Origin: an uncultured Candidatus Saccharibacteria bacterium
GTDB lineage: Bacteria > Patescibacteriota > Minisyncoccia > CAIUEV01 > JAHKAQ01
Reading direction: 5' to 3'
NCBI GenBank assembly: GCA_964598205.1
Contig: CAZRBB010000001.1
Location: 28,199 to 92,198 of the forward strand
Length of the DNA stretch: 64,000 bases
The notes under the pieces were generated by a model, which saw only the letters and a list, made by a program, of their open reading frames with translations, had not been told where the DNA came from and made no database searches. Position numbers and translations under genes: made by a program. This document shows, in pieces, positions 1-64,000 of this stretch. Each line of letters opens with the position of its first letter. The stretch's first letter is position 1.

Positions 1-1210
1 GTTTGAATGTTTGGTGTTCCTTTTCGTTCTCATTGAGAAGATAAAGCTCCTTGTTAGAATTAATCAGCGCTATTCTTTTGTTGTCGTAAACACTAACTTG
101 GTAAGAAAGGGTTTTGGCGTCTTGGTCTTGATCAATCATGTTTTCCGAAATTTGAACAACTCCTGTTCCTTCTGGATCTGCTTCAAAGATTAAATTACTA
201 GGAGCTTTAACATAGAAAATCTTTCCTCCGGAAAACTCATAACCTTTTACACCTTCTAATACTTTTTGGATTCCCTGTTCTTTAGGAACAAAGGAATAAA
301 GGGTTTCTCCTAACAAAAAAAAGAATCGATCATTGGTTAACCAGCTAAAATTATCAGGAAAAATCGGCTCTGTTTCTATTACCTCTTTTTGTTTGCTTGG
401 TTTTTTGGTTACTACCTTTGGTTTCTGTATTAAAAACGGATCTTCTAGCGGGCTACCAGAGAATGCTGTGAAAGAAAAGGGATCCCCGTTGATTATATTC
501 TTGGAAAGAAATTCCTTGTTTAAATAAATAAAATTTTGCTCGTTAGCTCCATTTTTTTCTAAGTCCTCTATATAAAGAAGATAGTGAAAAAAGGCCTTGC
601 CTTCTTGAACCTTTAATATTGCGCTTTTACTGTCACCAGAAAAAGAAACCTCTTTTAGGAAAAGAGCGTCTTTTCTATTTCTAGGTTCTTCGGCTATTTT
701 TATGGAACTTCCCGTTTTTTCAGAATAAATAAAAATCTTTAAAATTCCCTCTGCTCTACTGGAATAGATTATCTTTTTTCCTCCATCAAATAATTGGTAA
801 AACTCAGGACTAGCAACATCCAAAACTTTTCTAGGGGCATTTTCTTCCGTTAATACAATGTTCCAAAATTCAGTGGCAATTCCCGAATGAATTTGGATTT
901 CTTTTTCCCAAGAAGAAAATCCGGGGCTAGTTATTTTTAATTGGTAAGCTCCTGGTTTAATTCCATTTAGGTTATAGGAATCGTTAATAAGGTCATAGGT
1001 TTTTTTATCTATCTCCTTACCGTTTAGAGAAATATTTACTTTTTTGGGGTTAGATTTTAAGGTAATGGTTCCCGAATGAATCCAAACGCCAGCTTGCCGA
1101 TTAAAGCGATAGCCCAACGCAAAAAAAACAAGCACCACAGAACTTATTAAAAAGGAAATAGTAGAAACTGAGTAAACAAATCTTCTTATTATAGGGATTT
1201 TAGCAAACAT
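1..1210 (-). CDS. Hypothetical membrane-anchored protein with a PEGA-like beta domain. It is partial: the C-terminus lies beyond the window start.
   Basis: Manual translation of the minus strand from ATG at 1210 stays open to position 1, about 400 aa. There is an N-terminal TM helix and a PEGA-like stretch (ISLNGKEIDKKTYDL...GAYQLKITSPGFSSWEKEI). It is absent from the ORF track only because no stop falls in the window. Confidence 0.45.
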   Translation of the reverse strand, partial: MFAKIPIIRRFVYSVSTISFLISSVVLVFFALGYRFNRQAGVWIHSGTITLKSNPKKVNISLNGKEIDKKTYDLINDSYNLNGIKPGAYQLKITSPGFSSWEKEIQIHSGIATEFWNIVLTEENAPRKVLDVASPEFYQLFDGGKKIIYSSRAEGILKIFIYSEKTGSSIKIAEEPRNRKDALFLKEVSFSGDSKSAILKVQEGKAFFHYLLYIEDLEKNGANEQNFIYLNKEFLSKNIINGDPFSFTAFSGSPLEDPFLIQKPKVVTKKPSKQKEVIETEPIFPDNFSWLTNDRFFFLLGETLYSFVPKEQGIQKVLEGVKGYEFSGGKIFYVKAPSNLIFEADPEGTGVVQISENMIDQDQDAKTLSYQVSVYDNKRIALINSNKELYLLNENEKEHQTFK

Positions 1211-2254
1211 TTAGATTTTAAAAATAATTACATCACCGTCAGCCACCACATAATCACGGCCCTCAGTGCGAAGGGCACCACTTTCTCTGGCCTTAGCAAA
1301 AGATCCTAGGCGCGTAAAGTCATTATAGCTTACTACTTCGGCCCTAATAAATTTGTCTTTAAAATCGTTATGGATTCTAGCGCCGGCTTCTGGAGCAGTG
1401 CTATTCTTAGGGATTGTCCAAGCTCGGGATTCGGTTTCTCCAGTGGTAAAAAAGGTAATCAGGTCAAGTTCAGCGTAAGCCTTTTGTGGCAAGGAGGTAA
1501 GATTGCTCTCTAATCCTAATTCTATTGCTTCTTCTGGTGAAAGTAGTAACAGTTCTTCTTCTGTTTTAATATCCAGCTTTAAATGAGAAATGGTATTGAT
1601 TAGAGATTCGGTTTGGGGATGATTTTTTTCAGCGAGATTTAAAAGAAAAAGCGTGGGTTTGGCGGTTAAAAAATGGAGACCTTTCAAGATTTCTTGCTCT
1701 TCCTTACTTAAATCTAAAATGGCAACCGGTTTTCCTTGGTTTAACTGAGCCTCTACTTTTTCCAAAACCGCTAACTCCAAGATTGCTTCCTTATTATTGC
1801 CTCGAGCTTCTTTTTGGGTTTTTACTCTTCTTTTTTGTAGCGTAGCTAGGTCGGCCAGTGCCAACTCGGTGTTAATAATGTCTATATCTTCTTTTGGGGA
1901 ATGGTTTTCTTCTACATGTTTAATATTTTCTGATTCAAAACAGCGGACCACTTGGCAAATCAAATCCACCTCTCTAATGTTGGCTAAGAATTGATTCCCC
2001 AAACCTTCTCCCTTGTGAGCACCCTTAACTAGACCGGCAATATCTACAAATTCAATCACTGCTGGTACAGTTTTTTGCGACTTAGAAATATTGGTCAAGG
2101 TTTTTAATCGTTCGTCGTTAACAGTCACAATTCCCACATTGGGGTTGATTGTACAAAAAGGGTAGTTATTAATATCTACGGGATTTTTAGTTAGCGCCTT
2201 AAACAGAGTTGATTTCCCCACATTAGGCAGGCCAACGATTCCAACAGAAAGCAT
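1211..2254 (-). CDS. ychF: Ribosome-binding ATPase YchF (Obg-family GTPase)
   Basis: Contains GIVGLPNVGKSTLF P-loop, YchF-type G-domain and a C-terminal TGS-like domain; 347 aa. Confidence 0.9.
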   Translation of the reverse strand: MLSVGIVGLPNVGKSTLFKALTKNPVDINNYPFCTINPNVGIVTVNDERLKTLTNISKSQKTVPAVIEFVDIAGLVKGAHKGEGLGNQFLANIREVDLICQVVRCFESENIKHVEENHSPKEDIDIINTELALADLATLQKRRVKTQKEARGNNKEAILELAVLEKVEAQLNQGKPVAILDLSKEEQEILKGLHFLTAKPTLFLLNLAEKNHPQTESLINTISHLKLDIKTEEELLLLSPEEAIELGLESNLTSLPQKAYAELDLITFFTTGETESRAWTIPKNSTAPEAGARIHNDFKDKFIRAEVVSYNDFTRLGSFAKARESGALRTEGRDYVVADGDVIIFKI

Positions 2255-2361
2255 GCTTTGTAATTAGTAATTCAGCTTTTATACTAGGCTTTCGGCTTGT
2301 TTTTGTCTACTCAAAAATGGGGTGCTGTGCTATCTTAAAAGCACATTTAATTAAAACTACT

Positions 2362-3450
2362 ATGCAAATTGTTATTTTGGCCGGCGGCCGCGGGACTCGA
2401 CTTTGGCCATTAAGTCGCACAGGGAAGTCCAAGCAGTTCAACGCTATTACCGGGGAAAAGACCATGCTAGAAATAACACTAAATCGTTTCTTAGGTTCCT
2501 ATCCCAAAGAAAAGATTTTTATTTCTACCACGCCAGAATGTTTGGAAAATGTGACTAAGACTCTTCCCGATTTCCCCCAAGAACAAATCATTGTGGAGCC
2601 AGAAATGCGCGATACTGCCGCCGCCATGGGCTTTGTGGCTGGTTTTCTTTCTCTAAAGAATCCCGACGAACCCTTGGCCTTTATTGCTTCTGATCACCAT
2701 ATTCACAATCAAGCCAAATTTTTAGAAATCCTAAAAGTAGCTGAACAAGAAATTAAAGCCACTGGTAAATTACTAGATGTTGGCATTGTTCCCGAAGGAC
2801 CGTCTACCGCCCTAGGCTATACCCGCATTGGTCAGCGGATAAAGGTAGAAAACGGAGTAGAGATTTTTGAATTTTTAGGCCACAAAGAAAAACCGGAATA
2901 CAAAGTGGCACAAGAATATGTAAAAAGCGGAGAATATTTGTGGCACGGTAACTTTTACATGTGGACTCCGAGCGCCTTTTTAGGGGCCTTTGAAACTTAT
3001 GCTCCAGAAATTTACCAAAAATTAAAAGAGATCGTGGAATTGCTAAAGGCAAAAGCACCGGCCGAAAAAATAAAAAGCATTTACCAAGAGATTCCCAAAG
3101 TAATGATTGATCTTGCCCTTACGGAAAAAATGAACAGTCACGATATTTTGATTATTAAAGGTGAATTCGGCTGGAGCGACATTGGCGGTTGGGATGTATT
3201 GCACAAAAAACTGGCTGTAAAGCAAGACGAGCAAGGAAACTTGGTTAAGGGAGAATGGGTAGGGATAGACACTTCTCAAAGTTTAATCTACTCTTATCCA
3301 GGAAAGCTGGTAGCTACGATCGGTGTGGACGATTTAGTGGTAGTAGACACCCCAGACGCCCTTCTGATCTGCCCCAAAGGTCGATCCCAAGAAGTAAAAA
3401 AGATGGTAGAAGAGATTAAGAAGTTAAGGGACGGCGAAAAGTATTTGTAG
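2362..3450 (+). CDS. Mannose-1-phosphate guanylyltransferase / sugar nucleotidyltransferase
   Basis: MQIVILAGGRGTRLWPLSR nucleotidyltransferase signature. The ORF opens at 2317; the internal Met at 2362 is the likely start. Confidence 0.8.
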   Translation: MQIVILAGGRGTRLWPLSRTGKSKQFNAITGEKTMLEITLNRFLGSYPKEKIFISTTPECLENVTKTLPDFPQEQIIVEPEMRDTAAAMGFVAGFLSLKNPDEPLAFIASDHHIHNQAKFLEILKVAEQEIKATGKLLDVGIVPEGPSTALGYTRIGQRIKVENGVEIFEFLGHKEKPEYKVAQEYVKSGEYLWHGNFYMWTPSAFLGAFETYAPEIYQKLKEIVELLKAKAPAEKIKSIYQEIPKVMIDLALTEKMNSHDILIIKGEFGWSDIGGWDVLHKKLAVKQDEQGNLVKGEWVGIDTSQSLIYSYPGKLVATIGVDDLVVVDTPDALLICPKGRSQEVKKMVEEIKKLRDGEKYL

Positions 3451-3521
3451 AAAAAAATCGTTTAAGCGAGCGGCGCAGGCTTTAACAAAGAAATGCGCTA
3501 ACAAATTGTCCCCAACAAAAA

Positions 3522-3608
3522 GGAGAGATGGCTGAGCGGCCGAAAGCAGCACACTGCTAATGTGCTGACCCCTTAAAAGGTCCGAGGGTTCGAATCCCTC
3601 TCTCTCCG
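3522..3608 (+). tRNA. tRNA-Ser (anticodon GCT)
   Basis: Cloverleaf folded by hand. Acceptor GGAGAGA/TCTCTCC, a 3-bp D stem, anticodon stem GCACA/TGTGC with loop CTGCTAA, long variable arm (class II), T arm GAGGG-TTCGAAT-CCCTC. CCA is not encoded. Confidence 0.85.
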
Positions 3609-3647
3609 CAAGCAAATCAGAAATATAATGTAAGAAAAATTCCCTCC

Positions 3648-4496
3648 CTACATCCCACACAAATCACCTATCTGAGGTTTCCCAAACTTTGAATAAGCAG
3701 AATTTAAAATTCTTTCCTTAAAATTCCAATTACTTTTCCATTTCCTTAAAATTTCTACGCTGTTGTCGTTAGAATAAATTACCAAATCTCCCGGTTCTGC
3801 CTTGGAAAGTGATTGGCCAATCTGAATATTTTCAGCATGTTTTCCTATTCTAAACTTTATTTTTTCTCCGGCACTTTGGGTAATTTTTTGGTGAATGCTT
3901 TTGGTTTTTAGTGTTGAGTTTTCAAAAAGCGCCAAATTGCCAAATCGATCCACATAAGCCAAGGAACATCCTTTTGGTGGATCGGGAATGGAATCGGGAT
4001 CGGCCTCTTGTAGTTTGAGTCCATGATTGGTAGCTAACAGGCGGGGGACATAGCTTGATCGGTGCTGTTCTTTGTCGCCGTTATAAAGACCATTTCCTTG
4101 ATTCGGAAGAAACCATAGCTTCTTTACGGAATCTTTAACGGCGGAGAGTGCGCTCAAGGGAGTGACCACGATTCTAATTTTTTCTTTGAACTCTGCTAGG
4201 TAAAATGGTTCACCATTGGCATTGGCCTTTGTTCGGGGAGCATTGTTAATAAAAAGACCGGTCGATTCGGCTTCTGGATTATCTCGATGCAAACGCAAGG
4301 CCTCTCTTGCAATGTGGTTGTAATACATTTCGGGAACGCCATAAATATCAAAGTGCTGAAGCCCAGGAAAATCCGAACGAATGGCTTCTGCCAAGCGAGC
4401 GGCAACATCTGGAGATTTTAGGGGATTCCAAACGGCGTGTCCTCCATGACAATCGCTAAGAGAGAAAATACGAGACGGATAATGCAGTTTAGGCAT
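3648..4496 (-). CDS. Conserved hypothetical protein; family not recognised, possibly a phosphoesterase-like fold
   Basis: Long ORF 3648..4589. The N-terminal 31 aa look like a non-native extension, so the Met at 4496 (MPKLHYPS...) is the likely start. Contains an SDCHGG motif. Confidence 0.4.
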   Translation of the reverse strand: MPKLHYPSRIFSLSDCHGGHAVWNPLKSPDVAARLAEAIRSDFPGLQHFDIYGVPEMYYNHIAREALRLHRDNPEAESTGLFINNAPRTKANANGEPFYLAEFKEKIRIVVTPLSALSAVKDSVKKLWFLPNQGNGLYNGDKEQHRSSYVPRLLATNHGLKLQEADPDSIPDPPKGCSLAYVDRFGNLALFENSTLKTKSIHQKITQSAGEKIKFRIGKHAENIQIGQSLSKAEPGDLVIYSNDNSVEILRKWKSNWNFKERILNSAYSKFGKPQIGDLCGM

Positions 4497-4691
4497 GTTC
4501 CTTGAATTTAAAAAATAAAAATCCACGAGATTTAGAATTCGTGGAAGAACTAATTTTAATATCAAACGCCAAACATTTACTAACAACATTATACCTTAGC
4601 TAAGAAAAGATTGCGAAAAGAGGGATATTTAGAAAGCGTCCCTGCTTTTTAAAAAGCCTATTACAGCGAGTATGGTTGGAAATAAAGAAAG

Positions 4692-5690
4692 CTAAGAAGC
4701 TGGTGTTTTAGGGTACAGTTTTTTTACATATCCAAGATCAAGATATTCTTTCTGTATGCGGTTGCACACCGTTTTTGTATGTTCGCAATTCTGACATTCT
4801 TTAGTAAGAAAAGATGTTTCCTGAAAAATGCGTGACTTGATATGAGAATATTGATGTTCGTAATCAATCCGCACCCTAAGCTCCTTTTTTAGTAAGGCGT
4901 CTCTACTTGAAAGAAGATGGATGGGGACTTTGGGCATAAGGCAAATAGGCAAATTATAAATCCGCAAAATAATATGTGGATTTGTGAGTATTTTTTGAAT
5001 GAACATAGTACAGTACGGTTCAATATCTTCAAAATTACTTGGCACAGACTCATCTCTTTGTTTCTTTGTTAAACACTCTAAATACAAACCCCTTAACTGA
5101 ACTATAAATATTCTTGGCATCCCATATTCTTCGATAAGTTTTAAAAAGAAATCAGCAATATCTGGTAAAATAGTGTAATTATTTTTCGTAACAGCAAGTA
5201 ATATATAGATCCTTGTTTTACTCAATACACCGGCCTTAAAAGTATTCTTAAATCCCTCAATTTTTAGACGCTCCTTTGCTGAGGGGAATCTAAGGTTGTT
5301 TACCGTGGAAAAAGAAAGTGATAAAGACTTATTAACGAGTGGGCTATTTTTTAATAAGTAGAGAAGTTTTTTGTAATTCTCTTGCTGACTAAAAATCAAG
5401 GAGTTTGTATTGAGAAAGGGCCATGTTCCAATCGCCACCTTATAATAAAAGAAATGCATAAGATCCCAGAATTGAGGATGAATAGATGGCTCTCCTCCGG
5501 ATATAAGAATGCTTCTTATATGATACTTAGCAAAAACATAAAAATAGTTTAATTTTATTTCAGTCAATGTTAAGGATGGGCTTTTATTGAGATGTCTCTT
5601 GTTAAAACAAAAGGAACAATCACTGTTACATGTGTAATTACAATTAAAAACGCCAGCAGCAAAATCGTAGTCTCTTCCTTCTTTTAACAT
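4692..5690 (-). CDS. Radical SAM domain protein (small, Cys-rich C-terminus)
   Basis: CNSDCSFC (CxxxCxxC) cluster followed by ISGGEPS motif. It is a paralog of the CDS at 46804..47739. Confidence 0.7.
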   Translation of the reverse strand: MLKEGRDYDFAAGVFNCNYTCNSDCSFCFNKRHLNKSPSLTLTEIKLNYFYVFAKYHIRSILISGGEPSIHPQFWDLMHFFYYKVAIGTWPFLNTNSLIFSQQENYKKLLYLLKNSPLVNKSLSLSFSTVNNLRFPSAKERLKIEGFKNTFKAGVLSKTRIYILLAVTKNNYTILPDIADFFLKLIEEYGMPRIFIVQLRGLYLECLTKKQRDESVPSNFEDIEPYCTMFIQKILTNPHIILRIYNLPICLMPKVPIHLLSSRDALLKKELRVRIDYEHQYSHIKSRIFQETSFLTKECQNCEHTKTVCNRIQKEYLDLGYVKKLYPKTPAS

Positions 5691-6121
5691 TACGGATTTT
5701 TATAAATATTTTTATTTATTGAGTCCTTAGTGCGCATTATTCTTCTTTAGAGCTAATTAAATTGTGGCAATTTTACATTTAGTGTCTTTTTAAAAATATC
5801 AGCATAGGTTACTAATAATATCGCTACTATAGCATTCTTGCAAGGATCTATCCCAAAGCATTTCATGCCTACCAAGCACAGATTTTAATAAAAAATAATT
5901 CATGGGAATTCTTTTTGTATTTATAATTCTCTCAGTATTAACTTTTGTTAATATTTTAGTACCAATTTCTGATTCAGTCACGATTACCCCTTTACTTGCT
6001 CTAATTACTGACCCCCACAATGCAATCGGCCTAGTTTCTTTTTATTTTGTTTTTAAAAAGACCCGCGAATTTTTTAAAAAAGAAACAGAAGAAAAAAAGA
6101 TTCATAAACTAACTTTTTTCC

Positions 6122-6616
6122 ATGGCAAATTACAAATCATCAACCAAAGAAGGCAAATGTATTTTTTGTGAAATTGTTAAAGGGAATATCCAAACTCCGG
6201 GAATTTTTTGGGAAGATAAAGAGTTTATAGCCTTTTTATCTACCTGGCCAAGTACCGAAGGCTTTACGGTTGTTATTCCTAAGAAGCATTATGGAAGTGA
6301 TGTTTTGGCAATGCCCGACAAAACGCTGCAAAAGTTTATTATTGTAGCTAAAAAAGTTTCTAATATTCTCTTGAATCATTTTAAGGACGTCGGTCGGGTT
6401 GGCTTAATAATGGAAGGAACAGGTATGGATCATGCCCATATTAAGCTCATTCCCATGCATGGAACGGAGCATATGAAGCGGGGAATCTGGAAACAATACC
6501 CATCTGGTCGGTCTGATTATTTTAAAAAATACAAAGGCTATCTTGTTTCTAATGACGGTCCCCAAGCGGATCCAGAAGAACTAAAAAAATTAGCCAAAAA
6601 ACTAAGAAAAGTTTAA
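6122..6616 (+). CDS. HIT-family (histidine triad) hydrolase
   Basis: N-terminal CxxC and a histidine-triad region DHAHIKLIP; 164 aa. The third His of HxHxH appears replaced by Lys. Confidence 0.75.
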   Translation: MANYKSSTKEGKCIFCEIVKGNIQTPGIFWEDKEFIAFLSTWPSTEGFTVVIPKKHYGSDVLAMPDKTLQKFIIVAKKVSNILLNHFKDVGRVGLIMEGTGMDHAHIKLIPMHGTEHMKRGIWKQYPSGRSDYFKKYKGYLVSNDGPQADPEELKKLAKKLRKV

Positions 6617-6832
6617 TAGTGGTTTTTTATAGCTACTATTTCTTGCCCAGAAGGTAAATTGGAGAGTATTGGGTCATGGTTTCGGCGTAGTCGCTAGACC
6701 GAACAATCTTTTCCTCTGGTTTTGTAGTATAATCAATTTAGTTATGAATCCTTTGGCCTTGGCAAAGAAGATCCTTGCGGTAAGTTATTTTTTCCTGGTC
6801 TAATATTCTAAGCAGTAAAAATTATAAGAATC

Positions 6833-7684
6833 ATGGATAACCCTAATAAATTGTCAGACCATTGGAAGAGCATAGCCAGTGCTTGGTCCATTCTAACTAA
6901 TCCGTCGCGTCCATCAGTTGGCGATATGGAAATTTACAAAAAACACCTCCAATCCAAAGGGAAAACAGGTTTAAATATCCTAATCCTTGGCTCAACTCCC
7001 GAATTAAGAGACTTGGCCTTGAGTTATAAGGAGGCAAATGTGGTGATTGTGGACATTAATCCAGAAATGATGTTGGCCATGACTGAATTTATGGAAAACG
7101 ATTCTTCTCGTGAAGTCCAAATAAGATCCAATTGGCTCGCTGCCCCTCTCTGCGAAAACTATTTTGACATAATATTGGCAGATTTTACATTCGAAAATAT
7201 GGCTTTTGAAAATCATCAGGCCTATTTTGATAACATTAGAAAATGGCTTAAAAATGATGGCCTCTATATTAGCCGGATTTTTACTTTTTTAAAAAAGTAT
7301 CAGCCAATGACTATTAGGGACATAGAAGGCTATTGTAAAGAGAAACCTGTTAATAATGAACTTTTATCTTTGTTTTGGGCTATAGCGGTGTTTTTTACGG
7401 GTGATATGATTACTCGAGAAATAAAAGTAGCTGATTTTTTCCAGAAGCTAGAGGAATATCGAGCAGATGTTAACAATCCCGATGTTCCAGCAATCAAATC
7501 TATTCTGGCAATTAACGAAACCGTTTTTCCCAAAGAAAAATCATGGTTTGCTTGGGACGATATAGGATTTAAGGATCTCATTGAGAGTTCAGGTCTTAAA
7601 ATCGTTTCCCAAGAATGCGCCAAAGATGTAAATATGCCGAACGAATACAAAGACTTTGCGCCTATCTTTTTAATTCGGAAATAA
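6833..7684 (+). CDS. Hypothetical protein, possibly a class I SAM-dependent methyltransferase-like fold
   Basis: LNILILGSTPE (motif I-like), VVIVDINPEM and DIILADF stretches in methyltransferase order. This is a weak call. Confidence 0.35.
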   Translation: MDNPNKLSDHWKSIASAWSILTNPSRPSVGDMEIYKKHLQSKGKTGLNILILGSTPELRDLALSYKEANVVIVDINPEMMLAMTEFMENDSSREVQIRSNWLAAPLCENYFDIILADFTFENMAFENHQAYFDNIRKWLKNDGLYISRIFTFLKKYQPMTIRDIEGYCKEKPVNNELLSLFWAIAVFFTGDMITREIKVADFFQKLEEYRADVNNPDVPAIKSILAINETVFPKEKSWFAWDDIGFKDLIESSGLKIVSQECAKDVNMPNEYKDFAPIFLIRK

Positions 7685-7710
7685 TAATAATTTCCCTAAC
7701 TAAACAAAAA

Positions 7711-8337
7711 ATGGGTTTTACTGCGTTTATTGCCGATTACATTACTCAGTTCATTGGATCTACCGGTTATGTAACAGTTTTTTTGGGCATGATCTTGGAA
7801 AGTATGATTTTTCCGATTCCCAGTGAAGCGATTATGCCTTTTGCTGGTTTCCTAATTGCGGAAGGAAAATTTAACTTCCCTTTGGTGATTCTAATAAGCA
7901 CGCTTGGCAGTCTTGCTGGTTCCTTACTTTCTTATTGCATGGGTTATTACGGCGGCCACCCTTTTGTTAATAAATTTGGTAAATATTTTTTAATAGATCA
8001 GGAGGAACTAGACTTTACAGAAAAATTCTTTAAAAAAAATGGTCAAGTTGCCATCTTTATTTGCCGTTTTATCCCTATAATTAGGCATTTAATTTCCCTG
8101 CCAGCCGGCATGGCCAAAATGGATCTTTGGAGATTTTCTGTTCTAACGGTAATTGGTGCTGGTCTTTGGAATACTTTTTTAACGGTTGTTGGTTATCGTT
8201 TGCGCCAGAATTGGGAATTAGTAATAAAATACAGCAAAGTGGTGGACGATTTTATGATCATCTTAATTTTAATCTTGATTGCTCTTTATATTTATCGTCA
8301 TATTCATAAAAAGAGAAAGCTTAAAAAAGCCGAATGA
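7711..8337 (+). CDS. DedA/SNARE-associated family membrane protein
   Basis: Multi-TM protein with the DedA-type reentrant region (FICRFIPIIRHLISLPAGM). The ATG at 7711 is chosen over the long ORF start at 7615. Confidence 0.8.
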   Translation: MGFTAFIADYITQFIGSTGYVTVFLGMILESMIFPIPSEAIMPFAGFLIAEGKFNFPLVILISTLGSLAGSLLSYCMGYYGGHPFVNKFGKYFLIDQEELDFTEKFFKKNGQVAIFICRFIPIIRHLISLPAGMAKMDLWRFSVLTVIGAGLWNTFLTVVGYRLRQNWELVIKYSKVVDDFMIILILILIALYIYRHIHKKRKLKKAE

Positions 8338-8669
8338 TCCCGATAGAATTTTTAAGACAGTTTCGCCTAGGCGGTTACGCCATTTTTGATTTTGCAGTGG
8401 CATTTTTGGGAATTTATTTACTTTCTTTTTTATTATCCAAAATCTTTTTAAAATTCAAGATTGATATCCCTAAAAAGAATTGGTTATTTCTAACTCTACC
8501 AATCGGAATTCTTGCCCACTTAATTATTGGAAGAATGACCCCAATGACCAAAGATTTTGTAGATATCCATGGTCATTACATTTTGAAAATATTGATTTTA
8601 GGCTTATTAATTCTTGGAATAAGAGGTATAAAGATAATTAAGAAAAATAGTCTGATAAAGGAGATTTAA
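8334..8669 (+). CDS. Small hypothetical membrane protein
   Basis: 111 aa with 3 predicted TM segments. Its start overlaps the DedA stop (ATGA). Confidence 0.4.
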   Translation: MIPIEFLRQFRLGGYAIFDFAVAFLGIYLLSFLLSKIFLKFKIDIPKKNWLFLTLPIGILAHLIIGRMTPMTKDFVDIHGHYILKILILGLLILGIRGIKIIKKNSLIKEI

Positions 8670-8715
8670 AAATTGCAGAGACTAAAAAATTATTGGTTAA
8701 ATTATTTTTCAAAGC

Positions 8716-9282
8716 ATGGCTACTAAAATGAAGATAGGAGTCTATGGTTCTGCCGCTGGAAATCTAGATGCCAAAACAAAGAACAAGGCTCAATTAATCG
8801 GAAAAGAAATTGCCAGAAACGGACACGCTTTGGTTACTGGCGGTTGCCCGGGGTTGCCTTATGAAGCGGTATTGGGAGCATTCGAGCTAGAAGGTGAATG
8901 CTGGGGATTTTCTTCGGAAACTAGCTTAAAGGCACATAACAAAGCTGGTCTTCCAATAAAGGGTTTTACCGATTTTGTTTTTATTCCAAAAGACTACGAA
9001 CATGCTAATAACGCTTCTGTTTGTGGAAAATATCGAAATGTATCGTCGGTTGCTTCCGTAGATGCCGCCATTATAATCGGTGGAAGAAGCGGCTCCATGA
9101 ATGAGTTTACAATCGCGTACGATACTGGGAAGGTTATCGGCGTCTTAGAAGGCACCGGAGGTATAACCAAAAGAGCAATCAATGTCTTGTTAGAAGACTC
9201 GGACAAGGAAACTGTTGCTAGGGTAATTTTTGAATCTGATCCCGTAAAATTGGTAGCGCTAATCGTTAGTCAATTATTATGA
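8716..9282 (+). CDS. LOG-family / TIGR00725-like Rossmann-fold nucleotide-binding protein
   Basis: KIGVYGSA...ALVTGGCPGLP...AAIIIGGRSGSMNEF pattern typical of the LOG/SLOG-like lysine-decarboxylase-like family. Confidence 0.65.
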   Translation: MATKMKIGVYGSAAGNLDAKTKNKAQLIGKEIARNGHALVTGGCPGLPYEAVLGAFELEGECWGFSSETSLKAHNKAGLPIKGFTDFVFIPKDYEHANNASVCGKYRNVSSVASVDAAIIIGGRSGSMNEFTIAYDTGKVIGVLEGTGGITKRAINVLLEDSDKETVARVIFESDPVKLVALIVSQLL

Positions 9283-9533
9283 GCTTAATCAAAAGCCTTA
9301 AAGACATTTCAAAATCAAACACGCCGACTGCGAGTGGCAAAGGAGTATCACTCGGAGAGATGATTCGTTCTGGGATTTCCGTTCCTTTCGGCTTTGTGAT
9401 TTTGGCCGAGGCTTTTGCTAAATTTTTTAAAGAAACAGATTTGAATGTAGAAATCGACGCCATTCTTGGCACAGTAGATGTTCAAAAATCCATACAGTGG
9501 AAAATGCTTCTGCCAGAATTCAAGCGCTGGTAA
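9279..9533 (+). pseudogene. Remnant of a PEP-utilising enzyme (phosphoenolpyruvate synthase / pyruvate phosphate dikinase); only the N-terminus survives
   Basis: 84-aa ORF carrying the GKGVSLGEMIRSGISVPFGF signature of the PPDK/PpsA N-terminal ATP-grasp region, then a premature stop. A shifted frame continues with ENASARIQALV (PPDK-like) before more stops. About 500 nt of non-coding DNA follows. Confidence 0.55.
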
Positions 9534-10046
9534 TGTCTTGCTAAGCAGCAGAAGATTTATTAGAAAATGTAAAAAAATGTTGGGCCTCTTTATTTACACC
9601 CAAGGCCATATTTTACAGGTTCGAAAATAATTTAAGTAAAAACAAAATTGTGAATTAATGGAGATTGAGAGGGAGGAAGATAGAAGCTCTCCGATGCTTT
9701 CCAATGTTTCCTACAATTCTTATCCACTTAGTCCAATATTTAAAAAATATATCTTCCAAAAGATTTTAGGGGGAAAGCAATTAATATGGATGGATATGTC
9801 TATGGTTACAAAGAAGATCGTCAGGTATTTTCTAAATTTATAGTTGATAAATTTAGAAAACGATCGTCGTCCTTCCAGTGTAGTTTATTTAGATGCAGCT
9901 AAAATAAAAGAGCTAAACGAATTTTACAGAACCTTGCATAAAAATAAAGAAGTGGGAAAATAAAAGCTAATGCTATTTATGCTATAATACATTTATTGTT
10001 TATAGGGCTTATGCGTAAGTCCTTGTCTAAATAATTCAAAAAAATC

Positions 10047-10670
10047 ATGAGAGAACAACAGGAACAACAACCAGTATTACCAGAAGAATCCAAGATTGCT
10101 TCAGCCAACTTCGAATCCTGGAACGACACCTTGCAAACTAAGGACCCCGAAAAAGTAGCGGCGCTTTATTCTGATGATGCCACTTTTCTTCCAACTGTTT
10201 CTGGAAAATTTATGAAAGGCAAGGATGGAGCGGCGGAATATTTTGAACATTTTTTGAAGAAAGATCCTAGCGGTCGGGTTATTGAAGAAAAAATAATCAC
10301 CTTGGAACCAGGATGCTACCTTCATTCTGGAAAATATAATTTCCAAGTTGGTCCGGCGGATAATCGGCAAGTGGTAGAAGCCGAATTTTCTTTTGTTTGG
10401 ATGAAAGATAGTAATGATGATTGGAAAATAATTCATCATCATTCATCAATGGCTCCAGAAAAAGAAGACCAAAGAGAGGCGTGGGAGCGACTTCTCCAGG
10501 AAAGCTCAGCCCAAGAAACCGCCGAAGAAGCAACTCAAGAAATTTCCCCCAGCATTGCTCTTCATTCTGGGGTTTATAATAAAATTCGGTTTACTTTAGT
10601 AGAAAGGAAAAGCGAAGAGGGGGGAATAGAAATTTTGCATCGTCATTTATCACCTAGACCAGAAGCTTAG
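10047..10670 (+). CDS. NTF2-like/SnoaL-like (DUF4440-type) domain protein with an acidic C-terminal tail
   Basis: The alternating hydrophobic pattern (AALYSDDATFLPT...WKIIHHHSS) is typical of the NTF2-like fold. Confidence 0.5.
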   Translation: MREQQEQQPVLPEESKIASANFESWNDTLQTKDPEKVAALYSDDATFLPTVSGKFMKGKDGAAEYFEHFLKKDPSGRVIEEKIITLEPGCYLHSGKYNFQVGPADNRQVVEAEFSFVWMKDSNDDWKIIHHHSSMAPEKEDQREAWERLLQESSAQETAEEATQEISPSIALHSGVYNKIRFTLVERKSEEGGIEILHRHLSPRPEA

Positions 10671-10693
10671 AACTATCTCCTAAGAAACCTCTT

Positions 10694-11401
10694 TTGGAAA
10701 AGAATAAAAAAAATCAGCGAAAAATTCCAATGGCAAATAAAAAATTTGCCGGTGAAGAGAAAGTTTCGCTAAGTTTTTGGTCTGGCGAAAGAGAAAAGAA
10801 AATGATTGCCCAGATTCTTCCTTTAATTCCTAGCTGGATTAAAGGCTGTCACTTTACTCTTTTAAGCCTTCCTATTTCCCTAGGAGTTGTCTTTTCTTAT
10901 TATCTTGCAGAAGGAAATAGGAACTTTCTCTGGGTTGCCTCTCTTTTTATAATTGCGCAATGGATTTCTGATTCCCTAGATGGTGCATTAGGAAGATTTC
11001 GAGATGAAGGGCATTGTCTTTGGGGATTCTATATGGATCATTTTTTTGATTTTTTGTTTTTAGTGTCTATTGTTTTGGGCTATTCTTTCTTGTTTAATGG
11101 ACCTCATAAAGTATTAGTTCTGCTTTTTATTCCTGTCTTGGCAAGTTTTATGCTCAGCTCTGTCCTGTCTTTTGGAATAACACGAACATTCAATGTTGTT
11201 TATTTTGGCGTTGGCCCTACTGATCTTCGATTCATGACCGTGGTATTAAATATTTTGATTTTTTATTTTGGTGTTGATTTTTTAAAAGGGGGAATAATTT
11301 GGGGTCTTGTGGTTGTTGTATTTTTTCTAATAATCTTTGTTTACCGATCCCAGAGGGAAATACTGGAGTTAGAAAAAAAGAGTTACAATAAAAATTGCTG
11401 A
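10694..11401 (+). CDS. CDP-alcohol phosphatidyltransferase-family membrane protein
   Basis: DSLDGALGRFRDEGHCLWGFYMDHFFD approximates the D-G-x2-A-R...G-x3-D-x3-D motif; multi-TM. Confidence 0.5.
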   Translation: MEKNKKNQRKIPMANKKFAGEEKVSLSFWSGEREKKMIAQILPLIPSWIKGCHFTLLSLPISLGVVFSYYLAEGNRNFLWVASLFIIAQWISDSLDGALGRFRDEGHCLWGFYMDHFFDFLFLVSIVLGYSFLFNGPHKVLVLLFIPVLASFMLSSVLSFGITRTFNVVYFGVGPTDLRFMTVVLNILIFYFGVDFLKGGIIWGLVVVVFFLIIFVYRSQREILELEKKSYNKNC

Positions 11402-11423
11402 ATTATTTTTTAAAGCATTCGTT

Positions 11424-12191
11424 ATGGATTTTTTGTATGCAATTATCTTAGGCTTAGTAGAGGGAGTGACGGAATTTCTCCCGATTTCTTCTACGGGGCA
11501 TATGATTTTAGTTTCCACTTTCTTGCCTCTAAAAGATAAAGAATTCTGGAAAACTTTTGAAATAGCCATTCAATTAGGGGCTATTTTAGCAATAGTCTTT
11601 TTATATGCTGGTCGTTTGTTAAAAAATTGGGAGATTTATAAAAAAATAACTGCTGCTTTTATTCCGGCAGCGGTTGTTGGTTTTATCTTCTATAAATTAA
11701 TTAAGGGCTATCTTTTTAGTCCCCTAGTCGTTTCTTTGTCGCTGATTATTGGTGGGGTAATCCTGCTTTTTGTAGATAAAAAAATGGCCAAAAATATTAG
11801 CGAATACAAAGAAACGGAAAACATTTCTTATCTTCGGGCTTTTTTGATTGGCCTGTTTCAGGCTATAGCAGTGGTTCCCGGCGTATCTCGTGCTGGGGCA
11901 ACTATTGTTGGCGGTTTATTTAATGGCTTTAGCAGAAAACAAGCAGTGGAATTTTCTTTTCTTCTAGCTGTTCCTACCATGATTGCCGCTTCGGGGTATG
12001 ATCTATTAAAAACGCCACTTGAGCTTACGGGTCATCATTTTTTAATTATTGGGGTTGGAGTCTTAACCGCTTTTGTTTCGGCTTTTTTTACGGTTAAATT
12101 TTTTATTTTATTTTTAGAAAAATATAGTTTTACTTTTTTTGGTTGGTACCGGATCCTATTAGGATTGGTTTTCTTGAGGCTTCTTTTATAG
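11424..12191 (+). CDS. uppP: Undecaprenyl-diphosphatase (BacA/UppP)
   Basis: LGLVEGVTEFLPISSTGHMIL signature and the PGVSRAGATI second motif. Confidence 0.9.
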   Translation: MDFLYAIILGLVEGVTEFLPISSTGHMILVSTFLPLKDKEFWKTFEIAIQLGAILAIVFLYAGRLLKNWEIYKKITAAFIPAAVVGFIFYKLIKGYLFSPLVVSLSLIIGGVILLFVDKKMAKNISEYKETENISYLRAFLIGLFQAIAVVPGVSRAGATIVGGLFNGFSRKQAVEFSFLLAVPTMIAASGYDLLKTPLELTGHHFLIIGVGVLTAFVSAFFTVKFFILFLEKYSFTFFGWYRILLGLVFLRLLL

Positions 12192-12221
12192 AGGCACTAA
12201 AAATTATTTTTAATCAAAAAA

Positions 12222-12902
12222 TTGTTAAAAAAAACACATACTATAATTATCTCCGATTTGCATTTAGGGTCTTCGGTTAGTCAGCCCCTAAAGATTTTAG
12301 CAATGCTTAAGAGTTTTTCTTTTAGAAAGTTGATTCTGTTAGGAGATGTCTTTGATAGTTTGAATTTTAGAAAATTATCCAAAGACGCTTGGACACTCTT
12401 AAACTATATCGGAGAAATATCTAAAACCAATAAAGTAAGATGGGTAGAAGGCAACCATGATGAAGGGTTGTCTGATCTTTTTAGTGCTCTAATAGGAGCA
12501 CAGGTCTATAAAGAATATTCTTGGCAATATAAGCAGAAAAAATACCTGGCAATTCATGGCCATCAGTTCGATCGATTTTTAGTAGACAATGTTTTTTTAA
12601 GTCAGGCCGCTTCTCATGTTTATAGCTTTATTCAAAAAATAGATTACTCCCAAGACCAAAAAATCAGTCGTTTTGTAAAAAGAAGTAGCAAAGGATGGCT
12701 TAGGCTTTCGGCCAAGGTAACTAGAGAAGCTATTATTCATGGGGATAAAATGGGGGCGGACTATGTTTTTTGTGGACATACTCATAAAAGCTTGTTTAAA
12801 ACAAAAACCACTCCCCAATATTACAATTGCGGTTGTTGGACAGACATTCCCTGTTCCTTTATTTCTATAGATGAGAAAGAAATTAATCTTCTTAAATACT
12901 AG
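12222..12902 (+). CDS. Calcineurin-like metallophosphoesterase
   Basis: ISDLHLG, LLGDVFD, EGNHD and CGHTH motifs in canonical order. Confidence 0.75.
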   Translation: MLKKTHTIIISDLHLGSSVSQPLKILAMLKSFSFRKLILLGDVFDSLNFRKLSKDAWTLLNYIGEISKTNKVRWVEGNHDEGLSDLFSALIGAQVYKEYSWQYKQKKYLAIHGHQFDRFLVDNVFLSQAASHVYSFIQKIDYSQDQKISRFVKRSSKGWLRLSAKVTREAIIHGDKMGADYVFCGHTHKSLFKTKTTPQYYNCGCWTDIPCSFISIDEKEINLLKY

Positions 12903-12916
12903 GCCTATAACAAAAA

Positions 12917-12946
12917 AAAAGAATGACCTTGGCCATTCTTTTTTTA
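12917..12946 (+). terminator. Candidate intrinsic terminator
   Basis: Imperfect hairpin AGAATGACC-TT-GGCCATTCT followed by a T run, directly after the stop of the 12222..12902 CDS. Confidence 0.4.
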
Positions 12947-12951
12947 TTCAG

Positions 12952-13025
12952 CGTCCCGGGCAGGAATTGAACCTGCGGCCTACGCGTTAGGAGTGCGTTG
13001 CTCTGTCCAGCTGAGCTACCGGGAC
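12952..13025 (-). tRNA. tRNA-Arg (anticodon CCT)
   Basis: Reverse complement folds as GTCCCGG acceptor, GCTC/GAGC D stem, anticodon loop CTCCTAA, TTCAATT T-loop, discriminator G. Confidence 0.8.
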
Positions 13026-13142
13026 ATATGCTTGGAAAGTATAACGATGGGAAGAGAAAGGTGCAAATTATTAAAATGCCAATTTGATTTTCTTTCTTTT
13101 AAAATGTAAATTACAAGGAATATCAAACAAAAAAATAAAAAT

Positions 13143-13415
13143 ATGGTAACTTCGATTTGCCAGAGTTGTGGTTTGCCTCTTACTAAGATTAGCAATAGAG
13201 GGACAATGAAAAGTGGTACAAGAAGCCATGATTATTGCCACTTTTGCTTTAGAGATGGATTTTTCACTAAACCGGGAACAACTTTGGAAGAAATGATTAA
13301 TCGCTCCGCTCTTTTTATGAGCGAAAAGAACAGAATAGACGAAAAAATGGCCCAAAAAATAGCTCAAAAAATCATCCCTCGACTAAAAAGATGGCAAGAT
13401 AAACCAGAAGAATGA
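13143..13415 (+). CDS. Zinc-ribbon domain hypothetical protein
   Basis: CQSCG...CHFC paired CxxC motifs; 90 aa. Confidence 0.45.
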   Translation: MVTSICQSCGLPLTKISNRGTMKSGTRSHDYCHFCFRDGFFTKPGTTLEEMINRSALFMSEKNRIDEKMAQKIAQKIIPRLKRWQDKPEE

Positions 13416-14350
13416 AAACTTTTTTTATTGATCAGTTAGCTCAAGCAGTTTGCAAAAAAGAAACAGTTCTTTGTCTTGGGCTGGACACTTCTTGGGAATA
13501 TTTACCTGATTTTTTGTTTAAAAATAAAAATCTTGGAGAAGAAAAAGAAGAAATTGCTGAGGCTATTTGGAAATTCAATCAAATTGTTATAGACGAAGCC
13601 TGTCCCTTTGTAGCCGCGGTAAAACCCAACATTGCCTTCTATGAAAAATATGGAAGCCTAGGTATAAAGGCATTAGAAAGAACAATCAATTATTCTCGGG
13701 AGAAGGGGCTTTTAGTTATTATTGATGCCAAAAGAGGGGATGGTGGCAAGACGGCCGCCGCTTATGCTGAAACTTTTCTGCCTCGACAATCTGGGAAAGA
13801 TAATTCCCCACTAGCCTGCGATGCCCTTACAATCAATGGATCAATCGGCAGTGCTTGCGTTAATGAATTCTTGAAGGTGATGGAAGAAGGGGGCGGTGGC
13901 TTTGTGCTTTGCAAAACTTCCTTTGTTCCTAATTCAGAAATAGAGTCAACTAAAATTGAAGGTAGCGAAAACTATCTTTGGATGAAACAAGCAGAACTAA
14001 TAAGGGAATGGGGAAAGAATTTGGTTGGAGAGTGTGGCTATTCTTCACTGGGCGCAGTGGTGGGTGCAACCTATCCCGAAGAAATGGAACAGGCAAGAAA
14101 AATAATGCCTCAAAACTGGTTTTTAGTGCCCGGTTATGGAGCCCAAGGCGGAGAAGCAATCTCGGCCGTTGTTGCGGTAGACAAATCTGGGCTTGGAGTT
14201 ATTGTTAATTCATCTCGCGGGATCGTTAAGAGCCATCTTCATCTTTCTTTAGCACTTTCTGAAGGTGATTTTAGAACATCAATCAGAAATGCGGCTCAAA
14301 AGTCTCAGCTTGAATTAGAAGAAGCCAGAAGAAAAGCAAGAAAGGATTGA
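13412..14350 (+). CDS. pyrF: Orotidine 5'-phosphate decarboxylase (type 2)
   Basis: AAVKPNIAFYEKYG and IIDAKRGDGGKTAAAYA motifs of the long-form PyrF subfamily. Confidence 0.8.
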   Translation: MKTFFIDQLAQAVCKKETVLCLGLDTSWEYLPDFLFKNKNLGEEKEEIAEAIWKFNQIVIDEACPFVAAVKPNIAFYEKYGSLGIKALERTINYSREKGLLVIIDAKRGDGGKTAAAYAETFLPRQSGKDNSPLACDALTINGSIGSACVNEFLKVMEEGGGGFVLCKTSFVPNSEIESTKIEGSENYLWMKQAELIREWGKNLVGECGYSSLGAVVGATYPEEMEQARKIMPQNWFLVPGYGAQGGEAISAVVAVDKSGLGVIVNSSRGIVKSHLHLSLALSEGDFRTSIRNAAQKSQLELEEARRKARKD

Positions 14351-14498
14351 CACGAACTGTTTCTTTGGTTATTCTCCTTGCATGATTGGAGGAATGGAAA
14401 ATTTAAAGAGAAGCTTAAAACTGGCCGGATTGGTCTTTTTCATGACTCTTTCTTTAAGTATTTTATTCTTTTTTGTTCCCGCTTTTTAATTAAAGCCC

Positions 14499-14615
14499 AT
14501 AGTCTTGGCGGTTCAAGCGACAAGGAAACACCTGATCCCATCCCGAACTCAGAAGTTAAGCTTGTCTGCGCCGATGGTAGCGCTTTTGCGCAAGAGTAGG
14601 CCATCGCCAAGACCA
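14499..14615 (+). rRNA. rrf: 5S ribosomal RNA
   Basis: Helix I AGTCTTGGCG/CGCCAAGAC and the conserved internal blocks CCTGATCCCATCCCGAACTCAGAAGTTAAGC, GCGCCGATGGTAGC and GAGTAGG. Flanking GCCCAT/ATGGGC extends helix I as a processing stem. Confidence 0.85.
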
Positions 14616-14658
14616 TGGGCTTTATTTGTTTCTGGAGTCCGGTTATAATCGAAGGGCT

Positions 14659-15429
14659 ATGCAAAGAAAAAACAAACAGTTAATCGTTGCTTTCTCTTAT
14701 TTAGCCATTTTTGTTCTCTTGGTGGTTTTTTTCCGCTTTCTTTTGGTAAAACCTTCTTGCTTTGATCAAAAGAAAAACGGAACAGAAGAAGATATTGATT
14801 GTGGAGGTTCTTGCGAGAGAGAATGTGATCCCAAAGTTTCTCTAGAAGCTATTAAAACAAGCGCCCCGATTCTCCTAAAAGACGGCAATCGCGTTGATGC
14901 AATTGCGGAAATGGATAATCCTAATTCTGGTCATGGGTTTCCTAATCTAAAATATACTTTAAAGTTTTATCAAGGGGACCAGTTGATAGGGGAGAGTTCT
15001 GGAAAAGCATATCTTCTACCCAAAGAAAAGAAAAATTTAATTGTTACTGGTATTTCTGTTGATGGAGAGCCAGATTCGGCCAAACTAGAACTAGTATCAG
15101 GTCAAGAAATGCCCTTTTCTGAACGGCAAAAACCAAAATTAGAAGTCTTAAATCTTAAATTTGGTCGGACAGAAGAAACAAGTACTTTCTTAGAAGCCAC
15201 TTTTCAATTAGCCAACAGAAGTCCTAATGATTTTTCTGTAGTCGACATAGAGGCAGTAGTCATGGACAGTCAAGGGCGGCCGATTGCTTTGAATAAAGGA
15301 AACCTAAACAATGTTCTTTCGGGTGATATCCGTGATTTTAGATTCTTTTGGCCCAACGAATTTTTGGGTCAGCCAGAAAGAGTGGAAATCAGAGCCCACT
15401 CTAATGTACTAGATTTAGAAAATCTCTAA
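14659..15429 (+). CDS. Hypothetical membrane-anchored protein
   Basis: N-terminal TM then a Cys-containing segment (DCGGSCERECD). Start moved to Met 14659 so it does not overlap the 5S rRNA. Confidence 0.45.
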   Translation: MQRKNKQLIVAFSYLAIFVLLVVFFRFLLVKPSCFDQKKNGTEEDIDCGGSCERECDPKVSLEAIKTSAPILLKDGNRVDAIAEMDNPNSGHGFPNLKYTLKFYQGDQLIGESSGKAYLLPKEKKNLIVTGISVDGEPDSAKLELVSGQEMPFSERQKPKLEVLNLKFGRTEETSTFLEATFQLANRSPNDFSVVDIEAVVMDSQGRPIALNKGNLNNVLSGDIRDFRFFWPNEFLGQPERVEIRAHSNVLDLENL

Positions 15430-15430
15430 G

Positions 15431-16540
15431 ATGAAGCTTGGTTTTCGGGGCGAAACTTTTGATTTTAAGCTTATTTTAAGCTCCCTAATCCTAATGGGAA
15501 TGGGTCTTTTGGCTATTTTTAGCGTCTCTTTCCGCGATCCTGGATTTAATAATTTTAAAAGGCAAGTTCTCTTTACTATTTTAGCTTTGATAATTTTTTT
15601 TATTGTTAGTCGTGTTAACTATGGGTTCTGTCTTAATTATTCTCGATTATTTTATTTTGGAGCCCTTTTTTTAATGGTGGCAGTTTTAATCTTTGGGAAA
15701 AGTATTCACGGTACTACTGGTTGGATCAGCTATGCTTCTTTTCATATTCAGCCGGTAGAAATTATGAAACTTTCAACTATTTTAATCTTGGCTAAATATT
15801 TTTCCAAGATCAGAATGGACGATAGAAATATTCGTCATATAGTCCTTTCTGGGATATATTGCTTAATTCCTATTTCGCTTGCCCTTCTTCAACCTGATTT
15901 TGGTTCGGCCGCAGTGATTGCTGGAATCTGGATTATACTTTTACTTTTTAAAGGGATTAAGAAAAAACATGCTTGGTTTCTTTTCGGATTAGCAATTTTC
16001 ATAATTTTACTTGGCTGGGCCTTCTTCTTAAAACCTTATCAAAAAGATAGAATTGTTTCTTTTTTAGATCTAAAGAAAGATCCCTCCGGCTCTGGTTACC
16101 ATGTTATTCAATCCATTACTGCTATTGGTTCTGGTGGGATTATGGGCAAGGGGCTAGGTTATGGTTCTCAGTCTCAGCTAAAATTTTTACCAGAAGCACA
16201 CACCGATTTTATTTACTCTGTTATTGGAGAAGAGCTTGGGTTTATTGGTTCTGGAATCCTAATAACCGCCTTTATTTTTCTCTTTTGGAGTATCTACGAA
16301 ACAGCCCGGAAAAGTATTGATAATTTTGGTCGTTTTCTTGCGGCTGGAACACTAGTTTTTTTCTTTTTACAGTTTGTTGTTAATGTTGGCATGAACATTG
16401 GCCTTGTTCCCGTAACCGGCCTACCTTTACCCTTAGTTTCTTATGGTGGAAGCGCCCTGTTAGTAGAAGCTTTTCTTTTAGGGGTTGTTTTCAGTATTAA
16501 TTCCTCTAGTAGAAAATTAGGAGGTTATTGGAGGGAATAA
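15431..16540 (+). CDS. ftsW: SEDS-family peptidoglycan glycosyltransferase (FtsW/RodA)
   Basis: About 10 TM helices and the C-terminal GLPLPLVSYGGSALL signature. Confidence 0.85.
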   Translation: MKLGFRGETFDFKLILSSLILMGMGLLAIFSVSFRDPGFNNFKRQVLFTILALIIFFIVSRVNYGFCLNYSRLFYFGALFLMVAVLIFGKSIHGTTGWISYASFHIQPVEIMKLSTILILAKYFSKIRMDDRNIRHIVLSGIYCLIPISLALLQPDFGSAAVIAGIWIILLLFKGIKKKHAWFLFGLAIFIILLGWAFFLKPYQKDRIVSFLDLKKDPSGSGYHVIQSITAIGSGGIMGKGLGYGSQSQLKFLPEAHTDFIYSVIGEELGFIGSGILITAFIFLFWSIYETARKSIDNFGRFLAAGTLVFFFLQFVVNVGMNIGLVPVTGLPLPLVSYGGSALLVEAFLLGVVFSINSSSRKLGGYWRE

Positions 16541-16613
16541 TTTTTTTAAAAGCACTTTCTTGACTGGTCATTGGGGAGTGTTAGTATTGAAAAGTTAATT
16601 ACTTTCTTCTAAA

Positions 16614-16964
16614 GTGATGGAACCAAAGAAAGCTGGGAATCATCTGCTACATACTCCAGAATTCTGTCCTAACTGCTCCAAGCGCTACAATGGGGCTAAG
16701 GCGAATGTTGTTGATGGACACGACGGCTTCCTGGTGATTCATGTCACTTGCCCTAATTGCCAAACTTCGGTAATATCCAGTATCTCCTTAACGGGAGCAG
16801 GTATTGCAGCCGTGGGAATGTTGACCGACTTAACCAAGGAGGACCTTGGTATCTTAAGAAGAAGGAAAACTGTTACCATAGACGATGCTATAGAAATGTA
16901 TGAATTTTTAAATCAACGAGCTTTTATTAATCCAGAAAAAAATGAAGCAACAAATCAAGATTGA
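16614..16964 (+). CDS. Hypothetical zinc-ribbon protein
   Basis: CPNCSKRY...CPNCQTS; 116 aa. Confidence 0.4.
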   Translation: MMEPKKAGNHLLHTPEFCPNCSKRYNGAKANVVDGHDGFLVIHVTCPNCQTSVISSISLTGAGIAAVGMLTDLTKEDLGILRRRKTVTIDDAIEMYEFLNQRAFINPEKNEATNQD

Positions 16965-17625
16965 AGCGAAAAAAAGAGAAACTACAAGTAAAAATGTTTC
17001 CCAAATAAGACTAGATGGTTCGGTGCCAGGAGTGGTTTATGGTTTAAAAACAAAACCGATCTCCTTGTTTTTTGATAGAAAACAAACCGATTTAGTTCTA
17101 CATTTTGCCGAAAAGGCCTCTATCTTTCCTCTTGTAATTGAAGGGGAAGAAAAAGAGAGGAATGTCTTAATCAAAGAGCTACAATTCGACAAGTTAACAG
17201 AAAGATTAGTTCATTTTGATTTTTACGAAGTAGACATGAAAAAAGAAATAGAAACAGAAGTGCCCCTAAGATTTATTGGCTTAGCAATGGCTGTTAAAGA
17301 TTTGGGAGGAGTTTTGGTAAAGAACATAGACGAAGTAAGCATTAAATGTTTACCTACCCACTTGCCAGAAGAAATTGTGGTAGATATTTCTATATTAAAG
17401 AATTTTGAAGACATTATCTTAATAAAAGACCTAAAAATTTCCGAAGGAGTAGAAATTTTGAACGGCGGAGAAGAAGTTGTGGCTAAAGTTTCCGCTCCTC
17501 GATCTGAAAAAGAAATGGAAGAATTAAATGAAGAAGTTGAGGGAGATGTTTCAAAGGTTGAAGGAGTGGCAGACAAAGCCCTAGAACCAGCAGAAGGGGA
17601 GACCGGAGACAAAGAAAAGAAATAA
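16942..17625 (+). CDS. rplY: 50S ribosomal protein L25 / general stress protein Ctc
   Basis: N-terminal L25 5S-binding domain (SVPGVVYG) plus a Ctc-type C-terminal extension with an acidic tail. Confidence 0.8.
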   Translation: MKQQIKIEAKKRETTSKNVSQIRLDGSVPGVVYGLKTKPISLFFDRKQTDLVLHFAEKASIFPLVIEGEEKERNVLIKELQFDKLTERLVHFDFYEVDMKKEIETEVPLRFIGLAMAVKDLGGVLVKNIDEVSIKCLPTHLPEEIVVDISILKNFEDIILIKDLKISEGVEILNGGEEVVAKVSAPRSEKEMEELNEEVEGDVSKVEGVADKALEPAEGETGDKEKK

Positions 17626-17689
17626 ACAAAGAAAGAGACGCCCCAAACACTTTGGTTGTTCGCTGAGTATTCGGTTATAATGAACAATC

Positions 17690-19063
17690 ATGAAGAGGCG
17701 TCTTTTTTTTCTCTATAAATTAGCAATTGTTTCTCTGACTTTCCTTTTTTGGACAAGGTTTTTTCCTTTTACTGTGACCAAAGCAGTAGAAAGCTCGACT
17801 GGGACCAACTCTGTGACTAGTAGTTCCGAGGAAAGCGATGCCCAAAAGGAAAAGGAGATAGAAGATAAAAAGGCAGAACTTAAAAGAGCAGAAGAAAGAG
17901 CCAAGGATTACGAAGCAAGAACTCTTATTCTAAGCAATGAAGCCACTTCTCTTGAATCAGCCCTAGGAGAAATAGAAGAGAGGATAAGGAGAACAGAAGA
18001 AGCCCTTTTAAAAACTCAAAAAGAGATAGACAAGGTACAAGGAGAGATTGAAACAAATCAGGGAGAAATTTTTCAAAAAGAAAAGAGCTTAAAAAGCAAA
18101 AGAGTGATTTTGGCTGAATTTATAAAGAATATTCACCGAGTTTCCGATAAATCTTTTCTGGAAGCTTTGCTTTCTACCGATAGTATTGGGGAATATTTTC
18201 AGGAAATAGCTTATTTAAATAAAGTTTCTACCGAGGTAAAGGAAATTTATGATGAATTAAAAATAGAAAAAAAAGGCTTAATTATAGAAAAGGAAAAGCT
18301 AGAAGTTAAAAGCCAGGGGCAAGCCAATCTTAAAATAATGCAGGAGCAGCAAAGAAAATATTTAGAGAAAGATAAAAATCAAAAGGACTCTCTTTTAAAA
18401 GAAACTCAGGGAAAGGAGATTCTTTATCAAAAACTCTTAACAGAGAAAAAAGAACAAATTGTGAAAATAACAGAGGAGATTACAAGCTTACAAAGCTTAG
18501 GCGAATCGATTAATTTTGAAGAAGCGATAGTTGCGGCCCGCTTTGCCTCAGAGAAAACGGGAGTCAGGGTTCCTTATCTGCTAGGAGTTCTAAGAGTGGA
18601 ATCCAATATGGGGAATAATGTTGGCGGTGGTCGTTACCAAACAGATATGCACAAAGCGCAAAGAGAGATTTTTGAAGAAATATGCGCCAAATTGGATTAT
18701 GACCCCAAGAAAATGCCAGTTTCTAAAAAGCCTTGCTACAAAGACAAGGATGGTAATTGTGGTGGCTGGGGCGGAGCAATGGGGCCAGCACAATTTATGC
18801 CATCGACTTGGAGGGGCTATGAAAAAAAGATTATGCAAGTCCTGGGAACAGATAGTCCTGATCCCTGGAATCTAAGACACGCCTTAGTAGCAATGGGGTT
18901 AAAATTAGCTAAAGTTGACGGAGTACTAAAAGGTTCACGGGAAGCGGAAAAAAAAGCCGCCAATATTTATTTGGCCGGTAGTAACTGGGAGAATTTTACT
19001 TGGTATGGAGATCGAGTAATGCAGTTTGCCGATGTCTTTGAGGAAAAAATAAAAAACAATTAA
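17690..19063 (+). CDS. Membrane-anchored coiled-coil protein with a C-terminal lytic transglycosylase (SLT/MltB-like) domain
   Basis: Signal/TM, about 250 aa of heptad-rich coiled coil, then ESNMG and AMGPAQFMPSTW motifs typical of lytic transglycosylases. Confidence 0.6.
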   Translation: MKRRLFFLYKLAIVSLTFLFWTRFFPFTVTKAVESSTGTNSVTSSSEESDAQKEKEIEDKKAELKRAEERAKDYEARTLILSNEATSLESALGEIEERIRRTEEALLKTQKEIDKVQGEIETNQGEIFQKEKSLKSKRVILAEFIKNIHRVSDKSFLEALLSTDSIGEYFQEIAYLNKVSTEVKEIYDELKIEKKGLIIEKEKLEVKSQGQANLKIMQEQQRKYLEKDKNQKDSLLKETQGKEILYQKLLTEKKEQIVKITEEITSLQSLGESINFEEAIVAARFASEKTGVRVPYLLGVLRVESNMGNNVGGGRYQTDMHKAQREIFEEICAKLDYDPKKMPVSKKPCYKDKDGNCGGWGGAMGPAQFMPSTWRGYEKKIMQVLGTDSPDPWNLRHALVAMGLKLAKVDGVLKGSREAEKKAANIYLAGSNWENFTWYGDRVMQFADVFEEKIKNN

Positions 19064-19160
19064 AAAATTTGTCAGAATAAAAGAAATCGTTATTATGGAC
19101 AAGGGCAGTCTTAAATACCTTTATGGACAAAGGCATTTAAAGATTCCTCATTATTTTAAA

Positions 19161-19237
19161 GCCGGCATAGCTCAGTTGGTTAGAGCAACTGTTTTGTAAA
19201 CAGTAGGTCGTCGGTTCGAATCCGACCGCCGGCTCCA
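19161..19237 (+). tRNA. tRNA-Thr (anticodon TGT), CCA encoded
   Basis: GCCGGCA acceptor, anticodon stem ACTGT/ACAGT with loop TTTGTAA, T arm GTCGG-TTCGAAT-CCGAC, discriminator T, terminal CCA. Confidence 0.85.
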
Positions 19238-19260
19238 AATATGTAAGCTCGTTAGATATT

Positions 19261-19288
19261 AAAAAGCGGTCCCAAAGACCGCTTTTTA
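19261..19288. terminator. Bidirectional intrinsic terminator between tRNA-Thr and hup
   Basis: AAAAAGCGGTC-CCAAA-GACCGCTTTTT perfect hairpin flanked by A and T runs. Confidence 0.65.
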
Positions 19289-19312
19289 ATATTCGAAAAC
19301 TGTTTTCTAAGA

Positions 19313-19594
19313 TTACTTAACTGCTTCTTTTAGAGTTGCTCCAGCTTTGAATTTAGGAACCTTAGTAGCTGGAATTTGGATTTTTTCTCCTGTCTTAGGA
19401 TTAAACCCTGTTCTAGCTTTTCTGTCCTTAACAAAAAATGAACCGAATCCGGTGAAGTTAACCTTGGATCCTTGTTTGATCTTATCGGTTATTACTTCTA
19501 ATAAAGCTTCCAGGATTTCGGTAGTATTTTTTTTGTTTTGCTGGGTCTTTTCGGAAACTGCTTCTACGATATCTTTTTTACCTAGATTATTCAT
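19313..19594 (-). CDS. hup: DNA-binding protein HU
   Basis: 93 aa; KIQIPATKVPKFKAGATLKEAV C-terminal arm and GFGSF motif. Confidence 0.9.
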   Translation of the reverse strand: MNNLGKKDIVEAVSEKTQQNKKNTTEILEALLEVITDKIKQGSKVNFTGFGSFFVKDRKARTGFNPKTGEKIQIPATKVPKFKAGATLKEAVK

Positions 19595-19621
19595 GCATTC
19601 ACCTCCCCTCTCTTATGTTAA

Positions 19622-20428
19622 TTAGTTAATAACCACTTTGTTTATCCTCTTAACCTCCTTAGCTTTACCATTTTTTTTGATTTCCACCAAGACTCCTTGA
19701 ACAATTGCCTCTTGCCATTCATCATCCCAATCCGAATCCACTGCGTCTAATTGTAAGAATCCCTGAATTACTTGTTCCTTATTCTTACCGAGAATGGAAT
19801 GTCTAACCCCGCACATGCCAGCGTCTGTTAAATAAGCCGTTCCATTGGGCAAAATTTGATCATCGGCTGTTTGTACATGAGTGTGAGTTCCGATTAGAGC
19901 AGAAACCTGACCATCTAAGTAATAGCCAAGAGCTCTTTTTTCGCTGGTGGTCTCGGCATGAAAATCAATCAAAACTGCATTACAATTTTCATGCTCTATT
20001 GCTTTTAGTATTTTCTTTGCTTCAATAAAAGGGCAGGTATAATTATTACGGAAAAAAGTCTGACCTATTAAATTAATAATAGCTATTTTTTTAGAAAAAA
20101 TATTCAGAATCTGAAACCCTCTCCCAGGGACTCCTTCTGGGTAGTTAGCTGGCCTTAAAATAGGGAATTTTTTTTCACTAACTAACCGACGACCTTCTTT
20201 TTTCCAAACATGATTCCCTGAAGTAAAAAAATCTACTCCGGCGTTTTGCAAGTCTTTCAGAGTGTTTTCAGTTATTCCCTTTCCATGAGCAACATTCTCT
20301 GCGTTAGCGATTGTTAAGTCGGGGGAGAAGTCTTCTTTGAGCTGAGGCATTATCTTGGCCACTGCCTCTCTTCCTGGTCTACCAACTACATCTCCTAAAA
20401 AAAGAATTTTCAAAGTTTTATCTTGCAT
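19622..20428 (-). CDS. ymdB: YmdB-like metallophosphoesterase (TIGR00282 family)
   Basis: LKILFLGDVVGRPGR N-terminus; conserved position immediately downstream of rny. Confidence 0.8.
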   Translation of the reverse strand: MQDKTLKILFLGDVVGRPGREAVAKIMPQLKEDFSPDLTIANAENVAHGKGITENTLKDLQNAGVDFFTSGNHVWKKEGRRLVSEKKFPILRPANYPEGVPGRGFQILNIFSKKIAIINLIGQTFFRNNYTCPFIEAKKILKAIEHENCNAVLIDFHAETTSEKRALGYYLDGQVSALIGTHTHVQTADDQILPNGTAYLTDAGMCGVRHSILGKNKEQVIQGFLQLDAVDSDWDDEWQEAIVQGVLVEIKKNGKAKEVKRINKVVIN

Positions 20429-21938
20429 AGTCAATGGCTCTGGTTTCACGGATAATATTGACTTTTATTTCTCCAGGATACTTCAGCTCTTCCTCTATTT
20501 TGTCGGCTATTTTTCTGGCCAACTTAATTGCTCCTAGATCGTCAATGTTTTCTGGATTAACAAAAACTCGCACTTCTCTTCCTGCTTGGATAGCGTAACA
20601 TTTCTCTACTTCATCGAATGTGTTAGCTATTTTTTCTAATTCCCGTAGTCTTTTTAGGTAATTTTCCAAAGTATCTTTTCGGGCCCCAGGGCGAGAAGCA
20701 GAAATAGCGTCGGCTGCTGCAATAATTGCCGCTTCTGGTTTTTCACAAGGCAACTCATCGTGATGATGTTGCATTGCTTCTATAACATTTTCTGGGATAT
20801 TAAACTTTTTTAAAATATTAACACCGATTTCAATATGAGTTCCCTGGATTTCGTGATCCACGGCTTTACCAATGTCGTGGAGTAGACCCGCCTTTTTACA
20901 AAGCGCAGCGTCTAATCCCAATTCAGAGGCTAATAAACCAGAAAGATGTGCCACCTCTACGGAATGCAAGAGAACATTTTGACCATAGCTGGTTCTAAAG
21001 CGTAAGCGTCCTAAAATATGTACCAATTTTTCGTCTAGTCCGGCAACGCCAACATCGTAGACTGCCGCTTCTCCGGCTTCTTTAACTTTCTTAGTGATTT
21101 CCCTCTTAACCATATTAACGGTTTCTTCTATTTTGGCTGGGTGAATCCGTCCGTCTTCGATTAGCTTTTGCAGAGTGAGTCTAGCCACCTCTCTTCTTAC
21201 TGGGTCAAAAGCAGAAACAACGATTGCTTCTGGCGTGTCGTCTACAATTATTTCCGCGCCAGTTAATCGTTCAATAGCGTTAATGTTACGGCCTTCGCGA
21301 CCAATAATCCGACCCTTCATTTCGTCGTCAGGCAGGGAAACGGTAGTGGTGGTATTTTCTGTAGCATGGCCAGAAGCGTATCGTTGCATTGCCATGGTCA
21401 TAATATTCTTGGCCTTTTCTTCTAAGACCTCCTTATTGTTCTGCTCTAATTTCTTTATTTTTAAAAGAATTGCTTCTTCGTTTTCTTCTTCTATTAATTT
21501 CAACATTAACTCTTTGGCTTCTTCTTTTTTGAGCTTAGCCACGGTTTCCAGCTTATCTAGCTGTTCTTTTTTAATTAGAGAAATTTCTTCTTTTATTTCT
21601 TTTACCCTTTTGATCTTAGAGTGGATATTTTTCTTGTCTTCTTCTAGCTCCTGTTCTTTCTTTAAAATCTGTTCTTCCATTCTAGTTAAGCGAGTTTCGG
21701 CTTTATCTAGTTGACTCCGACGAATTTCTTCTTCTCTTTTGATTTCGCTTAAAGCTTTTACTGCTTTTTCCTTGGCTTTTAGAATAATGTCCTTGGCGTT
21801 TAGATCGGCATCAGAAATTAATCCTTTTGCCTTAGATTCTGCTTCCTCGATTTTCTTTTGAGTGGATATTTTGCGGAGAGAATAACCCAAAACGGCTCCT
21901 CCAATTAAGGCTGAGATAGTAAAAAAGATAGGACTCAT
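20418..21938 (-). CDS. rny: Ribonuclease Y
   Basis: N-terminal TM, coiled coil, KH domain (GRIIGREGRNI) and HD domain (LLHDIGK). Confidence 0.9.
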   Translation of the reverse strand: MSPIFFTISALIGGAVLGYSLRKISTQKKIEEAESKAKGLISDADLNAKDIILKAKEKAVKALSEIKREEEIRRSQLDKAETRLTRMEEQILKKEQELEEDKKNIHSKIKRVKEIKEEISLIKKEQLDKLETVAKLKKEEAKELMLKLIEEENEEAILLKIKKLEQNNKEVLEEKAKNIMTMAMQRYASGHATENTTTTVSLPDDEMKGRIIGREGRNINAIERLTGAEIIVDDTPEAIVVSAFDPVRREVARLTLQKLIEDGRIHPAKIEETVNMVKREITKKVKEAGEAAVYDVGVAGLDEKLVHILGRLRFRTSYGQNVLLHSVEVAHLSGLLASELGLDAALCKKAGLLHDIGKAVDHEIQGTHIEIGVNILKKFNIPENVIEAMQHHHDELPCEKPEAAIIAAADAISASRPGARKDTLENYLKRLRELEKIANTFDEVEKCYAIQAGREVRVFVNPENIDDLGAIKLARKIADKIEEELKYPGEIKVNIIRETRAIDYAR

Positions 21939-22054
21939 CTGTTAGGATTTTATTGTTTAAATTAGACATTTCCGGCATTGTTTAGTCCGGTAATAATGCT
22001 CCGAGTCTATAAGTTTAAACCCCTTTTGTCAAAAGAAACCGACTGTTTAGCTAT

Positions 22055-23002
22055 TTATTTTTTAGAATAAAAAGAGTGACTATTTGTTGGCCGGAATTTC
22101 TTTAAATGTTTCTTAATTAAGGATTCAGCTTCTTTTTGGCTCTTTATCCAAATCACATTGGGAGTTTTTCCAAACCAAGTTAGTTGTCTTTTGGCAAAAC
22201 GGCCAATGGCAAAGTTTAATCTTAAAATAGCTTCCTGATAATTCATTTCACCACTAAGATAATAAGAGAGATAGCGACACTCCATTCCCAACTCTCTAAG
22301 TCTTTCATGACTAACTCCGTTTTTAAGCAAATTCTCTACTTCTGCTAAAAGTCCTTCTTTTAATCGCGTTTCCAGTCTTTCCTTGATTCGCTTTCTAGTT
22401 TCGGCAATTGGGTTTTTTATCCCCAAAACAAGAGAATCATGGCACGGGTAAGCACTGACGGTAGTTTTTTGTTTTTTATTAGCCAGGGCAATCTCTATTG
22501 CTCTTGTTACTCTTCTGGGGTTGTGCCAATCAAAATTAGAAGGGAGCTTTTGATTAAGTTTTTTCAAAAGAACAATCCTTTCTTCTTTTTCCATTTGCTC
22601 AACTTTTTGGCGCAATTTTAGATCTGGTCCAGCCGAAGATAGAGGAGTGGCTTCTATTACTGTTTTTAAATAAAGACCACTTCCTCCAACTAAAAAAGGT
22701 AGCCGCCCTTTTTTGTTAATTTTTCTAATAGCCGAAAAAGCTTTCTTTTGATATTGAAAAACGGAGAAATTTTTTACCGGGCTAACAATATCGATTAAGT
22801 GGTAAGGAATCTTTTTTCCTAAAATTTGGTACTCCGAAAGATCTTTTCCAGCTCCTAAGTTCAAATCCCTGTAAACTTGCCGAGAATCGGCAGAAACAAT
22901 TTCTCCATTGAATTTCAGCGCTAATTTAGCGGCGAGTCTGGTTTTTCCAGAAGATGTGGGACCAAGAAGAACAATTAAAGGTTGTTTGTTTGGTTTCTCC
23001 AT
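22055..23002 (-). CDS. miaA: tRNA dimethylallyltransferase
   Basis: LLGPTSSGKT P-loop and SADSRQVYRDLNLG motif. Confidence 0.9.
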   Translation of the reverse strand: MEKPNKQPLIVLLGPTSSGKTRLAAKLALKFNGEIVSADSRQVYRDLNLGAGKDLSEYQILGKKIPYHLIDIVSPVKNFSVFQYQKKAFSAIRKINKKGRLPFLVGGSGLYLKTVIEATPLSSAGPDLKLRQKVEQMEKEERIVLLKKLNQKLPSNFDWHNPRRVTRAIEIALANKKQKTTVSAYPCHDSLVLGIKNPIAETRKRIKERLETRLKEGLLAEVENLLKNGVSHERLRELGMECRYLSYYLSGEMNYQEAILRLNFAIGRFAKRQLTWFGKTPNVIWIKSQKEAESLIKKHLKKFRPTNSHSFYSKK

Positions 23003-23012
23003 GTTTTAAAAA

Positions 23013-24326
23013 TCAAAGCGACTTTCCTTTTAATCCAAAACTAAAAACATTAGTTACTTTTGCCAAACAAAAATGCCCAACAAGACATTTTTTTTGACCC
23101 TCTTCTAGCTGAATCTTTTTTTTATGCTCAGTTTCTCCCCAAATTATTTTTTTTGATTTTCTTCCTTTAATAAGAACCTTTAATTCTTGCCCAATTAACT
23201 TTTGATTGTTTTTTAGAGCAGTTTTGGTAACTATTTGATTTAAAACAGCTTTTCTTCTTACCTTTTCTTTTTCGGAAATATCAGAAGAAAAACTAAATGC
23301 TACTGTTTGGGGTCGAGGCGAATAACGGGAAATATAGGCCATATCGAATTTGATTTGCTCCATTATCTTTTTGGTTTTTAAAAAATCGCTTTCTGTTTCT
23401 CCAGGAAAACCAACAATAATATCTGTAGTTAGAGAGGCTTCGGGTAACTTTTTCTTTATAGATAAGGCAATGTCCAAATAATGGCTAGCAGTATATTTTC
23501 GGTTCATTGATTTTAGAATTCTGGTACTACCCGATTGAAGCGGCAAATGAATTTGCTTAGCTATTTTAGGTTCAGAAGAAATTGTTTCTAAAAGATCCGT
23601 GGAAAAATCTTTAGGGTGAGAAGTAAGAAATCGGATCCAAAAGTCTCCCTTTATTTTAGCCGCCGCACTTAGTAATCGGGGGAAATCCCAGATATCATTT
23701 TTTTTCTTATCTTGGTAAAAGTAACTGTTAACATTTTGCCCCAAAAGAGTTATTTCCTTAAAGCCTAGATTGGAAAATTGTTCTATCTCTTTTAGAATTT
23801 CTTTTGGCTTTCTAGAAACTTCTCTTCCTCTAGCGTAAGGAACAACGCAATAAGCGCAAAAATTATCACAACCAGTCATAATAGGAATCGAAGCGGAAAA
23901 AGGAGATCCTGATATTGGTTCGATTTTAAAAAACTTTTCTAAAGGAGAGGAGTTATTTTTTTGTAGCGACTCCTTATTATTTCTTAGCAGATTACAAAGA
24001 AGAGGGATGGCCTGATCAATGGGGCTAATCAAAGCCCCCAGTTTTTCCATTTTCAGAGCTACATCGGTGCGGTGCCCTAAGCAACCGGTTAATAAAATTA
24101 TAGTTTCTGGATCTTGGGACCTAATGTTAAAAACAATTCCGTAGGCTTTATTTTCTGCGGATTGGCGGATTCCGCAGCTATTAATAACCACCAAGTCTGC
24201 CTTGTCGGCGGTAGCCAGCTTTTGCAAACCCTGTTTAGCCAAAAAACCGTCTATTCTTTCTGAATCGCTGAGGTTCATTTGGCAACCAAAGGTTCTAATA
24301 AAATAAGTTTTAGGCGATTTTGTCAT
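23013..24326 (-). CDS. miaB: tRNA methylthiotransferase (MiaB-like radical SAM)
   Basis: UPF0004 N-domain (FGCQMN), radical SAM CDNFCAYC cluster, TRAM C-terminus; adjacent to miaA. Confidence 0.85.
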   Translation of the reverse strand: MTKSPKTYFIRTFGCQMNLSDSERIDGFLAKQGLQKLATADKADLVVINSCGIRQSAENKAYGIVFNIRSQDPETIILLTGCLGHRTDVALKMEKLGALISPIDQAIPLLCNLLRNNKESLQKNNSSPLEKFFKIEPISGSPFSASIPIMTGCDNFCAYCVVPYARGREVSRKPKEILKEIEQFSNLGFKEITLLGQNVNSYFYQDKKKNDIWDFPRLLSAAAKIKGDFWIRFLTSHPKDFSTDLLETISSEPKIAKQIHLPLQSGSTRILKSMNRKYTASHYLDIALSIKKKLPEASLTTDIIVGFPGETESDFLKTKKIMEQIKFDMAYISRYSPRPQTVAFSFSSDISEKEKVRRKAVLNQIVTKTALKNNQKLIGQELKVLIKGRKSKKIIWGETEHKKKIQLEEGQKKCLVGHFCLAKVTNVFSFGLKGKSL

Positions 24327-24327
24327 T

Positions 24328-26133
24328 TTACTGCTTGGCGTTGATTTCCTCTTGGATTTTTTTCTTTAATTCCTCTGCTTTCATTACTAGTTGTTCCTTT
24401 TCACCTCTTTTGCGGACAGTTACCGTTTCTTCTTTTTCTTCTTTTTCTCCTACAATAATCATGTAAGGAATTTTCTCTTTTTCGGCATTTCTAATCCGTT
24501 TCCCTAGCGATTCATCGGAGTTATCTGCTTCTGCTCTAATCCCTTCTTTTTTTAAGAGGACAGTAATTTTTTTAGCATAAGCATCAAATTTTTCGGAAAC
24601 AGGGATTACTCTTGTTTGGATAGGGGAGAGCCAGAGAGGGAAGGCACCAGCGTAGTGCTCTATTAAGAAAGCAAAAAATCTTTCAAAGGATCCAATCAGC
24701 GCTCTGTGAATAACAAATGGCCGCTTTTTCTCTCCTGCTGTGTCAATGTAAGACAAATCAAATCTTTCTGGTAAATTAAAGTCCACCTGGATTGTGGAAA
24801 TTGAATCCTCTTTTCCAAAAACATTAACCGCCTGAACATCGAGCTTTGGTCCATAAAATGCGGCTTCGCCTTTGGCTTCATAAAAGTCGATTTTATTTTT
24901 ACTCAAAACCTGACGCAATGTTTCTTCGGCTTTTTTCCAATCTTCCTTTCTTCCTACATACTTATCGCTCTTAGGGTCAGAAAGAGAAAGTCGGAACCGA
25001 TAATTTTTGAAACCTAAATCGCTATAAAATAGAAGGAGCATTTCTAATACTTCCGTGAACTGATCTTCTAATTGTTCGGATGTGCAGTAAATATGGGCAT
25101 CGTTTTGCGTAAAACCCCGCACTCTTTGGAGTCCGTGTAACTCACCAGATTTTTCGTAACGGTAAACAGTTCCTAATTCCCCAATTTTCATTGGTAGTTC
25201 TCTGTAACTTCTTGGCTTCATTTTGTAAACCATCATTCCGGCCGGGCAGTTCATTGGCTTTAGGAGAAAAGTTTCCTTGGCAACAACTTTCTTTCCTTCT
25301 TGTGATTCCTTCAATGATTGTCCGACTTCTAGGGTGGGGTACATACTTTCGTTGTAAAAATTCCAATGGCCGGAAGTTTCAAAAAGTTCTTTACGGTTAA
25401 TGTGTGGGGTTAGAATGTGTTCATAACCGTAGGAGCGTTCCATCTTAATCATGTAATCTTCCAAGGTTCTCCGAATAACATATCCCTTTGGGAGCCAGAC
25501 CGGCAGTCCTTGGCCAATCTCTGGGAAATTAGCAAACAATTCCAACTCTTTTCCCAATTTTCCATGATCTCTTTTTTCGGCTTCCTCGGTTAATCGCAAA
25601 TGTTCCTTTAATTCTTTTTTTGTTTCAAAAGCCAAGCCGTAAATTCGTTGGAGCATTTTATTCTTTTCGTTTCCCTTCCAATAAGCCCCAGCTATTTTTT
25701 GTAAACAAATTCCTTCGGCCTGAATTTTTCCAGTTGATTCTATGTGTGGTCCACGGCATAAATCTGTGAAATTGCCAGTCTTGTAAATAGTTACCGTTTT
25801 TTCTTTAGCTTCTTCTAGGTCTTTAATTAGTTCGGCCTTGTAGGGCTGAGTAGCTTCTGGGAAAATTTTGGCAACTTCCAAGAAAGAAACCTCAGAAACC
25901 AAAAATGGCAGATCTCTTTTAATAATTTCTTTTATTTTTTCTTCTAAAATCGGGAGATCTTCTGGGGAAAGTGGGCGAGGGAGATCAAAGTCATAGTAAA
26001 AACCATAATCAATCGCCGGACCAATGCCGAATTTAGCTTCGGGAAACATTTCTAAAACTGCTAAAGCTAGAACATGAGCAGTGGAATGTCTTAACATTTC
26101 CAATCTTTCTGTTTTTTGGTTGTTCTTTTTCAT
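24328..26133 (-). CDS. thrS: Threonine--tRNA ligase (short form lacking the N-terminal TGS domain)
   Basis: HSTAHVLA editing-domain motif, class II core (HRDLGKELELF), C-terminal anticodon-binding domain. ATG at 26133 chosen as the start; the longer ORF to 26208 begins with TTG and covers the leader element. Confidence 0.9.
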   Translation of the reverse strand: MKKNNQKTERLEMLRHSTAHVLALAVLEMFPEAKFGIGPAIDYGFYYDFDLPRPLSPEDLPILEEKIKEIIKRDLPFLVSEVSFLEVAKIFPEATQPYKAELIKDLEEAKEKTVTIYKTGNFTDLCRGPHIESTGKIQAEGICLQKIAGAYWKGNEKNKMLQRIYGLAFETKKELKEHLRLTEEAEKRDHGKLGKELELFANFPEIGQGLPVWLPKGYVIRRTLEDYMIKMERSYGYEHILTPHINRKELFETSGHWNFYNESMYPTLEVGQSLKESQEGKKVVAKETFLLKPMNCPAGMMVYKMKPRSYRELPMKIGELGTVYRYEKSGELHGLQRVRGFTQNDAHIYCTSEQLEDQFTEVLEMLLLFYSDLGFKNYRFRLSLSDPKSDKYVGRKEDWKKAEETLRQVLSKNKIDFYEAKGEAAFYGPKLDVQAVNVFGKEDSISTIQVDFNLPERFDLSYIDTAGEKKRPFVIHRALIGSFERFFAFLIEHYAGAFPLWLSPIQTRVIPVSEKFDAYAKKITVLLKKEGIRAEADNSDESLGKRIRNAEKEKIPYMIIVGEKEEKEETVTVRKRGEKEQLVMKAEELKKKIQEEINAKQ

Positions 26134-26330
26134 ATATTTGCTTAAATAAAAATAGCCCTTCTTCTTGGCTGTTGAGACTCCGGCTAAACCCGAAGCGGTT
26201 CCACTCAACTTCCCAAAGAATGGGCTCCTTTATTTGTGAAAGATAACGCTCTTTCTTTTTTTAGCGAGAGCTCCCCAGTTGGTGAGTCTGGTTCAAAGCT
26301 CTATAAAACTTAGTCCCAGTCTAGACTTTT
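26134..26330 (-). promoter_or_regulatory. Candidate T-box riboswitch leader of thrS (Thr specifier)
   Basis: The minus-strand segment AAGUUGAGUGGAACCGCUUCGGG (plus coordinates 26189..26211) matches the T-box consensus AAUUAGGGUGGNACCGCGG. An upstream stem AGAGCU/AGCUCU encloses a loop containing UCACCAAC, i.e. ACC followed by A. Confidence 0.5.
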
Positions 26331-26374
26331 TTAAAACGATAAGCAAGTAATTAAGCCTTTAATAAAACAATAAA

Positions 26375-26653
26375 ATGAATTTGATTATTGCCATTAGTCA
26401 GGAAGGAGAAGTTAGTTTATTTTTGGAAAAAAATAAAAAGCGGATTGCCAGTCTTGTCTGGAAAGATAAGAAAGACTTAATGGAAAAACTCCTACCCAAT
26501 ATAGAAAAATTCCTAAAACAAGAAAAAATAAAGCCACAAGATCTAGTAACAGTCAAGGTTTCTTCTGAAATAGAAAAAAACTGTTCCACCTCCCGAATCG
26601 CTATTGCTCAGGCCAAAGCTCTTAACTATTGCTTAGAAGGCACAAAAATTTGA
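26375..26653 (+). CDS. TsaB/YeaZ-like N-terminal domain protein (short, possibly truncated)
   Basis: MNLIIAIS...VSLFL and CSTSRIAIAQAKALNYCL resemble the TsaB N-terminal actin-like half; only 92 aa. Confidence 0.35.
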   Translation: MNLIIAISQEGEVSLFLEKNKKRIASLVWKDKKDLMEKLLPNIEKFLKQEKIKPQDLVTVKVSSEIEKNCSTSRIAIAQAKALNYCLEGTKI

Positions 26654-26819
26654 CATTTCTAAAATAGTTGCTAGAATCCCCGCTAGAAGTAATACTCTTT
26701 TAAGGGTGGCAGAAAACTTAGTCAACAAAATTAAATAAGTAAAGAGGGCGGCCCGCATCTTGAGGGTTGTGTTTTTTTTTATTTTTTTTATAGCCTTTAA
26801 TCATTCAAACTCTTTTACC

Positions 26820-29800
26820 ATGGGATTTGAAAATAAGAAGCTTCGGCTTAAAACCAGGTTTAGTGCTCACTCCAGTTTTTCCAAAAGAAAATTCTTAAAC
26901 GACATTGGCAAGGTTTTTTCCTTGCCCAACTTAATAGAGATCCAATCCAATTCTTATCGTTGGTTTGTAGAAAATGGCTTCCAAGAAATTTTGGAAGAGA
27001 TTTCCCCAATCAAAGACTATACGGGCAAAAATCTAGAACTAAGCTTCGTTAGTTTTTACTTGGATGAACCCAAATACGACGAACGAACAGCTAAAGAAAA
27101 AAATATTTCCTTCGAAGCACCAATCCGGGTTAGAACTAAGCTTCTAAACAAACAAAACGGCAAAGAGACGGATCAAGAAATATATTTAGGAGAGTTCCCT
27201 ATAATGACCAAAAGGGGAACTTTCATTATTAACGGAGTGGAAAGAGTAGTTGTTTCTCAGCTAATGAGATCTCCTGGAATTTTCTTTACCATGCGCCTAT
27301 TTAAGGGTCGCCGGCTTTTTGGTGCCAAGATTATTCCTAACAGAGGAGCTTGGTTAGAATTTGAAACCGACACCAGTAGCGTTATTTCTGTAAAAATTGA
27401 TCGCAAAAGAAAAGTGCCAGTAACCGCTATTCTGCGAGCCTTTGGCTATTCCACGGATCAACAATTAAAAGAAGCTTTTGCGGACACAGACAAAGGAAAG
27501 GTTAAGTATATAGAAGAAACTATTAAAAGAGACGCTTCCAAAAATCAAGGAGAAGGCTATCGGGAAGTTTACAGAAGAATTCGTCCTGGAGACATGGCCA
27601 CAGAAGAAAATGCCAAACAAATGATTGACGGAATGTTCTTCAACGCCGACCATTATGATCTTTCCAGCGTAGGGCGCTATCGCACTAATGCACGGCTACG
27701 AACCAATGTTCCAGACGACAAAGAGCACATGATTCTTTCTTTGGAAGACTTGGTGTGTACTATTAAAGAAATTATTCGCTTGAATAATGATCCACAGGCC
27801 GAACCAGACGATATTGATCACTTAGGCAATCGGAGAGTGCGAGCCGTAGGAGAGCTGGTTCAAGTTAAGTTACGCACCGGATTTGCCAGAATGGAGCGCA
27901 ATATTAAAGACAGAATGAGTACTTGTGATCTAGAAACAGTAACTCAGGGACAGTTAATCAATTCTCGACCAGTAGCCGCTTCTATTAAGGAATTTTTTGC
28001 CAGTTCTCAGCTTTCTCAATATATGGATCATGTTAATCCCTTGGCAGAGCTGGAACACAAACGCCGGCTTTCGGCTATGGGTCCTGGAGGACTTACTCGC
28101 GAAAGAGCGAGTTTTGAAGTACGCGATGTGCATCCTAGTCATTATGGAAGAATCTGTCCTATAGAAACCCCAGAAGGTCCAAACATTGGATTGGTAACCC
28201 ACTTGGCTTGCTATGCCAGAATCAATAACTATGGTTTCTTGGAAACTCCTTATCGGTTAGTAAGAAGAGTTGCTTCCTTAAATATTAAAGAAGATTGGCA
28301 AGGAGAAATATTAGGAGAAGATCTTCCAAAACTAAAACTTAAGAAAGGCATTTTATTAGACGAAAAAATAGTTAAAGTTCTTAAGAAGGCAGGGAAAGAA
28401 AATATTGCTGTTAAACCTAGAGTTACAGATGAAGTCCATTATCTTTCGGCCACAGAAGAAAGTAAGCACAACATTGGACAAGCAGGAGTCGCTATAGACG
28501 AAAAAGGCTACTTTGAAAAAGAGAGTATTCAAGCCAGAGTTAAGGGAGAGCCAGTGCTGATTTCTTACGAAGTAGTAGATTATATTGATATTGCTCCCAA
28601 GCAGATTATTTCTATAGCCACATCTTTAATCCCATTTTTGGAACATGATGATGCCAACCGTGCTCTAATGGGTTCCAATATGCAACGACAGGCTGTATCC
28701 TGCATTAAACCTCAGTCCCCGGTAGTGGGGACGGGAATAGAAGACAAAGCGGCGGCTGATTCCGGGCAAGTGGTTTTGGCAGAAGAATCAGGAGAGGTAA
28801 TAGAAGTCGATGCCGACCACATATTGGTTAAATCAGAGAAGAATAAAAAGATTGATTATGATCTTTTAACTTTTTCCAAATCTAATGCCTTTACTTGCAT
28901 TAACCAAATTCCGATAGTTTCTAAAGGAGATAAAGTTTCTAGGGGCCAGCTATTAGCAGATGGTGCTTCTACGGATAGCGGAGAATTAGCTCTAGGGCAA
29001 AATGTTCTGACTGCTTTAGTACCTTGGCGTGGTTATAACTTTGAAGACGCTATTATTATTTCCGAAAAACTAGTCCACGACGATCGTTACAGCTCCATTC
29101 ACATAGAAGATCATACAATAGATGTCCGCGACACTCGCCTAGGGCCAGAAGTAGTAACTCGCGATATTCCGAACATTGGAGAAGAACGGCTTAAAAATCT
29201 AGATGAAGAAGGTATTGTGCGCCTTGGTGCAGAAGTTTCTTCCGGAGATATTTTAGCAGGAAAGATCACTCCTAAAGGAGAAAGCGATTTAACTTCTGAA
29301 GAAAGACTTTTGCGGGCGATTTTTGGAGAAAAATCAAGAGATATTAAAGATAGCTCTCTTTATATGCCGAACGGAGAGAAAAGAAAAGTAGTGGGAATAA
29401 AAATATTTTCTCGTGAACAGGGAGATAAGTTACCTTCTGGAGTAATTAAGCAGATCCAAATAACTGTTGCTCAGCTAAGAAAAGTTCAAGAAGGAGACAA
29501 ATTGGCTGGACGCCACGGTAACAAGGGAGTAATCGCCAAAATTCTTCCTCAAGAAGACATGCCTTACCTTCCAGACGGCAAGCCGGTAGACATTGTTTTA
29601 AATCCGTTGGGAGTTGCTTCTAGAATGAACATTGGTCAGATTTTAGAAACGCATTTAGGTTGGGCGGCTTCGGTTTTGGGTTATAAAGTAGCCTCTCCTT
29701 CTTTGGGAGGTGTAACTGAAGATCAAATCACTCAAGAACTAAAAAAAGCCGGATTACCAGAAGACGGCAAAATAAAACTGATAGACGGAGTAACCGGTGA

Positions 29801-30191
29801 GGCTTTTGATAATAAAATCACCGTCGGCGTGATGTATATTATGAAGCTCAATCACTTAGTAGAAGACAAGATTCATATGCGTTCTATCGGCCCATACTCA
29901 TTGATTACTCAGCAACCGCTAGGAGGTAAAGCGCAATTTGGTGGCCAGCGGTTTGGAGAAATGGAAGTTTGGGCACTAGAAGGTTATGGAGCGGCTCACA
30001 TGTTGCAAGAGATTCTAACCATTAAATCCGACGATGTTGTTGGTCGGTCAAAGGCCTACGAATCAATCGTTAAGGGAGAAGAAATTCAAAGTCCCAATGT
30101 TCCTACCTCGCTTCACGTTTTAATTAACGAATTAAAAGGCTTGGGTTTGGATGTGGAGCTTTTAGAAAAACAAGAAGATTTTGAAAAATAA
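26820..30191 (+). CDS. rpoB: DNA-directed RNA polymerase subunit beta
   Basis: PNLIEIQSNSY N-terminus and conserved beta-subunit blocks throughout. The ORF opens at 26760; the ATG at 26820 is the likely start. Confidence 0.95.
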   Translation: MGFENKKLRLKTRFSAHSSFSKRKFLNDIGKVFSLPNLIEIQSNSYRWFVENGFQEILEEISPIKDYTGKNLELSFVSFYLDEPKYDERTAKEKNISFEAPIRVRTKLLNKQNGKETDQEIYLGEFPIMTKRGTFIINGVERVVVSQLMRSPGIFFTMRLFKGRRLFGAKIIPNRGAWLEFETDTSSVISVKIDRKRKVPVTAILRAFGYSTDQQLKEAFADTDKGKVKYIEETIKRDASKNQGEGYREVYRRIRPGDMATEENAKQMIDGMFFNADHYDLSSVGRYRTNARLRTNVPDDKEHMILSLEDLVCTIKEIIRLNNDPQAEPDDIDHLGNRRVRAVGELVQVKLRTGFARMERNIKDRMSTCDLETVTQGQLINSRPVAASIKEFFASSQLSQYMDHVNPLAELEHKRRLSAMGPGGLTRERASFEVRDVHPSHYGRICPIETPEGPNIGLVTHLACYARINNYGFLETPYRLVRRVASLNIKEDWQGEILGEDLPKLKLKKGILLDEKIVKVLKKAGKENIAVKPRVTDEVHYLSATEESKHNIGQAGVAIDEKGYFEKESIQARVKGEPVLISYEVVDYIDIAPKQIISIATSLIPFLEHDDANRALMGSNMQRQAVSCIKPQSPVVGTGIEDKAAADSGQVVLAEESGEVIEVDADHILVKSEKNKKIDYDLLTFSKSNAFTCINQIPIVSKGDKVSRGQLLADGASTDSGELALGQNVLTALVPWRGYNFEDAIIISEKLVHDDRYSSIHIEDHTIDVRDTRLGPEVVTRDIPNIGEERLKNLDEEGIVRLGAEVSSGDILAGKITPKGESDLTSEERLLRAIFGEKSRDIKDSSLYMPNGEKRKVVGIKIFSREQGDKLPSGVIKQIQITVAQLRKVQEGDKLAGRHGNKGVIAKILPQEDMPYLPDGKPVDIVLNPLGVASRMNIGQILETHLGWAASVLGYKVASPSLGGVTEDQITQELKKAGLPEDGKIKLIDGVTGEAFDNKITVGVMYIMKLNHLVEDKIHMRSIGPYSLITQQPLGGKAQFGGQRFGEMEVWALEGYGAAHMLQEILTIKSDDVVGRSKAYESIVKGEEIQSPNVPTSLHVLINELKGLGLDVELLEKQEDFEK

Positions 30192-30210
30192 AGCAGCCTA
30201 ATTTTATTTT

Positions 30211-33200
30211 ATGTCTAATAGAGTCAGTAGCTTTAAAGCCATCAAGCTCCAGCTGGCTTCTCCGGAGAAAATTTTAGAATGGTCATTTGGAGAAGTGTTA
30301 AAGCCGGAAACCATTAATTATCGCACCCAAAGATTTGAAAAAGACGGTCTTTTTTGTGAAAAGATTTTTGGTCCCAGCAAAGACTGGGAATGTTATTGCG
30401 GAAAGTATAAAAGAATCCGCTACAAAGGAATCGTCTGCGATAAATGCGGCGTTGAAGTTACTAGAAGCGTTGTGCGTCGAGAAAGAATGGGGCACATTGA
30501 CTTGGCTGTTCCAGTAGCTCACATTTGGTATTTAAAAGGATCTCCTTCTAAGTTGGGGCTTATTTTAGACATGAACGCTTCTGATTTAGAAAAAGTGGTT
30601 TATTTTGCCAACTACATTATTACCGATGTTAATCAAGACGAAAAGGAGCGCGCCCTAGACCAACTAGACAAAGAGTACAAATTAAAACTGGCTAATATTA
30701 GAAAAGAAAAAGCTTCTAAGGAAAACAAGGCAGAAATGATAGAAGACTTAAAGGAGCAAAAAAAAGAATCCAAAGAAATTCTAGACTCTTTAGAAAAATT
30801 CAGAGTGATTTCCGAAATGGAATACCGAACAATTTCCCTAAAGTATGGTCATGTTTTTGAAGCCGGGATTGGAGCGGAAGCTATTAGAAGAATTCTTTCT
30901 GGATTAGATCTGGCTACTGAAATAGTCAAAATAGAAGAAAAATTAAGAAGCAATGCTAAGGGTTTAGACAAAAAAAGATTAACCAGAAGATTAAAGATTG
31001 CCAAAGGAATGAGGCAGTCTAACCTTCGGCCAGAATGGATGCTTTTAACGGTGGTACCAGTAATTCCTCCAGATTTGCGTCCAATGGTTCAGCTAGATGG
31101 TGGTCGTTTTGCTACCTCTGATCTTAACGACTTATATCGCAGAATTATTAATCGAAACAATCGTCTTAAAAAGTTAATTTCTATTGGAGCACCAGAAGTA
31201 ATTTGTCGCAACGAAAAAAGAATGCTTCAAGAAGCGGTAGACGCGCTGATAGACAACTCGGCACGAAGAAGTCAGGTTTCTGTAGCGGCTTCTACTGGTC
31301 AAAAACGACCATTAAAATCTTTGGCAGATATGCTTAAAGGAAAGCAAGGCCGTTTCCGCCAAAACTTATTAGGAAAAAGAGTTGATTATTCGGGTCGTTC
31401 AGTAATTATTGTTGGTTCTGGTTTAAAGCTAGATCAATGCGGACTTCCTAAAAAAATGGCACTAGAACTGTTCAAGCCTTTTATTATAGAAAAACTAATT
31501 AAGCTGGGTTATGCCCACAATGTACGGAGCGCTGGCCGCTTGGTAGAGCAGGAATCAACAGAGGCTTACGAAATCTTAGAAGAAGTAATTCAGGGTCATC
31601 ATGTAATTCTTAACCGTGCTCCGACCTTGCACCGTCTTGGTATTCAAGCTTTTCAGCCTGTCCTAATAGAAGGTAAGGCTATTCGAGTCCATCCAATGGT
31701 TTGCACTGCTTTTAATGCAGACTTTGACGGCGACCAAATGGCAGTTCATCTTCCTCTCACAACCAAAGCCAGGAAGGAAGCAGCCACCATTATGGTTTCT
31801 AGAAAAAATTTATTAAAGCCATCTACCGGAGAACCAATTGTCATCCCGACTCAAGATATTGTTTTAGGAATCTACTACATGACAGACATGATAGAAGACG
31901 GGGATGCTAAGAAAATAAAAATTCTTGGTTCTTGCGATGAAGCGATTCTGATGCACCAAATGGAAAAAATCGGGATCAGAGAAAAAATTCAAGTGCGTCT
32001 TTTCAATGGAGAGATGGTAGAAACTTGTGTTGGCCGAGTCATGCTTAACCAAATTCTTCCTGAAGGTTTAGATTTTGTTAATGAAAGGTTAAACAAAAAG
32101 CAACTCAAGCAAATTGTTGCTAAAGTAATTAGAGATTTTGGCTCCGATGAAGCTGCCTGTCTTTTGGATAAATTAAAAGATCTTGGCTTTAAATACGCTA
32201 CTAAATCTGGAATTTCTTGGGGAATGAACGATATTAAGGTTCCCGAAGAAAAACAAAAATATATTCTAAAAGCAGAAGATAACCTTACAGAGCTGAATGA
32301 ACAGTTTAACATGGGACTTCTAACCGAAGAAGAAAGAAAATCCCAGGTAATTCAAATTTGGAACAGTTGCCGAGAAAGAATCGCTGAACAAGTGGAACTG
32401 AGCATTGATAGAAAGAGTCCTGTGTTTACCATGGTTAATTCTGGCGCCAGAGGTACAATGGCGGTTTTAGTACAGTTAATGGGAATGAGAGGTTTAATGG
32501 CCAATCCTGCCGGAGATATTATTGAATTACCGGTTAGAGACAGTTTTAAAGAAGGTTTAAATGTTTTGGAATACTTTATTTCTTCTCATGGAGCACGGAA
32601 AGGAATGGCAGATACGGCCCTAAGAACGGCGACTGCTGGTTATTTAACCAGAAGATTAGTTGATGTCTCTCAGGAAGTGATCATTACCCAGGAAGATTGC
32701 GGTACTACTAAAGGCGCCATTCTTTACAAGAAAGACACTGAAGAAATTGGTGGTGATTTTGCTCAAAGAATAGAAGGTCGGGTAGCCTTAAAAGACATTG
32801 TTGATCCTAAGACCAAAGAGCTGATTGTCCCTGGCGGTGAATTGATTGGAAGAAAAGAAGCAGCGCGAATTAATGGTGTAGACATTAAAGAAGTAATGAT
32901 CCGATCGGTAGTTTACTGCGAATCCAAAGATGGTATTTGCCAAAAATGTTACGGTAACGATTTGGGCAAAAACAGAATGGTGGAATTTGGGCAGGCAGTA
33001 GGAATTGTGGCAGCACAGTCTATTGGAGAGCCGGGAACACAGTTAACCATGAGAACCTTCCATGTAGGAGGAGTTGCTGGGGAAGACATTGTTTCTGGTT
33101 TACCTAGAGTAGAAGAAATTTTTGAAGCCAGACTTCCCAAGGGAGAGGCTCCGATTGTGGAAGAAGACGGTAAGGTAATAGATATCATTACCGACGAAAA

Positions 33201-33801
33201 GAAAAAAGAGATCATTATCCAACCACAAGGAACCAAGGACAAAGAAGAGAACCATTCTTATTCAGTTTCTAAAAATGCTTCTCTTTTAGTTAAGAAAGGG
33301 GACTTGGTTTATTCTGGTCAACAATTGGTATCTGGACATATTGATATTAAAAAATTGTTCCTTGTTTCTGGAGTAGAGGCAGTGCATCGTTATATTATGA
33401 AAGAAATCCAGGAAGTTTATTCTGCTCAAGGGGAAAGTATCGACGATAAACATGTAGAAATAATCATTCGTCAAATGCTTTCTAGAATGAGGGTAGTGGA
33501 GTCGGGAGATACGGATTTAATAGAGGGAGATGTTGTAGAAGCGCCAATGACAGAGGCAATGAACGAAGAAATTGTCCGCGCAGGGAGAAAGCCAGCCAAA
33601 CTAGAAAGAATGATTTTAGGAATTACCAAGGTTTCCCTAACTACAGATAGCTTCCTTTCAGCGGCTTCCTTTCAGCACACGGCTCAAGTGTTAATCAACG
33701 CTTCCTTGCAAGGAAAAGTTGACCCACTAAGAGGCCTTAAAGAAAATGTTATTTTAGGAAAATTGATTCCTGCTGGAACCAATTTTAGAAAGAGAAAATA
33801 G
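30211..33801 (+). CDS. rpoC: DNA-directed RNA polymerase subunit beta'
   Basis: Zinc-binding CxxC...CxxC N-terminus and the NADFDGDQM catalytic motif. Confidence 0.95.
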
Positions 33802-33816
33802 TAAAACATAGAACCA

Positions 33817-33850
33817 TAAAAAAACTACGCAGAAATGCGTAGTTTTTTTA
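33817..33850. terminator. Bidirectional intrinsic terminator after rpoC
   Basis: ACTACGCA-GAAA-TGCGTAGT perfect hairpin flanked by an A run upstream and a T run downstream. Confidence 0.75.
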
Positions 33851-34933
33851 TTTTAGCTCAAAGATCTTAACCATTACAGCATCGCTAGTGCCAACCATTA
33901 TTTTGTCGGCTAGGATAATATATTCCAAATTAATTTTTTTAGATTGACTTAAATTTATATAGCGACTGTTCGGCAAGCTTATGCTGTCTCTAAAGCGAAA
34001 GTCTTCCGGATTAGCCGGGTCCTCTGTTGTTTCTCCGAGAATTAATCCTCGTAAATCGCCAACCATTGTTTTTTCCCATTCCAACATGGCGCTTTTATTA
34101 GTTTCTGGGGAAGCGGCTGTTTCTAGAACTAAAATAAGCTTTGCTACCCCCGGCTGCTCCTTAGTCACTGATTCTTTGGCCAAAAGAAGAGCAAATTTAG
34201 CTCCTGGTTTTAAGATAGAATCAGGAATTACGATTTTAGCAATATCCTTGAATCTTTTTAAATCTATTTCTTGATTTTTTTCATAAACTGCCACTTGAAT
34301 TGGGTAATCAAAGCTAAGATTATTACCAAGCTCCTTTATTTTAGAAGAGAAATCATCACCTAGTGATAAATTAAGAGCTTCTTTTTTTTGAGCAAGTTCT
34401 AGCTGAAATATTCCAGGGAATGCTGGGACATCTTTTGATTCTTCCAGAGATCCTTCTTTTGGAGGTTCAGTGGGAGGAGTTTTATTTCCTTCTGGCAAAG
34501 ATTGAGAAGGGCTAGTGCTTGGTGTAGAAGCTATGGGAGAGTCATTTTGTTCTTCCATGGGAAGAATCATAGCTTTGTAGTACCAAGCACCGGTTAGTCC
34601 AAGAGATATAAAAGCTATAAAAAGAAGAAAGAAGATAATTTTTTTTATTTTCCTTTCCTTTTGGGGAATGGGTTGTCCGCCGGGAGTAGTGGGAGAAATT
34701 TTTGGTTCCGGAGAATTAATAATCGGGAGGTTGTCTAAATCAAGATCTATATTTTTAGGATTTGTGGCTTCTTCGGTTTGACTTTTAGGGGGCATTGCAC
34801 TTTCCATTATTGCTATTGGCTTGGCACTGTGGTTAACGAACGATTTTTTCTTGACTATTTCCTGATCATCTTCTTTTGGTTCGTTGTTTGGTACAGAAAA
34901 AGACTCCTTGCTTTGAGTTTGGTTTTCCTTCAT
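33848..34933 (-). CDS. Hypothetical membrane-anchored protein with a Pro/Ser-rich disordered N-region
   Basis: Single TM (IIFFLLFIAFISLGLTGAWYY) and low-complexity Pro/Thr/Ser linkers; no recognised domain. Confidence 0.45.
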   Translation of the reverse strand: MKENQTQSKESFSVPNNEPKEDDQEIVKKKSFVNHSAKPIAIMESAMPPKSQTEEATNPKNIDLDLDNLPIINSPEPKISPTTPGGQPIPQKERKIKKIIFFLLFIAFISLGLTGAWYYKAMILPMEEQNDSPIASTPSTSPSQSLPEGNKTPPTEPPKEGSLEESKDVPAFPGIFQLELAQKKEALNLSLGDDFSSKIKELGNNLSFDYPIQVAVYEKNQEIDLKRFKDIAKIVIPDSILKPGAKFALLLAKESVTKEQPGVAKLILVLETAASPETNKSAMLEWEKTMVGDLRGLILGETTEDPANPEDFRFRDSISLPNSRYINLSQSKKINLEYIILADKIMVGTSDAVMVKIFELK

Positions 34934-34989
34934 GTATTTTTTTTCTATTTATTTTAGGAATCGTGCGCCAAATTCACAATTTCTCTTCC

Positions 34990-37128
34990 TTATTTTATCT
35001 TCTCTATTAGAGTAAGGTTGTATCTTCCCATATGGTCTACTTCTTCAATCTTTATTTTAACTTTTTCACCAATTCTTGCAACATCAGAAATCCGTTCTAT
35101 CCGTTGGCCATTGTTTAATCGGGAAACATGGATTAATCCTTTGCGTCTTGGCAAAAACTCCACCATTACGCCAAAGTCCTTCATTTCAACAATTGTTCCA
35201 ATATATTCTTCTCCTACCTTTGGTTCTTTTACTAGGGAGTTGATCATGGAAACAGCTTTTTCCATTCCTTCTTTGTCTTGAGAAGTAACAAAAACCGAGC
35301 CGTCGTCTTCTATGTCTATCTGGGCGCCTGTTTGTTCTATAATGGAATTGATCATTTTTCCTCCTGGTCCAATAATTGTTCCTATCTTTTCTGGATTAAC
35401 GCTCAACTTGGTGACTCGGGGAGCATAAAGAGACATTTCTTTCTTAGGCTCGGCAATTACTTCTAGCATCTTGTCTAAAATAAAAAGGCGTCCTTTTTGT
35501 GCTTTGGCCAAGGCTTCTTTCAGAATTTCAAGACTTAATCCTTTTGTCTTAATGTCCATTTGGAGAGCGGTAATGCCGTCCTTGGTTCCAGCAACTTTAA
35601 AATCCATGTGACCAGCAAAATCTTCGTTAGCGCAAAGATCAGTTAATACTTGAAAATTCTTTTTTTCTTTATCTATTACCAATCCCATAGCTACTCCGGC
35701 TACTGGTTTTTTCATTGGTACGCCAGCATCCATTAATGCCAAGGTGCTACCGCAAACGCTGGCCATTGAAGTTGATCCATCCGAAGCCATAATTTCCGTT
35801 TGCATTACTATGGAATAAGGGAATTCTTCTTTTGGAGGAATCATTGAAGCAATTGCTTTTTCTCCTAGAGCACCATGGCCGATTTCTCTCCGACCAGGAC
35901 CGCGCATTGGAAAGCATTCGCCAACAGAATAAGGAGGGAAGCTATAAAAATGCAAGTATCTTTTTTTAGCACCCAAAGAATCTCCCATTCCGTCTAAATA
36001 CAGTTCGTTTCCTGGAGATCCCAGCGTGGTAACGGTTAATCCTTGAGTTTCGCCTCTGGTAAAGAGTGCTGAACCATGAACTCTTGGTAGTACGGAGATC
36101 TCAATATTTAACGGACGCACTTCGTCCATTCCGCGCCCACCCAATCTTTTTTTATTTTCCAAAACATTTTTTTGGATGGTTTCTTTTTGAATGGAATAAA
36201 GAGCCGCCTTTATATCTTCCGTTTGCTCTCCATTACCATCAGCTTCTTCTTTTAAAATAATTTCTTTTTCCAGATTTCTAACCGTTGCTTCGTAATCTAG
36301 CTTGTCTTTGTAGTTATTAAAAAGTTCTTGAAACTGATCGCTGTATTTTTTTTGAAGACTCTTTTTTAATTCAACATCCATTACTTTTAGAGGGATTTCG
36401 GTTCTTTCCTTTTTGAATTTAGCACATAAATTTTGAATGTCTTTGGCCATTTCTTTGTTCTTTTCTTGAGCCAAATCAAGAGCACTAATCATTTCTTCTT
36501 CAGTAAGCTCCTTTGCTCCGGCTTCCACCATTACAATATTTTCTCCAACGCCGGTTATAAACATGTCTAGAGCGCCTTCTTCTTGCTCTTTAATTGTTGG
36601 GGCAAGAATCAATTCTTCCTTTTTACCTAAATGAGTTACGCAAAGTGGTCCTTCAAAGGGGATTCCAGAAACCTCAAGAGCAATGGAAGCTCCCAGCACA
36701 GCCAATGAGCGAGGATCATTTTCAAAATCAAAAGAAAGAACGCTGATTACTATTTGGACTTCATTTTGCATTCCTTCTGGGAATAGAGGACGGATACTGC
36801 GATCTATTAATCTACTAGTTAGGATTGCTTCGTCTGTTGGCTTGCCCTTGCGCTTCATAAAGCGAGAATTGCGTATTTTCCCAGCGGCCCAATAATTTTC
36901 TTCGTACTCCACCATTAAAGGGAAAAAACCCAAGTCTTTCTTAGGTTCTTTACTCATTACTGCAGTTGCCAAAACAACGGTTTCTCCCATTTTTACCAGG
37001 GCAGAACCGTTAGCTTGTTGAGCCACTTTTCCCAAAGAAACAAAAGCCTTCTTTTCGCCGAAATTTATTTCTAAATCCGCGTTAAAAAAACCTTCTTTTT
37101 GGGGAGAGACATTTTTTTCTTGTTTCAT
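34990..37128 (-). CDS. pnp: Polyribonucleotide nucleotidyltransferase (PNPase)
   Basis: Two RNase PH domains, KH domain and C-terminal S1 domain; downstream of rpsO. Confidence 0.9.
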   Translation of the reverse strand: MKQEKNVSPQKEGFFNADLEINFGEKKAFVSLGKVAQQANGSALVKMGETVVLATAVMSKEPKKDLGFFPLMVEYEENYWAAGKIRNSRFMKRKGKPTDEAILTSRLIDRSIRPLFPEGMQNEVQIVISVLSFDFENDPRSLAVLGASIALEVSGIPFEGPLCVTHLGKKEELILAPTIKEQEEGALDMFITGVGENIVMVEAGAKELTEEEMISALDLAQEKNKEMAKDIQNLCAKFKKERTEIPLKVMDVELKKSLQKKYSDQFQELFNNYKDKLDYEATVRNLEKEIILKEEADGNGEQTEDIKAALYSIQKETIQKNVLENKKRLGGRGMDEVRPLNIEISVLPRVHGSALFTRGETQGLTVTTLGSPGNELYLDGMGDSLGAKKRYLHFYSFPPYSVGECFPMRGPGRREIGHGALGEKAIASMIPPKEEFPYSIVMQTEIMASDGSTSMASVCGSTLALMDAGVPMKKPVAGVAMGLVIDKEKKNFQVLTDLCANEDFAGHMDFKVAGTKDGITALQMDIKTKGLSLEILKEALAKAQKGRLFILDKMLEVIAEPKKEMSLYAPRVTKLSVNPEKIGTIIGPGGKMINSIIEQTGAQIDIEDDGSVFVTSQDKEGMEKAVSMINSLVKEPKVGEEYIGTIVEMKDFGVMVEFLPRRKGLIHVSRLNNGQRIERISDVARIGEKVKIKIEEVDHMGRYNLTLIEKIK

Positions 37129-37243
37129 GTTTTCTTGTTTGGAGAGAGAAGAGTACAGATTGCAATAGAGCGCTACAAGATTTGTGTCGCTGTATCACAA
37201 TCTGTTTTTAATCTTCTCTTTCTCCTAATTAATTTTTAAAAAA

Positions 37244-37510
37244 CTAAAATTTAAACCCGTATTTTTTGGATAGTTTTTCTAGAACCGTTAAGTTGTCTTT
37301 TTTTAAGTAATTGACCATTTTTTTTCGGTGAGCAACCATTTTTAAAAGCCCCCGACGAGAATGATTGTCTTGTTTGTTCTTTTTTAAGTGATCGGAAAGA
37401 CGGAAAATCCGTTCACTTAAAATAGAGATCTGCACTTCTGCAGAGCCAGTATCCTCTTTGTGTTTTTGACTATCTTTTATAACCTTAGTCTTGGCTTGTT
37501 TTTTTAGCAT
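37244..37510 (-). CDS. rpsO: 30S ribosomal protein S15
   Basis: DTGSAEVQISILSERI and HSRRGLLKMV motifs; 88 aa. Confidence 0.9.
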   Translation of the reverse strand: MLKKQAKTKVIKDSQKHKEDTGSAEVQISILSERIFRLSDHLKKNKQDNHSRRGLLKMVAHRKKMVNYLKKDNLTVLEKLSKKYGFKF

Positions 37511-37614
37511 CTAAATTCTTTATTCAATCAATAAATACCTGTTAAAACAGGTCGTCTAAATCGAACTCACTATAGCTTGTTTTTCTTTGTTTGGCAAGTG
37601 GGACAGGGGCTAAA

Positions 37615-39663
37615 TCACCACTCAATATTCCTATCTTCCCAAAAAGAAGAATCAGTTTGAGGATAAGAATAATCTTGGTGCATTGGTGGGGTAATTCTTT
37701 TTTCTAAAATATTTAAAGGAATATCTCGGAAAAAACGAGAAGGAACACCGGTCAATGATTGCCCAAAAATACGGCGATTGCGGGTATAGAGTAGCCAAAG
37801 ATTTTCCTTGGCCCTAGTGATTCCGACATAGCACAAGCGCCTTTCTTCTTCCATTTCCAAAGGATTTTCTAGTGAGCGGGAATGGGGCAATAATCCTTCT
37901 TCGAACCCCGGCAAAAATACTCGCTTAAATTCTAATCCTTTGGCTGAATGGAGTGTCATTAGAGTAACGCAGGGCTTTTCTCCGTAGGGATTTTCTTCGC
38001 TGGTGGCTAGCGCCGCTTCTTCTAGAAATCTCAACGAAGCTTCTTCGGGTTTAAATTCGGCGTATCTTTCGGCTACAGATAATAATTCTAAAACATTTTC
38101 CAACCGTTCTTTCCCTTCTTCTCCTAAGGCCAAAAGATGTCGCCGATAGCCTGTCTCTTTTAGGATAAAGGCCAAAGTTTCTTTTAAGCTTTTTTGTTTT
38201 TGAACTTTAGCGATTTTTTCTATTAAAGAGGCAAATAGAATCAAGTCCTTGGTTTTACTTTTTGGGAAAGGACTTTTCCTAGTCTCTTTTTTAATCTCTC
38301 CTAAAAAATCAACAAAGTTTTGGCCACTTCCAGAAAGAGTGGTAACTAATTTCTCTACAGTTGTTTTGCCGATCGAACGCTTGGGGACATTGATAATTCT
38401 GGCAAGACTTAATTGGTCGGAGAAATTAAGGCTCAATTTTAAATAAGCAATTAGATCTTTAATTTCTGCCCGCTCGTAGAATTTTAAACCGCCAACAATG
38501 CGGTAAGGGAGCCCTTGTTTTAAAAACTGTTCTTCCAAGACCCGAGATTGGCTGTTGATTCGGTACAAAACCGCACAATTTTCTGGGCTTTCTCCTTCTT
38601 CTTCTAATAATCTTTTTATTTCCTTGGCAATCACCAAGGCTTCGTCTTCTTCGTGAGCCGCTTCGTGACTGATTATTTGGTGACCGGCTTGATTTTCTGT
38701 CCAAAGCTTTTTATGCATTTGGGCAGGGTTCTTTTCAATGATTGTTTGCGCAGCTTTTAAAATATTTTTAGTGCTTCGGTAATTTTGTTCTAAAAAAATA
38801 ACTTTTGCTTTGGGATAATCTTTTTCAAAATTTAAGATATTTCGAATATTAGCTCCCCGCCAAGCGTAAATACTTTGGTAGTCGTCTCCTACCACAAAAA
38901 TATTGCCACTTTTTTTAGCCAAAAGACTAGTCAGTTGGTACTGCGCTTGATTGGTATCTTGATATTCATCTACTAAAAGATAGGGAAAGCGATCTTGGTA
39001 TTTTTTTAATGTTTCGGGGAATTTTTGCCAAAGAGTAAGCGTGTAATTAATAATATCGTCAAAATCCAGCGAATTATTTAAAAGGAGTTCCTTTTGATAC
39101 TTTTCGTAAATTAAAGCCACCTTTTCTTCAAAGTAACTGGTAATATTGTTTTTGAATTTTTCTGGAGTAATCAAGTCACTTTTTAAAGATGAGATTTTGG
39201 CTTGGACAACTTTGGGCTTTGTGCGTTCAGGATCTAATTCTTCTCCCTTGATTATCTTTCTAACCAAAGCCAGCTGCTCGGTGCTATCCAAGATTACAAA
39301 ATTGGGTCGGAAATCTAACTTTTCAATGTCTTCTCTTAGCACTCTTAGGCAAAAAAAGTGAAAGGTGCCGATTAGGGGGAAATCCATTTCCGTTCCTGGA
39401 GCAAAATAACTAGTTAATCGCTCCAAGCGAGAGTCTCCGGTTAATTTGGCTACTCTTCCCCTCATTTCCTTAGAAGCTTTATTGGTAAAAGTCACCGCTA
39501 AAATGTTCCCTCCGGGAATTCCTTGTTCAAGCATGTTGGCAATTCGGTAAGTTAGCGTGCGGGTTTTACCGCTACCCGCTCCGGCCAATACCAAGACTGG
39601 CCCAGTAATTATCGAAGCTGCTTGGCGCTGAGCTTCGTTTAAATCATTAAGAGAAAAATTCAT
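37615..39663 (-). CDS. pcrA: ATP-dependent DNA helicase PcrA/UvrD (SF1)
   Basis: LNEAQRQA...GPVLVLAGAGSGKT (motifs Q and I), DEYQDT (motif II) and later SF1 motifs. The Met at 39663 is the likely start. Confidence 0.9.
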   Translation of the reverse strand: MNFSLNDLNEAQRQAASIITGPVLVLAGAGSGKTRTLTYRIANMLEQGIPGGNILAVTFTNKASKEMRGRVAKLTGDSRLERLTSYFAPGTEMDFPLIGTFHFFCLRVLREDIEKLDFRPNFVILDSTEQLALVRKIIKGEELDPERTKPKVVQAKISSLKSDLITPEKFKNNITSYFEEKVALIYEKYQKELLLNNSLDFDDIINYTLTLWQKFPETLKKYQDRFPYLLVDEYQDTNQAQYQLTSLLAKKSGNIFVVGDDYQSIYAWRGANIRNILNFEKDYPKAKVIFLEQNYRSTKNILKAAQTIIEKNPAQMHKKLWTENQAGHQIISHEAAHEEDEALVIAKEIKRLLEEEGESPENCAVLYRINSQSRVLEEQFLKQGLPYRIVGGLKFYERAEIKDLIAYLKLSLNFSDQLSLARIINVPKRSIGKTTVEKLVTTLSGSGQNFVDFLGEIKKETRKSPFPKSKTKDLILFASLIEKIAKVQKQKSLKETLAFILKETGYRRHLLALGEEGKERLENVLELLSVAERYAEFKPEEASLRFLEEAALATSEENPYGEKPCVTLMTLHSAKGLEFKRVFLPGFEEGLLPHSRSLENPLEMEEERRLCYVGITRAKENLWLLYTRNRRIFGQSLTGVPSRFFRDIPLNILEKRITPPMHQDYSYPQTDSSFWEDRNIEW

Positions 39664-39786
39664 TTTATTGCTTTGTTTTAAAAAATTATTCAAACCAGAA
39701 AAAAGAGCATTCAAGCGCCAAGGTAATTCATTTTTATTTTCACCAATTTTGCGTTATAAAAAGAGGATAGAAAATTTATTGCCTTT

Positions 39787-41193
39787 GTGCAAAAAACAGA
39801 AATCAAAACTTTAATCTTTTGGCTTTTCTACTGCCTCTGCTGTTTAATTTTAGGGGCGGTTTTTTCTTTTTCTCTTTCCGCCGGAAAAATAAAAGGGATT
39901 GTTCCCGTTGTTTCTTTTAAAAATTCCCAAACAATTCTTCCCGATGGAGAAATCAAAGTGGAGTTTGATCGCCCAGTCAGAAAAGAAGAAATAGAAAAGA
40001 GCTTTAAAACAACCCCTTCCGTTCCTGGGAACTTGGTTTGGAAGAATGATCTCTTTGGATTTTCCTTTATACCTAAGGAAGTTTTCCAGGAAGATCAAAA
40101 ATACTTAGTGGCCTTTTTTGGAATGAATAAATGGTTCATTCCTTTTGGCGGAGAATGGGAATTTAAAACAGGATCGCTTCCCAAAATAGAAAGAGTCTCT
40201 CCTTTTAAGGGGCAGGGAGTAAAAAATGATGAAAAGATTTTTGTAAGATTTGACCGCCCAGTTCAAAATTACGAAGCGATTTTTAAACTAACACCAGAAA
40301 CTGATCTAGGAATTATTAAAAGTGATGACAACCAGGAATTTGTTTTGGTTCCTAGGCCGGAGCTTAAAAGCGCTACTAAATATCAGCTAGAAGTTTCTTT
40401 GCGCTATAAATCGTCTAAAGAAAATAATAACGAAAAGGTAGTCGGCAATTTAGAATTTTCCACCTTTGATCCCCTGCAACTTACGGGGAGTTTACCGGTT
40501 AATGGATCTAAGAATGTAATCTTTAACCAAAAAATATCCTTATCGTTTAATTGGCCGGTGGATTTGGAAAAATTTAGAGAGTACTTAACAGTTTCTCCGG
40601 AAAGCTTGTTTAAACTGGAACAAAGTGCCGATGGAAAAACAATTTTTATTAAACCAGAAGGATTAAAGCACGAAACCGATTACGAAATAAAAATCAGGAA
40701 AGGATTGGCGACCAAAGAAGGTGGGTATTTAGAAGAAGATGCGGTGGTGGCTTTCCGGGTGGGGATTTTGGGAAGCGTAGTTTCGTTAACCGCCAGAGCT
40801 ACAGAAGATCCAGCGGTTAAAGAGGGGAAGTTCATTGATGTTAATCTTACTCGCCAGTTACTAGATATTTATAGCAGTGGCGTGGTGTTGGGGACTTATA
40901 GAATTTCTTCTGGTAAAAGTGGTATGCGGACACCGACGGGTCGGTTCACCATTTTGACCAAAGAAAGAAGGCACTGGTCTCGTCAATACAAGCTCTGGAT
41001 GCCATATTCCATGCAGTTTACCAGCGCCGGCCACTTTTTACATGAATTGCCAGAATGGCCAAACGGCTACAAAGAGGGCGCTAATCATTTAGGAATTCCT
41101 GTAAGTCACGGTTGTGTCCGTTTGGGTGTGGGTCCAGCAGAAACTGTTTTTAACTTTGGCGATATCGGCACGCCGATAAAGGTTCATTACTAG
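39787..41193 (+). CDS. L,D-transpeptidase (YkuD domain) with N-terminal Ig-like repeats
   Basis: C-terminal catalytic motif SHGCVRL; signal/TM at the N-terminus. Confidence 0.75.
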   Translation: MQKTEIKTLIFWLFYCLCCLILGAVFSFSLSAGKIKGIVPVVSFKNSQTILPDGEIKVEFDRPVRKEEIEKSFKTTPSVPGNLVWKNDLFGFSFIPKEVFQEDQKYLVAFFGMNKWFIPFGGEWEFKTGSLPKIERVSPFKGQGVKNDEKIFVRFDRPVQNYEAIFKLTPETDLGIIKSDDNQEFVLVPRPELKSATKYQLEVSLRYKSSKENNNEKVVGNLEFSTFDPLQLTGSLPVNGSKNVIFNQKISLSFNWPVDLEKFREYLTVSPESLFKLEQSADGKTIFIKPEGLKHETDYEIKIRKGLATKEGGYLEEDAVVAFRVGILGSVVSLTARATEDPAVKEGKFIDVNLTRQLLDIYSSGVVLGTYRISSGKSGMRTPTGRFTILTKERRHWSRQYKLWMPYSMQFTSAGHFLHELPEWPNGYKEGANHLGIPVSHGCVRLGVGPAETVFNFGDIGTPIKVHY

Positions 41194-41228
41194 GGAGCTT
41201 GATTCTAACTAAAATTAGTTCTTCTGTT

Positions 41229-41303
41229 TGGAGCGGGTAACGGGAGTCGAACCCGTCTCTCCACCTTGGAAGGGTGGAATAATAGCCACTATACGATACC
41301 CGC
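41229..41303 (-). tRNA. tRNA-Gly (anticodon TCC), CCA encoded
   Basis: Reverse complement GCGGGTA acceptor, anticodon stem CCACC/GGTGG with loop CTTCCAA, TTCGACT T-loop, terminal CCA. Confidence 0.85.
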
Positions 41304-41324
41304 TTAGGTAGACTCATTATCAAT

Positions 41325-42833
41325 GTGGAAAAAATAAATGTCAACACTTTGTTTCCCTCCTCCCTATTTGCTAAAATTAAAGAGATGAAAAAAAAGCGGT
41401 CCCCAAAAAAAGCAAAATCAAAGTCAAAGCCAAAAGCCAAATCTCCTGCGCCTTCTGTTTTTAAAAAGAACATTGTTTTTTTAATTCTGGCAATCTGCCT
41501 GATCGCTGGTGGCATATTTCTTTTGGCAAAAAACCATCCGTCCTCCCCAAATTTTCCACTTCCTGTTCCCCAAAGATCCAAAGAAGCGATTTTGGAAGAC
41601 GCCAAAAAAGGAATAGAGAATCGTAAGCGCGACTTTACCGTTTCTAAGCTTAGGCCAGGAAAAACTTACGAATTAAAACAAGTGACCCAAAAATTTCCTT
41701 TTGGAACAGCGCTTTCTTTTAATTTATTATTTGCGCCGAAGGTTTTTTCTAAAAGTCACCCTAGCGGCTACCAAGCAATCATGGACTATCCCGGTGGCTA
41801 CCTTAGCGCTAAAAAAAATTACTTAAAAATATTTCAAGAAAATTTCAACGGTACTACCCCTGAAAACGCCTTTAAATGGGAGTTTATGAATTCACAAGAA
41901 AGAACCGACTGGCGCATTACCGATCAGGCACTGGGCTTTGTAAAGAAAGATCCCGTGCTTTTAGAAAATTTTCGCGGTCATTGTGTTTTTTGGAACAGAA
42001 AAGTTCGCCTACCAGATTATTTACAAAACGCTTCCCAAGAAGAAATAAGAGAAGCAGTTTTTTCCCAAAGGCTAGCCATGATCAAGCGCTATCCCCAAAT
42101 CAAAGAGTGGGATCTAATCAATGAACCAATTATTCGCCCAGCTTACCTTAAAGACGGTGTTGATCACATGGAAGTTGTTTTTGATCCCCAAAAAGACCTT
42201 GATTTTTTTGTTTCTCTTTTTATTGAGGCTCGGAAAATCAATCCCCAAGCACGATATTTTGTTAACGAAAACCTACTTTTAAGTGGCAAGAATACGCCAA
42301 AGATTATGCAATTTGTAAAAGCGTTGACCGAAAAAGGCGCCAAGCCAGACGGTATTGGTATAGAGGGGCATTTTTCTTCCGATTACAATCCGTTCACCTT
42401 AGAAACCGCCGAAAAGAATCTAAAAGAACTGGCCTCCTTGGGGCTTCCTCTAAAAATAACGGAATTAGATTTTCCCCGTTCTTCTTTTTTGGGGAGTGAA
42501 GATCCTGAGCAAAAACGCGCCACCTATTTAAAAGAAATGCTGACACTTTTTTACGGTACGCCTCAAATAGAAGGTATTTATTTTTGGGGATTTGCCGATC
42601 CGGTTCACTGGAAAGGCAATGAAGGTGCTGGCTTGTTTGATTCTGAATTAAAAATAAAAATAGCAGGCGAAGAATTTCAAAAACTGACCCAAGAAGAATG
42701 GGTTACCAAGGAAACCAAAACCGCCGAAGATAACGGAATCATCAACTTCCGCGGCTTTCCTGGCCGTTACCAAATTATAGATCAGGCTTCTGGGAGAAAA
42801 GTTAAAGAAGTAGTCTTAGAGGAGGCTCCTTGA
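41325..42833 (+). CDS. Membrane-anchored glycoside hydrolase, GH10-like (clan GH-A)
   Basis: Lys-rich N-region then a TM. Acid/base motif WDLINEP and nucleophile motif ITELD in the (beta/alpha)8 order typical of GH10. The Met at 41386 is an alternative start. Confidence 0.55.
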   Translation: MEKINVNTLFPSSLFAKIKEMKKKRSPKKAKSKSKPKAKSPAPSVFKKNIVFLILAICLIAGGIFLLAKNHPSSPNFPLPVPQRSKEAILEDAKKGIENRKRDFTVSKLRPGKTYELKQVTQKFPFGTALSFNLLFAPKVFSKSHPSGYQAIMDYPGGYLSAKKNYLKIFQENFNGTTPENAFKWEFMNSQERTDWRITDQALGFVKKDPVLLENFRGHCVFWNRKVRLPDYLQNASQEEIREAVFSQRLAMIKRYPQIKEWDLINEPIIRPAYLKDGVDHMEVVFDPQKDLDFFVSLFIEARKINPQARYFVNENLLLSGKNTPKIMQFVKALTEKGAKPDGIGIEGHFSSDYNPFTLETAEKNLKELASLGLPLKITELDFPRSSFLGSEDPEQKRATYLKEMLTLFYGTPQIEGIYFWGFADPVHWKGNEGAGLFDSELKIKIAGEEFQKLTQEEWVTKETKTAEDNGIINFRGFPGRYQIIDQASGRKVKEVVLEEAP

Positions 42834-42904
42834 TTATTATCTTGGTAGTTTCTTCGGACAGACTAAGAGCCGTGTCTGGCAGAAGAAACTACCAAGATAA
42901 TAAT
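42833..42904. terminator. Long perfect-palindrome bidirectional terminator
   Basis: 23-bp perfect inverted repeat ATTATTATCTTGGTAGTTTCTTC/GAAGAAACTACCAAGATAATAAT with a 26-nt loop that holds a nested CAGAC/GTCTG pair. Lies between two convergent genes. Confidence 0.65.
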
Positions 42905-42921
42905 CGGGAGTATCATCAAGC

Positions 42922-43950
42922 CTATTCCAGCCCCTTTTTAATCAAAAACCTGGCCTTTCTAATTTCTCGTTCCATTCTCTCTTTATCTTTCAATAGAAAG
43001 CGATTGAATTTTTTCCGTGTTTCTTCTGGCAAAATTGCAATGGCCTCTTTTATTTTTAGAGCCAAATCTTGGGAGTCTCTTTTTTGGGAAAAGATGGCGA
43101 TTTTAGAAAAGTAATGCCTTAGGGCGCCGGTATCGGTAGTAACAAAAACTTTTCTTAGGGCCAGTGCTTCTCTAATTGACCAAAGAACCGTTTTATTTCT
43201 TAGGGTTAAGCACAGCGCTACTTTGGAGCGAGCCATTAGTTTTAAAAATTCTATATGCTCCAAGTAGCCAGTAAAAATTAGGTTCGCAGGCAATCCTTCT
43301 TTTTCTTCCGATTCTAAAAGACCAGGATCTCCGGTTATAAAAAAATCCCAGTTAGGATTATTTTTAGCTGTTTCCCTAATAGTAGGGAAGTCATCGTCGT
43401 TCGGAGCAAAGCGGTTAACCACTAAAACGGGAAAAGTTGATTTTTCTATTTTTGCCGCCAGCTTCTTATTTTCTAATGGTTTCCCCAGTGCTCCTTTGTC
43501 CAAATCGGGTGTGGCAAACTGAACTTCTAAGGAAGGGACTTGCCAACGCCGTAGAATTTGTAAGTCAAATTTATTATGAGCAGTTACTATAATTGATTTT
43601 CTAAAAATAAATTTTCCAAAGAAATGAAAGTGTCGCCATTTTTTGCTTCTAAAAAAAACAGAATGATTATCTACTCCGAATTTAGTTTTTGGATAAAAAA
43701 AGGAAAAACAAGAAACAATTAAAATCGGTAAGAGTGGAGGATTTTGAATAAAAACGAATCTGGGCCGTTCGCGGAAAAGCCACTTTATAGTGCGCACGCT
43801 CTGCTCAAAATACCGAACCAAAAAATGAGCCCCAGGATTTTTAGCCTGAGCCAGAACCACTTGCAAACCCAATGCCAAAGCCAAGTTCCGGCTGAGTTGG
43901 TCTTCTCGTGGCCAAATTAAAAAGCATTTTTTATTCTCCAAAATTTTCAC
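42922..43950 (-). CDS. Glycosyltransferase (GT-B fold, family 1/4-like)
   Basis: Rossmann-like halves in GT-B arrangement, in a glycan gene context. Family assignment is tentative. Confidence 0.5.
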   Translation of the reverse strand: MKILENKKCFLIWPREDQLSRNLALALGLQVVLAQAKNPGAHFLVRYFEQSVRTIKWLFRERPRFVFIQNPPLLPILIVSCFSFFYPKTKFGVDNHSVFFRSKKWRHFHFFGKFIFRKSIIVTAHNKFDLQILRRWQVPSLEVQFATPDLDKGALGKPLENKKLAAKIEKSTFPVLVVNRFAPNDDDFPTIRETAKNNPNWDFFITGDPGLLESEEKEGLPANLIFTGYLEHIEFLKLMARSKVALCLTLRNKTVLWSIREALALRKVFVTTDTGALRHYFSKIAIFSQKRDSQDLALKIKEAIAILPEETRKKFNRFLLKDKERMEREIRKARFLIKKGLE

Positions 43951-45181
43951 GGAAGCAATTTTTAAATATTTCTAAGTACTTAGAAGAAGTTTGGGAAGAA
44001 GAATACTGATGCCGAAAGCTAAAGTCAATTTTTTTGCTATTCAAATCTTTCAAGCTCAAATTGGCTAAAGCCACCGGCCAATCCTCATAACTAAGGGCAA
44101 TCCCGGCCTGGTATTTTTTAATGATTTTCGCGGTTTCAAAAACATCACTATTTACAATGATTGGTAAAAAACTTCCCCAGTAATCGGTAATTTTAGAAAA
44201 AAGCGTAATGTTTTTAAATAAAGCTGGCTTTGCTAGGCAGATGCCAATGTCCCCGGCCGAAAGGTAGTAATAGCGCTCACAAGCGGGGAACAGGGAGATG
44301 GCATAATCCCTTTTTTCTTCCAAGCCTCTTTCCTTGGCCCACTCTTTGATTCTATTTTTTAAGCCGGCGGATTCCGGTCGTGCGTTGTCTTCCTTGCCAT
44401 AGATTTGAAAAAAGATAGTCGGGTCTTGTTTTTTTAAGGCACAAATCACATCTAGCATTTTAGGAAAATCGTACCAAACTTCTAGCGCGCCAGCGTAAAT
44501 CACTACTTTTTTCCCCACAAATCCAAGTTTTTTTCGCCAAGCTTCCCGGTCCCAATCTTTATCAGGCAAAAGCGCTTCTTCAAAATAATTAGGAATCGTT
44601 ACGATTTTATTTTTTAAACTTTTATCGCGGTGCAATTCAACTAAGTGTTGCCCCAAGAAAGGAGTCTCTACGCGGGTCAAATAAGATTCTTTGATTCCTT
44701 TTTTTTCTAACCATTTAATTAGTGGTCCGTACAATGTATTTTTTAAGCCACCATAGTAATGGCGCTTAGCCCAATAAGCAGCGAGTGGGGAATAAACAAA
44801 GGGAATTTTTTTAGTTTTCTTTAAAATTAATGCCACCGGAATAAATTTGTAGCTCAGAAACAAAAGAACAGTCGGTGTTCCAAAAGAACAAAGAGGATTT
44901 AGGATTTTTAAGGCTTCTTTGGTAAAATTAACAATAGTGGGAATAGCGGTAAAACGAGAAACAAAAATAGAATGCCATTTAATGCCAGCGGTTCGTAATT
45001 CTTCTTCCGCCTCCGCCCGAAACTTTTCTTGAGCACTAAAACCGCCTCCTCGTGTTTCTATTAAGTGCGTTTCTATTCCCGATCTTTGAGCCGCTTTTAG
45101 GGTAGCGTACACAGTGGATTGAGGCTCTCCGTTAGAAAGAGGCATTTCCACCAAAGCGATTAGGCGTTTTATTTGAGGCAT
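43931..45181 (-). CDS. Glycosyltransferase family 4-like (GT-B)
   Basis: C-terminal half carries a VVIYAGAL...FQIYGK pattern typical of GT4 donor-binding domains. Confidence 0.55.
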   Translation of the reverse strand: MPQIKRLIALVEMPLSNGEPQSTVYATLKAAQRSGIETHLIETRGGGFSAQEKFRAEAEEELRTAGIKWHSIFVSRFTAIPTIVNFTKEALKILNPLCSFGTPTVLLFLSYKFIPVALILKKTKKIPFVYSPLAAYWAKRHYYGGLKNTLYGPLIKWLEKKGIKESYLTRVETPFLGQHLVELHRDKSLKNKIVTIPNYFEEALLPDKDWDREAWRKKLGFVGKKVVIYAGALEVWYDFPKMLDVICALKKQDPTIFFQIYGKEDNARPESAGLKNRIKEWAKERGLEEKRDYAISLFPACERYYYLSAGDIGICLAKPALFKNITLFSKITDYWGSFLPIIVNSDVFETAKIIKKYQAGIALSYEDWPVALANLSLKDLNSKKIDFSFRHQYSSSQTSSKYLEIFKNCFRENFGE

Positions 45182-45273
45182 TTTTTTTAAATAATAGAAC
45201 TACACCCAAACGCGCAAGTTCAGAATAGGATCCTTACTGTTATGATAGCGGATAGGGTGGTAAAATTCAATCA

Positions 45274-46749
45274 ATGATAAAAGATCGCAACCGAAAAAAA
45301 GCTTACCTTTATTTCTTGATTCTTTTTGTTTTTGGCTTACTTTCTTTGCTTGGGTTTGGTTTGTTAAATTTGAACGAGCGTTTTCTAATTATTACTTTTC
45401 TCTCTTCCGCACTGCTTCTTTTAGCCTTTTTCCGCTTGGACTGGCTTTTATTTTTTGTAATCCTTTCTTTGGTTTTTAATCGTTGGCTACTTACTTACCA
45501 AATTGATTTTGGTTTTTTATCCCAATTTTTTGGGGTAAAAGAACTGTTAGTTAGTCCCTACACTTTAATTTATGGCTTAATAGTCTTTCTTTTTTTGGTG
45601 GAGTTTCTTAGTGCCCCGAGAAAAGTATTCAAGGCTCCACTTGTTTGGTTGATCGTTTTGGCCGTGGTTTTTAACGGACTATCTTTTTGGAAAGCTGAAT
45701 ATAAACTTTCTGGCCTTAACGATTGGCTATATTTTTTGGGATTCTTTGCCGCTTATTTTTTAGGGTTCTTGCGTTTTAATTCTCCTCGTGACTATTTAAA
45801 GCTCTTAATTTTCTTGATTTTAGCTGCGATAGTGCCTTTATTTTTTGCTTTTCGTCAATTAATTTTAGGAGACTTCTTTTACGAAGGCGATTCCGGACTA
45901 CCGCGCTTAATTGGTAGTTTTTTTCATCCCAACACTCTAGGCTCTTTTTTCTTAGTGGCAGTGACTGTTTCTTGGGCATTATTTTTAGCCAGTGTAGAAG
46001 GAGCTAAGGGGAATCATTTTTTTAAATCCAGTAAATTATTTTTTATTGTCTTTCTTTTATTTTTAGTCGGAATGGGATTTACTTTTTCCCGTTCTTCCTG
46101 GATCGGCGCCATCGTTGCCCTCTTGGTTGTTTCTTTTTCCAGACCTTGGTTTAAAAAGTTTTTTCTATTGGGTGCTGTTTTTTTAGCACTTACTATTTTT
46201 ATCCTAACTCCTTTGCGTCAAAGAGTAATCGAAGTTTTTCATCCAAGAATGTTCGACACGCTTCATTCCCGTTTTGAAATTTGGGATTGGGCCTTGTTCG
46301 CCTTCCGCGACCATCCTTGGACTGGTTATGGTTTTGGATCGTTCGAAAAGGTGGTTCAAGAAGTGCGCGGTTACGACTCCGGCAATGCTTATCCGCACAG
46401 TGACACGGTTTTATTTTTAACAGAGAGAGGCATTTTAGGATTTTTAGGCTATCTTTTCTATATGCTGGGTGCAATTTTTTACGCTTTCCGCGGCTATTTG
46501 CGGCCACCATTGGAAAAAAGAAGATTGAGTTTTTTTGGGAAAAGTCAGTTCTGGGATTTTAAAGTTTTAGGATCTATTCCTTTGGCGCTATTTGTGGCAA
46601 TGGTTCTAGTTTCTTTGGTAGAATCACCAGTTCGCGACTTTACTTTTCAATTCTTAAGCTGGATTCTTTTAGGAAGCTTTTTGGGTTTTTCCAGAAAGAA
46701 AAAGAAACGAGCTACCACCGAGGATCCATCAACCTTGCCGGCGGAATAG
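45274..46749 (+). CDS. O-antigen ligase/polymerase-like (Wzy/WaaL family) membrane protein
   Basis: About 12 TM helices and a periplasmic loop with FTFSRSSWIGAIVALLVV, the signature region of O-antigen ligase-like proteins. Confidence 0.7.
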   Translation: MIKDRNRKKAYLYFLILFVFGLLSLLGFGLLNLNERFLIITFLSSALLLLAFFRLDWLLFFVILSLVFNRWLLTYQIDFGFLSQFFGVKELLVSPYTLIYGLIVFLFLVEFLSAPRKVFKAPLVWLIVLAVVFNGLSFWKAEYKLSGLNDWLYFLGFFAAYFLGFLRFNSPRDYLKLLIFLILAAIVPLFFAFRQLILGDFFYEGDSGLPRLIGSFFHPNTLGSFFLVAVTVSWALFLASVEGAKGNHFFKSSKLFFIVFLLFLVGMGFTFSRSSWIGAIVALLVVSFSRPWFKKFFLLGAVFLALTIFILTPLRQRVIEVFHPRMFDTLHSRFEIWDWALFAFRDHPWTGYGFGSFEKVVQEVRGYDSGNAYPHSDTVLFLTERGILGFLGYLFYMLGAIFYAFRGYLRPPLEKRRLSFFGKSQFWDFKVLGSIPLALFVAMVLVSLVESPVRDFTFQFLSWILLGSFLGFSRKKKKRATTEDPSTLPAE

Positions 46750-46803
46750 TTTTTAATTTATTTAGAATTTGTGTATAAGCCCCATTATTTTTAAATCAAT
46801 TTT

Positions 46804-47739
46804 ATGGTTAAAGATTCAAGCCAAAAAGAGGAGAAAAAATTCCAGCTAGGTTGTGATTACGAACGGATTGCCGCGTGGACCATGAGCAAAACTTGCAATT
46901 TTCAATGTGATTATTGTTTTTACAATTCTTCACAGATGGGTCTAGCCAAGAAGGCGGCCACAAAATTTCTAGAAAAAGCAACCTTTCTTAATCCTTATCG
47001 CACCCGAGTGATTACTCCAGAAGCGGCTAAAGATTTTTTTGATCGTACTGCTAAGCGCTGGTATTTAATTCTTTCTGGCGGTGAGCCTTTTATTTATCCT
47101 AAATTTACAGAAATTGCCGCTACTCTGACCGAACGCCATTTAATTACCGTGGCCACCAATTTAAGTCGGCCAGTAGAAGCTTTTATTAAAGCGGTTAATC
47201 CCAAGAATGTGCGCGAACTCTACGCTTCCCTTCACTTGGGCGAACGGCGCAAAATGAGTATTAAACTTTCGGTAGAAGAGTTTTTGGAAAAGGCAATAAA
47301 ACTAAGAGACGCCGGCTTTACGGTTAATCCCGACTTTGTACTTTATCCACCACTAATCAAGGAATATAAAAATATTTTTGCGCAGTTTAAAAAAGAAGGA
47401 TTTTTTATAGAAGCCAAAGTTTTCCGAGGTCTTTGGGATGGTCGTCGTTATCCGGCTGCTTTTACCAAAAAAGAACGCACCGATTTTTTAGCGTTTATTC
47501 CTCATCCAGTAGACCGCGCTTCTGCTTTTAATTCGTTATCTTTTAAGGGGAAAATTTGTTCGGCCGGTATTGATTTTTTCCGGATCACTCCCAATGGAAC
47601 CATTACTCGTTGCACCGATGATTGGGAAAAGATTGGTAATATATTTACTGGGGTTTTTAAGCCGCATGCCGTCTTAAAAAAGTGCCGATCCAAGGAGTGT
47701 GGCTGTACTGTAGCGCCGAAAGAGGGTTGCGTGATTTAG
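46804..47739 (+). CDS. Radical SAM domain protein (small, Cys-rich C-terminus)
   Basis: CNFQCDYC (CxxxCxxC) then ILSGGEPFIYP. The C-terminus carries additional Cys (CTDDW...CRSKECGCT). Paralog of 4692..5690. Confidence 0.7.
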   Translation: MVKDSSQKEEKKFQLGCDYERIAAWTMSKTCNFQCDYCFYNSSQMGLAKKAATKFLEKATFLNPYRTRVITPEAAKDFFDRTAKRWYLILSGGEPFIYPKFTEIAATLTERHLITVATNLSRPVEAFIKAVNPKNVRELYASLHLGERRKMSIKLSVEEFLEKAIKLRDAGFTVNPDFVLYPPLIKEYKNIFAQFKKEGFFIEAKVFRGLWDGRRYPAAFTKKERTDFLAFIPHPVDRASAFNSLSFKGKICSAGIDFFRITPNGTITRCTDDWEKIGNIFTGVFKPHAVLKKCRSKECGCTVAPKEGCVI

Positions 47740-47749
47740 CAGAAAACAA

Positions 47750-47816
47750 AAAACTGCTAAAGAAAAAGAGTTTTTTGTTGTCCTAGAATCAGGACACTAT
47801 TTTCTTTAGCAGTTTT
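47750..47816. terminator. Nested palindromic hairpin, probable bidirectional terminator
   Basis: 17-bp perfect inverted repeat AAAACTGCTAAAGAAAA/TTTTCTTTAGCAGTTTT enclosing an inner GTCCT/AGGAC pair. Lies between two convergent genes. Confidence 0.6.
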
Positions 47817-47883
47817 GAAATTGCCTATTTAAAGGGAAGCCGACGGAGGCAATAATCCCGCACAGTTCCCTGGCTACATTGAG

Positions 47884-48852
47884 CTACCAGATTACGCTCA
47901 TGTAGCAATTTTCTACCGCACAGGCATACGAGCACCGGCCGGTGGTGAGACTTGTGGTCAGCTCGCGGGCCTTGATCAATGCTTTTCGAAGCAGCCCATC
48001 AAGCCGTTCCTTTGTCCCGGTCCAGTTGCAAACCCCAACCTGTACCTCTTTGCCAGGGGCCCAATACTTAACCGTTACCAAATCTTGAGCACCTGCATCC
48101 TGCCCATAAATCACGCGGTATTCCTCAAGCCGCTCTTCGCCGATCTTGGTCCAGGCGCTTCCGATAGACGAAGTCTTGGGGCAGTCATCGCCAACGCAAC
48201 CGCCGGTCCTTGGCGCGTAACCAGTGCCCCCACTTCCGCCCGCATGACCGCCAGACCGTACGCCCTTGCCGCCAGATCCTCCGCTTCTTCTGCCTTTAAC
48301 ACCTTCGTCGCAGAGATTGGATTGCTTGGCAATCAGGAGATCCGTTTCGATTTTTTTTGCCAATATCAGGTCGGCCTCAATTTTTTTTGCGGTGATCAGC
48401 TCTGCCTCGATTTTTTTGGTATGGACTGATTCCGCTTCGAGCCGATTCACTTTCAGGCTGGGCTTCCGATTGGCATAGTACGCCTTCCGCAATTCCCGAC
48501 CCTTCTTTATCGCTATTTCCATGTCGTCCCGTGTTGTCGGGTGCCGCAACACCATCCCCGCCGGTAGGTTGTCCACCTGGGAAATGTTGAGCCCAGTATG
48601 CGCGGCAACGACCCACGCATTCCATCCTACTTTGTCGGAGTAACCCATCAGGGTTGCCCCGCTCGGCAGAGTCCCCTCGGCGATTACGCCCAGGGCGTCT
48701 ACAATGTTTTGCGTGTCCCCAGCAATCTTGTCCAGTTTTTCTTCCATGCGATCCAATTGATCGCTGTTCCCCAAGGCCAGAACTTCGGCCGTGGGTGCCC
48801 CTGTCAACGCCAACAAAAAAATCCCCAATACTACCAATGCCAGTTTTTTCAT
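47884..48852 (-). CDS. Secreted LysM-domain protein with 11-aa tandem repeats and a Gly-rich/Cys-rich C-terminal region; GC-rich island gene
   Basis: Signal peptide MKKLALVVLGIFLLALTGAPTA, a LysM-like block (GYSDKVGWNAWVVAAHTGLNISQVDNLPAGMVLRHP), repeats AKKIEA(E/D)LI(T/L), a GGSGG linker and a Cys-rich end. Local GC is visibly higher than the flanks and the third codon positions are GC-rich. Confidence 0.6.
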   Translation of the reverse strand: MKKLALVVLGIFLLALTGAPTAEVLALGNSDQLDRMEEKLDKIAGDTQNIVDALGVIAEGTLPSGATLMGYSDKVGWNAWVVAAHTGLNISQVDNLPAGMVLRHPTTRDDMEIAIKKGRELRKAYYANRKPSLKVNRLEAESVHTKKIEAELITAKKIEADLILAKKIETDLLIAKQSNLCDEGVKGRRSGGSGGKGVRSGGHAGGSGGTGYAPRTGGCVGDDCPKTSSIGSAWTKIGEERLEEYRVIYGQDAGAQDLVTVKYWAPGKEVQVGVCNWTGTKERLDGLLRKALIKARELTTSLTTGRCSYACAVENCYMSVIW

Positions 48853-49126
48853 GTTGCCTTCCTTTCATTTCATTCTCTTGTTGTTATTGTTCTTTCATTG
48901 TCTTTTTTCGCCTTTGGTCAACTTAACCAAACTGCCGTCAATTACAAATTTAAAACTACGAACAACAAAAAAATCCGCCATTCGTAATTTTAAATTCGTA
49001 ATTGAGCGTAGTTCGGTTAAGTCGACTTTCTAATTTTTAAAGATCGTTCCTGTCCTCCAGCTTTGGGTAAAAAATTTTCACCCAAGGCCGGAGAGAGGAG
49101 AAAAAATCTCCCCTCTTAGTATGTTT

Positions 49127-49924
49127 TTAACCAAAGTTTTGCCAAAAGCGCGCTCGTAGTTTGGCTTCACTTTCTGCTAATTCTTCTAGATTAAAAAATG
49201 GCAAAGAAGGAGGTGTCTCTATTTTACTAGTTTTTTTAGAAAAATCGTATCCATAATTATTAGGAAATATTTCTGCTTTCTTTTCTTTTTGATACATCCA
49301 AGAATCCACTTTTTCTCCTTTTAAAAAGACCAGCGCAATTCCCAAGAACAAACCCAAAACAGCGGCCCCCAGCGTATTTAGAGGCACATTAGGACTAACT
49401 GGCTTTACAAAAAAAGTCGGTCCGCCAATGTTCTTTAAATACATATTGGGATTACCATGGAGTTTTTCTCCATTATTTATTAGCTCGTTGTTAATTGCCT
49501 TAATCAATTCCTGCCCTTCTTTTTGGTTTTTAGTTAGAACAGCAACCTTTAAGATGCCGGTATCGCTAACCTTACTAGCCTGTACTGTCTTGGCCCAATT
49601 AGAAGACCTTGCCTCAGGATCGGTTCCAAAATCATCTTTTACTGTTTTTGCTCCTTTAATTACCCGATCCATAAAATTAGGAGTGTAAATAATCCGTTCC
49701 AAAATTTCGGCCGCATACTCTGAGCTTTTAGCTGCTCGGTAGGCATCTATGTCTAAATTCTTTTGAAGCACCAAAAGTTGCAAGTCATTTTTGTAAGTCG
49801 GTGGATAAAGCGCACTGAGAATAAAAACCAGCGCCGCACAAAAAGTGGAGCAAAGAAAGATAAAAAACTTTTTATTCATTAATAGATTCCAATCGTCTTT
49901 TTTGGAAATCTGTTTTTCTTCCAT
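49127..49924 (-). CDS. Wzz-like polysaccharide chain-length determinant family protein
   Basis: N-terminal TM, periplasmic domain and a second C-proximal TM (AAVLGLFLGIALVFL); the topology and size fit short Wzz/PCP proteins. Confidence 0.5.
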   Translation of the reverse strand: MEEKQISKKDDWNLLMNKKFFIFLCSTFCAALVFILSALYPPTYKNDLQLLVLQKNLDIDAYRAAKSSEYAAEILERIIYTPNFMDRVIKGAKTVKDDFGTDPEARSSNWAKTVQASKVSDTGILKVAVLTKNQKEGQELIKAINNELINNGEKLHGNPNMYLKNIGGPTFFVKPVSPNVPLNTLGAAVLGLFLGIALVFLKGEKVDSWMYQKEKKAEIFPNNYGYDFSKKTSKIETPPSLPFFNLEELAESEAKLRARFWQNFG

Positions 49925-50042
49925 AAAACTTTTTTAAGAAATAAAGAGAACCCGCTATAAAAGCACATTTACTTAATTTAGTCAATAGCAGGGGAGTAGT
50001 TTTGTAATTGTGAGCCGCTCTCTCTAAAGTCCCAAGCTTTCA

Positions 50043-50202
50043 TAAATAGTTCCAGCTAGGGTTCCTTCTGGGGAGGCTTTTTGATCCGAGCGGGCCGGCT
50101 TCCCTTATAAGAGGGAAGAGCGAGGATCAAAACTTGAGCAAGCGAAGCCGCTGGGCGGAGCGCTGCGTACTCCCCAGAGGGAACCCTGGCTGGAACTATT
50201 TA
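50043..50202. ncRNA. Candidate structured RNA element, copy 1 of 2; unclassified family
   Basis: A 32-bp near-perfect outer inverted repeat encloses an inner hairpin and a short hairpin. These are followed by a 40-nt conserved single-stranded core, AAAACTTGAGCAAGCGAAGCCGCTGGGCGGAGCGCTGCGTACTC. Confidence 0.4.
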
Positions 50203-50231
50203 GCCCCCACCATTGACTAAATAGCAATTTT

Positions 50232-51707
50232 ATGCTTAAGTATTTGGTTTTCACCAGTTCCAGATCCTATTTTATTTTTGTTTCCAGTGTTATGGCAATT
50301 TCTGTTAAAAAATATCACCAGCTTTTAAATCTCTCTAAATTTTTAGTAGAAGTTTTGGCTGTTTTTTCCTTAATCCTGCTTATTTTCCAAAGATTAGGAG
50401 ATGATTCACTCTTTAAGCCACCATTCCCTAGCTCCTTTAATAGTTTTCTTTCTTTGGCCATTTTCTTTACTTTGATTCAAGCGCTTATCTTTATCTTTAT
50501 TGGTTTTTACAGAAGGGAACTTTCTTTCCTTAATTTTGAAGATTTAAAGAAAGCAATTCAGTCTCTTCTTTGGGGGAGTGTTCTTTTGCTTTTCTTTTTA
50601 CTTTATCGGGGAGAAGGGGAAAGCGCTTTCCACCTAGCTGCTCTTTATTTTGGCTTAGCCTTTGCGTTGATTAGCTCGGAACGGAGCTTTTTCTACGAAC
50701 TTAACAGACGAAATTATAAGAAAGGACTTTGGGTTAAAAAGGTAGCCATTTATGATGCTTGTCCTACCGGCCGACTTCTTTTAAAAAAACTTTTTGCTTC
50801 GCCTCAGTTAGGTTATTTACCAGTAGGCTTTATAGACAACAGAAGGAAGAAAGGCGTTCTAGTAAAAACGAACTCCGAAGAGACTAAAGCAGCGGTGCCT
50901 GTTCTAGGCAATATGGCTAACTTTGGGAGAATTATTAGGAAAAATCAAATAGAAGAATTGTTTATTGCCACGCCGGCCCTAAAAGGAGGAGATATTCAAC
51001 GCCTTGCTTTAAGCTGTAAAAGAGCCGGTATTGATTACCGTTTTGTTCCAAATCTCTTAAAAGAACCATTGCATCGGGCTACCTTACAATTCTTTGGGGA
51101 AATTCCTTTTATTAAGGCGGAAGAATTAAGAATCAATCTTTTAACCCTCTTTTTAAAAAGAGTTTTTGATTTAGCTTTTTCTGTTTTAGCGCTATTCTTT
51201 CTTTCTCCTGTTTTTCTTTTAATTTCTTACCTGATTAAAAAAGATTCACCTGGGCCGGTATTCTTTGGGCAAAAACGAGTTGGCAAAGACGGCCGGTTAT
51301 TTACAATGTACAAATTCCGCACCATGAAGGCTGGGGCCAAACATTATGAATATTCTCCTACTAATCATAAAGACCAAAGGATAACTCCTCTGGGTCGTTT
51401 TTTAAGACGAACTAGCTTAGACGAGTTGCCTCAATTTTTTAATTCCTTAAAAGGAGAAATGAGCGTTGTGGGTCCACGACCGGAAATGGAATTTATTGTT
51501 AAAAAATATACTGTTTACCAAAGAGAGCGGTTGCTTATAAAGCCGGGAATCACCGGCGTTTGGCAGGTAACAGCTGATCGTAAAAAACAAATTCACGAAA
51601 ACATGGATTACGATATTTATTACATTAAAAATGCCTCTTTGGTTTTAGACTTCTTGATTATTTTTCGGACTTTTTGGTTTGCAGTGCGGGGAATCGGCGG
51701 AATTTAA
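50232..51707 (+). CDS. Polyprenyl-phosphate hexose-1-phosphate transferase (WbaP/bacterial sugar transferase family), priming glycosyltransferase
   Basis: N-terminal TM helices plus a C-terminal sugar-transferase domain (KRVFDLAFSVLAL...FTMYKFRTM...LDELPQFFNSLKGEMSVVGPRP). Confidence 0.8.
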   Translation: MLKYLVFTSSRSYFIFVSSVMAISVKKYHQLLNLSKFLVEVLAVFSLILLIFQRLGDDSLFKPPFPSSFNSFLSLAIFFTLIQALIFIFIGFYRRELSFLNFEDLKKAIQSLLWGSVLLLFFLLYRGEGESAFHLAALYFGLAFALISSERSFFYELNRRNYKKGLWVKKVAIYDACPTGRLLLKKLFASPQLGYLPVGFIDNRRKKGVLVKTNSEETKAAVPVLGNMANFGRIIRKNQIEELFIATPALKGGDIQRLALSCKRAGIDYRFVPNLLKEPLHRATLQFFGEIPFIKAEELRINLLTLFLKRVFDLAFSVLALFFLSPVFLLISYLIKKDSPGPVFFGQKRVGKDGRLFTMYKFRTMKAGAKHYEYSPTNHKDQRITPLGRFLRRTSLDELPQFFNSLKGEMSVVGPRPEMEFIVKKYTVYQRERLLIKPGITGVWQVTADRKKQIHENMDYDIYYIKNASLVLDFLIIFRTFWFAVRGIGGI

Positions 51708-51716
51708 TTTAAGAAT

Positions 51717-52964
51717 ATGCCACCATTAAAACAATCAGCCATTAAAAAAATGTCAAAGAGAGTTTTATTTTTAATAGAAAATCTTTCTTTCCTTCAGGAT
51801 CGGCGAGTTGCCCAAGAAGCTCTAGCCGTTCAGTCTCTGGGCTGGCAAGTTTTTGTGGTTGCTCCTGGAAATAAAGATCAAAAGAAGGAAGAAAATATCA
51901 ACGGTATTTCTGTTTTTCGCTATCCCGCCAAAATTTTTCCTAGTGGTTTTTGGGGCTATTTCCAGGAATATACTTATGCTCTTTATCAAACATTTTTCTT
52001 GGCGTTAAAAATTTATTTTCGTCCTGGCGGTTTTTCGGTAATCCACGCCGCTAATCCCCCCGATCTGTTTTTCTTAATCGGTGCCTTTTTTAAAATCTTC
52101 GGTGTTCGCTTTATTTATGACCAGCACGATTTAGCTCCAGAAATGTTTTTAGCTAAGTTCAATACTTCTCGTACTCATTTGCTTTACTGGGCGACCCGTT
52201 TCGCAGAACGGCTTTCTTATCTTTTAGCCACTACTCACATTGCTACCTGTCAGGTAGGCTTGGATTTTTTTCTAAAAAGTCGCAACTTAAAGAATAAAAA
52301 AAGCCAAATAGTTAGAACTGCCCCCGATCTTTCTCTTTTAAATTCTTTTGGCGCTAACCCCAAACTTCTTAATCGCTTAACTGCCATTAAGAAAGATTTC
52401 CCTTATTTGGGAGTTTACTTAGGAGTAATGGGACATCAAGACGGATTAAGCAAGCTTCTTCGGAGCATTGAAATTTTTGTTAAAAAATCTAAAAGAAAAG
52501 ACATTGGTTTTCTTCTTTTGGGATCGGGCGACGCCCTAAACGATTTAAGAATTACTGTTGGAAAAATGGGACTAGAGAATCGAGTTTTTTTCCTTGGCTG
52601 GATGGAACCCAAAGAAACTGCTGCATGCTTGGAGGTAGCTGATTTTGGCTTAATGCCTGAACCAAAAAATGATTACACCGATTATTCGCTTCATAATAAA
52701 GTATTAGAATACTTAGCTTTTGGATTACCTTTTGTTTCTTACGACTTAAAAGAAGTTCAAAATAATGGCCACGCTGCCGCGCTTTATGCCAAGAATAATA
52801 ACGAAGAAGAGTATGCCGAGCTAATTAATCAAATGTTAAATAATCTAGATTCCCAAAAAAAGGAAGGCCAAAAAAGAAAAGCGGAAATTATGACTGACCA
52901 GTCTTTGAGTTGGGACAATTCAATAAAAACGCTAAAAGAAATTTATTTAAAGTTGGATAAATAA
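51717..52964 (+). CDS. Glycosyltransferase family 4
   Basis: GT-B fold, N-domain LFLIENLSF...VVAPG, C-domain with the EX7E-like region. Confidence 0.7.
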   Translation: MPPLKQSAIKKMSKRVLFLIENLSFLQDRRVAQEALAVQSLGWQVFVVAPGNKDQKKEENINGISVFRYPAKIFPSGFWGYFQEYTYALYQTFFLALKIYFRPGGFSVIHAANPPDLFFLIGAFFKIFGVRFIYDQHDLAPEMFLAKFNTSRTHLLYWATRFAERLSYLLATTHIATCQVGLDFFLKSRNLKNKKSQIVRTAPDLSLLNSFGANPKLLNRLTAIKKDFPYLGVYLGVMGHQDGLSKLLRSIEIFVKKSKRKDIGFLLLGSGDALNDLRITVGKMGLENRVFFLGWMEPKETAACLEVADFGLMPEPKNDYTDYSLHNKVLEYLAFGLPFVSYDLKEVQNNGHAAALYAKNNNEEEYAELINQMLNNLDSQKKEGQKRKAEIMTDQSLSWDNSIKTLKEIYLKLDK

Positions 52965-53011
52965 TTTTGTTGTGCTATAAAGCTTGGTTATTTTTCTTCT
53001 TAATTTAAAAC

Positions 53012-54244
53012 ATGAAAGATCCCAAAAAAATTCTTTTTATCACCAGCGCCTATTATGCTCCTTCTTATCGACGACTTTGGAAAAAAGCTGTTTCCTTAAA
53101 AAACGATGGCTATAAGGTGGCAGTAATTTGTCCCGCCGGAAAAAAGGGATTAAAAGAAACCAAGGAGCAGGGGATAAAAATTTATGGATTTAATAAAAAA
53201 ACAAAAAGAAATAGCGTTCTTGGTATTTTTTTAGGGGAGATTAGAGATTTGCTCTCTATGACTTCTTTGGTTCTTAGTGCCTATTCCAAAAGAGAGTTTG
53301 CAACTATTCACTTGGTTAATCCTTCGGATGTGGCAGTTTTTGCAGTGCTCTGGTTTAAGCTCTTAGGGTACCGTTTTGTTTACGAATCAAATGGTTCATT
53401 TTCTTCTCAAATTTATCGGGAAGAAAAACTTTCCCAATCAAGCGGTAAGTGGTTTCTGAATCTATTTTTAAAAAGTTCGCAAAAACTAGCTTTGTTTTTT
53501 TCTGACTGGGTGATTGTTCCTGACTGGCAAGAAAAGAAAAGACTCGTTGCCCTAGGGAAAAACAAAAGGCGCATCATCACTATCGAACCATTACCCGATC
53601 TAAAAGAATTTTACGACTTGTTGCCCCATCATCGTTACAAAATGGGTTTTTCTAAGGTAGCAATTTATGCTGGCGGTCTTAAGTTTTCTTCTGGTATTCT
53701 AAAACTACTTGTCGCCGTTGATTTTATTGTGAATCGTCTTTTAAGGAAAGATATTTTGTTTATTTTAGCTGGAGAAGGAAAAGATGAAGAACGATTAAAA
53801 AAGATTGTTCAAGAAAGGGGATTGGAAGGAAATGTTTTTTTCACTGGTTGGCTAAAACAAAAAAAATTATTAAATTACTTAGCCGCAGCAGATTTAGGAA
53901 TTATTCCCGAAGAAAATAATCTGGAAGGAAAGTTTCGGGATTCTGCTTTTGAATATTTAGCCGTAGGTAAGCCAATTGTTGCTTTTGATTTCCCTGGTGG
54001 AGAAGAAAAAATCGGTAAAGCTGGATCTTTTGTAAAAGATGGCAAAGAAATTTCCCTAGCTCGGGAAATTATTCGCTTAATAGATAACGAAGAACGAATC
54101 AAGGCCATGGGCTCGGTTGGGAGGCTTAAAGTTTCCCGTAATTTTAATTGGCTAAAATCAGAAATAGAATTGCTAGCTTTTTATGACCGTCTTTTTCCAA
54201 ACGACTCCTTCTTTAAAATTAGCAAAAAAGCACTCAAAATATAA
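53012..54244 (+). CDS. Glycosyltransferase family 4
   Basis: GT-B fold; ILFITSAYY...VAVICP N-domain and C-terminal donor-binding domain. Confidence 0.7.
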   Translation: MKDPKKILFITSAYYAPSYRRLWKKAVSLKNDGYKVAVICPAGKKGLKETKEQGIKIYGFNKKTKRNSVLGIFLGEIRDLLSMTSLVLSAYSKREFATIHLVNPSDVAVFAVLWFKLLGYRFVYESNGSFSSQIYREEKLSQSSGKWFLNLFLKSSQKLALFFSDWVIVPDWQEKKRLVALGKNKRRIITIEPLPDLKEFYDLLPHHRYKMGFSKVAIYAGGLKFSSGILKLLVAVDFIVNRLLRKDILFILAGEGKDEERLKKIVQERGLEGNVFFTGWLKQKKLLNYLAAADLGIIPEENNLEGKFRDSAFEYLAVGKPIVAFDFPGGEEKIGKAGSFVKDGKEISLAREIIRLIDNEERIKAMGSVGRLKVSRNFNWLKSEIELLAFYDRLFPNDSFFKISKKALKI

Positions 54245-54329
54245 GCTAAATACTACAAGTAGTTATTTTAAGTTTCCTTTTCCATGTCATGGTGTTAAAA
54301 TAAAAAATATAAAAATAAAAAATATTCTA

Positions 54330-55700
54330 ATGCGCTTTAAGGTCACTATTATTTTGTTTTCTTTTATCGTCCCCCTCTTCTTTTTGGGTGTGTTCGGCTT
54401 TTTCCCTTCTTCGGCTTTTTCTGCTTCTGATGCCTCAGAAGAAAAAGACGATCAGGAGCTTTATTTGGATTACCAAGGCTATTTAAGGTATCAAAAATAT
54501 AAAGACTATAAAGAAGCCAAAGAGAAATACGGATTCAAAACCACGCAAATCAAGAATGACTACAAAAACAAATACAGTCTGTATAAAGCCAATCCCAAAA
54601 AATACGCCAGCTATTACGACGCTTATAAACGCTATAAAAATTACAAGAACAAGTACAGCGAAAAATATGCTGGCTATGATCAATATAAAAAATATTACGA
54701 CAAGGGCTGGAAGTACCAAAAATACGGCAAGAAAAAATATAAAGATGGCTATAACCGATACCAATTAGCATTAAAGAACAAAACAACAGGAGGAACTATC
54801 GCCTCCGGCTCTACTGGACCAGAAATCACTGTCGGAATTTTAAAGTACGAAAAAAATTATTCCAAAGATCACGCTTTCCGTTTTCGGGCGAACAAAGACT
54901 ATGCGGTTAAGGATTCTGCCGGGAATTCAATTGCTTTAGTTTCTAGCTCTAAGGAAACCAGCGTTAAATACGTTAGCAGTAGTAAGCTAAGAGTTTATGG
55001 GGAAGGTTTTGATACAGAAGTTAACGAGCAAGTTGATTTCGTTGCCTTAGACGGCAATAACGACGATTTAATTTTCAATGTTGACCCCAATCCTAAGTAC
55101 AGTTTTGACGATTATCGAGGGAAAATAAGAGTGCGCTATTCTAATGATTCAAGCCAGGTGTGGGTTATTAATATGCTCCCCTTGGAACAGTACGCTTGGG
55201 GAATGGGAGAGATTACTGGCACTGGTGCCATGGAATATAACAAGGTAATGTCTTTAACTTTCCGCACCTATGGTTATTGGAAAATAAAATATAGTACGCG
55301 TTATACCGAAGAAGGCTTTAAGGTAGATGCTACCGCTAACAGTCAAATTTATTACGGTTACGACTGGGAGTTAGATCATCCTCGTATTAAAGAAGCTGTC
55401 CAAGCCACTCGCGGTCAGATAGTAAAATACAAAGACCGAATTGCGATTACTCCCTACTCATCTTCTACCGACGGTCGCACTCGTTCTTGGAAAGAAAGAT
55501 GGGGAAGTGACAACTATCCTTGGTGTGTATCGGTAGAAGATCCTTATGGTAAGGTAGACGGTGCCGGCTCTATTGAAGGCAATCATATGGTTGGTCTTTC
55601 GGCTCGCGGTGCCTTAAAACTGGCAGACGACCACGGCTGGGGTTACGAAAAAATCTTAAAGTATTACTATACTGGAATTGATTTAGAAACTGTCTATTAA
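54330..55700 (+). CDS. Secreted SpoIID/LytB-domain protein with a Tyr/Lys-rich low-complexity region
   Basis: Signal peptide, about 110 aa of YK-rich repeats (KYxxYKxYKNKY...), then SpoIID/LytB blocks (NMLPLEQYAWGMGEI...ITPYSSSTDGRTRSWKERWGSDNYPWCVSVEDPYG). Start moved to Met 54330. Confidence 0.6.
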   Translation: MRFKVTIILFSFIVPLFFLGVFGFFPSSAFSASDASEEKDDQELYLDYQGYLRYQKYKDYKEAKEKYGFKTTQIKNDYKNKYSLYKANPKKYASYYDAYKRYKNYKNKYSEKYAGYDQYKKYYDKGWKYQKYGKKKYKDGYNRYQLALKNKTTGGTIASGSTGPEITVGILKYEKNYSKDHAFRFRANKDYAVKDSAGNSIALVSSSKETSVKYVSSSKLRVYGEGFDTEVNEQVDFVALDGNNDDLIFNVDPNPKYSFDDYRGKIRVRYSNDSSQVWVINMLPLEQYAWGMGEITGTGAMEYNKVMSLTFRTYGYWKIKYSTRYTEEGFKVDATANSQIYYGYDWELDHPRIKEAVQATRGQIVKYKDRIAITPYSSSTDGRTRSWKERWGSDNYPWCVSVEDPYGKVDGAGSIEGNHMVGLSARGALKLADDHGWGYEKILKYYYTGIDLETVY

Positions 55701-55710
55701 TCTAAACGCA

Positions 55711-56232
55711 ATGAGCTTTAAAAAAGTATTTTTAGCGGTTGTGGTTTTAACTGTATTAGCTTACGGAGGCTATGTTTATAAAGACCGTTTTTGGGAAACC
55801 CAAAAAACTCAAACCAAGGAAGAAACAAGGCCTGAGTTTAACAAATCGTCAAAAGATCCTTCTTCCTTAGACCAAGCTCCAACCAATCCGGATAATTCTG
55901 GCGATCTTCCAAAAGAAACAACTCCCGAAGAAACCGAAACCCAAACAGAAGCTGTCTTAGAAGACTATTTAAAAGACTGCGATAATAAATGTGAGTCATT
56001 TTTTGGTGCCCAACTAGATCGCTGTTTAGAAATTTGTCGAATAAAAGGATCTTCTCCAGAAGAAGACGGATCCATTGAGTCTTGCGAATCAAAAACAGGA
56101 GAAGAAAAAGATTTTTGTTTAAAGAATCAAGCAGTCAAGGAAAAAAAAGAGTCTCTTTGTAAAGAAATAAGCAATCAAGCTGTTAGGGAAGCTTGCTTTA
56201 ACGCTGTTGCCGAAACAATTCTTGACCGATGA
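55711..56232 (+). CDS. Small secreted Cys-rich hypothetical protein
   Basis: Signal peptide, acidic region, 10 Cys in CxxxC-like spacing. Confidence 0.4.
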   Translation: MSFKKVFLAVVVLTVLAYGGYVYKDRFWETQKTQTKEETRPEFNKSSKDPSSLDQAPTNPDNSGDLPKETTPEETETQTEAVLEDYLKDCDNKCESFFGAQLDRCLEICRIKGSSPEEDGSIESCESKTGEEKDFCLKNQAVKEKKESLCKEISNQAVREACFNAVAETILDR

Positions 56233-56840
56233 TTAAAAGCAATATTTTCCCAGATCTGCCGTTTTCACAAGCAAAAGTTGGCCCAAAGATGGCTGTTTCC
56301 GGAGAGCATTCGGTTTATCGTTATGGTGACAAAGAAGTGATTAAGTTTCCTGCTGGGCCAATCCATTATGCTAATAATGAAGAGGCTTATCGCAAAATTT
56401 TGAATGAATTTCAATTAGCTAAAAGGTATTTAGGAGAATTTATTGCTCCGGCTAGCATTTTCACTTACAAAAAGAACAACAAAAAAGCTTACTGTATTAT
56501 TCAAAAGTTTATTAAGGGGACTCCTTTAAAAATAGAAGATCTTCAAAATAAAGATTTAAAGGAGAAGCTGGAAGAGTTGATTAAGGCTAATCGAGAGATG
56601 CGCATTAACACCGGATATTCTTTTGAGTTTTTTGGTATTAGGGGACTTTTTTTCCACCGATTTTTAAAAAAAATGGAAAATGTTTTAGTGGATGAATCGG
56701 GAAATTTAAAAATAATTGATTTTGGAATGATTTCCGAAATTAACATGGTTTCTAGTTCTCCAGTTTTGCGGTCTTTTATTCAATGGGCCCTAAAAAGACA
56801 GAGCAAAATTCTAAAAGAGAGCTATCTTGCCATAGAATAG
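56229..56840 (+). CDS. Protein-kinase-like fold protein, possibly a pseudokinase
   Basis: VIKFP (VAIK-like), HRFLKKMEN in place of the HRDLKxxN catalytic loop (Asp replaced by Phe), and a DFG motif (IIDFGM). Confidence 0.4.
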   Translation: MIKSNIFPDLPFSQAKVGPKMAVSGEHSVYRYGDKEVIKFPAGPIHYANNEEAYRKILNEFQLAKRYLGEFIAPASIFTYKKNNKKAYCIIQKFIKGTPLKIEDLQNKDLKEKLEELIKANREMRINTGYSFEFFGIRGLFFHRFLKKMENVLVDESGNLKIIDFGMISEINMVSSSPVLRSFIQWALKRQSKILKESYLAIE

Positions 56841-56866
56841 GGCAAATGGTATGCTGATGGAAAATT

Positions 56867-56896
56867 AAGTGCATTAAAAATAAAAATAAAAATAAA
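56867..56896. repeat. Hexanucleotide microsatellite (AAAAAT)x5
   Basis: Seen directly, immediately upstream of the start codon at 56904. Confidence 0.8.
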
Positions 56897-56903
56897 AATA
56901 AAA

Positions 56904-57260
56904 ATGAAGTCAAAAACAAAGCCAAGAGAAGAATTTAGCGGACATGCCCAAAGAGGAAAAGAATGGTCAGATGTAATCAAGGATTGGATTTTTGACCACC
57001 TAAAGGCGTTTACTTCATTGTTGGTGGCAGAAACCGGAAAAGAAATTAAGAATCGTCTTCGCGATTTCCTCTCCATGGTCAATAAGGCATTTATTTCTTC
57101 ACTGATGGTTTTTTTGGGGGTGGTTTTTTTAATGGTCGGAATGGCTCTTATTCTAAATGAATTATTCAATATTTCGGGTGGCCTAGGCTTTATCTTGGTG
57201 GGTATTTTATCTGTTTTTTTAGGGGTGGTGGTTCGAGAAGAATTAAAGCAACAAAAATAA
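56904..57260 (+). CDS. Small membrane protein (holin-like topology)
   Basis: 118 aa, amphipathic N-terminus then two TM helices. Confidence 0.4.
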   Translation: MKSKTKPREEFSGHAQRGKEWSDVIKDWIFDHLKAFTSLLVAETGKEIKNRLRDFLSMVNKAFISSLMVFLGVVFLMVGMALILNELFNISGGLGFILVGILSVFLGVVVREELKQQK

Positions 57261-57282
57261 TTTAAATAATTTAAATAAAAAA

Positions 57283-57555
57283 ATGGATTTTAAAAAAAAG
57301 GACATTGAAAAAAAAGCCAAAGAAATCAAAGACAAAGCCAAAGAAGTGACAGAAGGAATTCAAGAAAGAGCAGTGGAATTAAAAAAGGAAGCTAAGAAGA
57401 ATATTGAAAAAGCCAAGAAAGATTTCCAAATTGCAGAAAAAAAGGTTAAGGATTACATGGAGAAGAATCCAGCCAAAGCAGCAGCTATTGCCGCTGGAAT
57501 TGGGGCAGTGATTGGTGCCGGATTAGCAGCCATGATTGGAAGAAAAAGAAAATAA
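57283..57555 (+). CDS. DUF883/YqjD-like C-tail-anchored membrane protein
   Basis: 90 aa with a Lys/Glu-rich helical N-terminus and a C-terminal Gly/Ala-rich TM anchor (AAIAAGIGAVIGAGLAAMIG). Confidence 0.45.
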   Translation: MDFKKKDIEKKAKEIKDKAKEVTEGIQERAVELKKEAKKNIEKAKKDFQIAEKKVKDYMEKNPAKAAAIAAGIGAVIGAGLAAMIGRKRK

Positions 57556-57572
57556 TAAAAATCTTTTCTACT

Positions 57573-57603
57573 AAAACACCCTCGATTTTTCGGGGGTGTT
57601 TTT
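57573..57603 (+). terminator. Intrinsic terminator
   Basis: ACACCCTCG-ATTTTT-CGGGGGTGT hairpin followed by a T run. Confidence 0.6.
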
Positions 57604-57637
57604 ATTTAAGATAGAAAGACCATGATTGGAGAATAAA

Positions 57638-57781
57638 GCTAAGAGGGCGTGCCTGTTTTGTTGAGGCTTTTTCATTCGAGTGGGCCGGTTTTCCGAAGGA
57701 AAGAGCTCGAATGAAAACTGAGCAAGCGGAGCCGCTGGGCGAAGCGAAGCGTACTCAACAAAACAGGCACGCCCTCTTAGC
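57638..57781. ncRNA. Candidate structured RNA element, copy 2 of 2; unclassified family
   Basis: 28-bp perfect outer inverted repeat with a different sequence from copy 1; an inner 12-bp stem, a short hairpin and the same conserved core AAAACTGAGCAAGCGGAGCCGCTGGGCGAAGCGAAGCGTACTC. Confidence 0.4.
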
Positions 57782-57788
57782 TTCTGGT

Positions 57789-58760
57789 CTAAACAATAAA
57801 ACAGGTTAAATTTGGTTGTCCCCGAAAAAAATCGTTGGCTGGCATTGGCTTTTTCCCTTCTGGCTGAACAATTTCGGTGAGCAGTTGACCATTTCTGGTT
57901 ACCACAAAACTGAAAGGATTATTTTTATTCGGCTTTAGAATTGTTCCTGGTGGTAGGCCATTACTTGGAGTACTGTCTTTTGCGGTTTTGGTCCGGATAA
58001 TATTCAATCGTTTCTTTTCTTTTTTAGAATCCAAAAAGAAAGTGTAAGTTTTGGGCCAAGGATTTAGGGCTCTAATCTGGGCGTCTATTTCGGCGCTGTC
58101 TTTTTGCCAATCAATTAGTCCGTCTTCCTTTTTAATAAGCTTAGTATAGGTCGCCTTTTCTTCCTCTTGTTTTTTAGGTTTTATTTTTCCTTCGCAATAA
58201 GAGAGGATTGTCTCCATTAACATTTTAGCGCCTAATTCTGAAAGTTCGTTGTGCAGTTTTTCAAAGGTAATTTCAGGAGAAAGACTAACTGATTTTTGAT
58301 TCAAAATATCTCCAGCGTCCATTCGAGAATCAAGCTTTATAATAGTGACTCCCGTTTCTTTATCTTGGTTAAAAATAGCGGCTTGAATTGGCGCCGGTCC
58401 TCGGTATTTAGGCAAAAGAGATGGATGAATATTTAAACAGCCCCAACGAGGAATTTTTAAAACCGCTTCTGGCAAGATTATTCCATAACTGGCCACCACA
58501 ATTAAATCTGGTTTTTCTTTTTTAACTTGTTCTAAGGAACAGGCTTCTTTAAAATTCTCTGGCCAAAAAAGCGGAGTCTTAGGGTAATTTTTAAGTACAA
58601 AATTTTTAACTTCCGAACAAGTTAATTTTAAACCTCTTCCACAAAGACAGTCGGGGCAAGTGCAAACAGAAACAGAATAAAGAGGGCTATTTAAAAGTTC
58701 CTTTAAGGTGGGCACCGCAAAAGCGGAAGTGCCCATAAAAATTATTTTTAATTTTGGCAT
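57789..58760 (-). CDS. fmt: Methionyl-tRNA formyltransferase
   Basis: KIIFMGTSAFAVPTL N-terminus and HPSLLPKYRGPAPIQ motif; overlaps the def stop. Confidence 0.9.
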   Translation of the reverse strand: MPKLKIIFMGTSAFAVPTLKELLNSPLYSVSVCTCPDCLCGRGLKLTCSEVKNFVLKNYPKTPLFWPENFKEACSLEQVKKEKPDLIVVASYGIILPEAVLKIPRWGCLNIHPSLLPKYRGPAPIQAAIFNQDKETGVTIIKLDSRMDAGDILNQKSVSLSPEITFEKLHNELSELGAKMLMETILSYCEGKIKPKKQEEEKATYTKLIKKEDGLIDWQKDSAEIDAQIRALNPWPKTYTFFLDSKKEKKRLNIIRTKTAKDSTPSNGLPPGTILKPNKNNPFSFVVTRNGQLLTEIVQPEGKKPMPANDFFRGQPNLTCFIV

Positions 58761-59203
58761 CGGTCGGGGAGTAAAATTCCTTCTAAGTGATCGAATTCGT
58801 GTTGAATGGCGCGGGCCAAAAGACCTTTGGCTTTTAATCTTTGTTTTTTACCGGTTTCGTCTTGGTATTTTATGGTTACTTTTTTGCTTCTTTCCACCTG
58901 CCGAAACATCCCTGGGAAAGAAAGGCAACCTTCTTCCATGGACTCTTTGTCTCGAGACAAATTTTTAATTTCTGGATTAATAAAAACATAAAGCTGATAA
59001 TCAAGCTCAATAATAAAAAGTCGAAAAAAGTAACCCACCTGGGGCGCCGCCAAACCAATGCCATTATTTAAATGCAGGGTCTTGGCCATTTGCTTAACCA
59101 GTGCCTTGGTTTCTGGGCTTTCTGGTCTAAGAATGGGTTGGGATTTGTTCCGCAAAAGCGGGTCGGTCCCTGGAATTATTTTTAAACCTTCAGTATTAAA
59201 CAT
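58748..59203 (-). CDS. def: Peptide deformylase
   Basis: GIGLAAPQVG, EGCLSFPG and QHEFDHLEG metal-binding motifs. Confidence 0.9.
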   Translation of the reverse strand: MFNTEGLKIIPGTDPLLRNKSQPILRPESPETKALVKQMAKTLHLNNGIGLAAPQVGYFFRLFIIELDYQLYVFINPEIKNLSRDKESMEEGCLSFPGMFRQVERSKKVTIKYQDETGKKQRLKAKGLLARAIQHEFDHLEGILLPDRCQN

Positions 59204-59385
59204 TTTTTTGATTCAACTTCTCTTGATTATTTAAAAAAATAACAAAAGAAGCAAGTAAATCGGCAAACTACATTGCTTTTTAGGCTAATTTGTGCTGTAA
59301 TCCTTGGTTCAAAGAACATTACCAATTGCCAAAAAATCACAACAACCGCGTACCACAAAGGGTGTAAACATGCAAACAAAGGGAG

Positions 59386-60243
59386 GTGCTTATGCAGATG
59401 AACAAAGTTAACGAGGCAGGGGATCTGGTTATTGCCAAGGAGTCGGCCGACTACTCGTATCTTTTTGGCCGAAATAGCCAGTACGAGGTTCGCGCCTACA
59501 TTGGCGACGAAACATACAACATTATTAACAATGTAGGGGGGATTGGCGATCAGGTCTCCGAAGTCTATGTTCGAAGTTTTAGTGATGGCAAGTACTGGAA
59601 CGAAAGCTGGACTCCTCAAAAGGCCTCGGCAGAAATCAATCAAGCTCTGCTCTGGGATAACCAGAAGCGCATTCCGGTAGCCGCGCTCTTAATTTACCAC
59701 GGAGACGATCCGGAGATGGCGCACCTCAAAGAAAAGGTCATCGGTCTTTCCTGGGGAGTCCTTTTGGAGAATCTGGAAGCCTTAGACCAAAAACGGGATT
59801 TTCCGTTCAGTCTTCCGAAAAACTCCAAGAAATTCGGAAAAAAATTGTTTACCGCCTGGGCCCGCAATTTCTACCAGGAAGAAAGGGTGTTGGTGTACCG
59901 CGAGGTCGCCGTCCACCCCGACGCCCGGAAAAAGGGCAACCCGTTCATTGCCCACTTGGCGTACCCGATCGTTGGCCGTGCCTGGGAGCTTGGTTATCCG
60001 GTACTCATGTATTGGACCAACCGAAAATCCCCCAGCGTCGGCCTTGGTCTGGGCCTCGGCTGGTTGCCCATCTATTTTTGGGGCGATCCGGCCGATCACC
60101 TATTGATAGCCGGGCATACCAAGCCGTCTTCCGAAACCATGTTGACTTGTCTAGACAAGGACAAGTCAGTGGTAAAGGCCGGCTGGGAAACAGTAATTTC
60201 CCGTGCCATTGATTTTTCTGAAAGACACCCCCAACCGAAATAG
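59386..60243 (+). CDS. Hypothetical protein on a GC-rich island; possibly an acyltransferase-like core (unverified)
   Basis: 285-aa ORF whose DNA is visibly more GC-rich than its neighbours. No confident motif, only a weak GNAT-like stretch (VYREVAVHPDARKKGNPF). Confidence 0.45.
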   Translation: MLMQMNKVNEAGDLVIAKESADYSYLFGRNSQYEVRAYIGDETYNIINNVGGIGDQVSEVYVRSFSDGKYWNESWTPQKASAEINQALLWDNQKRIPVAALLIYHGDDPEMAHLKEKVIGLSWGVLLENLEALDQKRDFPFSLPKNSKKFGKKLFTAWARNFYQEERVLVYREVAVHPDARKKGNPFIAHLAYPIVGRAWELGYPVLMYWTNRKSPSVGLGLGLGWLPIYFWGDPADHLLIAGHTKPSSETMLTCLDKDKSVVKAGWETVISRAIDFSERHPQPK

Positions 60244-60393
60244 AGGATCGGCGCGGGGCCGTATGCCGTATAAAGAAAAGAGCGAGTTATTCTTTTGGTG
60301 CTAACAACCAAAGGTAGCCTCGTTCTTTTTTATTTTTTAAAAATGTTTTATACTAACAAAAATACTACATCGTCTTATTCTTATTTCTTGAAA

Positions 60394-61239
60394 ATGAACG
60401 GAAGAAATATTGCCGAAATTTCCCGCCAAGCAGTCGCCGAAAGACCAGATTACCTAGAAGGATTTTTTACCGGCGCTAAAAGTCGGAACTATTTTTTAGG
60501 GATTAACTACGCTTCGGCGGTGGTAAATAAAAAATTCTCTCATCCTGGATCAGCTCTCTTAGATTGCATCAACGCTTTTGATTTGGCAGAAGTTGCTCAA
60601 GCTAATATTGGCCAAATAAATATGATCAAAGTCTCTTCTTTTTGTGGCCCAGACGGAATTATTTGGGGTTACGATGTTGCCCAAGTGCCTAAAGAAATTA
60701 ATCACTGGGGAATTGATCCAGTAGGAGATACTGATGGTAATAAAATTCCAATTTATGACGCCGATCCCCTAAGAGAAGCTTTTAAAAAACTAACTGGCAC
60801 CGTTTCTAAAAAACGGTTTCCTTTTTTACCAGCAGCCCATGTTCCGTGTGCGGCCAAATTTGTTACCGTTCTTGAACCAGGCTTTATTTTTTCGGCGGTA
60901 GGTATTGGTATTCCAGTAGAAAGAGATAAAGCAGCTTGCCTTATTATGGAAGATATTGGCAGTCTTTCCTTGGAAGAATTAGGAACTTATGGCAGCAACT
61001 ATCAGGAAGTCGTTGTGAATAATTTAGCCAAAAGCATTGTTCAAATTGGAAAGAATCAACAAGTAAAGTTTAAAGAAATTTTTGCTGGTATTTCAGAGGC
61101 TAAAGTAGAAAAAGAGCAAGCTGGCTGTTCTTTAGTGGCCATGCCTTATTTTGTTTTAGCCAAAAATGCTTATCCCAAGGATCAGGACTTAGACAAATTA
61201 AGCTTAAGCGAGTGGGAAAAATCAATCTTCAAGATTTAA
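60394..61239 (+). CDS. hdcA: Pyruvoyl-dependent histidine decarboxylase (HdcA) proenzyme homolog
   Basis: IGQINMIKVSSFCG (an IGQINM...SSF block with the Ser-Ser self-cleavage site), PIYDADPL, APGFIF...CAAKFVT and AKSI blocks match the Lactobacillus pyruvoyl HDC as I recall it. Start taken at Met 60394. Confidence 0.6.
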   Translation: MNGRNIAEISRQAVAERPDYLEGFFTGAKSRNYFLGINYASAVVNKKFSHPGSALLDCINAFDLAEVAQANIGQINMIKVSSFCGPDGIIWGYDVAQVPKEINHWGIDPVGDTDGNKIPIYDADPLREAFKKLTGTVSKKRFPFLPAAHVPCAAKFVTVLEPGFIFSAVGIGIPVERDKAACLIMEDIGSLSLEELGTYGSNYQEVVVNNLAKSIVQIGKNQQVKFKEIFAGISEAKVEKEQAGCSLVAMPYFVLAKNAYPKDQDLDKLSLSEWEKSIFKI

Positions 61240-61254
61240 TCTTCTTCCCTTAAA

Positions 61255-63435
61255 ATGGAAATTATTTATCCCGTTGTTTATTTTATCTCTGTTTTTATTT
61301 GCGGATCGTTAGCCTTCTTGGTTCTTCTAAGAGACAGAAAATCAAAATTAAATCGTTCTTTTTTCTGGCTTTCACTCTCTATTGCTGGCTGGATTCTCTC
61401 CCTCTACTTTTTCTATTTTCTTCATGATGGCAATGTTTTACCGTTGGGCAGGCTTAATTTTGCTTTTACAGAACTAATTGCTGTTTTTATTTTTTATTTT
61501 GCCTTCCGATTCCCCAAGGAATCGTTCAAAATAAGAAAATCGCTAAATGTCCTTATATTTTTATGGACGGTTTTTTTGGTAGGGATAACTCTTTTTACCG
61601 ATTTAATAGACAAAGAAGAAATCATTAATAATGGAGCCATTAAAACAATCTATGGATCCTTTTATTTTTTGTTCGTGGTGCACTTTTTCCTTTTTTTTAT
61701 TCTTTTTTCGATCTTCTCCTTATTAAAATACAAGAATTTAGAAAACTTAGAGCGTTATCAGGCAAAGTATTTTATTTTAGGAGCTTTTGCCGCCATTATC
61801 CCAGCAACAATTACCAACATTGTCTTACCTCTTTTCTTTGACTACTTTGACGCTCAATACTGGGGACCATTTTTCACTCTTCTTTTTACTGGGGCAGTTA
61901 CTTATTCCATTATTGCCCACCGTTTTATGAATATTCAAATAATTCTAAGAAGCGGTTCGGTTTACTTTCTTTCTTTTCTTACCTTGATTTTCTTTTCTTG
62001 GATTTTTAAATATTTTTTAGGGTTTTTGCTTTTAGAAAATAATTTTTGGAGTTGGAGTGATTTTTTAGTAACAGTGGTGGCCATCTTAGTCTTCTATCCC
62101 ATTAGGAATTACTATTTTAAGATTACCAATAAGTATTTCTTTTCCTCTCTTTATAACAGTAGCCAAGTTATTTATGACCTAAGTAAAAAAATAAGCTCCA
62201 CATTAAACGATAACGAAATCTATAAGTTAGTTTGTTCTACCCTAGACGAAGCCTTTCATGTTGACGGGATTGCCATTTTAAAATACAAAAAAAACCATTC
62301 TTTTCTTAGGGTTAAAAGGAGCGAAAGCCTAGCTTTTAAAAATAACAGCCTAACACTAGAAGAGAGTCTCTATGAAGAATATTTTAGAAAGGGAAAATTA
62401 GTTTTTACGGAAGACTTAGCAAAGAATAAAAAACTAAAAGAATCTTTTGGCAATCTTAGGGCAAGTAAAATTGCAATAGTGGTTCCTCTTAATGTTGGCG
62501 AAAATCCAGTAGGAATAATTACCATTGGGTCCAAAGAATCCAGAGATCCTTACAACAAAGAAGACTTAGAAATGTTAGAAGTAATTAGTGCCCAAGTGGC
62601 AATCGCTATTCAGAACGCTATTTCTTATAAAGAAATCAAGGAATTTTCTAAAAAAATGGAAAGAGAAGTTAAAAAAGCCACCAAAGAATTAACTTCTACC
62701 AACAAGAAATTAAGGAAAATAGACAAAGCCAAGTCCGAATTTATTTCTATCGCTTCGCATCAGTTAAGAACTCCATTGACTTCTATTAAGGGATTCACCT
62801 CTCTCTTAATAGACGGTTCTTATGGCGATATTTCCCCTGAACAAAAACAAGTTTTAGAAAAAGTTTATATTTCCAATGAACGATTAATTATGTTGGTAGA
62901 AGACTTGCTCAATGTTTCTCGGATCGAAAGAGGTAAATTAGACTATGAGTTTCAAGAAATAAAAATGGTTGATTTAATAGAAAGCGTGATCAAGATTATG
63001 AACATTCAGGCCAAAGAAAGAAACCTTTTCCTTAAATTCGAAAACAAGGCGCCAGTAAATTTTACAATAGAAGCTGATTACAGAAAGTTAGTCGAAATAA
63101 TTGGCAATTTAGTGGATAATGCCATTAAATATACTGAAAAAGGAGGAGTAACGGTTGTTTTAAATAAGCAAAAAGATTCATCGGTATTAATAGAAGTCAT
63201 GGATACTGGGGTGGGTATTAAAAGAACAGAGATTCCTAAGCTGTTTGAAAAGTTCAGTCGTGGAGAAGGGATTCATCGGCTTTATGCTGGAGGAACTGGA
63301 TTGGGGCTGTATGTGGTTAAAAAAATGACAGAAGCCCATGGAGGAAAGGTTTGGATTAAAAGCGCTGGAGAAGGCAAGGGGAGTTCATTTTTATTGGAAC
63401 TGCCTTTGCATCAAAAAAAAATTGACCAAACATAA
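61255..63435 (+). CDS. Sensor histidine kinase with an N-terminal 7-TM-like domain, GAF domain, HisKA and HATPase_c
   Basis: About 8 TM helices, a GAF-like region, an H-box FISIASHQLRTPLTSIKGF, and ATPase N/G boxes (DNAIKYT, GGTGLGLYVVKKM). Confidence 0.8.
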   Translation: MEIIYPVVYFISVFICGSLAFLVLLRDRKSKLNRSFFWLSLSIAGWILSLYFFYFLHDGNVLPLGRLNFAFTELIAVFIFYFAFRFPKESFKIRKSLNVLIFLWTVFLVGITLFTDLIDKEEIINNGAIKTIYGSFYFLFVVHFFLFFILFSIFSLLKYKNLENLERYQAKYFILGAFAAIIPATITNIVLPLFFDYFDAQYWGPFFTLLFTGAVTYSIIAHRFMNIQIILRSGSVYFLSFLTLIFFSWIFKYFLGFLLLENNFWSWSDFLVTVVAILVFYPIRNYYFKITNKYFFSSLYNSSQVIYDLSKKISSTLNDNEIYKLVCSTLDEAFHVDGIAILKYKKNHSFLRVKRSESLAFKNNSLTLEESLYEEYFRKGKLVFTEDLAKNKKLKESFGNLRASKIAIVVPLNVGENPVGIITIGSKESRDPYNKEDLEMLEVISAQVAIAIQNAISYKEIKEFSKKMEREVKKATKELTSTNKKLRKIDKAKSEFISIASHQLRTPLTSIKGFTSLLIDGSYGDISPEQKQVLEKVYISNERLIMLVEDLLNVSRIERGKLDYEFQEIKMVDLIESVIKIMNIQAKERNLFLKFENKAPVNFTIEADYRKLVEIIGNLVDNAIKYTEKGGVTVVLNKQKDSSVLIEVMDTGVGIKRTEIPKLFEKFSRGEGIHRLYAGGTGLGLYVVKKMTEAHGGKVWIKSAGEGKGSSFLLELPLHQKKIDQT

Positions 63436-63521
63436 TCTTCATTTGCTCTAGCAGCGCTTTCTATGTTAAACATTCTAAAGATTAGCATAGGATTTCGTTG
63501 CTGTTTATTAATTAGAAATTT

Positions 63522-64000
63522 ATGAAAATTGTTTTTAGAATTTATAATTGGGGATGTAAAAAGGAGCGAGAACTAGAAGAAAACATTGAAGAAGGCAAAG
63601 ATTATGTGATTAGTAATAATTTTGGCAAATTCATTGCATTCGTCGAAAAGGTGGAAAAAAAAATTGCTAAAAAGGATTCTGAGCTTTGTATTTCCGAAGA
63701 AAAAACCGAATGCCCGGCATTTTGCAAAGAAGATTATTTTAAAATTATTCGCCTAGCAGAAGAAAAAGATTTAGCGGCTGCCAAGGAATTAAGAAAAGAA
63801 GAAATATCTATTTTGGAAAAAAGTCGGCTAAAGGTAAAAGAACATAATCTGCCAATGAAGTTAGTCGGAGCGAATATTAGCTTGGACGGCGGTAGTGTAG
63901 TGGTGGCCTTTACTGCAGAAAATAAGGTGGATTTTCGGGATTTGGTGCGCGATTTGGCGCGGACGGTACAAAAGGCAGTCCGCTTGGAACAAATAGGATC
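63522..64000 (+). CDS. PSP1/RicT (YaaT)-like protein; partial, continues beyond the window
   Basis: Open frame from ATG at 63522 to the window end; the C-terminal portion (NLPMKLVGANISLDGGSVVVAFTAENKVDFRDLVRDLARTVQKAVRLEQIG) matches the PSP1 C-terminal domain. Confidence 0.5.
   Translation, partial: MKIVFRIYNWGCKKERELEENIEEGKDYVISNNFGKFIAFVEKVEKKIAKKDSELCISEEKTECPAFCKEDYFKIIRLAEEKDLAAAKELRKEEISILEKSRLKVKEHNLPMKLVGANISLDGGSVVVAFTAENKVDFRDLVRDLARTVQKAVRLEQIG

What the first reader, a model, noticed from the sequence alone, without database searches (positions are those of the whole stretch)
57638..57781. Second copy of the structured element, located after a terminator between convergent genes
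- The core is the same as at 50043..50202, but every helix is re-coded.
- It lies between the terminator at 57573..57603 and the 3' end of fmt, so it is not simply a terminator itself.
- The pair differ at roughly 10 positions in the conserved single-stranded segment; one example is GCGAAGCC...GGCGGAGCG in copy 1 against GCGGAGCC...GGCGAAGCG here.
- Two genomic contexts, a divergent promoter and a convergent terminator region, argue for an autonomous RNA gene or a structured mobile element rather than a cis-regulator of one operon.
Basis: seen in the sequence. Interest (0 to 1): 0.75.

Follow-up and report, generated by a model that had tools for sequence, protein, structure and literature searches.

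The report
Orphan structured RNA element, second copy
Two diverged copies of a strongly folded, roughly 150-base non-coding element that matches no known RNA family sit in otherwise silent gaps of an uncultured Patescibacteria genome; it is real and apparently new, but with only two copies its function can only be guessed.

Summary
Copy 2 (57636-57783, + strand) and copy 1 (50043-50202, + strand) share an ~88-94 nt core. Each core is closed by a 30-33 bp almost perfect helix whose outer part is unrelated in sequence between the copies. RNAalifold gives 54 pairs, 18 of them with changes on both sides. Wobble and purine-purine pairs favour the + strand.

No Rfam family matches. A 19-nt core motif occurs in none of 185,579 species genomes, nor in the metagenome collection (which lacks this contig). 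Several core motifs are absent from viral contigs, and blastn of the copies finds nothing in phage or plasmid records. A covariance model finds nothing more in ~82 kb of this genome or ~140 kb of relatives.

The three relatives' loci that keep either gene arrangement lack the element. Copy 1 lies between two conserved back-to-back promoters, upstream of the sugar-transferase operon's promoter. Copy 2 lies beyond that operon's terminator, 5 nt from the fmt stop. It is therefore not a leader or riboswitch.

Best guess (0.4): an independently expressed small RNA cut out of a long processing stem, acting in trans. Rivals are a selfish single-stranded-DNA element and paired operon boundary elements. 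It is a candidate new RNA family, and the evidence is thin.

The parts
57636..57783 (+). Copy 2, whole element (P1 arms plus core)
   Evidence: Inverted arms are 30 nt and 100% complementary. MFE is -83 kcal/mol, z = -9.6. CM R1 scores 124.8 bits. The sequence is identical in seven loci from five samples (L035, L036, L095, L103-L105).
57636..57665 (+). Copy 2, P1 5' arm (pairs with 57754-57783)
   Evidence: The inner 12 bp are 7/12 identical to copy 1. The outer 18 are 6/18 identical, which is about what chance gives.
57666..57668 (+). Copy 2, P1b 5' strand GCU (pairs with AGC 57721-57723); invariant, so unproven
   Evidence: Predicted by RNAalifold. All 3 pairs never vary.
57669..57681 (+). 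Copy 2, P2 5' strand (pairs with 57705-57717)
   Evidence: 13 pairs, 2 with double-sided change. Copy 1 has tandem G.A/A.G where copy 2 has G-C/A-U. There is a U.G end pair on the + strand.
57682..57688 (+). Invariant 7-nt internal loop GGGCCGG (opposite the single A at 57704)
   Evidence: Identical in both copies.
57689..57703 (+). Copy 2, P3 hairpin (UUUUCC-GAA-GGAAAG)
   Evidence: Re-coded and shorter than in copy 1 (CUUCCCU-UAUAAG-AGGGAAG).
57718..57725 (+). Junction CUGAGCAA (includes the P1b 3' strand)
   Evidence: Conserved apart from a 1-nt indel.
57726..57745 (+). P4 hairpin GC-GGA-GCC-GCUG-GGC-GAA-GC, with a symmetric 3x3 purine loop
   Evidence: The Watson-Crick pairs are invariant. 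The middle purines swap between copies, A.G versus G.A. This is my reading of the sequence.
57746..57753 (+). 8-nt tail GAAGCGUA joining P4 to P1
   Evidence: 6 of 8 positions identical between copies.
57754..57783 (+). Copy 2, P1 3' arm
50043..50202 (+). Copy 1, whole element. P1 50043-50075/50170-50202; P1b 50076-50078/50137-50139; P2 50079-50091/50120-50132; loop 50092-50098; P3 50099-50118; P4 50142-50161; tail 50162-50169.
   Evidence: 139.5 bits. Identical in four loci from three samples (L115 is the window's own contig).
57573..57603 (+). Intrinsic terminator of the upstream operon. Not part of the element; it defines the element's left context.
   Evidence: -22.7 kcal/mol hairpin followed by a U run. 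It is weaker on the - strand, at -16.6. Rfam terminator-like partial matches.
50213..50241 (+). Conserved promoter of the sugar-transferase operon (TTGACT-N17-TTAAGT), starting 11 nt downstream of copy 1
   Evidence: Aligned with L106, L107 and L109. Pattern match.
49957..49985 (-). Conserved promoter of the Wzz-like gene (TTGACT-N17-TTTTAT); its -35 box lies 57 nt left of copy 1
   Evidence: Aligned with L106 and L109. Pattern match.

Best explanation
What it is. Copy 2 and copy 1 are two old paralogues of a structured RNA that so far is found only in this lineage and that fits no described family.

Anatomy. Each copy is a three-way junction made of:
- a 30-33 bp, almost perfect closing helix (P1), free to drift in sequence;
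- an arm P1b-P2, then an invariant GGGCCGG/A internal loop, then P3;
- a short hairpin P4 with a 3x3 purine loop and a GCUG loop;
- an 8-nt tail.

Proposed mechanism. The + strand is transcribed on its own rather than as part of a neighbouring mRNA. The long P1 duplex is then cut by a double-strand-specific RNase (RNase III, Mini-III or M5 type). The 5S rRNA in this window, which carries a 23-bp extension stem, appears to be matured the same way. This releases a stable core of about 100 nt. Its invariant loops and junctions bind a partner, most likely a protein, in trans.

Shown: the fold, the compensatory changes, the strand preference, the lack of any known family, the absence at orthologous sites, and the position outside both neighbouring mRNAs.

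Inferred: transcription, processing in P1, and trans action.
For: Fold and covariation. z = -9.6 and -10.1. 54 consensus pairs, 18 with double-sided change. 97.5% paired against 39-54% for slid controls.

Selection pattern typical of a functional RNA.
- Unpaired core positions: 27/32 identical.
- Core paired positions: 45/56 identical.
- Inner 12 bp of P1: 7/12 identical.
- Outer P1: 6/18 identical (chance level), yet still 30/30 and 33/33 paired.

Strand.
- All wobble pairs are on the + strand: 2 inside P1 of copy 1, plus U.G at the ends of P2 and P3 in copy 2.
- The purine-purine motifs (tandem G.A in P2 of copy 1, the GRA/GRA loop in P4) would become pyrimidine mismatches on the - strand.
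- MFE on + versus - is -99.2 versus -86.8 and -83.0 versus -78.0.

Composition. GC is 0.53-0.56 in a 0.38 genome.

Not a leader. The conserved promoter lies downstream of copy 1. No co-directional gene follows copy 2.

Precedent in the same window. 5S rRNA at 14504-14612 is enclosed by a 23-bp flanking stem.

No mobile-element or reverse-transcriptase genes among the 30 of 51 window ORFs scanned or in the precomputed Pfam tables of the flanking loci.
Against: - There is no expression data.
- The two copies share no promoter motif at a fixed distance upstream. The only candidates are weak: TTGTAA-N17-TAAAGT at 50002-50030, and TGTTTTTAT at 57597-57605 (my reading; the scans found none on the + strand).
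- No terminator follows either copy.
- Only two sequences exist, from one organism, so covariation rests on a single pairwise comparison.
- No homologue was found in relatives, so conservation over evolutionary time cannot be shown.
- G.T wobbles and tandem G.A pairs are also stable in single-stranded DNA, so the strand evidence does not prove RNA.
- The partner is unknown.
Confidence: 0.4

Rival explanations
1. A selfish, non-autonomous mobile or recombination element that folds as single-stranded DNA. The + strand is the probable lagging-strand template. The element has lodged in the two kinds of gap where it does no harm: between back-to-back promoters, and between convergent gene ends.
For: - Both sites are lineage-specific gains. 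The nearest relative has 6 nt between the fmt and 90-aa ORF stops. Relatives with the same Wzz|Bac_transf synteny lack it.
- Both sites lie outside known mRNAs on the + strand.
- The copies share no promoter.
- GC skew is mostly positive on the + strand.
- G.T, tandem G.A and the GCGAAGC heptamer are stable in DNA (my own knowledge).
- 'Empty' long hairpins exist nearby, at 42832-42905 and 48917-49026, so insertion into hairpin loops is conceivable.
Against: - The ends are not conserved between copies: outer arms are 33% identical.
- There is no target-site duplication.
- Only 2 copies occur in ~82 kb.
- The copies are old, with compensatory changes in P2 and P3 and saturated outer P1.
- They are fixed and identical in every assembly.
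- No transposase, HUH, integrase or RT domain was found among the 30 of 51 window ORFs scanned or in the flanking-locus Pfam tables.
- The core motif has no match in viral, plasmid or phage collections.
Confidence: 0.2
2. Paired boundary elements of the polysaccharide operon. The two co-oriented copies mark its two ends. They would act as RNA-end stabilisers or insulators when read through, or as sites for a recombinase that excises or exchanges the 7.6-kb segment.
For: - Both copies are on the operon's strand and sit exactly at its two ends (50292-57555). I estimate the post-hoc chance of this at roughly 1-5%.
- All four hairpins with stems of 30 bp or more in the window lie in the 15-kb polysaccharide region.
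Against: - Copy 1 is upstream of the operon's conserved promoter, and copy 2 is beyond a good terminator. Neither is in the main transcript.
- The last two operon genes (118 aa, 90 aa) are ancestral neighbours of fmt in relative L100. The bracketed segment is therefore not a cassette that arrived as a unit.
- The longest identical run between the copies is 12 nt, which is too short for homologous excision.
- No recombinase was found.
- Related operons in L106, L109, L118 and L119 have no such elements.
Confidence: 0.12
3. The functional strand is the - strand. On this view P1 of copy 2 is a 3'-end hairpin that protects or terminates the def-fmt mRNA, and the rest is incidental.
For: - P1 ends 5 nt from the fmt stop codon.
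- The next terminator-like structure for fmt is the weaker - strand face of 57573-57603.
- Another convergent gene pair in the window also carries a 32-bp hairpin, at 42832-42905.
Against: - Wobble pairs and purine-purine motifs favour the + strand, as do the folding energies.
- A plain 3' hairpin needs no conserved 90-nt core.
- Copy 1 is not downstream of any - strand gene.
- No U tract follows P1 on the - strand.
Confidence: 0.07
4. A cis-acting leader of the downstream operon: a riboswitch, or a processive antiterminator in the style of EAR, put or ops.
For: Copy 1 lies 90 nt upstream of the start codon of a polysaccharide operon. Such operons often carry antitermination leaders (my own knowledge). 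The invariant loops resemble an aptamer.
Against: - The promoter conserved in three relatives lies between copy 1 and the gene.
- Copy 2 has no co-directional gene downstream.
- Relatives with the same operon lack the element.
- No Rfam riboswitch or leader matches; the best is Guanidine-I at 12.4 bits, E = 7.
Confidence: 0.03
5. A DNA inverton. The perfect inverted repeats would be recombinase sites that flip the 88-94 bp core as a phase switch next to a surface-polysaccharide operon.
For: Inverted repeats flanking a short segment immediately upstream of a polysaccharide operon recall Bacteroides capsule promoters (my own knowledge).
Against: - Orientation is the same in all assemblies from several samples.
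- The repeats differ between the two copies while the interior is conserved. This is the opposite of what a shared invertase would need.
- The interior shows RNA-type compensatory changes.
- It contains no promoter-like site.
- No invertase was found in the window.
Confidence: 0.03

Closest known systems
Processing stems that enclose stable RNAs (rRNA precursors cut by RNase III; pre-5S rRNA cut by RNase M5 in Firmicutes-type bacteria)
   Same: The 5' and 3' flanks pair into a long helix that encloses a conserved, structured core, and the helix sequence is free to vary. The 5S rRNA in this same window has such a 23-bp extension.
   Different: The enclosed RNA is not an rRNA or any known stable RNA. 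P1 is longer and more perfect than usual. Cleavage and even transcription are unproven here.
Orphan structured ncRNA motifs found as GC-rich intergenic regions in AT-rich bacterial genomes (Breaker/Weinberg-type surveys, e.g. PMC8632094, PMC11109978; titles and abstracts seen only, papers not read)
   Same: It is a GC-rich island (0.53-0.56 against 0.38). It has a multi-stem junction with invariant loops and covarying stems. It shows no consistent gene association.
   Different: Those motifs rest on many representatives across species. This one has two sequences from one organism and no detectable relatives.
MITE / REP / ERIC-type intergenic palindromic repeats
   Same: It is a short non-coding palindromic element. 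It lies in intergenic gaps between convergent or divergent genes and is absent from orthologous sites in relatives.
   Different: In those families the terminal repeats are the conserved part and the copies are numerous. Here the termini are unrelated, the centre is conserved, there is no target-site duplication, and there are only two copies.
Integron attC sites
   Same: Strand-specific folded palindromes of 60-140 nt with variable sequence, arranged as direct repeats that bracket genes.
   Different: attC sites keep their conserved boxes at the ends and vary in the centre, which is the reverse of this element. There is no integrase, and the bracketed segment is an 8-gene operon with ancestral synteny.
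5S rRNA-like three-way junction architecture
   Same: A closing helix, a longer arm with an internal loop and hairpin, and a shorter arm with a symmetric purine-rich (loop-E-like) internal loop.
   Different: The 5S covariance model does not match. The junction topology and loop sequences differ. The resemblance is architectural only.

Membership tests
Any Rfam 15 family (4227 models, including 6S, SRP, Y RNA, 5S, riboswitches and the self-cleaving ribozymes in Rfam) | A match of the core to the family covariance model | tested here: not met
   Nothing at gathering score. At E <= 10 with lax filters, copy 2's core gives only a MIR854 hit (15.7 bits, E = 0.081; eukaryotic miRNA long-hairpin model, spurious) and an SpF25 hit (14.8 bits, E = 7.6); the other hits lie on the neighbouring terminator. 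Copy 1 gives Guanidine-I at 12.4 bits, E = 7.
MITE / REP-like repeat element | Terminal inverted repeats conserved between copies | tested here: not met
   The outer 18 bp of P1 are 6/18 identical between copies. The arms occur nowhere else in the window.
MITE / REP-like repeat element | Target-site duplication flanking the element | tested here: not met
   The flanks are ...ctttca|P1|gccccc... and ...gagaat|P1|ctggtc.... No direct repeat is present.
MITE / REP-like repeat element | Many copies per genome | tested here: inconclusive
   2 copies in ~82 kb. The rest of the genome could not be fetched.
Integron attC | Conserved R''/R' boxes (RYYYAAC...GTTRRRY) at the ends, a variable centre, and an integrase nearby | tested here: not met
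   The ends are variable and the centre is conserved. Copy 1 has no GTT/AAC boxes. No integrase domain was found.
Inverton (invertible promoter) | Both orientations present in the population; an invertase; a promoter inside | tested here: not met
   One orientation in all assembled contigs from several samples. No invertase. No internal promoter-like site. Read-level minority orientations could not be tested.
Riboswitch / 5' leader | Lies between the promoter and the start codon of a co-directional gene | tested here: not met
   The conserved promoter at 50213-50241 is downstream of copy 1. Copy 2 faces the 3' end of fmt.
Intrinsic terminator | A GC-rich hairpin immediately followed by a U tract | tested here: not met
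   No U run follows P1 on either strand in either copy. The scan finds none.
Retron ncRNA (msr-msd) | An adjacent reverse-transcriptase gene | tested here: not met
   The neighbours are a Wzz-like gene, Bac_transf, a Gly-zipper ORF and fmt. No RT domain in the scanned ORFs.
Stable RNA enclosed by a processing stem | 5' and 3' flanks form a helix of 20 bp or more around a conserved structured core | tested here: met
Stable RNA enclosed by a processing stem | The RNA is transcribed and cut in the stem by a double-strand-specific RNase | not testable with these tools
   There is no transcriptome. The rnc, Mini-III and M5 genes were not looked for outside the window.
Self-cleaving ribozyme (new class) | Site-specific self-scission | not testable with these tools
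   Only the lack of a match to known ribozyme models could be shown.

The most novel reading that the evidence does not exclude
A previously undescribed class of functional RNA, either a ribonucleoprotein scaffold or a small ribozyme. It would be confined to a deep, poorly sampled Patescibacteria lineage. A perfectly paired closing duplex of 30 bp or more would be an obligatory part of its biology. Its members would be placed deliberately at the two boundaries of the surface-polysaccharide operon.
Probability: 0.2. Interest if true: 0.7.

Novelty: new variant of a known kind. Interest (0 to 1): 0.45.

Why it matters
Patescibacteria (the candidate phyla radiation) make up a large share of bacterial diversity, yet almost nothing is known about their non-coding RNAs. 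This element shows the marks of a functional structured RNA: invariant loops, covarying stems, and a GC-rich island in an AT-rich genome. It fits no known family, so it is a concrete candidate for a lineage-specific RNA. It also poses a clear evolutionary question: how are 30-33 bp helices kept perfectly paired while their sequence drifts to saturation? Either strong selection for long double-stranded RNA is at work, or the two arms are corrected against each other at the DNA level. The practical value is limited until more members or expression data exist.

Tried and rejected
Searches for further copies or relatives.
- Rfam at gathering score and at E <= 10: no family.
- Exact 19-nt core motif in 185,579 species genomes: 34 hits. 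All are chance matches inside GC-rich, mostly coding, sequence without the other core blocks.
- The same motif in JGI metagenome contigs: 58 hits, all chance, GC 0.52-0.75. The window's own contig is not in that collection, so this absence carries limited weight.
- Four viral-contig scans with different core patterns: 0, 5 (all chance coding), 0 and 0.
- blastn against phages (copy 2) and plasmids (copy 1): nothing.
- Covariance model R1, filters off for the window and most loci: only the two copies in the window plus ~18 kb of extra flank. Nothing above 12.2 bits in ~140 kb from seven relatives' loci.
- A weak hit after a tRNA-Gln in L103 shares CTTGAGCAA but does not fold alike, and Rfam does not know it.

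Strain variation.
- Both copies are identical in every assembly, so no extra covariation and no empty site could be found.

Ideas considered and dropped.
- A coding peptide. An ATG-led 33-codon frame exists in copy 2 only, and a 1-nt indel breaks it in copy 1.
- Hammerhead, HDV-like, 6S, SRP and C/D-box readings, checked by eye against consensus features recalled from memory. None fits, and Rfam agrees.
- attC, retron, inverton and riboswitch. See the membership tests.
- Arms derived from nearby sequence. There is no second match in the window.

Full report
1. THE OBSERVATION

The element is real. At 57636-57783 two 30-nt arms are 100% complementary and lie 88 nt apart. Copy 1 has 33-nt arms at 50043-50075 and 50170-50202: 31 Watson-Crick pairs plus two U.G pairs on the + strand.

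As RNA, the + strands fold at -83.0 and -99.2 kcal/mol (z = -9.6 and -10.1). None of 200 shuffles does as well for either. Core patterns of 26-27 nt occur exactly twice in the window, against 0.00 expected.

RNAalifold returns the outer stem, a 4-bp extension, the inner stem, the hairpin and one more hairpin. That is 54 pairs, of which 18 keep pairing through changes on both sides. On my explicit structure 97.5% of cells pair, against 39-54% when partners are slid by 1-3 columns. There are 8 double-sided changes: 5 in the inner 12 bp of P1, 2 in P2 and 1 in P3. P1b and P4 never vary, so they are predictions only.

2. ANATOMY (copy 2 coordinates)

- P1: 57636-57665 pairs with 57754-57783.
- P1b: GCU 57666-57668 pairs with AGC 57721-57723.
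- P2: 57669-57681 pairs with 57705-57717.
- Internal loop: invariant GGGCCGG at 57682-57688, opposite the single A at 57704.
- P3 hairpin: 57689-57703.
- Junction: CUGAGCAA at 57718-57725.
- P4: 57726-57745, read as GC-GRA-GCC-GCUG-GGC-GRA-GC.
- Tail: GAAGCGUA at 57746-57753.

In this model, however, the two purines face each other in a symmetric 3x3 purine loop, as A.G in one copy and G.A in the other. I therefore read it as a possible non-canonical covariation rather than drift in a single strand. This is inference from one pair of sequences.

3. CONSERVATION PATTERN

- Unpaired core columns, excluding the P3 loop: 27/32 identical.
- Paired core columns: 45/56 identical.
- Inner 12 bp of P1: 7/12 identical.
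- Outer 18 bp of P1: 6/18 identical, about what chance gives. Even so, both helices remain fully paired.

Two conclusions follow. The copies are old paralogues rather than a recent duplication. And the loop and junction nucleotides are held by selection. GC is 0.56 and 0.53 in a window of 0.38.

4. STRAND

Every wobble pair is on the + strand: two inside P1 of copy 1, and U.G at the ends of P2 and P3 in copy 2. The tandem G.A/A.G in P2 of copy 1 and the purine loop of P4 would become pyrimidine mismatches on the - strand.

The - strands fold less well, at -86.8 and -78.0 kcal/mol. This favours a + strand single-stranded nucleic acid. It does not by itself separate RNA from single-stranded DNA.

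5. IDENTITY SEARCHES

- Rfam has no match at gathering score. At E <= 10 the hits near copy 2 mostly belong to the neighbouring terminator; only spurious MIR854 (15.7 bits, E = 0.081) and SpF25 (14.8 bits, E = 7.6) hits overlap the element. Copy 1 gives only a 12.4-bit Guanidine-I match at E = 7.
- The 19-nt motif GCAAGCGNAGCCGCTGGGCG gave 34 hits in the species-genome collection and 58 in the metagenome collection. All lie in GC-rich sequence and lack the other core blocks.
- Viral contigs, phage records and plasmids gave nothing real.
- These searches need near-exact cores, so diverged relatives would be missed. The window's own contig is not in the metagenome collection.

6. SOURCE ORGANISM AND THE WIDER NEIGHBOURHOOD

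The window is JGI contig Ga0485169_0000006, from a Patescibacteria-like organism. The best non-self fmt homologue is only 50% identical.

A covariance model built from the two copies (R1) finds only those two. The search covered the window with filters off, ~9 kb to the left, and ~9.4 kb to the right.

Both copies are identical, and in the same orientation, in every independent assembly I could fetch.

7. ORTHOLOGOUS LOCI

fmt side.
- The nearest relative, L100, keeps def-fmt followed by a convergent 90-aa gene and a 142-aa gene. These are 59% and 32% identical to the window's 90-aa and 118-aa ORFs.
- There the two stop codons are 6 nt apart. Here they are 233 nt apart, and that space holds the terminator and copy 2.
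- More distant relatives L101 and L102 have gaps of 70 and 80 nt after fmt, with different downstream genes, and no model hit.

Sugar-transferase side.
- Relatives with a 57%-identical sugar transferase keep the divergent Wzz|Bac_transf arrangement (L106, L108, L109).
- Their gaps are AT-rich and give no model hit.
- Loci L118-L120 are also negative.

The element is therefore a lineage-specific gain at both sites, or a loss in every sampled relative.

8. POSITION RELATIVE TO TRANSCRIPTION UNITS

The alignments with the relatives expose two conserved, back-to-back promoters of the form TTGACT-N17-(TGC)TTWWRT.
- The operon's promoter is at 50213-50241 on the + strand. It starts 11 nt downstream of the end of copy 1.
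- The Wzz promoter is at 49985-49957 on the - strand. Its -35 box lies 57 nt to the left of copy 1.

Copy 1 thus sits between two promoters that fire away from it, and it belongs to neither mRNA. The sugar-transferase gene most likely starts at 50292 (471-aa form).

Copy 2 lies beyond a good + strand terminator: -22.7 kcal/mol followed by a U run. It is 5 nt from the fmt stop codon. No + strand gene follows it.

Both copies are co-oriented with one 8-gene operon (50292-57555) and sit at exactly its two ends. The operon encodes a sugar transferase, two glycosyltransferases, a SpoIID-domain protein, a 173-aa protein, a kinase-like protein, a 118-aa protein and a 90-aa protein.

I put the post-hoc chance of such bracketing at a few per cent. 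A cassette reading is weakened for three reasons.
- The two right-most genes are ancestral neighbours of fmt.
- The longest identical run between the copies is 12 nt.
- No recombinase was found among the window ORFs I scanned, which are housekeeping genes such as RNase Y, PNPase, ThrRS, UvrD, FtsW and L25. Twenty-one of the 51 ORFs were not scanned directly, including the two longest (26760-30191 and 30211-33801).

10. MOST LIKELY MECHANISM (confidence 0.4)

I propose an independently expressed + strand RNA whose long P1 is a processing and stability stem. A double-strand-specific RNase would cut it and release a three-way-junction core of about 100 nt. The invariant loops of that core would bind a partner in trans.

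The same window offers a precedent: its 5S rRNA is enclosed by a 23-bp flanking stem.

Weak points:
- There is no expression evidence.
- The copies share no promoter at a fixed distance, and no terminator follows either.
- There are only two sequences.

11. RIVALS

- A selfish element that folds as single-stranded DNA and sits in neutral gaps (0.2). The lineage-specific insertions, the silent locations and nearby 'empty' long hairpins at 42832-42905 and 48917-49026 speak for it. Unrelated ends, no target-site duplication, old and fixed copies, and no enzyme speak against it.
- Paired boundary elements of the operon (0.12).
- A - strand 3' hairpin for fmt (0.07).
- A leader or antiterminator (0.03).
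- An inverton (0.03).
- Chance similarity is excluded.

12. COMPARISON AND NOVELTY

The element works most like a stable RNA inside a processing stem. It looks like the orphan GC-rich structured motifs reported from AT-rich genomes.

It fails the defining tests for MITE/REP elements, attC sites, invertons, retron RNAs, terminators, riboswitches and every Rfam family.

I rate it a new variant of a known kind: an unclassified structured non-coding element.

Interest is moderate, at 0.45. The structure is convincing and the family appears new. But with two copies in one uncultured organism, function remains conjecture.

Noticed in passing
window 42832-42905: A unique 32-bp hairpin with a 10-nt loop (-52.9 kcal/mol on the + strand, z = -11.5). 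It lies between the convergent GH10 gene (41325-42833) and a glycosyltransferase gene (42922-43950). No U tract follows it. It resembles an 'empty' version of P1.
   Followed up: partly
window 48917-49026: A very long hairpin of about 55 bp. It folds far better on the - strand (-63.5 against -43.2 kcal/mol) because of many G.U pairs. It lies between the Wzz-like gene and the next - strand ORF. Relatives have shorter hairpins at the same place.
   Followed up: partly
window 42.8-57.8 kb: All four hairpins with stems of 30 bp or more in the 64-kb window fall inside the 15-kb polysaccharide-biosynthesis region. The rest of the window has only ordinary 16-bp terminators and the 5S stem.
   Followed up: no
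window 14488-14627: The 5S rRNA (14504-14612) stands alone, with no 16S or 23S in the window. It is enclosed by a 23-bp, 91% complementary extension of helix I, which looks like a precursor processing stem.
   Followed up: partly
window 49957-49985 (-) and 50213-50241 (+): A pair of back-to-back promoters, TTGACT-N17-(TGC)TTWWRT, is conserved with relatives that share only 57% protein identity. The same pattern occurs only four times in the window, which is no more than chance gives.
   Followed up: yes
window 50232-50292: The longest ORF of the sugar transferase starts at 50232, inside the conserved promoter. The database form is 471 aa, so the real start is probably the ATG at 50292.
   Followed up: yes
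L103 versus L104 from about 13208 (about 460 nt beyond the right end of the window): Two assemblies of the same organism diverge immediately after a tRNA-Gln, which suggests a strain-variable island integrated at the tRNA. In L103 the tRNA is followed by a terminator and a GC-rich stretch of about 170 nt (13245-13415). That stretch folds at z = -4.6 and has no Rfam match.
   Followed up: partly
window 57597-57605: The U tract of the terminator reads TGTTTTTAT. This is the same extended -10-like string as in the conserved Wzz promoter (TGCTTTTAT). It could be a weak promoter feeding copy 2, but that is speculative.
   Followed up: no

Follow-up and report, generated by a model that had tools for sequence, protein, structure and literature searches.

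Two co-oriented genes, X and H, form together with a downstream 7TM sensor gene a conserved three-gene cassette in the 64,000-nucleotide stretch of DNA that was analysed, hereafter the window. ORF X (59392..60243, plus strand) encodes 283 residues and is confidently predicted to adopt the GNAT fold, H (60394..61239, plus strand) is a divergent pyruvoyl-type histidine-decarboxylase-like gene of 281 codons counted from ATG 60394, and the third gene (61255..63435, plus strand) encodes a sensor histidine kinase of 726 residues. We read X as an obligate GNAT-fold partner of H, and the two together with the 7TM kinase as a cassette for amine synthesis, N-acylation, and sensing, a reading to which we give a probability of about 0.45. 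The analysis itself shows the GNAT fold and foreign composition of X, the synteny, and the conservation of catalytic residues in H; acyl transfer, the substrate, and the sensing step are inferred.

The partnership of X and H is reflected in their gene order. When related loci are searched from H, an X homologue, with an identity of no more than 20–39%, lies directly upstream and co-oriented in 21 of 21 distinct loci, and searches from X find H directly downstream in seven of eight, the exception being L015, where X occurs without H behind it. Across loci the two genes often overlap by 4–13 nt, and their pairwise identities co-vary (r = 0.76). The original prediction had raised the possibility that X is functionally coupled to the hdcA-like gene and had proposed to look for their co-occurrence in related genomes; the counts support this coupling strongly. 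A HisKA_7TM receptor directly follows H in 14 of 18 assessable loci, with X–H pairs lacking an adjacent 7TM gene at L016, L023, L034, and L036. The output part of this receptor varies between loci and can be HK, GAF-HK, PP2C/SpoIIE, or absent in a stand-alone 7TM protein. Labelled relatives include Patescibacteria, a Rickettsiales MAG, Porticoccaceae, Polyangiales, and Promineifilaceae, and the labelled homologues suggest that the window itself is of patescibacterial origin. H has at least 134 homologues. A literature search for the X–H–receptor cassette found nothing relevant.

The flank upstream of X has no part in this arrangement. The minus-strand genes fmt (57789..58760) and def (58748..59203), identified by Formyl_trans_N/C and Pep_deformylase, have host composition (GC3 0.30 and 0.39), and at every other locus the genes upstream of X are different ones; they are flanking genes outside the cassette. 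Between def and X lies an AT-rich divergent intergenic region (59204..59391), whose plus strand shows no consensus promoter. It contains the Shine–Dalgarno sequence AGGGAGG (59380-59386), and the start of X is probably ATG 59392, which sits 5 nt past this element and two codons past GTG 59386; all gene callers give the 283-residue product.

H belongs to PF02329, which it matches with E = 1.2e-38 (133 bits, the cut-off being 25), and it is related to the alpha chain of PDB entries 1PYA/1HQ6 (E = 1.6e-12, or 4e-19 with a profile). Translation and alignment A2 place the predicted self-cleavage and pyruvoyl-forming site at Ser81-Ser82, encoded at 60634..60639 on the plus strand, within a VSSFCGP motif that is invariant across the alignment. 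Aligned to the L. saerimneri 30a HDC (1PYA, 1IBT), H keeps Ile59, Asp63, Glu66, Lys155, Glu197, and Asp198. The ligand and catalytic residues of HDC and their roles were taken from PMC8465708, apart from the role of Glu197, which is general background. H thus resembles Firmicutes HdcA in its family, its serine pair, and in Ile59, Asp63, Glu197, and Asp198, and differs from it in that Tyr62 is replaced by Phe and that its TIGR00541 score of 122.7 bits falls short of the 346.65 bits set as equivalog cut-off.

The surroundings of H differ as well. In canonical pyruvoyl hdc clusters of Firmicutes, hdcA is accompanied by varying sets of an antiporter, hdcB, and hisRS (PMC8465708). The window locus instead has a GNAT-like gene upstream and a 7TM receptor downstream, and an antiporter, an amino-acid transporter, HdcB, and hisRS were not found there; nor do antiporter, hdcB, or hisRS genes occur among those bordering X–H–receptor in loci with gene calls. 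The absence of antiporter, HdcB, and hisRS from the window locus argues against a classical acid-resistance cycle, and the missing antiporter, the GNAT partner, and the 7TM receptor together suggest a role for H other than an acid-resistance or histamine-secretion cycle. Members of this clade are automatically annotated as 'histidine decarboxylase, pyruvoyl type', and such labels may mislead surveys of histamine producers.

X and H are separated in the window by an AT-rich spacer of 150 nt (60244..60393, plus strand), which the alternative H starts TTG 60295 and GTG 60298 would shorten to roughly 51–54 nt. A terminator after X in this spacer was considered and rejected (fold z = 0.68), and a promoter scan gave no good sigma-70 match. 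The equivalent spacer of L035 holds both a terminator and a TTGAAT-17-TATAAT promoter, whereas that of the window has neither. Rfam models gave no match above threshold across 57-64 kb.

X is a member of a previously undescribed and unnamed family ('hypothetical protein') that has no Pfam or NCBIfam model. X itself matches nothing in Pfam, NCBIfam, PHROG, or the PDB sequences. The small family, with identities of 25–39%, is recovered by exhaustive HMMER searches only: a word-indexed protein search returns X alone when started from X, and just eight proteins when started from the X alignment. Related loci were consequently sought with the H alignment as probe, the X alignment being unsuitable. 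The X alignment contains no conserved stretch of 7–10 columns. Among curated GNAT models run against 38 family members the best was Acetyltransf_1 with a non-significant E = 0.055 (three members), and a profile search of the PDB with the family returned only a phosphinothricin acetyltransferase at E = 1.4, in the motif A region.

Structure prediction gives a clearer picture. The AF2 model built from the family alignment (pLDDT 90, pTM 0.88), which was used instead of the single-sequence model (pLDDT 36), shows the element order of a GNAT protein, beta1-alpha1-alpha2-beta2-beta3-beta4-alpha3-beta5-alpha4-beta6-beta7. Foldseek finds 83 matches to this model in the PDB at E <= 1e-3, and all 50 that were listed are GNAT-fold acyltransferases, with a probability of 1.00 for dozens of GNAT structures. 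At the top stand the mosquito aaNAT2 (4fd6), a spermine NAT (5yag), the Drosophila Dat (6k80), AgmNAT (7ciw), PaiA, and SpeG. The likeness is one of fold only, with TM values of 0.45–0.6 and 9–15% identity. The original prediction had found no confident family for X beyond a weak acyltransferase-like stretch and had proposed an AlphaFold/Foldseek comparison: the missing family assignment was borne out by the database searches, and the hint of an acyltransferase proved right at the level of the fold, with amine N-acetyltransferases leading the matches.

Conservation across 54 sequences of the family points to the same region of the fold, with the conserved residues predicted to fall on canonical GNAT active-site elements. 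Twelve of 13 near-invariant family residues are kept in the window X, in which F119 has become L. The acidic residues E71, D136, and E171 are conserved. The alpha1-alpha2 loop carries a conserved aromatic cluster (Y59, F63, W69, W73) next to E71 (87%), E171 on beta4 and W208-T209 on beta5 are each conserved to 93%, and R179, with which motif A begins, to 78%. Motif A itself is only partial in the window X, where it reads R179-K-K-G182-N-P184 against the canonical Q/R-x-x-G-x-G/A, the loop between beta4 and alpha3 that binds the pyrophosphate of acyl-CoA. The corresponding loop is R-N-Y-G-R-Y-G in the family member P0002 and R-G-K-L-A-S-like, with the glycines missing, in most others.

The amine N-acyltransferases aaNAT2, Dat, AgmNAT, PaiA, and SpeG share the GNAT fold with X over about 210–220 residues (Foldseek E = 1e-5 to 4e-4), and their acceptor is an amine, that is, a decarboxylated amino acid, as we propose for X. 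In the insect AANAT and AgmNAT a glutamate near alpha1 serves as general base, and these enzymes accept C2–C10 acyl-CoAs (PMC5647378); the conserved E71 in the alpha1-alpha2 loop of X parallels this glutamate. Together with E171 and the aromatic pocket at canonical positions of the model, it suggests that X may transfer an acyl group to an amine. In contrast to these enzymes, X carries between beta3 and beta4 an insertion with a DMPF motif specific to its family and a long helix, and it has two extra C-terminal helices; unlike the insect enzymes it is bacterial and genetically tied into a decarboxylase–receptor cassette. Its low identity to the known enzymes also sets it apart, and the degenerate motif A, the lack of a significant Pfam GNAT match, and the restriction of the structural likeness to the fold all speak against our preferred reading.

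The third gene of the cassette encodes a kinase identified by its Pfam GAF, HisKA, and HATPase domains and by homology to HisKA_7TM. It consists of a 7TM module (about residues 1-250), GAF (about 320-453), HisKA (492-560), and HATPase_c (608-719). A Pfam scan of this protein gave no direct match to PF16927, which among cassette receptors is matched directly in L012, L010, L025, and L035. Its N-terminus is nevertheless 33% identical (E = 1e-37) to that of the L012 kinase, which itself matches PF16927, its L035 orthologue is 34% identical and carries PF16927, and a custom 7TM HMM scores it at E = 7.5e-85. By these sequence comparisons the N-terminal module is homologous to HisKA_7TM. In L035 a response regulator is encoded next to the orthologous kinase. 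To our knowledge, neither a ligand nor partner enzymes of HisKA_7TM are known.

How might the three proteins work together? H would first cleave itself at Ser81-Ser82 to form the pyruvoyl cofactor and would then turn histidine, or another basic amino acid close to it, into an amine by decarboxylation. With acyl-CoA or acyl-ACP as possible donors, X would acylate the primary amine formed in this way and so generate an N-acyl amine. Decarboxylation would have to precede acylation, because pyruvoyl decarboxylases need a free alpha-amino group for the Schiff base. The receptor encoded next to them could sense the N-acyl amine or the free amine with its HisKA_7TM module, which is embedded in the membrane, and pass the signal to an output that would vary by lineage, a histidine kinase or a PP2C phosphatase. 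The cassette would then be a self-contained amine-signal synthase with its receptor, following a logic like that of CqsA/CqsS. From general knowledge, that system likewise places a biosynthetic enzyme beside a polytopic membrane sensor, whose TM region would in our case bind a lipophilic ligand derived from an amine. The two systems use unrelated protein families, CqsA being PLP-dependent.

A more far-reaching version of this idea is that X, H, and HisKA_7TM constitute a previously undescribed aminergic signalling module, in which an N-acyl amine such as N-acyl histamine acts as autoinducer or inter-species cue and is sensed by a cognate receptor with interchangeable outputs. We regard this as possible, if on balance unlikely. 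Were it true, it would add a new system of communication by small molecules, which Patescibacteria possess and which also occurs, in scattered fashion, in Proteobacteria, Myxococcota, and Chloroflexota. In the ultra-small Patescibacteria an amine signal could serve communication with the host cell. X may also be exchanged between lineages, as the allele of foreign composition would illustrate, and such exchange perhaps shifts the specificity of the signal. Whatever the signal, the co-encoded two-enzyme pathway offers a candidate ligand class and thereby a direct route to de-orphanise HisKA_7TM, and for the X family the fold and the strict genomic partnership now give a testable function.

The main rival to an acyltransferase is a maturation factor in the manner of PanZ or HdcB. 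Here X would assist or regulate the maturation of the H proenzyme, its GNAT fold serving as a binding scaffold that promotes or gates serinolysis at Ser81-Ser82 without any acyl transfer; we hold this to be rather unlikely. PanZ (PanM) provides a precedent, as a GNAT-fold, CoA-dependent activator tied to PanD, a pyruvoyl decarboxylase that self-cleaves at a serine (PMC3496974, PMC3473359, PMC4410942). Pyruvoyl HDC is matured by HdcB, whose gene lies near hdcA (PMC8465708), and PrdA by PrdH (PMC11229817), both factors being unrelated to PanZ. No HdcB-like gene was found in the cassette, and a motif A that is degenerate in most X members would suit a protein acting as a scaffold. The strict one-to-one adjacency of X and H, their frequent start/stop overlap, and the co-variation of their identities would be equally expected for a maturation factor and count to that extent against our preferred reading. 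Against the comparison with PanZ stands the lack of any detectable relationship, as hhalign of the X family (A1) with E. coli PanZ (b3459) gives a probability of 0.13% and E = 0.43. PanZ is also absent from the top 50 Foldseek matches listed, which are led by amine acetyltransferases. With 127 residues it has half the size of X, and it is encoded in the order livK-panZ-livJ with no panD nearby. PanD, moreover, has a fold different from that of HDC. Finally, the conserved residues of X would lie, as judged from their secondary-structure positions, in the canonical acceptor and catalytic cleft and not on an obvious outer surface.

We consider it clearly improbable that X and H are an ordinary metabolic or detoxification pair, in which H makes histamine, X acetylates it to neutralise it, and the kinase regulates the operon by pH or histidine, with no signal molecule of its own. 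Biogenic amines are commonly acetylated, most of the enzymes structurally closest to X (SSAT/SpeG, PaiA, AANAT) serve catabolism or inactivation, and four loci do without the receptor. The window locus, however, has neither of the transporter types of canonical decarboxylation cycles, and a 7TM module that stays constant while the output changes between HK, PP2C, and none is typical of ligand–receptor pairing and not of promoter-level regulation. An amine made only to be inactivated would also bring no evident benefit to reduced genomes such as L035 (1.2-Mb contig).

In composition X stands apart from the host genes. The GC-rich island (59380..60280, no strand assigned) is exactly gene-sized, with about 51% GC against a background of 38% in 60-nt steps. 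ORF X alone reaches 51.5%, where the window averages 38.2% (z = 3.9 among all 852-nt windows), and only island 1 at about 47.4-48.9 kb is equally high elsewhere in the window. GC3 values fall within 0.25–0.41 in 46 of 48 window genes (about 0.33 for the window), whereas X and the gene of island 1 both stand at 0.61. Their RSCU correlations with the host gene set are 0.00 and -0.05, compared to 0.49–0.87 for 13 size-matched host genes. Antisense ORFs of 138, 105, and 71 aa lie on the minus strand of X and one of 66 aa in another plus frame, an expected by-product of stop-poor, GC-rich DNA. The GC enrichment and the antisense ORFs reported at first sight are thus confirmed, and the enrichment holds up in the compositional analysis that had been proposed as a check. 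The assembly chimera that had been named as a possible refutation is ruled out: the island DNA is found at 100% identity, with both junctions spanned, in four independent assemblies (JGI 3300044987, 3300045131, and 3300044984, and Logan run SRR35365923). Another Logan run, SRR21799891, reaches no further than the island. Contig L005 diverges at its 3' end, at the border of the island, because an Illumina adapter is present there.

That X is an unrelated foreign gene which landed by chance beside hdcA, or an assembly artefact, is already refuted by the synteny and the independent assemblies and has hardly any probability left, for all its foreign composition and codon usage and the second island of equal GC3 in the same window, given that homologues of X fill the same slot in all 21 loci, including the closest relative L035, and that the island shows no mobility genes (its neighbours are def and H), no tRNA within 18 kb, and no flanking direct or inverted repeats beyond short, AT-rich matches at chance level.

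The original prediction had seen in the island an independent single-gene insertion. The foreign composition and codon usage are real, but the reading as an insertion is misleading, because the slot always holds an X gene; an X acquired from outside took the place of a homologue already resident there and added no gene. The foreign-composition X is therefore best read as a xenologous replacement of a resident X rather than a new insertion, with a high-GC donor being plausible. In L035 H is 60% identical to that of the window and X 26%, where the regression of X on H identities predicts about 40%, a deviation of roughly 1.8 SD. Over the family the window X is no significant outlier in this regression (mean residual -1.7, SD 7.6). 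The tree of H joins the window and L035 with 100% bootstrap, while that of X gives 36% for the window with L012 and 11.5% for the window with L035. Replacement is unproven, because the phylogeny of X is poorly supported.

Outside the window, recombinases adjoin the X–H pair in the lineages of L014 and L016. Nor does X exceed its host in GC as a general rule, since at most loci it has host GC; strong outliers are found only in the window and L013, and mild ones in L031, L016, and L035.

The GC-rich ORF 59392..60243 (+), here called X together with its family, is followed in the window by a divergent pyruvoyl histidine decarboxylase (HDC)-like gene (H, 60394..61239, +) and a 726-aa 7TM-GAF-HisKA-HATPase_c sensor kinase, the receptor (61255..63435, +). 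Loci were sampled with five X homologues (24–36% identity) plus the window and, independently, with the H-protein alignment as probe, which yielded two genome loci, 15 metagenome loci and the nearest relatives by H; all DNA fetched was then scanned with HMMs for X, H and the receptor's 7TM region. X lies immediately upstream of H on the same strand in 21 of 21 distinct H loci, commonly with a 4–13 nt overlap or a 3–10 nt gap, which strongly supports the possibility raised in the original prediction that X is functionally coupled to the hdcA homologue. Seen from X, H is the next gene in seven of the eight loci with downstream sequence, the exception being a locus with a convergent RecQ-like helicase in its place (L015). 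Pairwise identities of X and H correlate across loci (r = 0.76), with X diverging faster (mean identity about 22–33% versus 40–49% for H). The labelled relatives belong to Patescibacteria/Parcubacteria, a Rickettsiales MAG, Porticoccaceae, Polyangiales and Promineifilaceae. In one locus (L024 3192..4928) H is preceded by two X paralogues in tandem. A serine recombinase/resolvase adjoins the pair in L014 (565..1608) and L016 (6053..6640), which hints that X–H sometimes travels on mobile DNA.

Of the 18 loci whose downstream DNA is long enough to judge, 14 have a HisKA_7TM-type module at the start of the gene after X–H; the pair stands without a receptor in L016, L023, L034 and L036. The 7TM module is joined to HisKA-HATPase in L006 and, twice, in Parcubacterium SG8_24 (L012), to GAF-HisKA-HATPase in the window and in L035, its closest relative by H, and to PP2C/SpoIIE in L010, where 7TM-PP2C genes stand on both sides of X–H (L010/L027, L010 484..6557). 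Besides its downstream receptor, L025 encodes upstream of X a stand-alone 225-aa HisKA_7TM protein without an output domain (3493..4170). PF16927 gave no direct match to the window kinase, whose N-terminus shares 33% identity (E = 1e-37) with the PF16927-matching N-terminus from SG8_24. A sensor module that stays constant while its output domains are exchanged, as seen here for the 7TM module, is classically the mark of a ligand–receptor pairing. The receptor kinase is directly followed by a 145-aa protein in L035 (11155..11592, a response regulator by Pfam) and L020 (3173..3607, response regulator-like by sequence); in the window a PSP1-domain protein follows (63522..64000), with no response regulator adjacent. 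A full-text literature search found no account of the X family or the cassette. New are this family, the context of the H clade and the three-gene architecture, the component superfamilies being already known.

What might the two enzymes do? H matches PF02329 (E = 1e-38) but reaches only 122.7 bits with TIGR00541, the HdcA equivalog model, far below its cut-off of 346.65. Relative to the Lactobacillus saerimneri 30a enzyme it keeps Ser81-Ser82 (VSSFCGP, window 60634–60639), Ile59, Asp63, Glu66, Lys155, Glu197 and Asp198, while Tyr62 is Phe; functional roles in HDC are described for Ser81/82, Ile59, Tyr62/Asp63 and Asp198 (PMC8465708). Since the serine pair and most key residues are kept, H is probably an active pyruvoyl decarboxylase with a histidine-like pocket. 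In canonical clusters hdcA is accompanied by an antiporter, and often by hdcB and hisRS as well (PMC8465708); all three are absent from the window locus. Six clade members (P0051, P0075, P0084, P0131, P0140, P0142) bear the NCBI label 'histidine decarboxylase, pyruvoyl type', and many others the JGI label 'histidine decarboxylase'.

For X, the lack of a confident family held up, with zero matches in Pfam, NCBIfam, PHROGs and PDB sequences, and a word-indexed search of 5.8 billion proteins with X alone returned only X itself. An exhaustive phmmer search of 1.84 billion cluster representatives found 42 relatives at E ≤ 1e-3, 27 of them at E ≤ 1e-10, mostly of 225–290 aa and 25–39% identity, and further, more divergent members were found beside H genes; the existing annotation is 'hypothetical protein'. 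The family alignment has the hallmark motifs CY..VFNESWxExWT, VxGFAWG, DMPF, YRExG, YWT and GWxPI. Window X retains 12 of 13 near-invariant residues (F119 is L) and therefore looks functional. With this alignment AlphaFold reaches pLDDT 90 and pTM 0.88 (pLDDT 36 without it), and the best 50 of the 83 Foldseek matches to the PDB at E ≤ 1e-3 are all GNAT-fold acyltransferases, led by mosquito arylalkylamine and spermine N-acetyltransferases and Drosophila dopamine and agmatine N-acetyltransferases, then PaiA, SpeG and generic GNATs. The weak acyltransferase-like stretch noticed earlier thus finds its counterpart in a predicted GNAT fold, with which faint sequence signals are consistent (Acetyltransf_1, E = 0.055; motif A region of 2jlm, E = 1.4). 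The modelled order is beta1-alpha1-alpha2-beta2-beta3-[DMPF and long helix]-beta4-alpha3-beta5-alpha4-beta6-beta7 plus two C-terminal helices. Conserved residues map to elements that build the GNAT acceptor/catalytic cleft: an aromatic cluster and E71 in the alpha1-alpha2 loop, E171 in beta4, W208-T209 in beta5 and R179 at the head of motif A. This motif is degenerate, reading R-K-K-G-N-P in the window and having no glycines there in most members.

By established chemistry, a pyruvoyl decarboxylase has to make a Schiff base through its substrate's free alpha-amino group, so an acyltransferase partner would have to come second and acylate the primary amine that decarboxylation yields. In the most economical model, to which we tentatively assign a probability of about 0.45, H would turn an amino acid into an amine, X would convert this into an N-acyl amine, and the membrane 7TM module encoded beside them would detect either this product or the free amine. 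A serious though less likely rival is that X matures or gates the H proenzyme: maturation factors exist for three pyruvoyl enzymes (PanZ, HdcB and PrdH) and PanZ has a GNAT fold, but hhalign detects no relationship between X and PanZ, PanZ is missing from the top structural matches, and the placement of the conserved residues in a catalytic cleft also speaks against it. The acyltransferase and maturation roles are mutually compatible. That X–H is a plain detoxification pair is less likely still, and chance insertion of X beside H is essentially excluded.

X and H are translationally coupled in most other lineages. In the window, the 150-nt AT-rich spacer (60244..60393) has neither a terminator (fold z = 0.68) nor a good match to sigma-70; without a terminator, read-through from X to H is possible. 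In L035 the corresponding spacer (7866..8000) contains a clean intrinsic terminator, formed by GGGCGGTAAA...TTTACCGCC with a T run after it, and a promoter close to consensus (TTGAAT and TATAAT, 17 nt apart), so the two genes may be separately transcribed in this sub-lineage. Further upstream in the window, between a 90-aa ORF and fmt, lies a non-coding gap of about 230 nt with raised GC (57556..57788, ~0.45), for which Rfam gave sub-threshold matches only (BSnc120, 32.7 bits; gathering score 114).

The predicted ORF is a real gene, although its proposed start, GTG 59386, lies two codons upstream of the likelier ATG 59392, which stands 5 nt after the SD AGGGAGG and gives 283 aa. Its GC enrichment is confirmed (51.5% versus 38.2% for the window; z = 3.9 among all windows of equal length), with a gene-sized rise from ~59380 to ~60280 in 60-nt steps. 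GC3 is 0.25–0.41 in 46 of 48 window genes and 0.61 in X and in the gene of the other GC-rich island (island 1); against the host genes taken together, codon usage (RSCU) correlates at 0.00 in X and at -0.05 in island 1, compared with 0.49–0.87 for 13 size-matched host genes. The antisense ORFs are present, trivially because the DNA is poor in stops. An assembly chimera is ruled out: four 100% identical contigs cross both junctions (JGI metagenomes 3300044987, 3300045131 and 3300044984; Logan run SRR35365923). A fifth, SRR21799891_404655 from Logan run SRR21799891, covers the island alone; its seemingly divergent end (L005 929..951), right at the island border, is Illumina adapter AGATCGGAAGAGCGTCGTGTAGG, an assembly artefact.

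X matches host GC in most lineages. Strongly GC-rich outliers are window X and P0002 (L013 1..954, JGI 3300021172), mildly GC-rich ones L031, L016 and L035. P0002, the best phmmer match (39% identity over matched stretches, 33% by BLASTP), has 55.8% GC and GC3 0.67 against 37% GC in 261 nt of flank; it comes with its own SD and is followed by a terminator-like hairpin, and its contig ends before any partner gene could be seen. L035 shares 60% identity in H (100% bootstrap) and the X-H-7TM/GAF/HK layout, and its X is 26% identical to window X where the X-versus-H regression predicts ~40% (~1.8 SD off). In the NJ tree, window X groups with X of the 61%-GC SG8_24 at only 36% bootstrap and with that of L035 at 11.5%, and codon-usage correlation with SG8_24 genes is +0.46 for window X and -0.54 for window host genes. 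Together, the identity shortfall, the SG8_24 pairing and the codon usage fit, and do not prove, a xenologous exchange in which a GC-richer lineage carrying this cassette supplied the present X in place of the resident one. Of the predicted insertion from a high-GC donor, the foreign composition stands, with codon usage nearer SG8_24; such a donor is plausible, and replacement is a better reading than insertion. No mobility signatures were found flanking the X island. The island-1 gene (47884..48852, -) has no Pfam match and no significant PHROG match; it encodes a 322-aa, secreted-looking repeat protein, unrelated to X despite equal GC3, whose N-terminus resembles a signal peptide and which carries tandem KKIE(A/T)(E/D)L-type repeats and a Gly-rich stretch.
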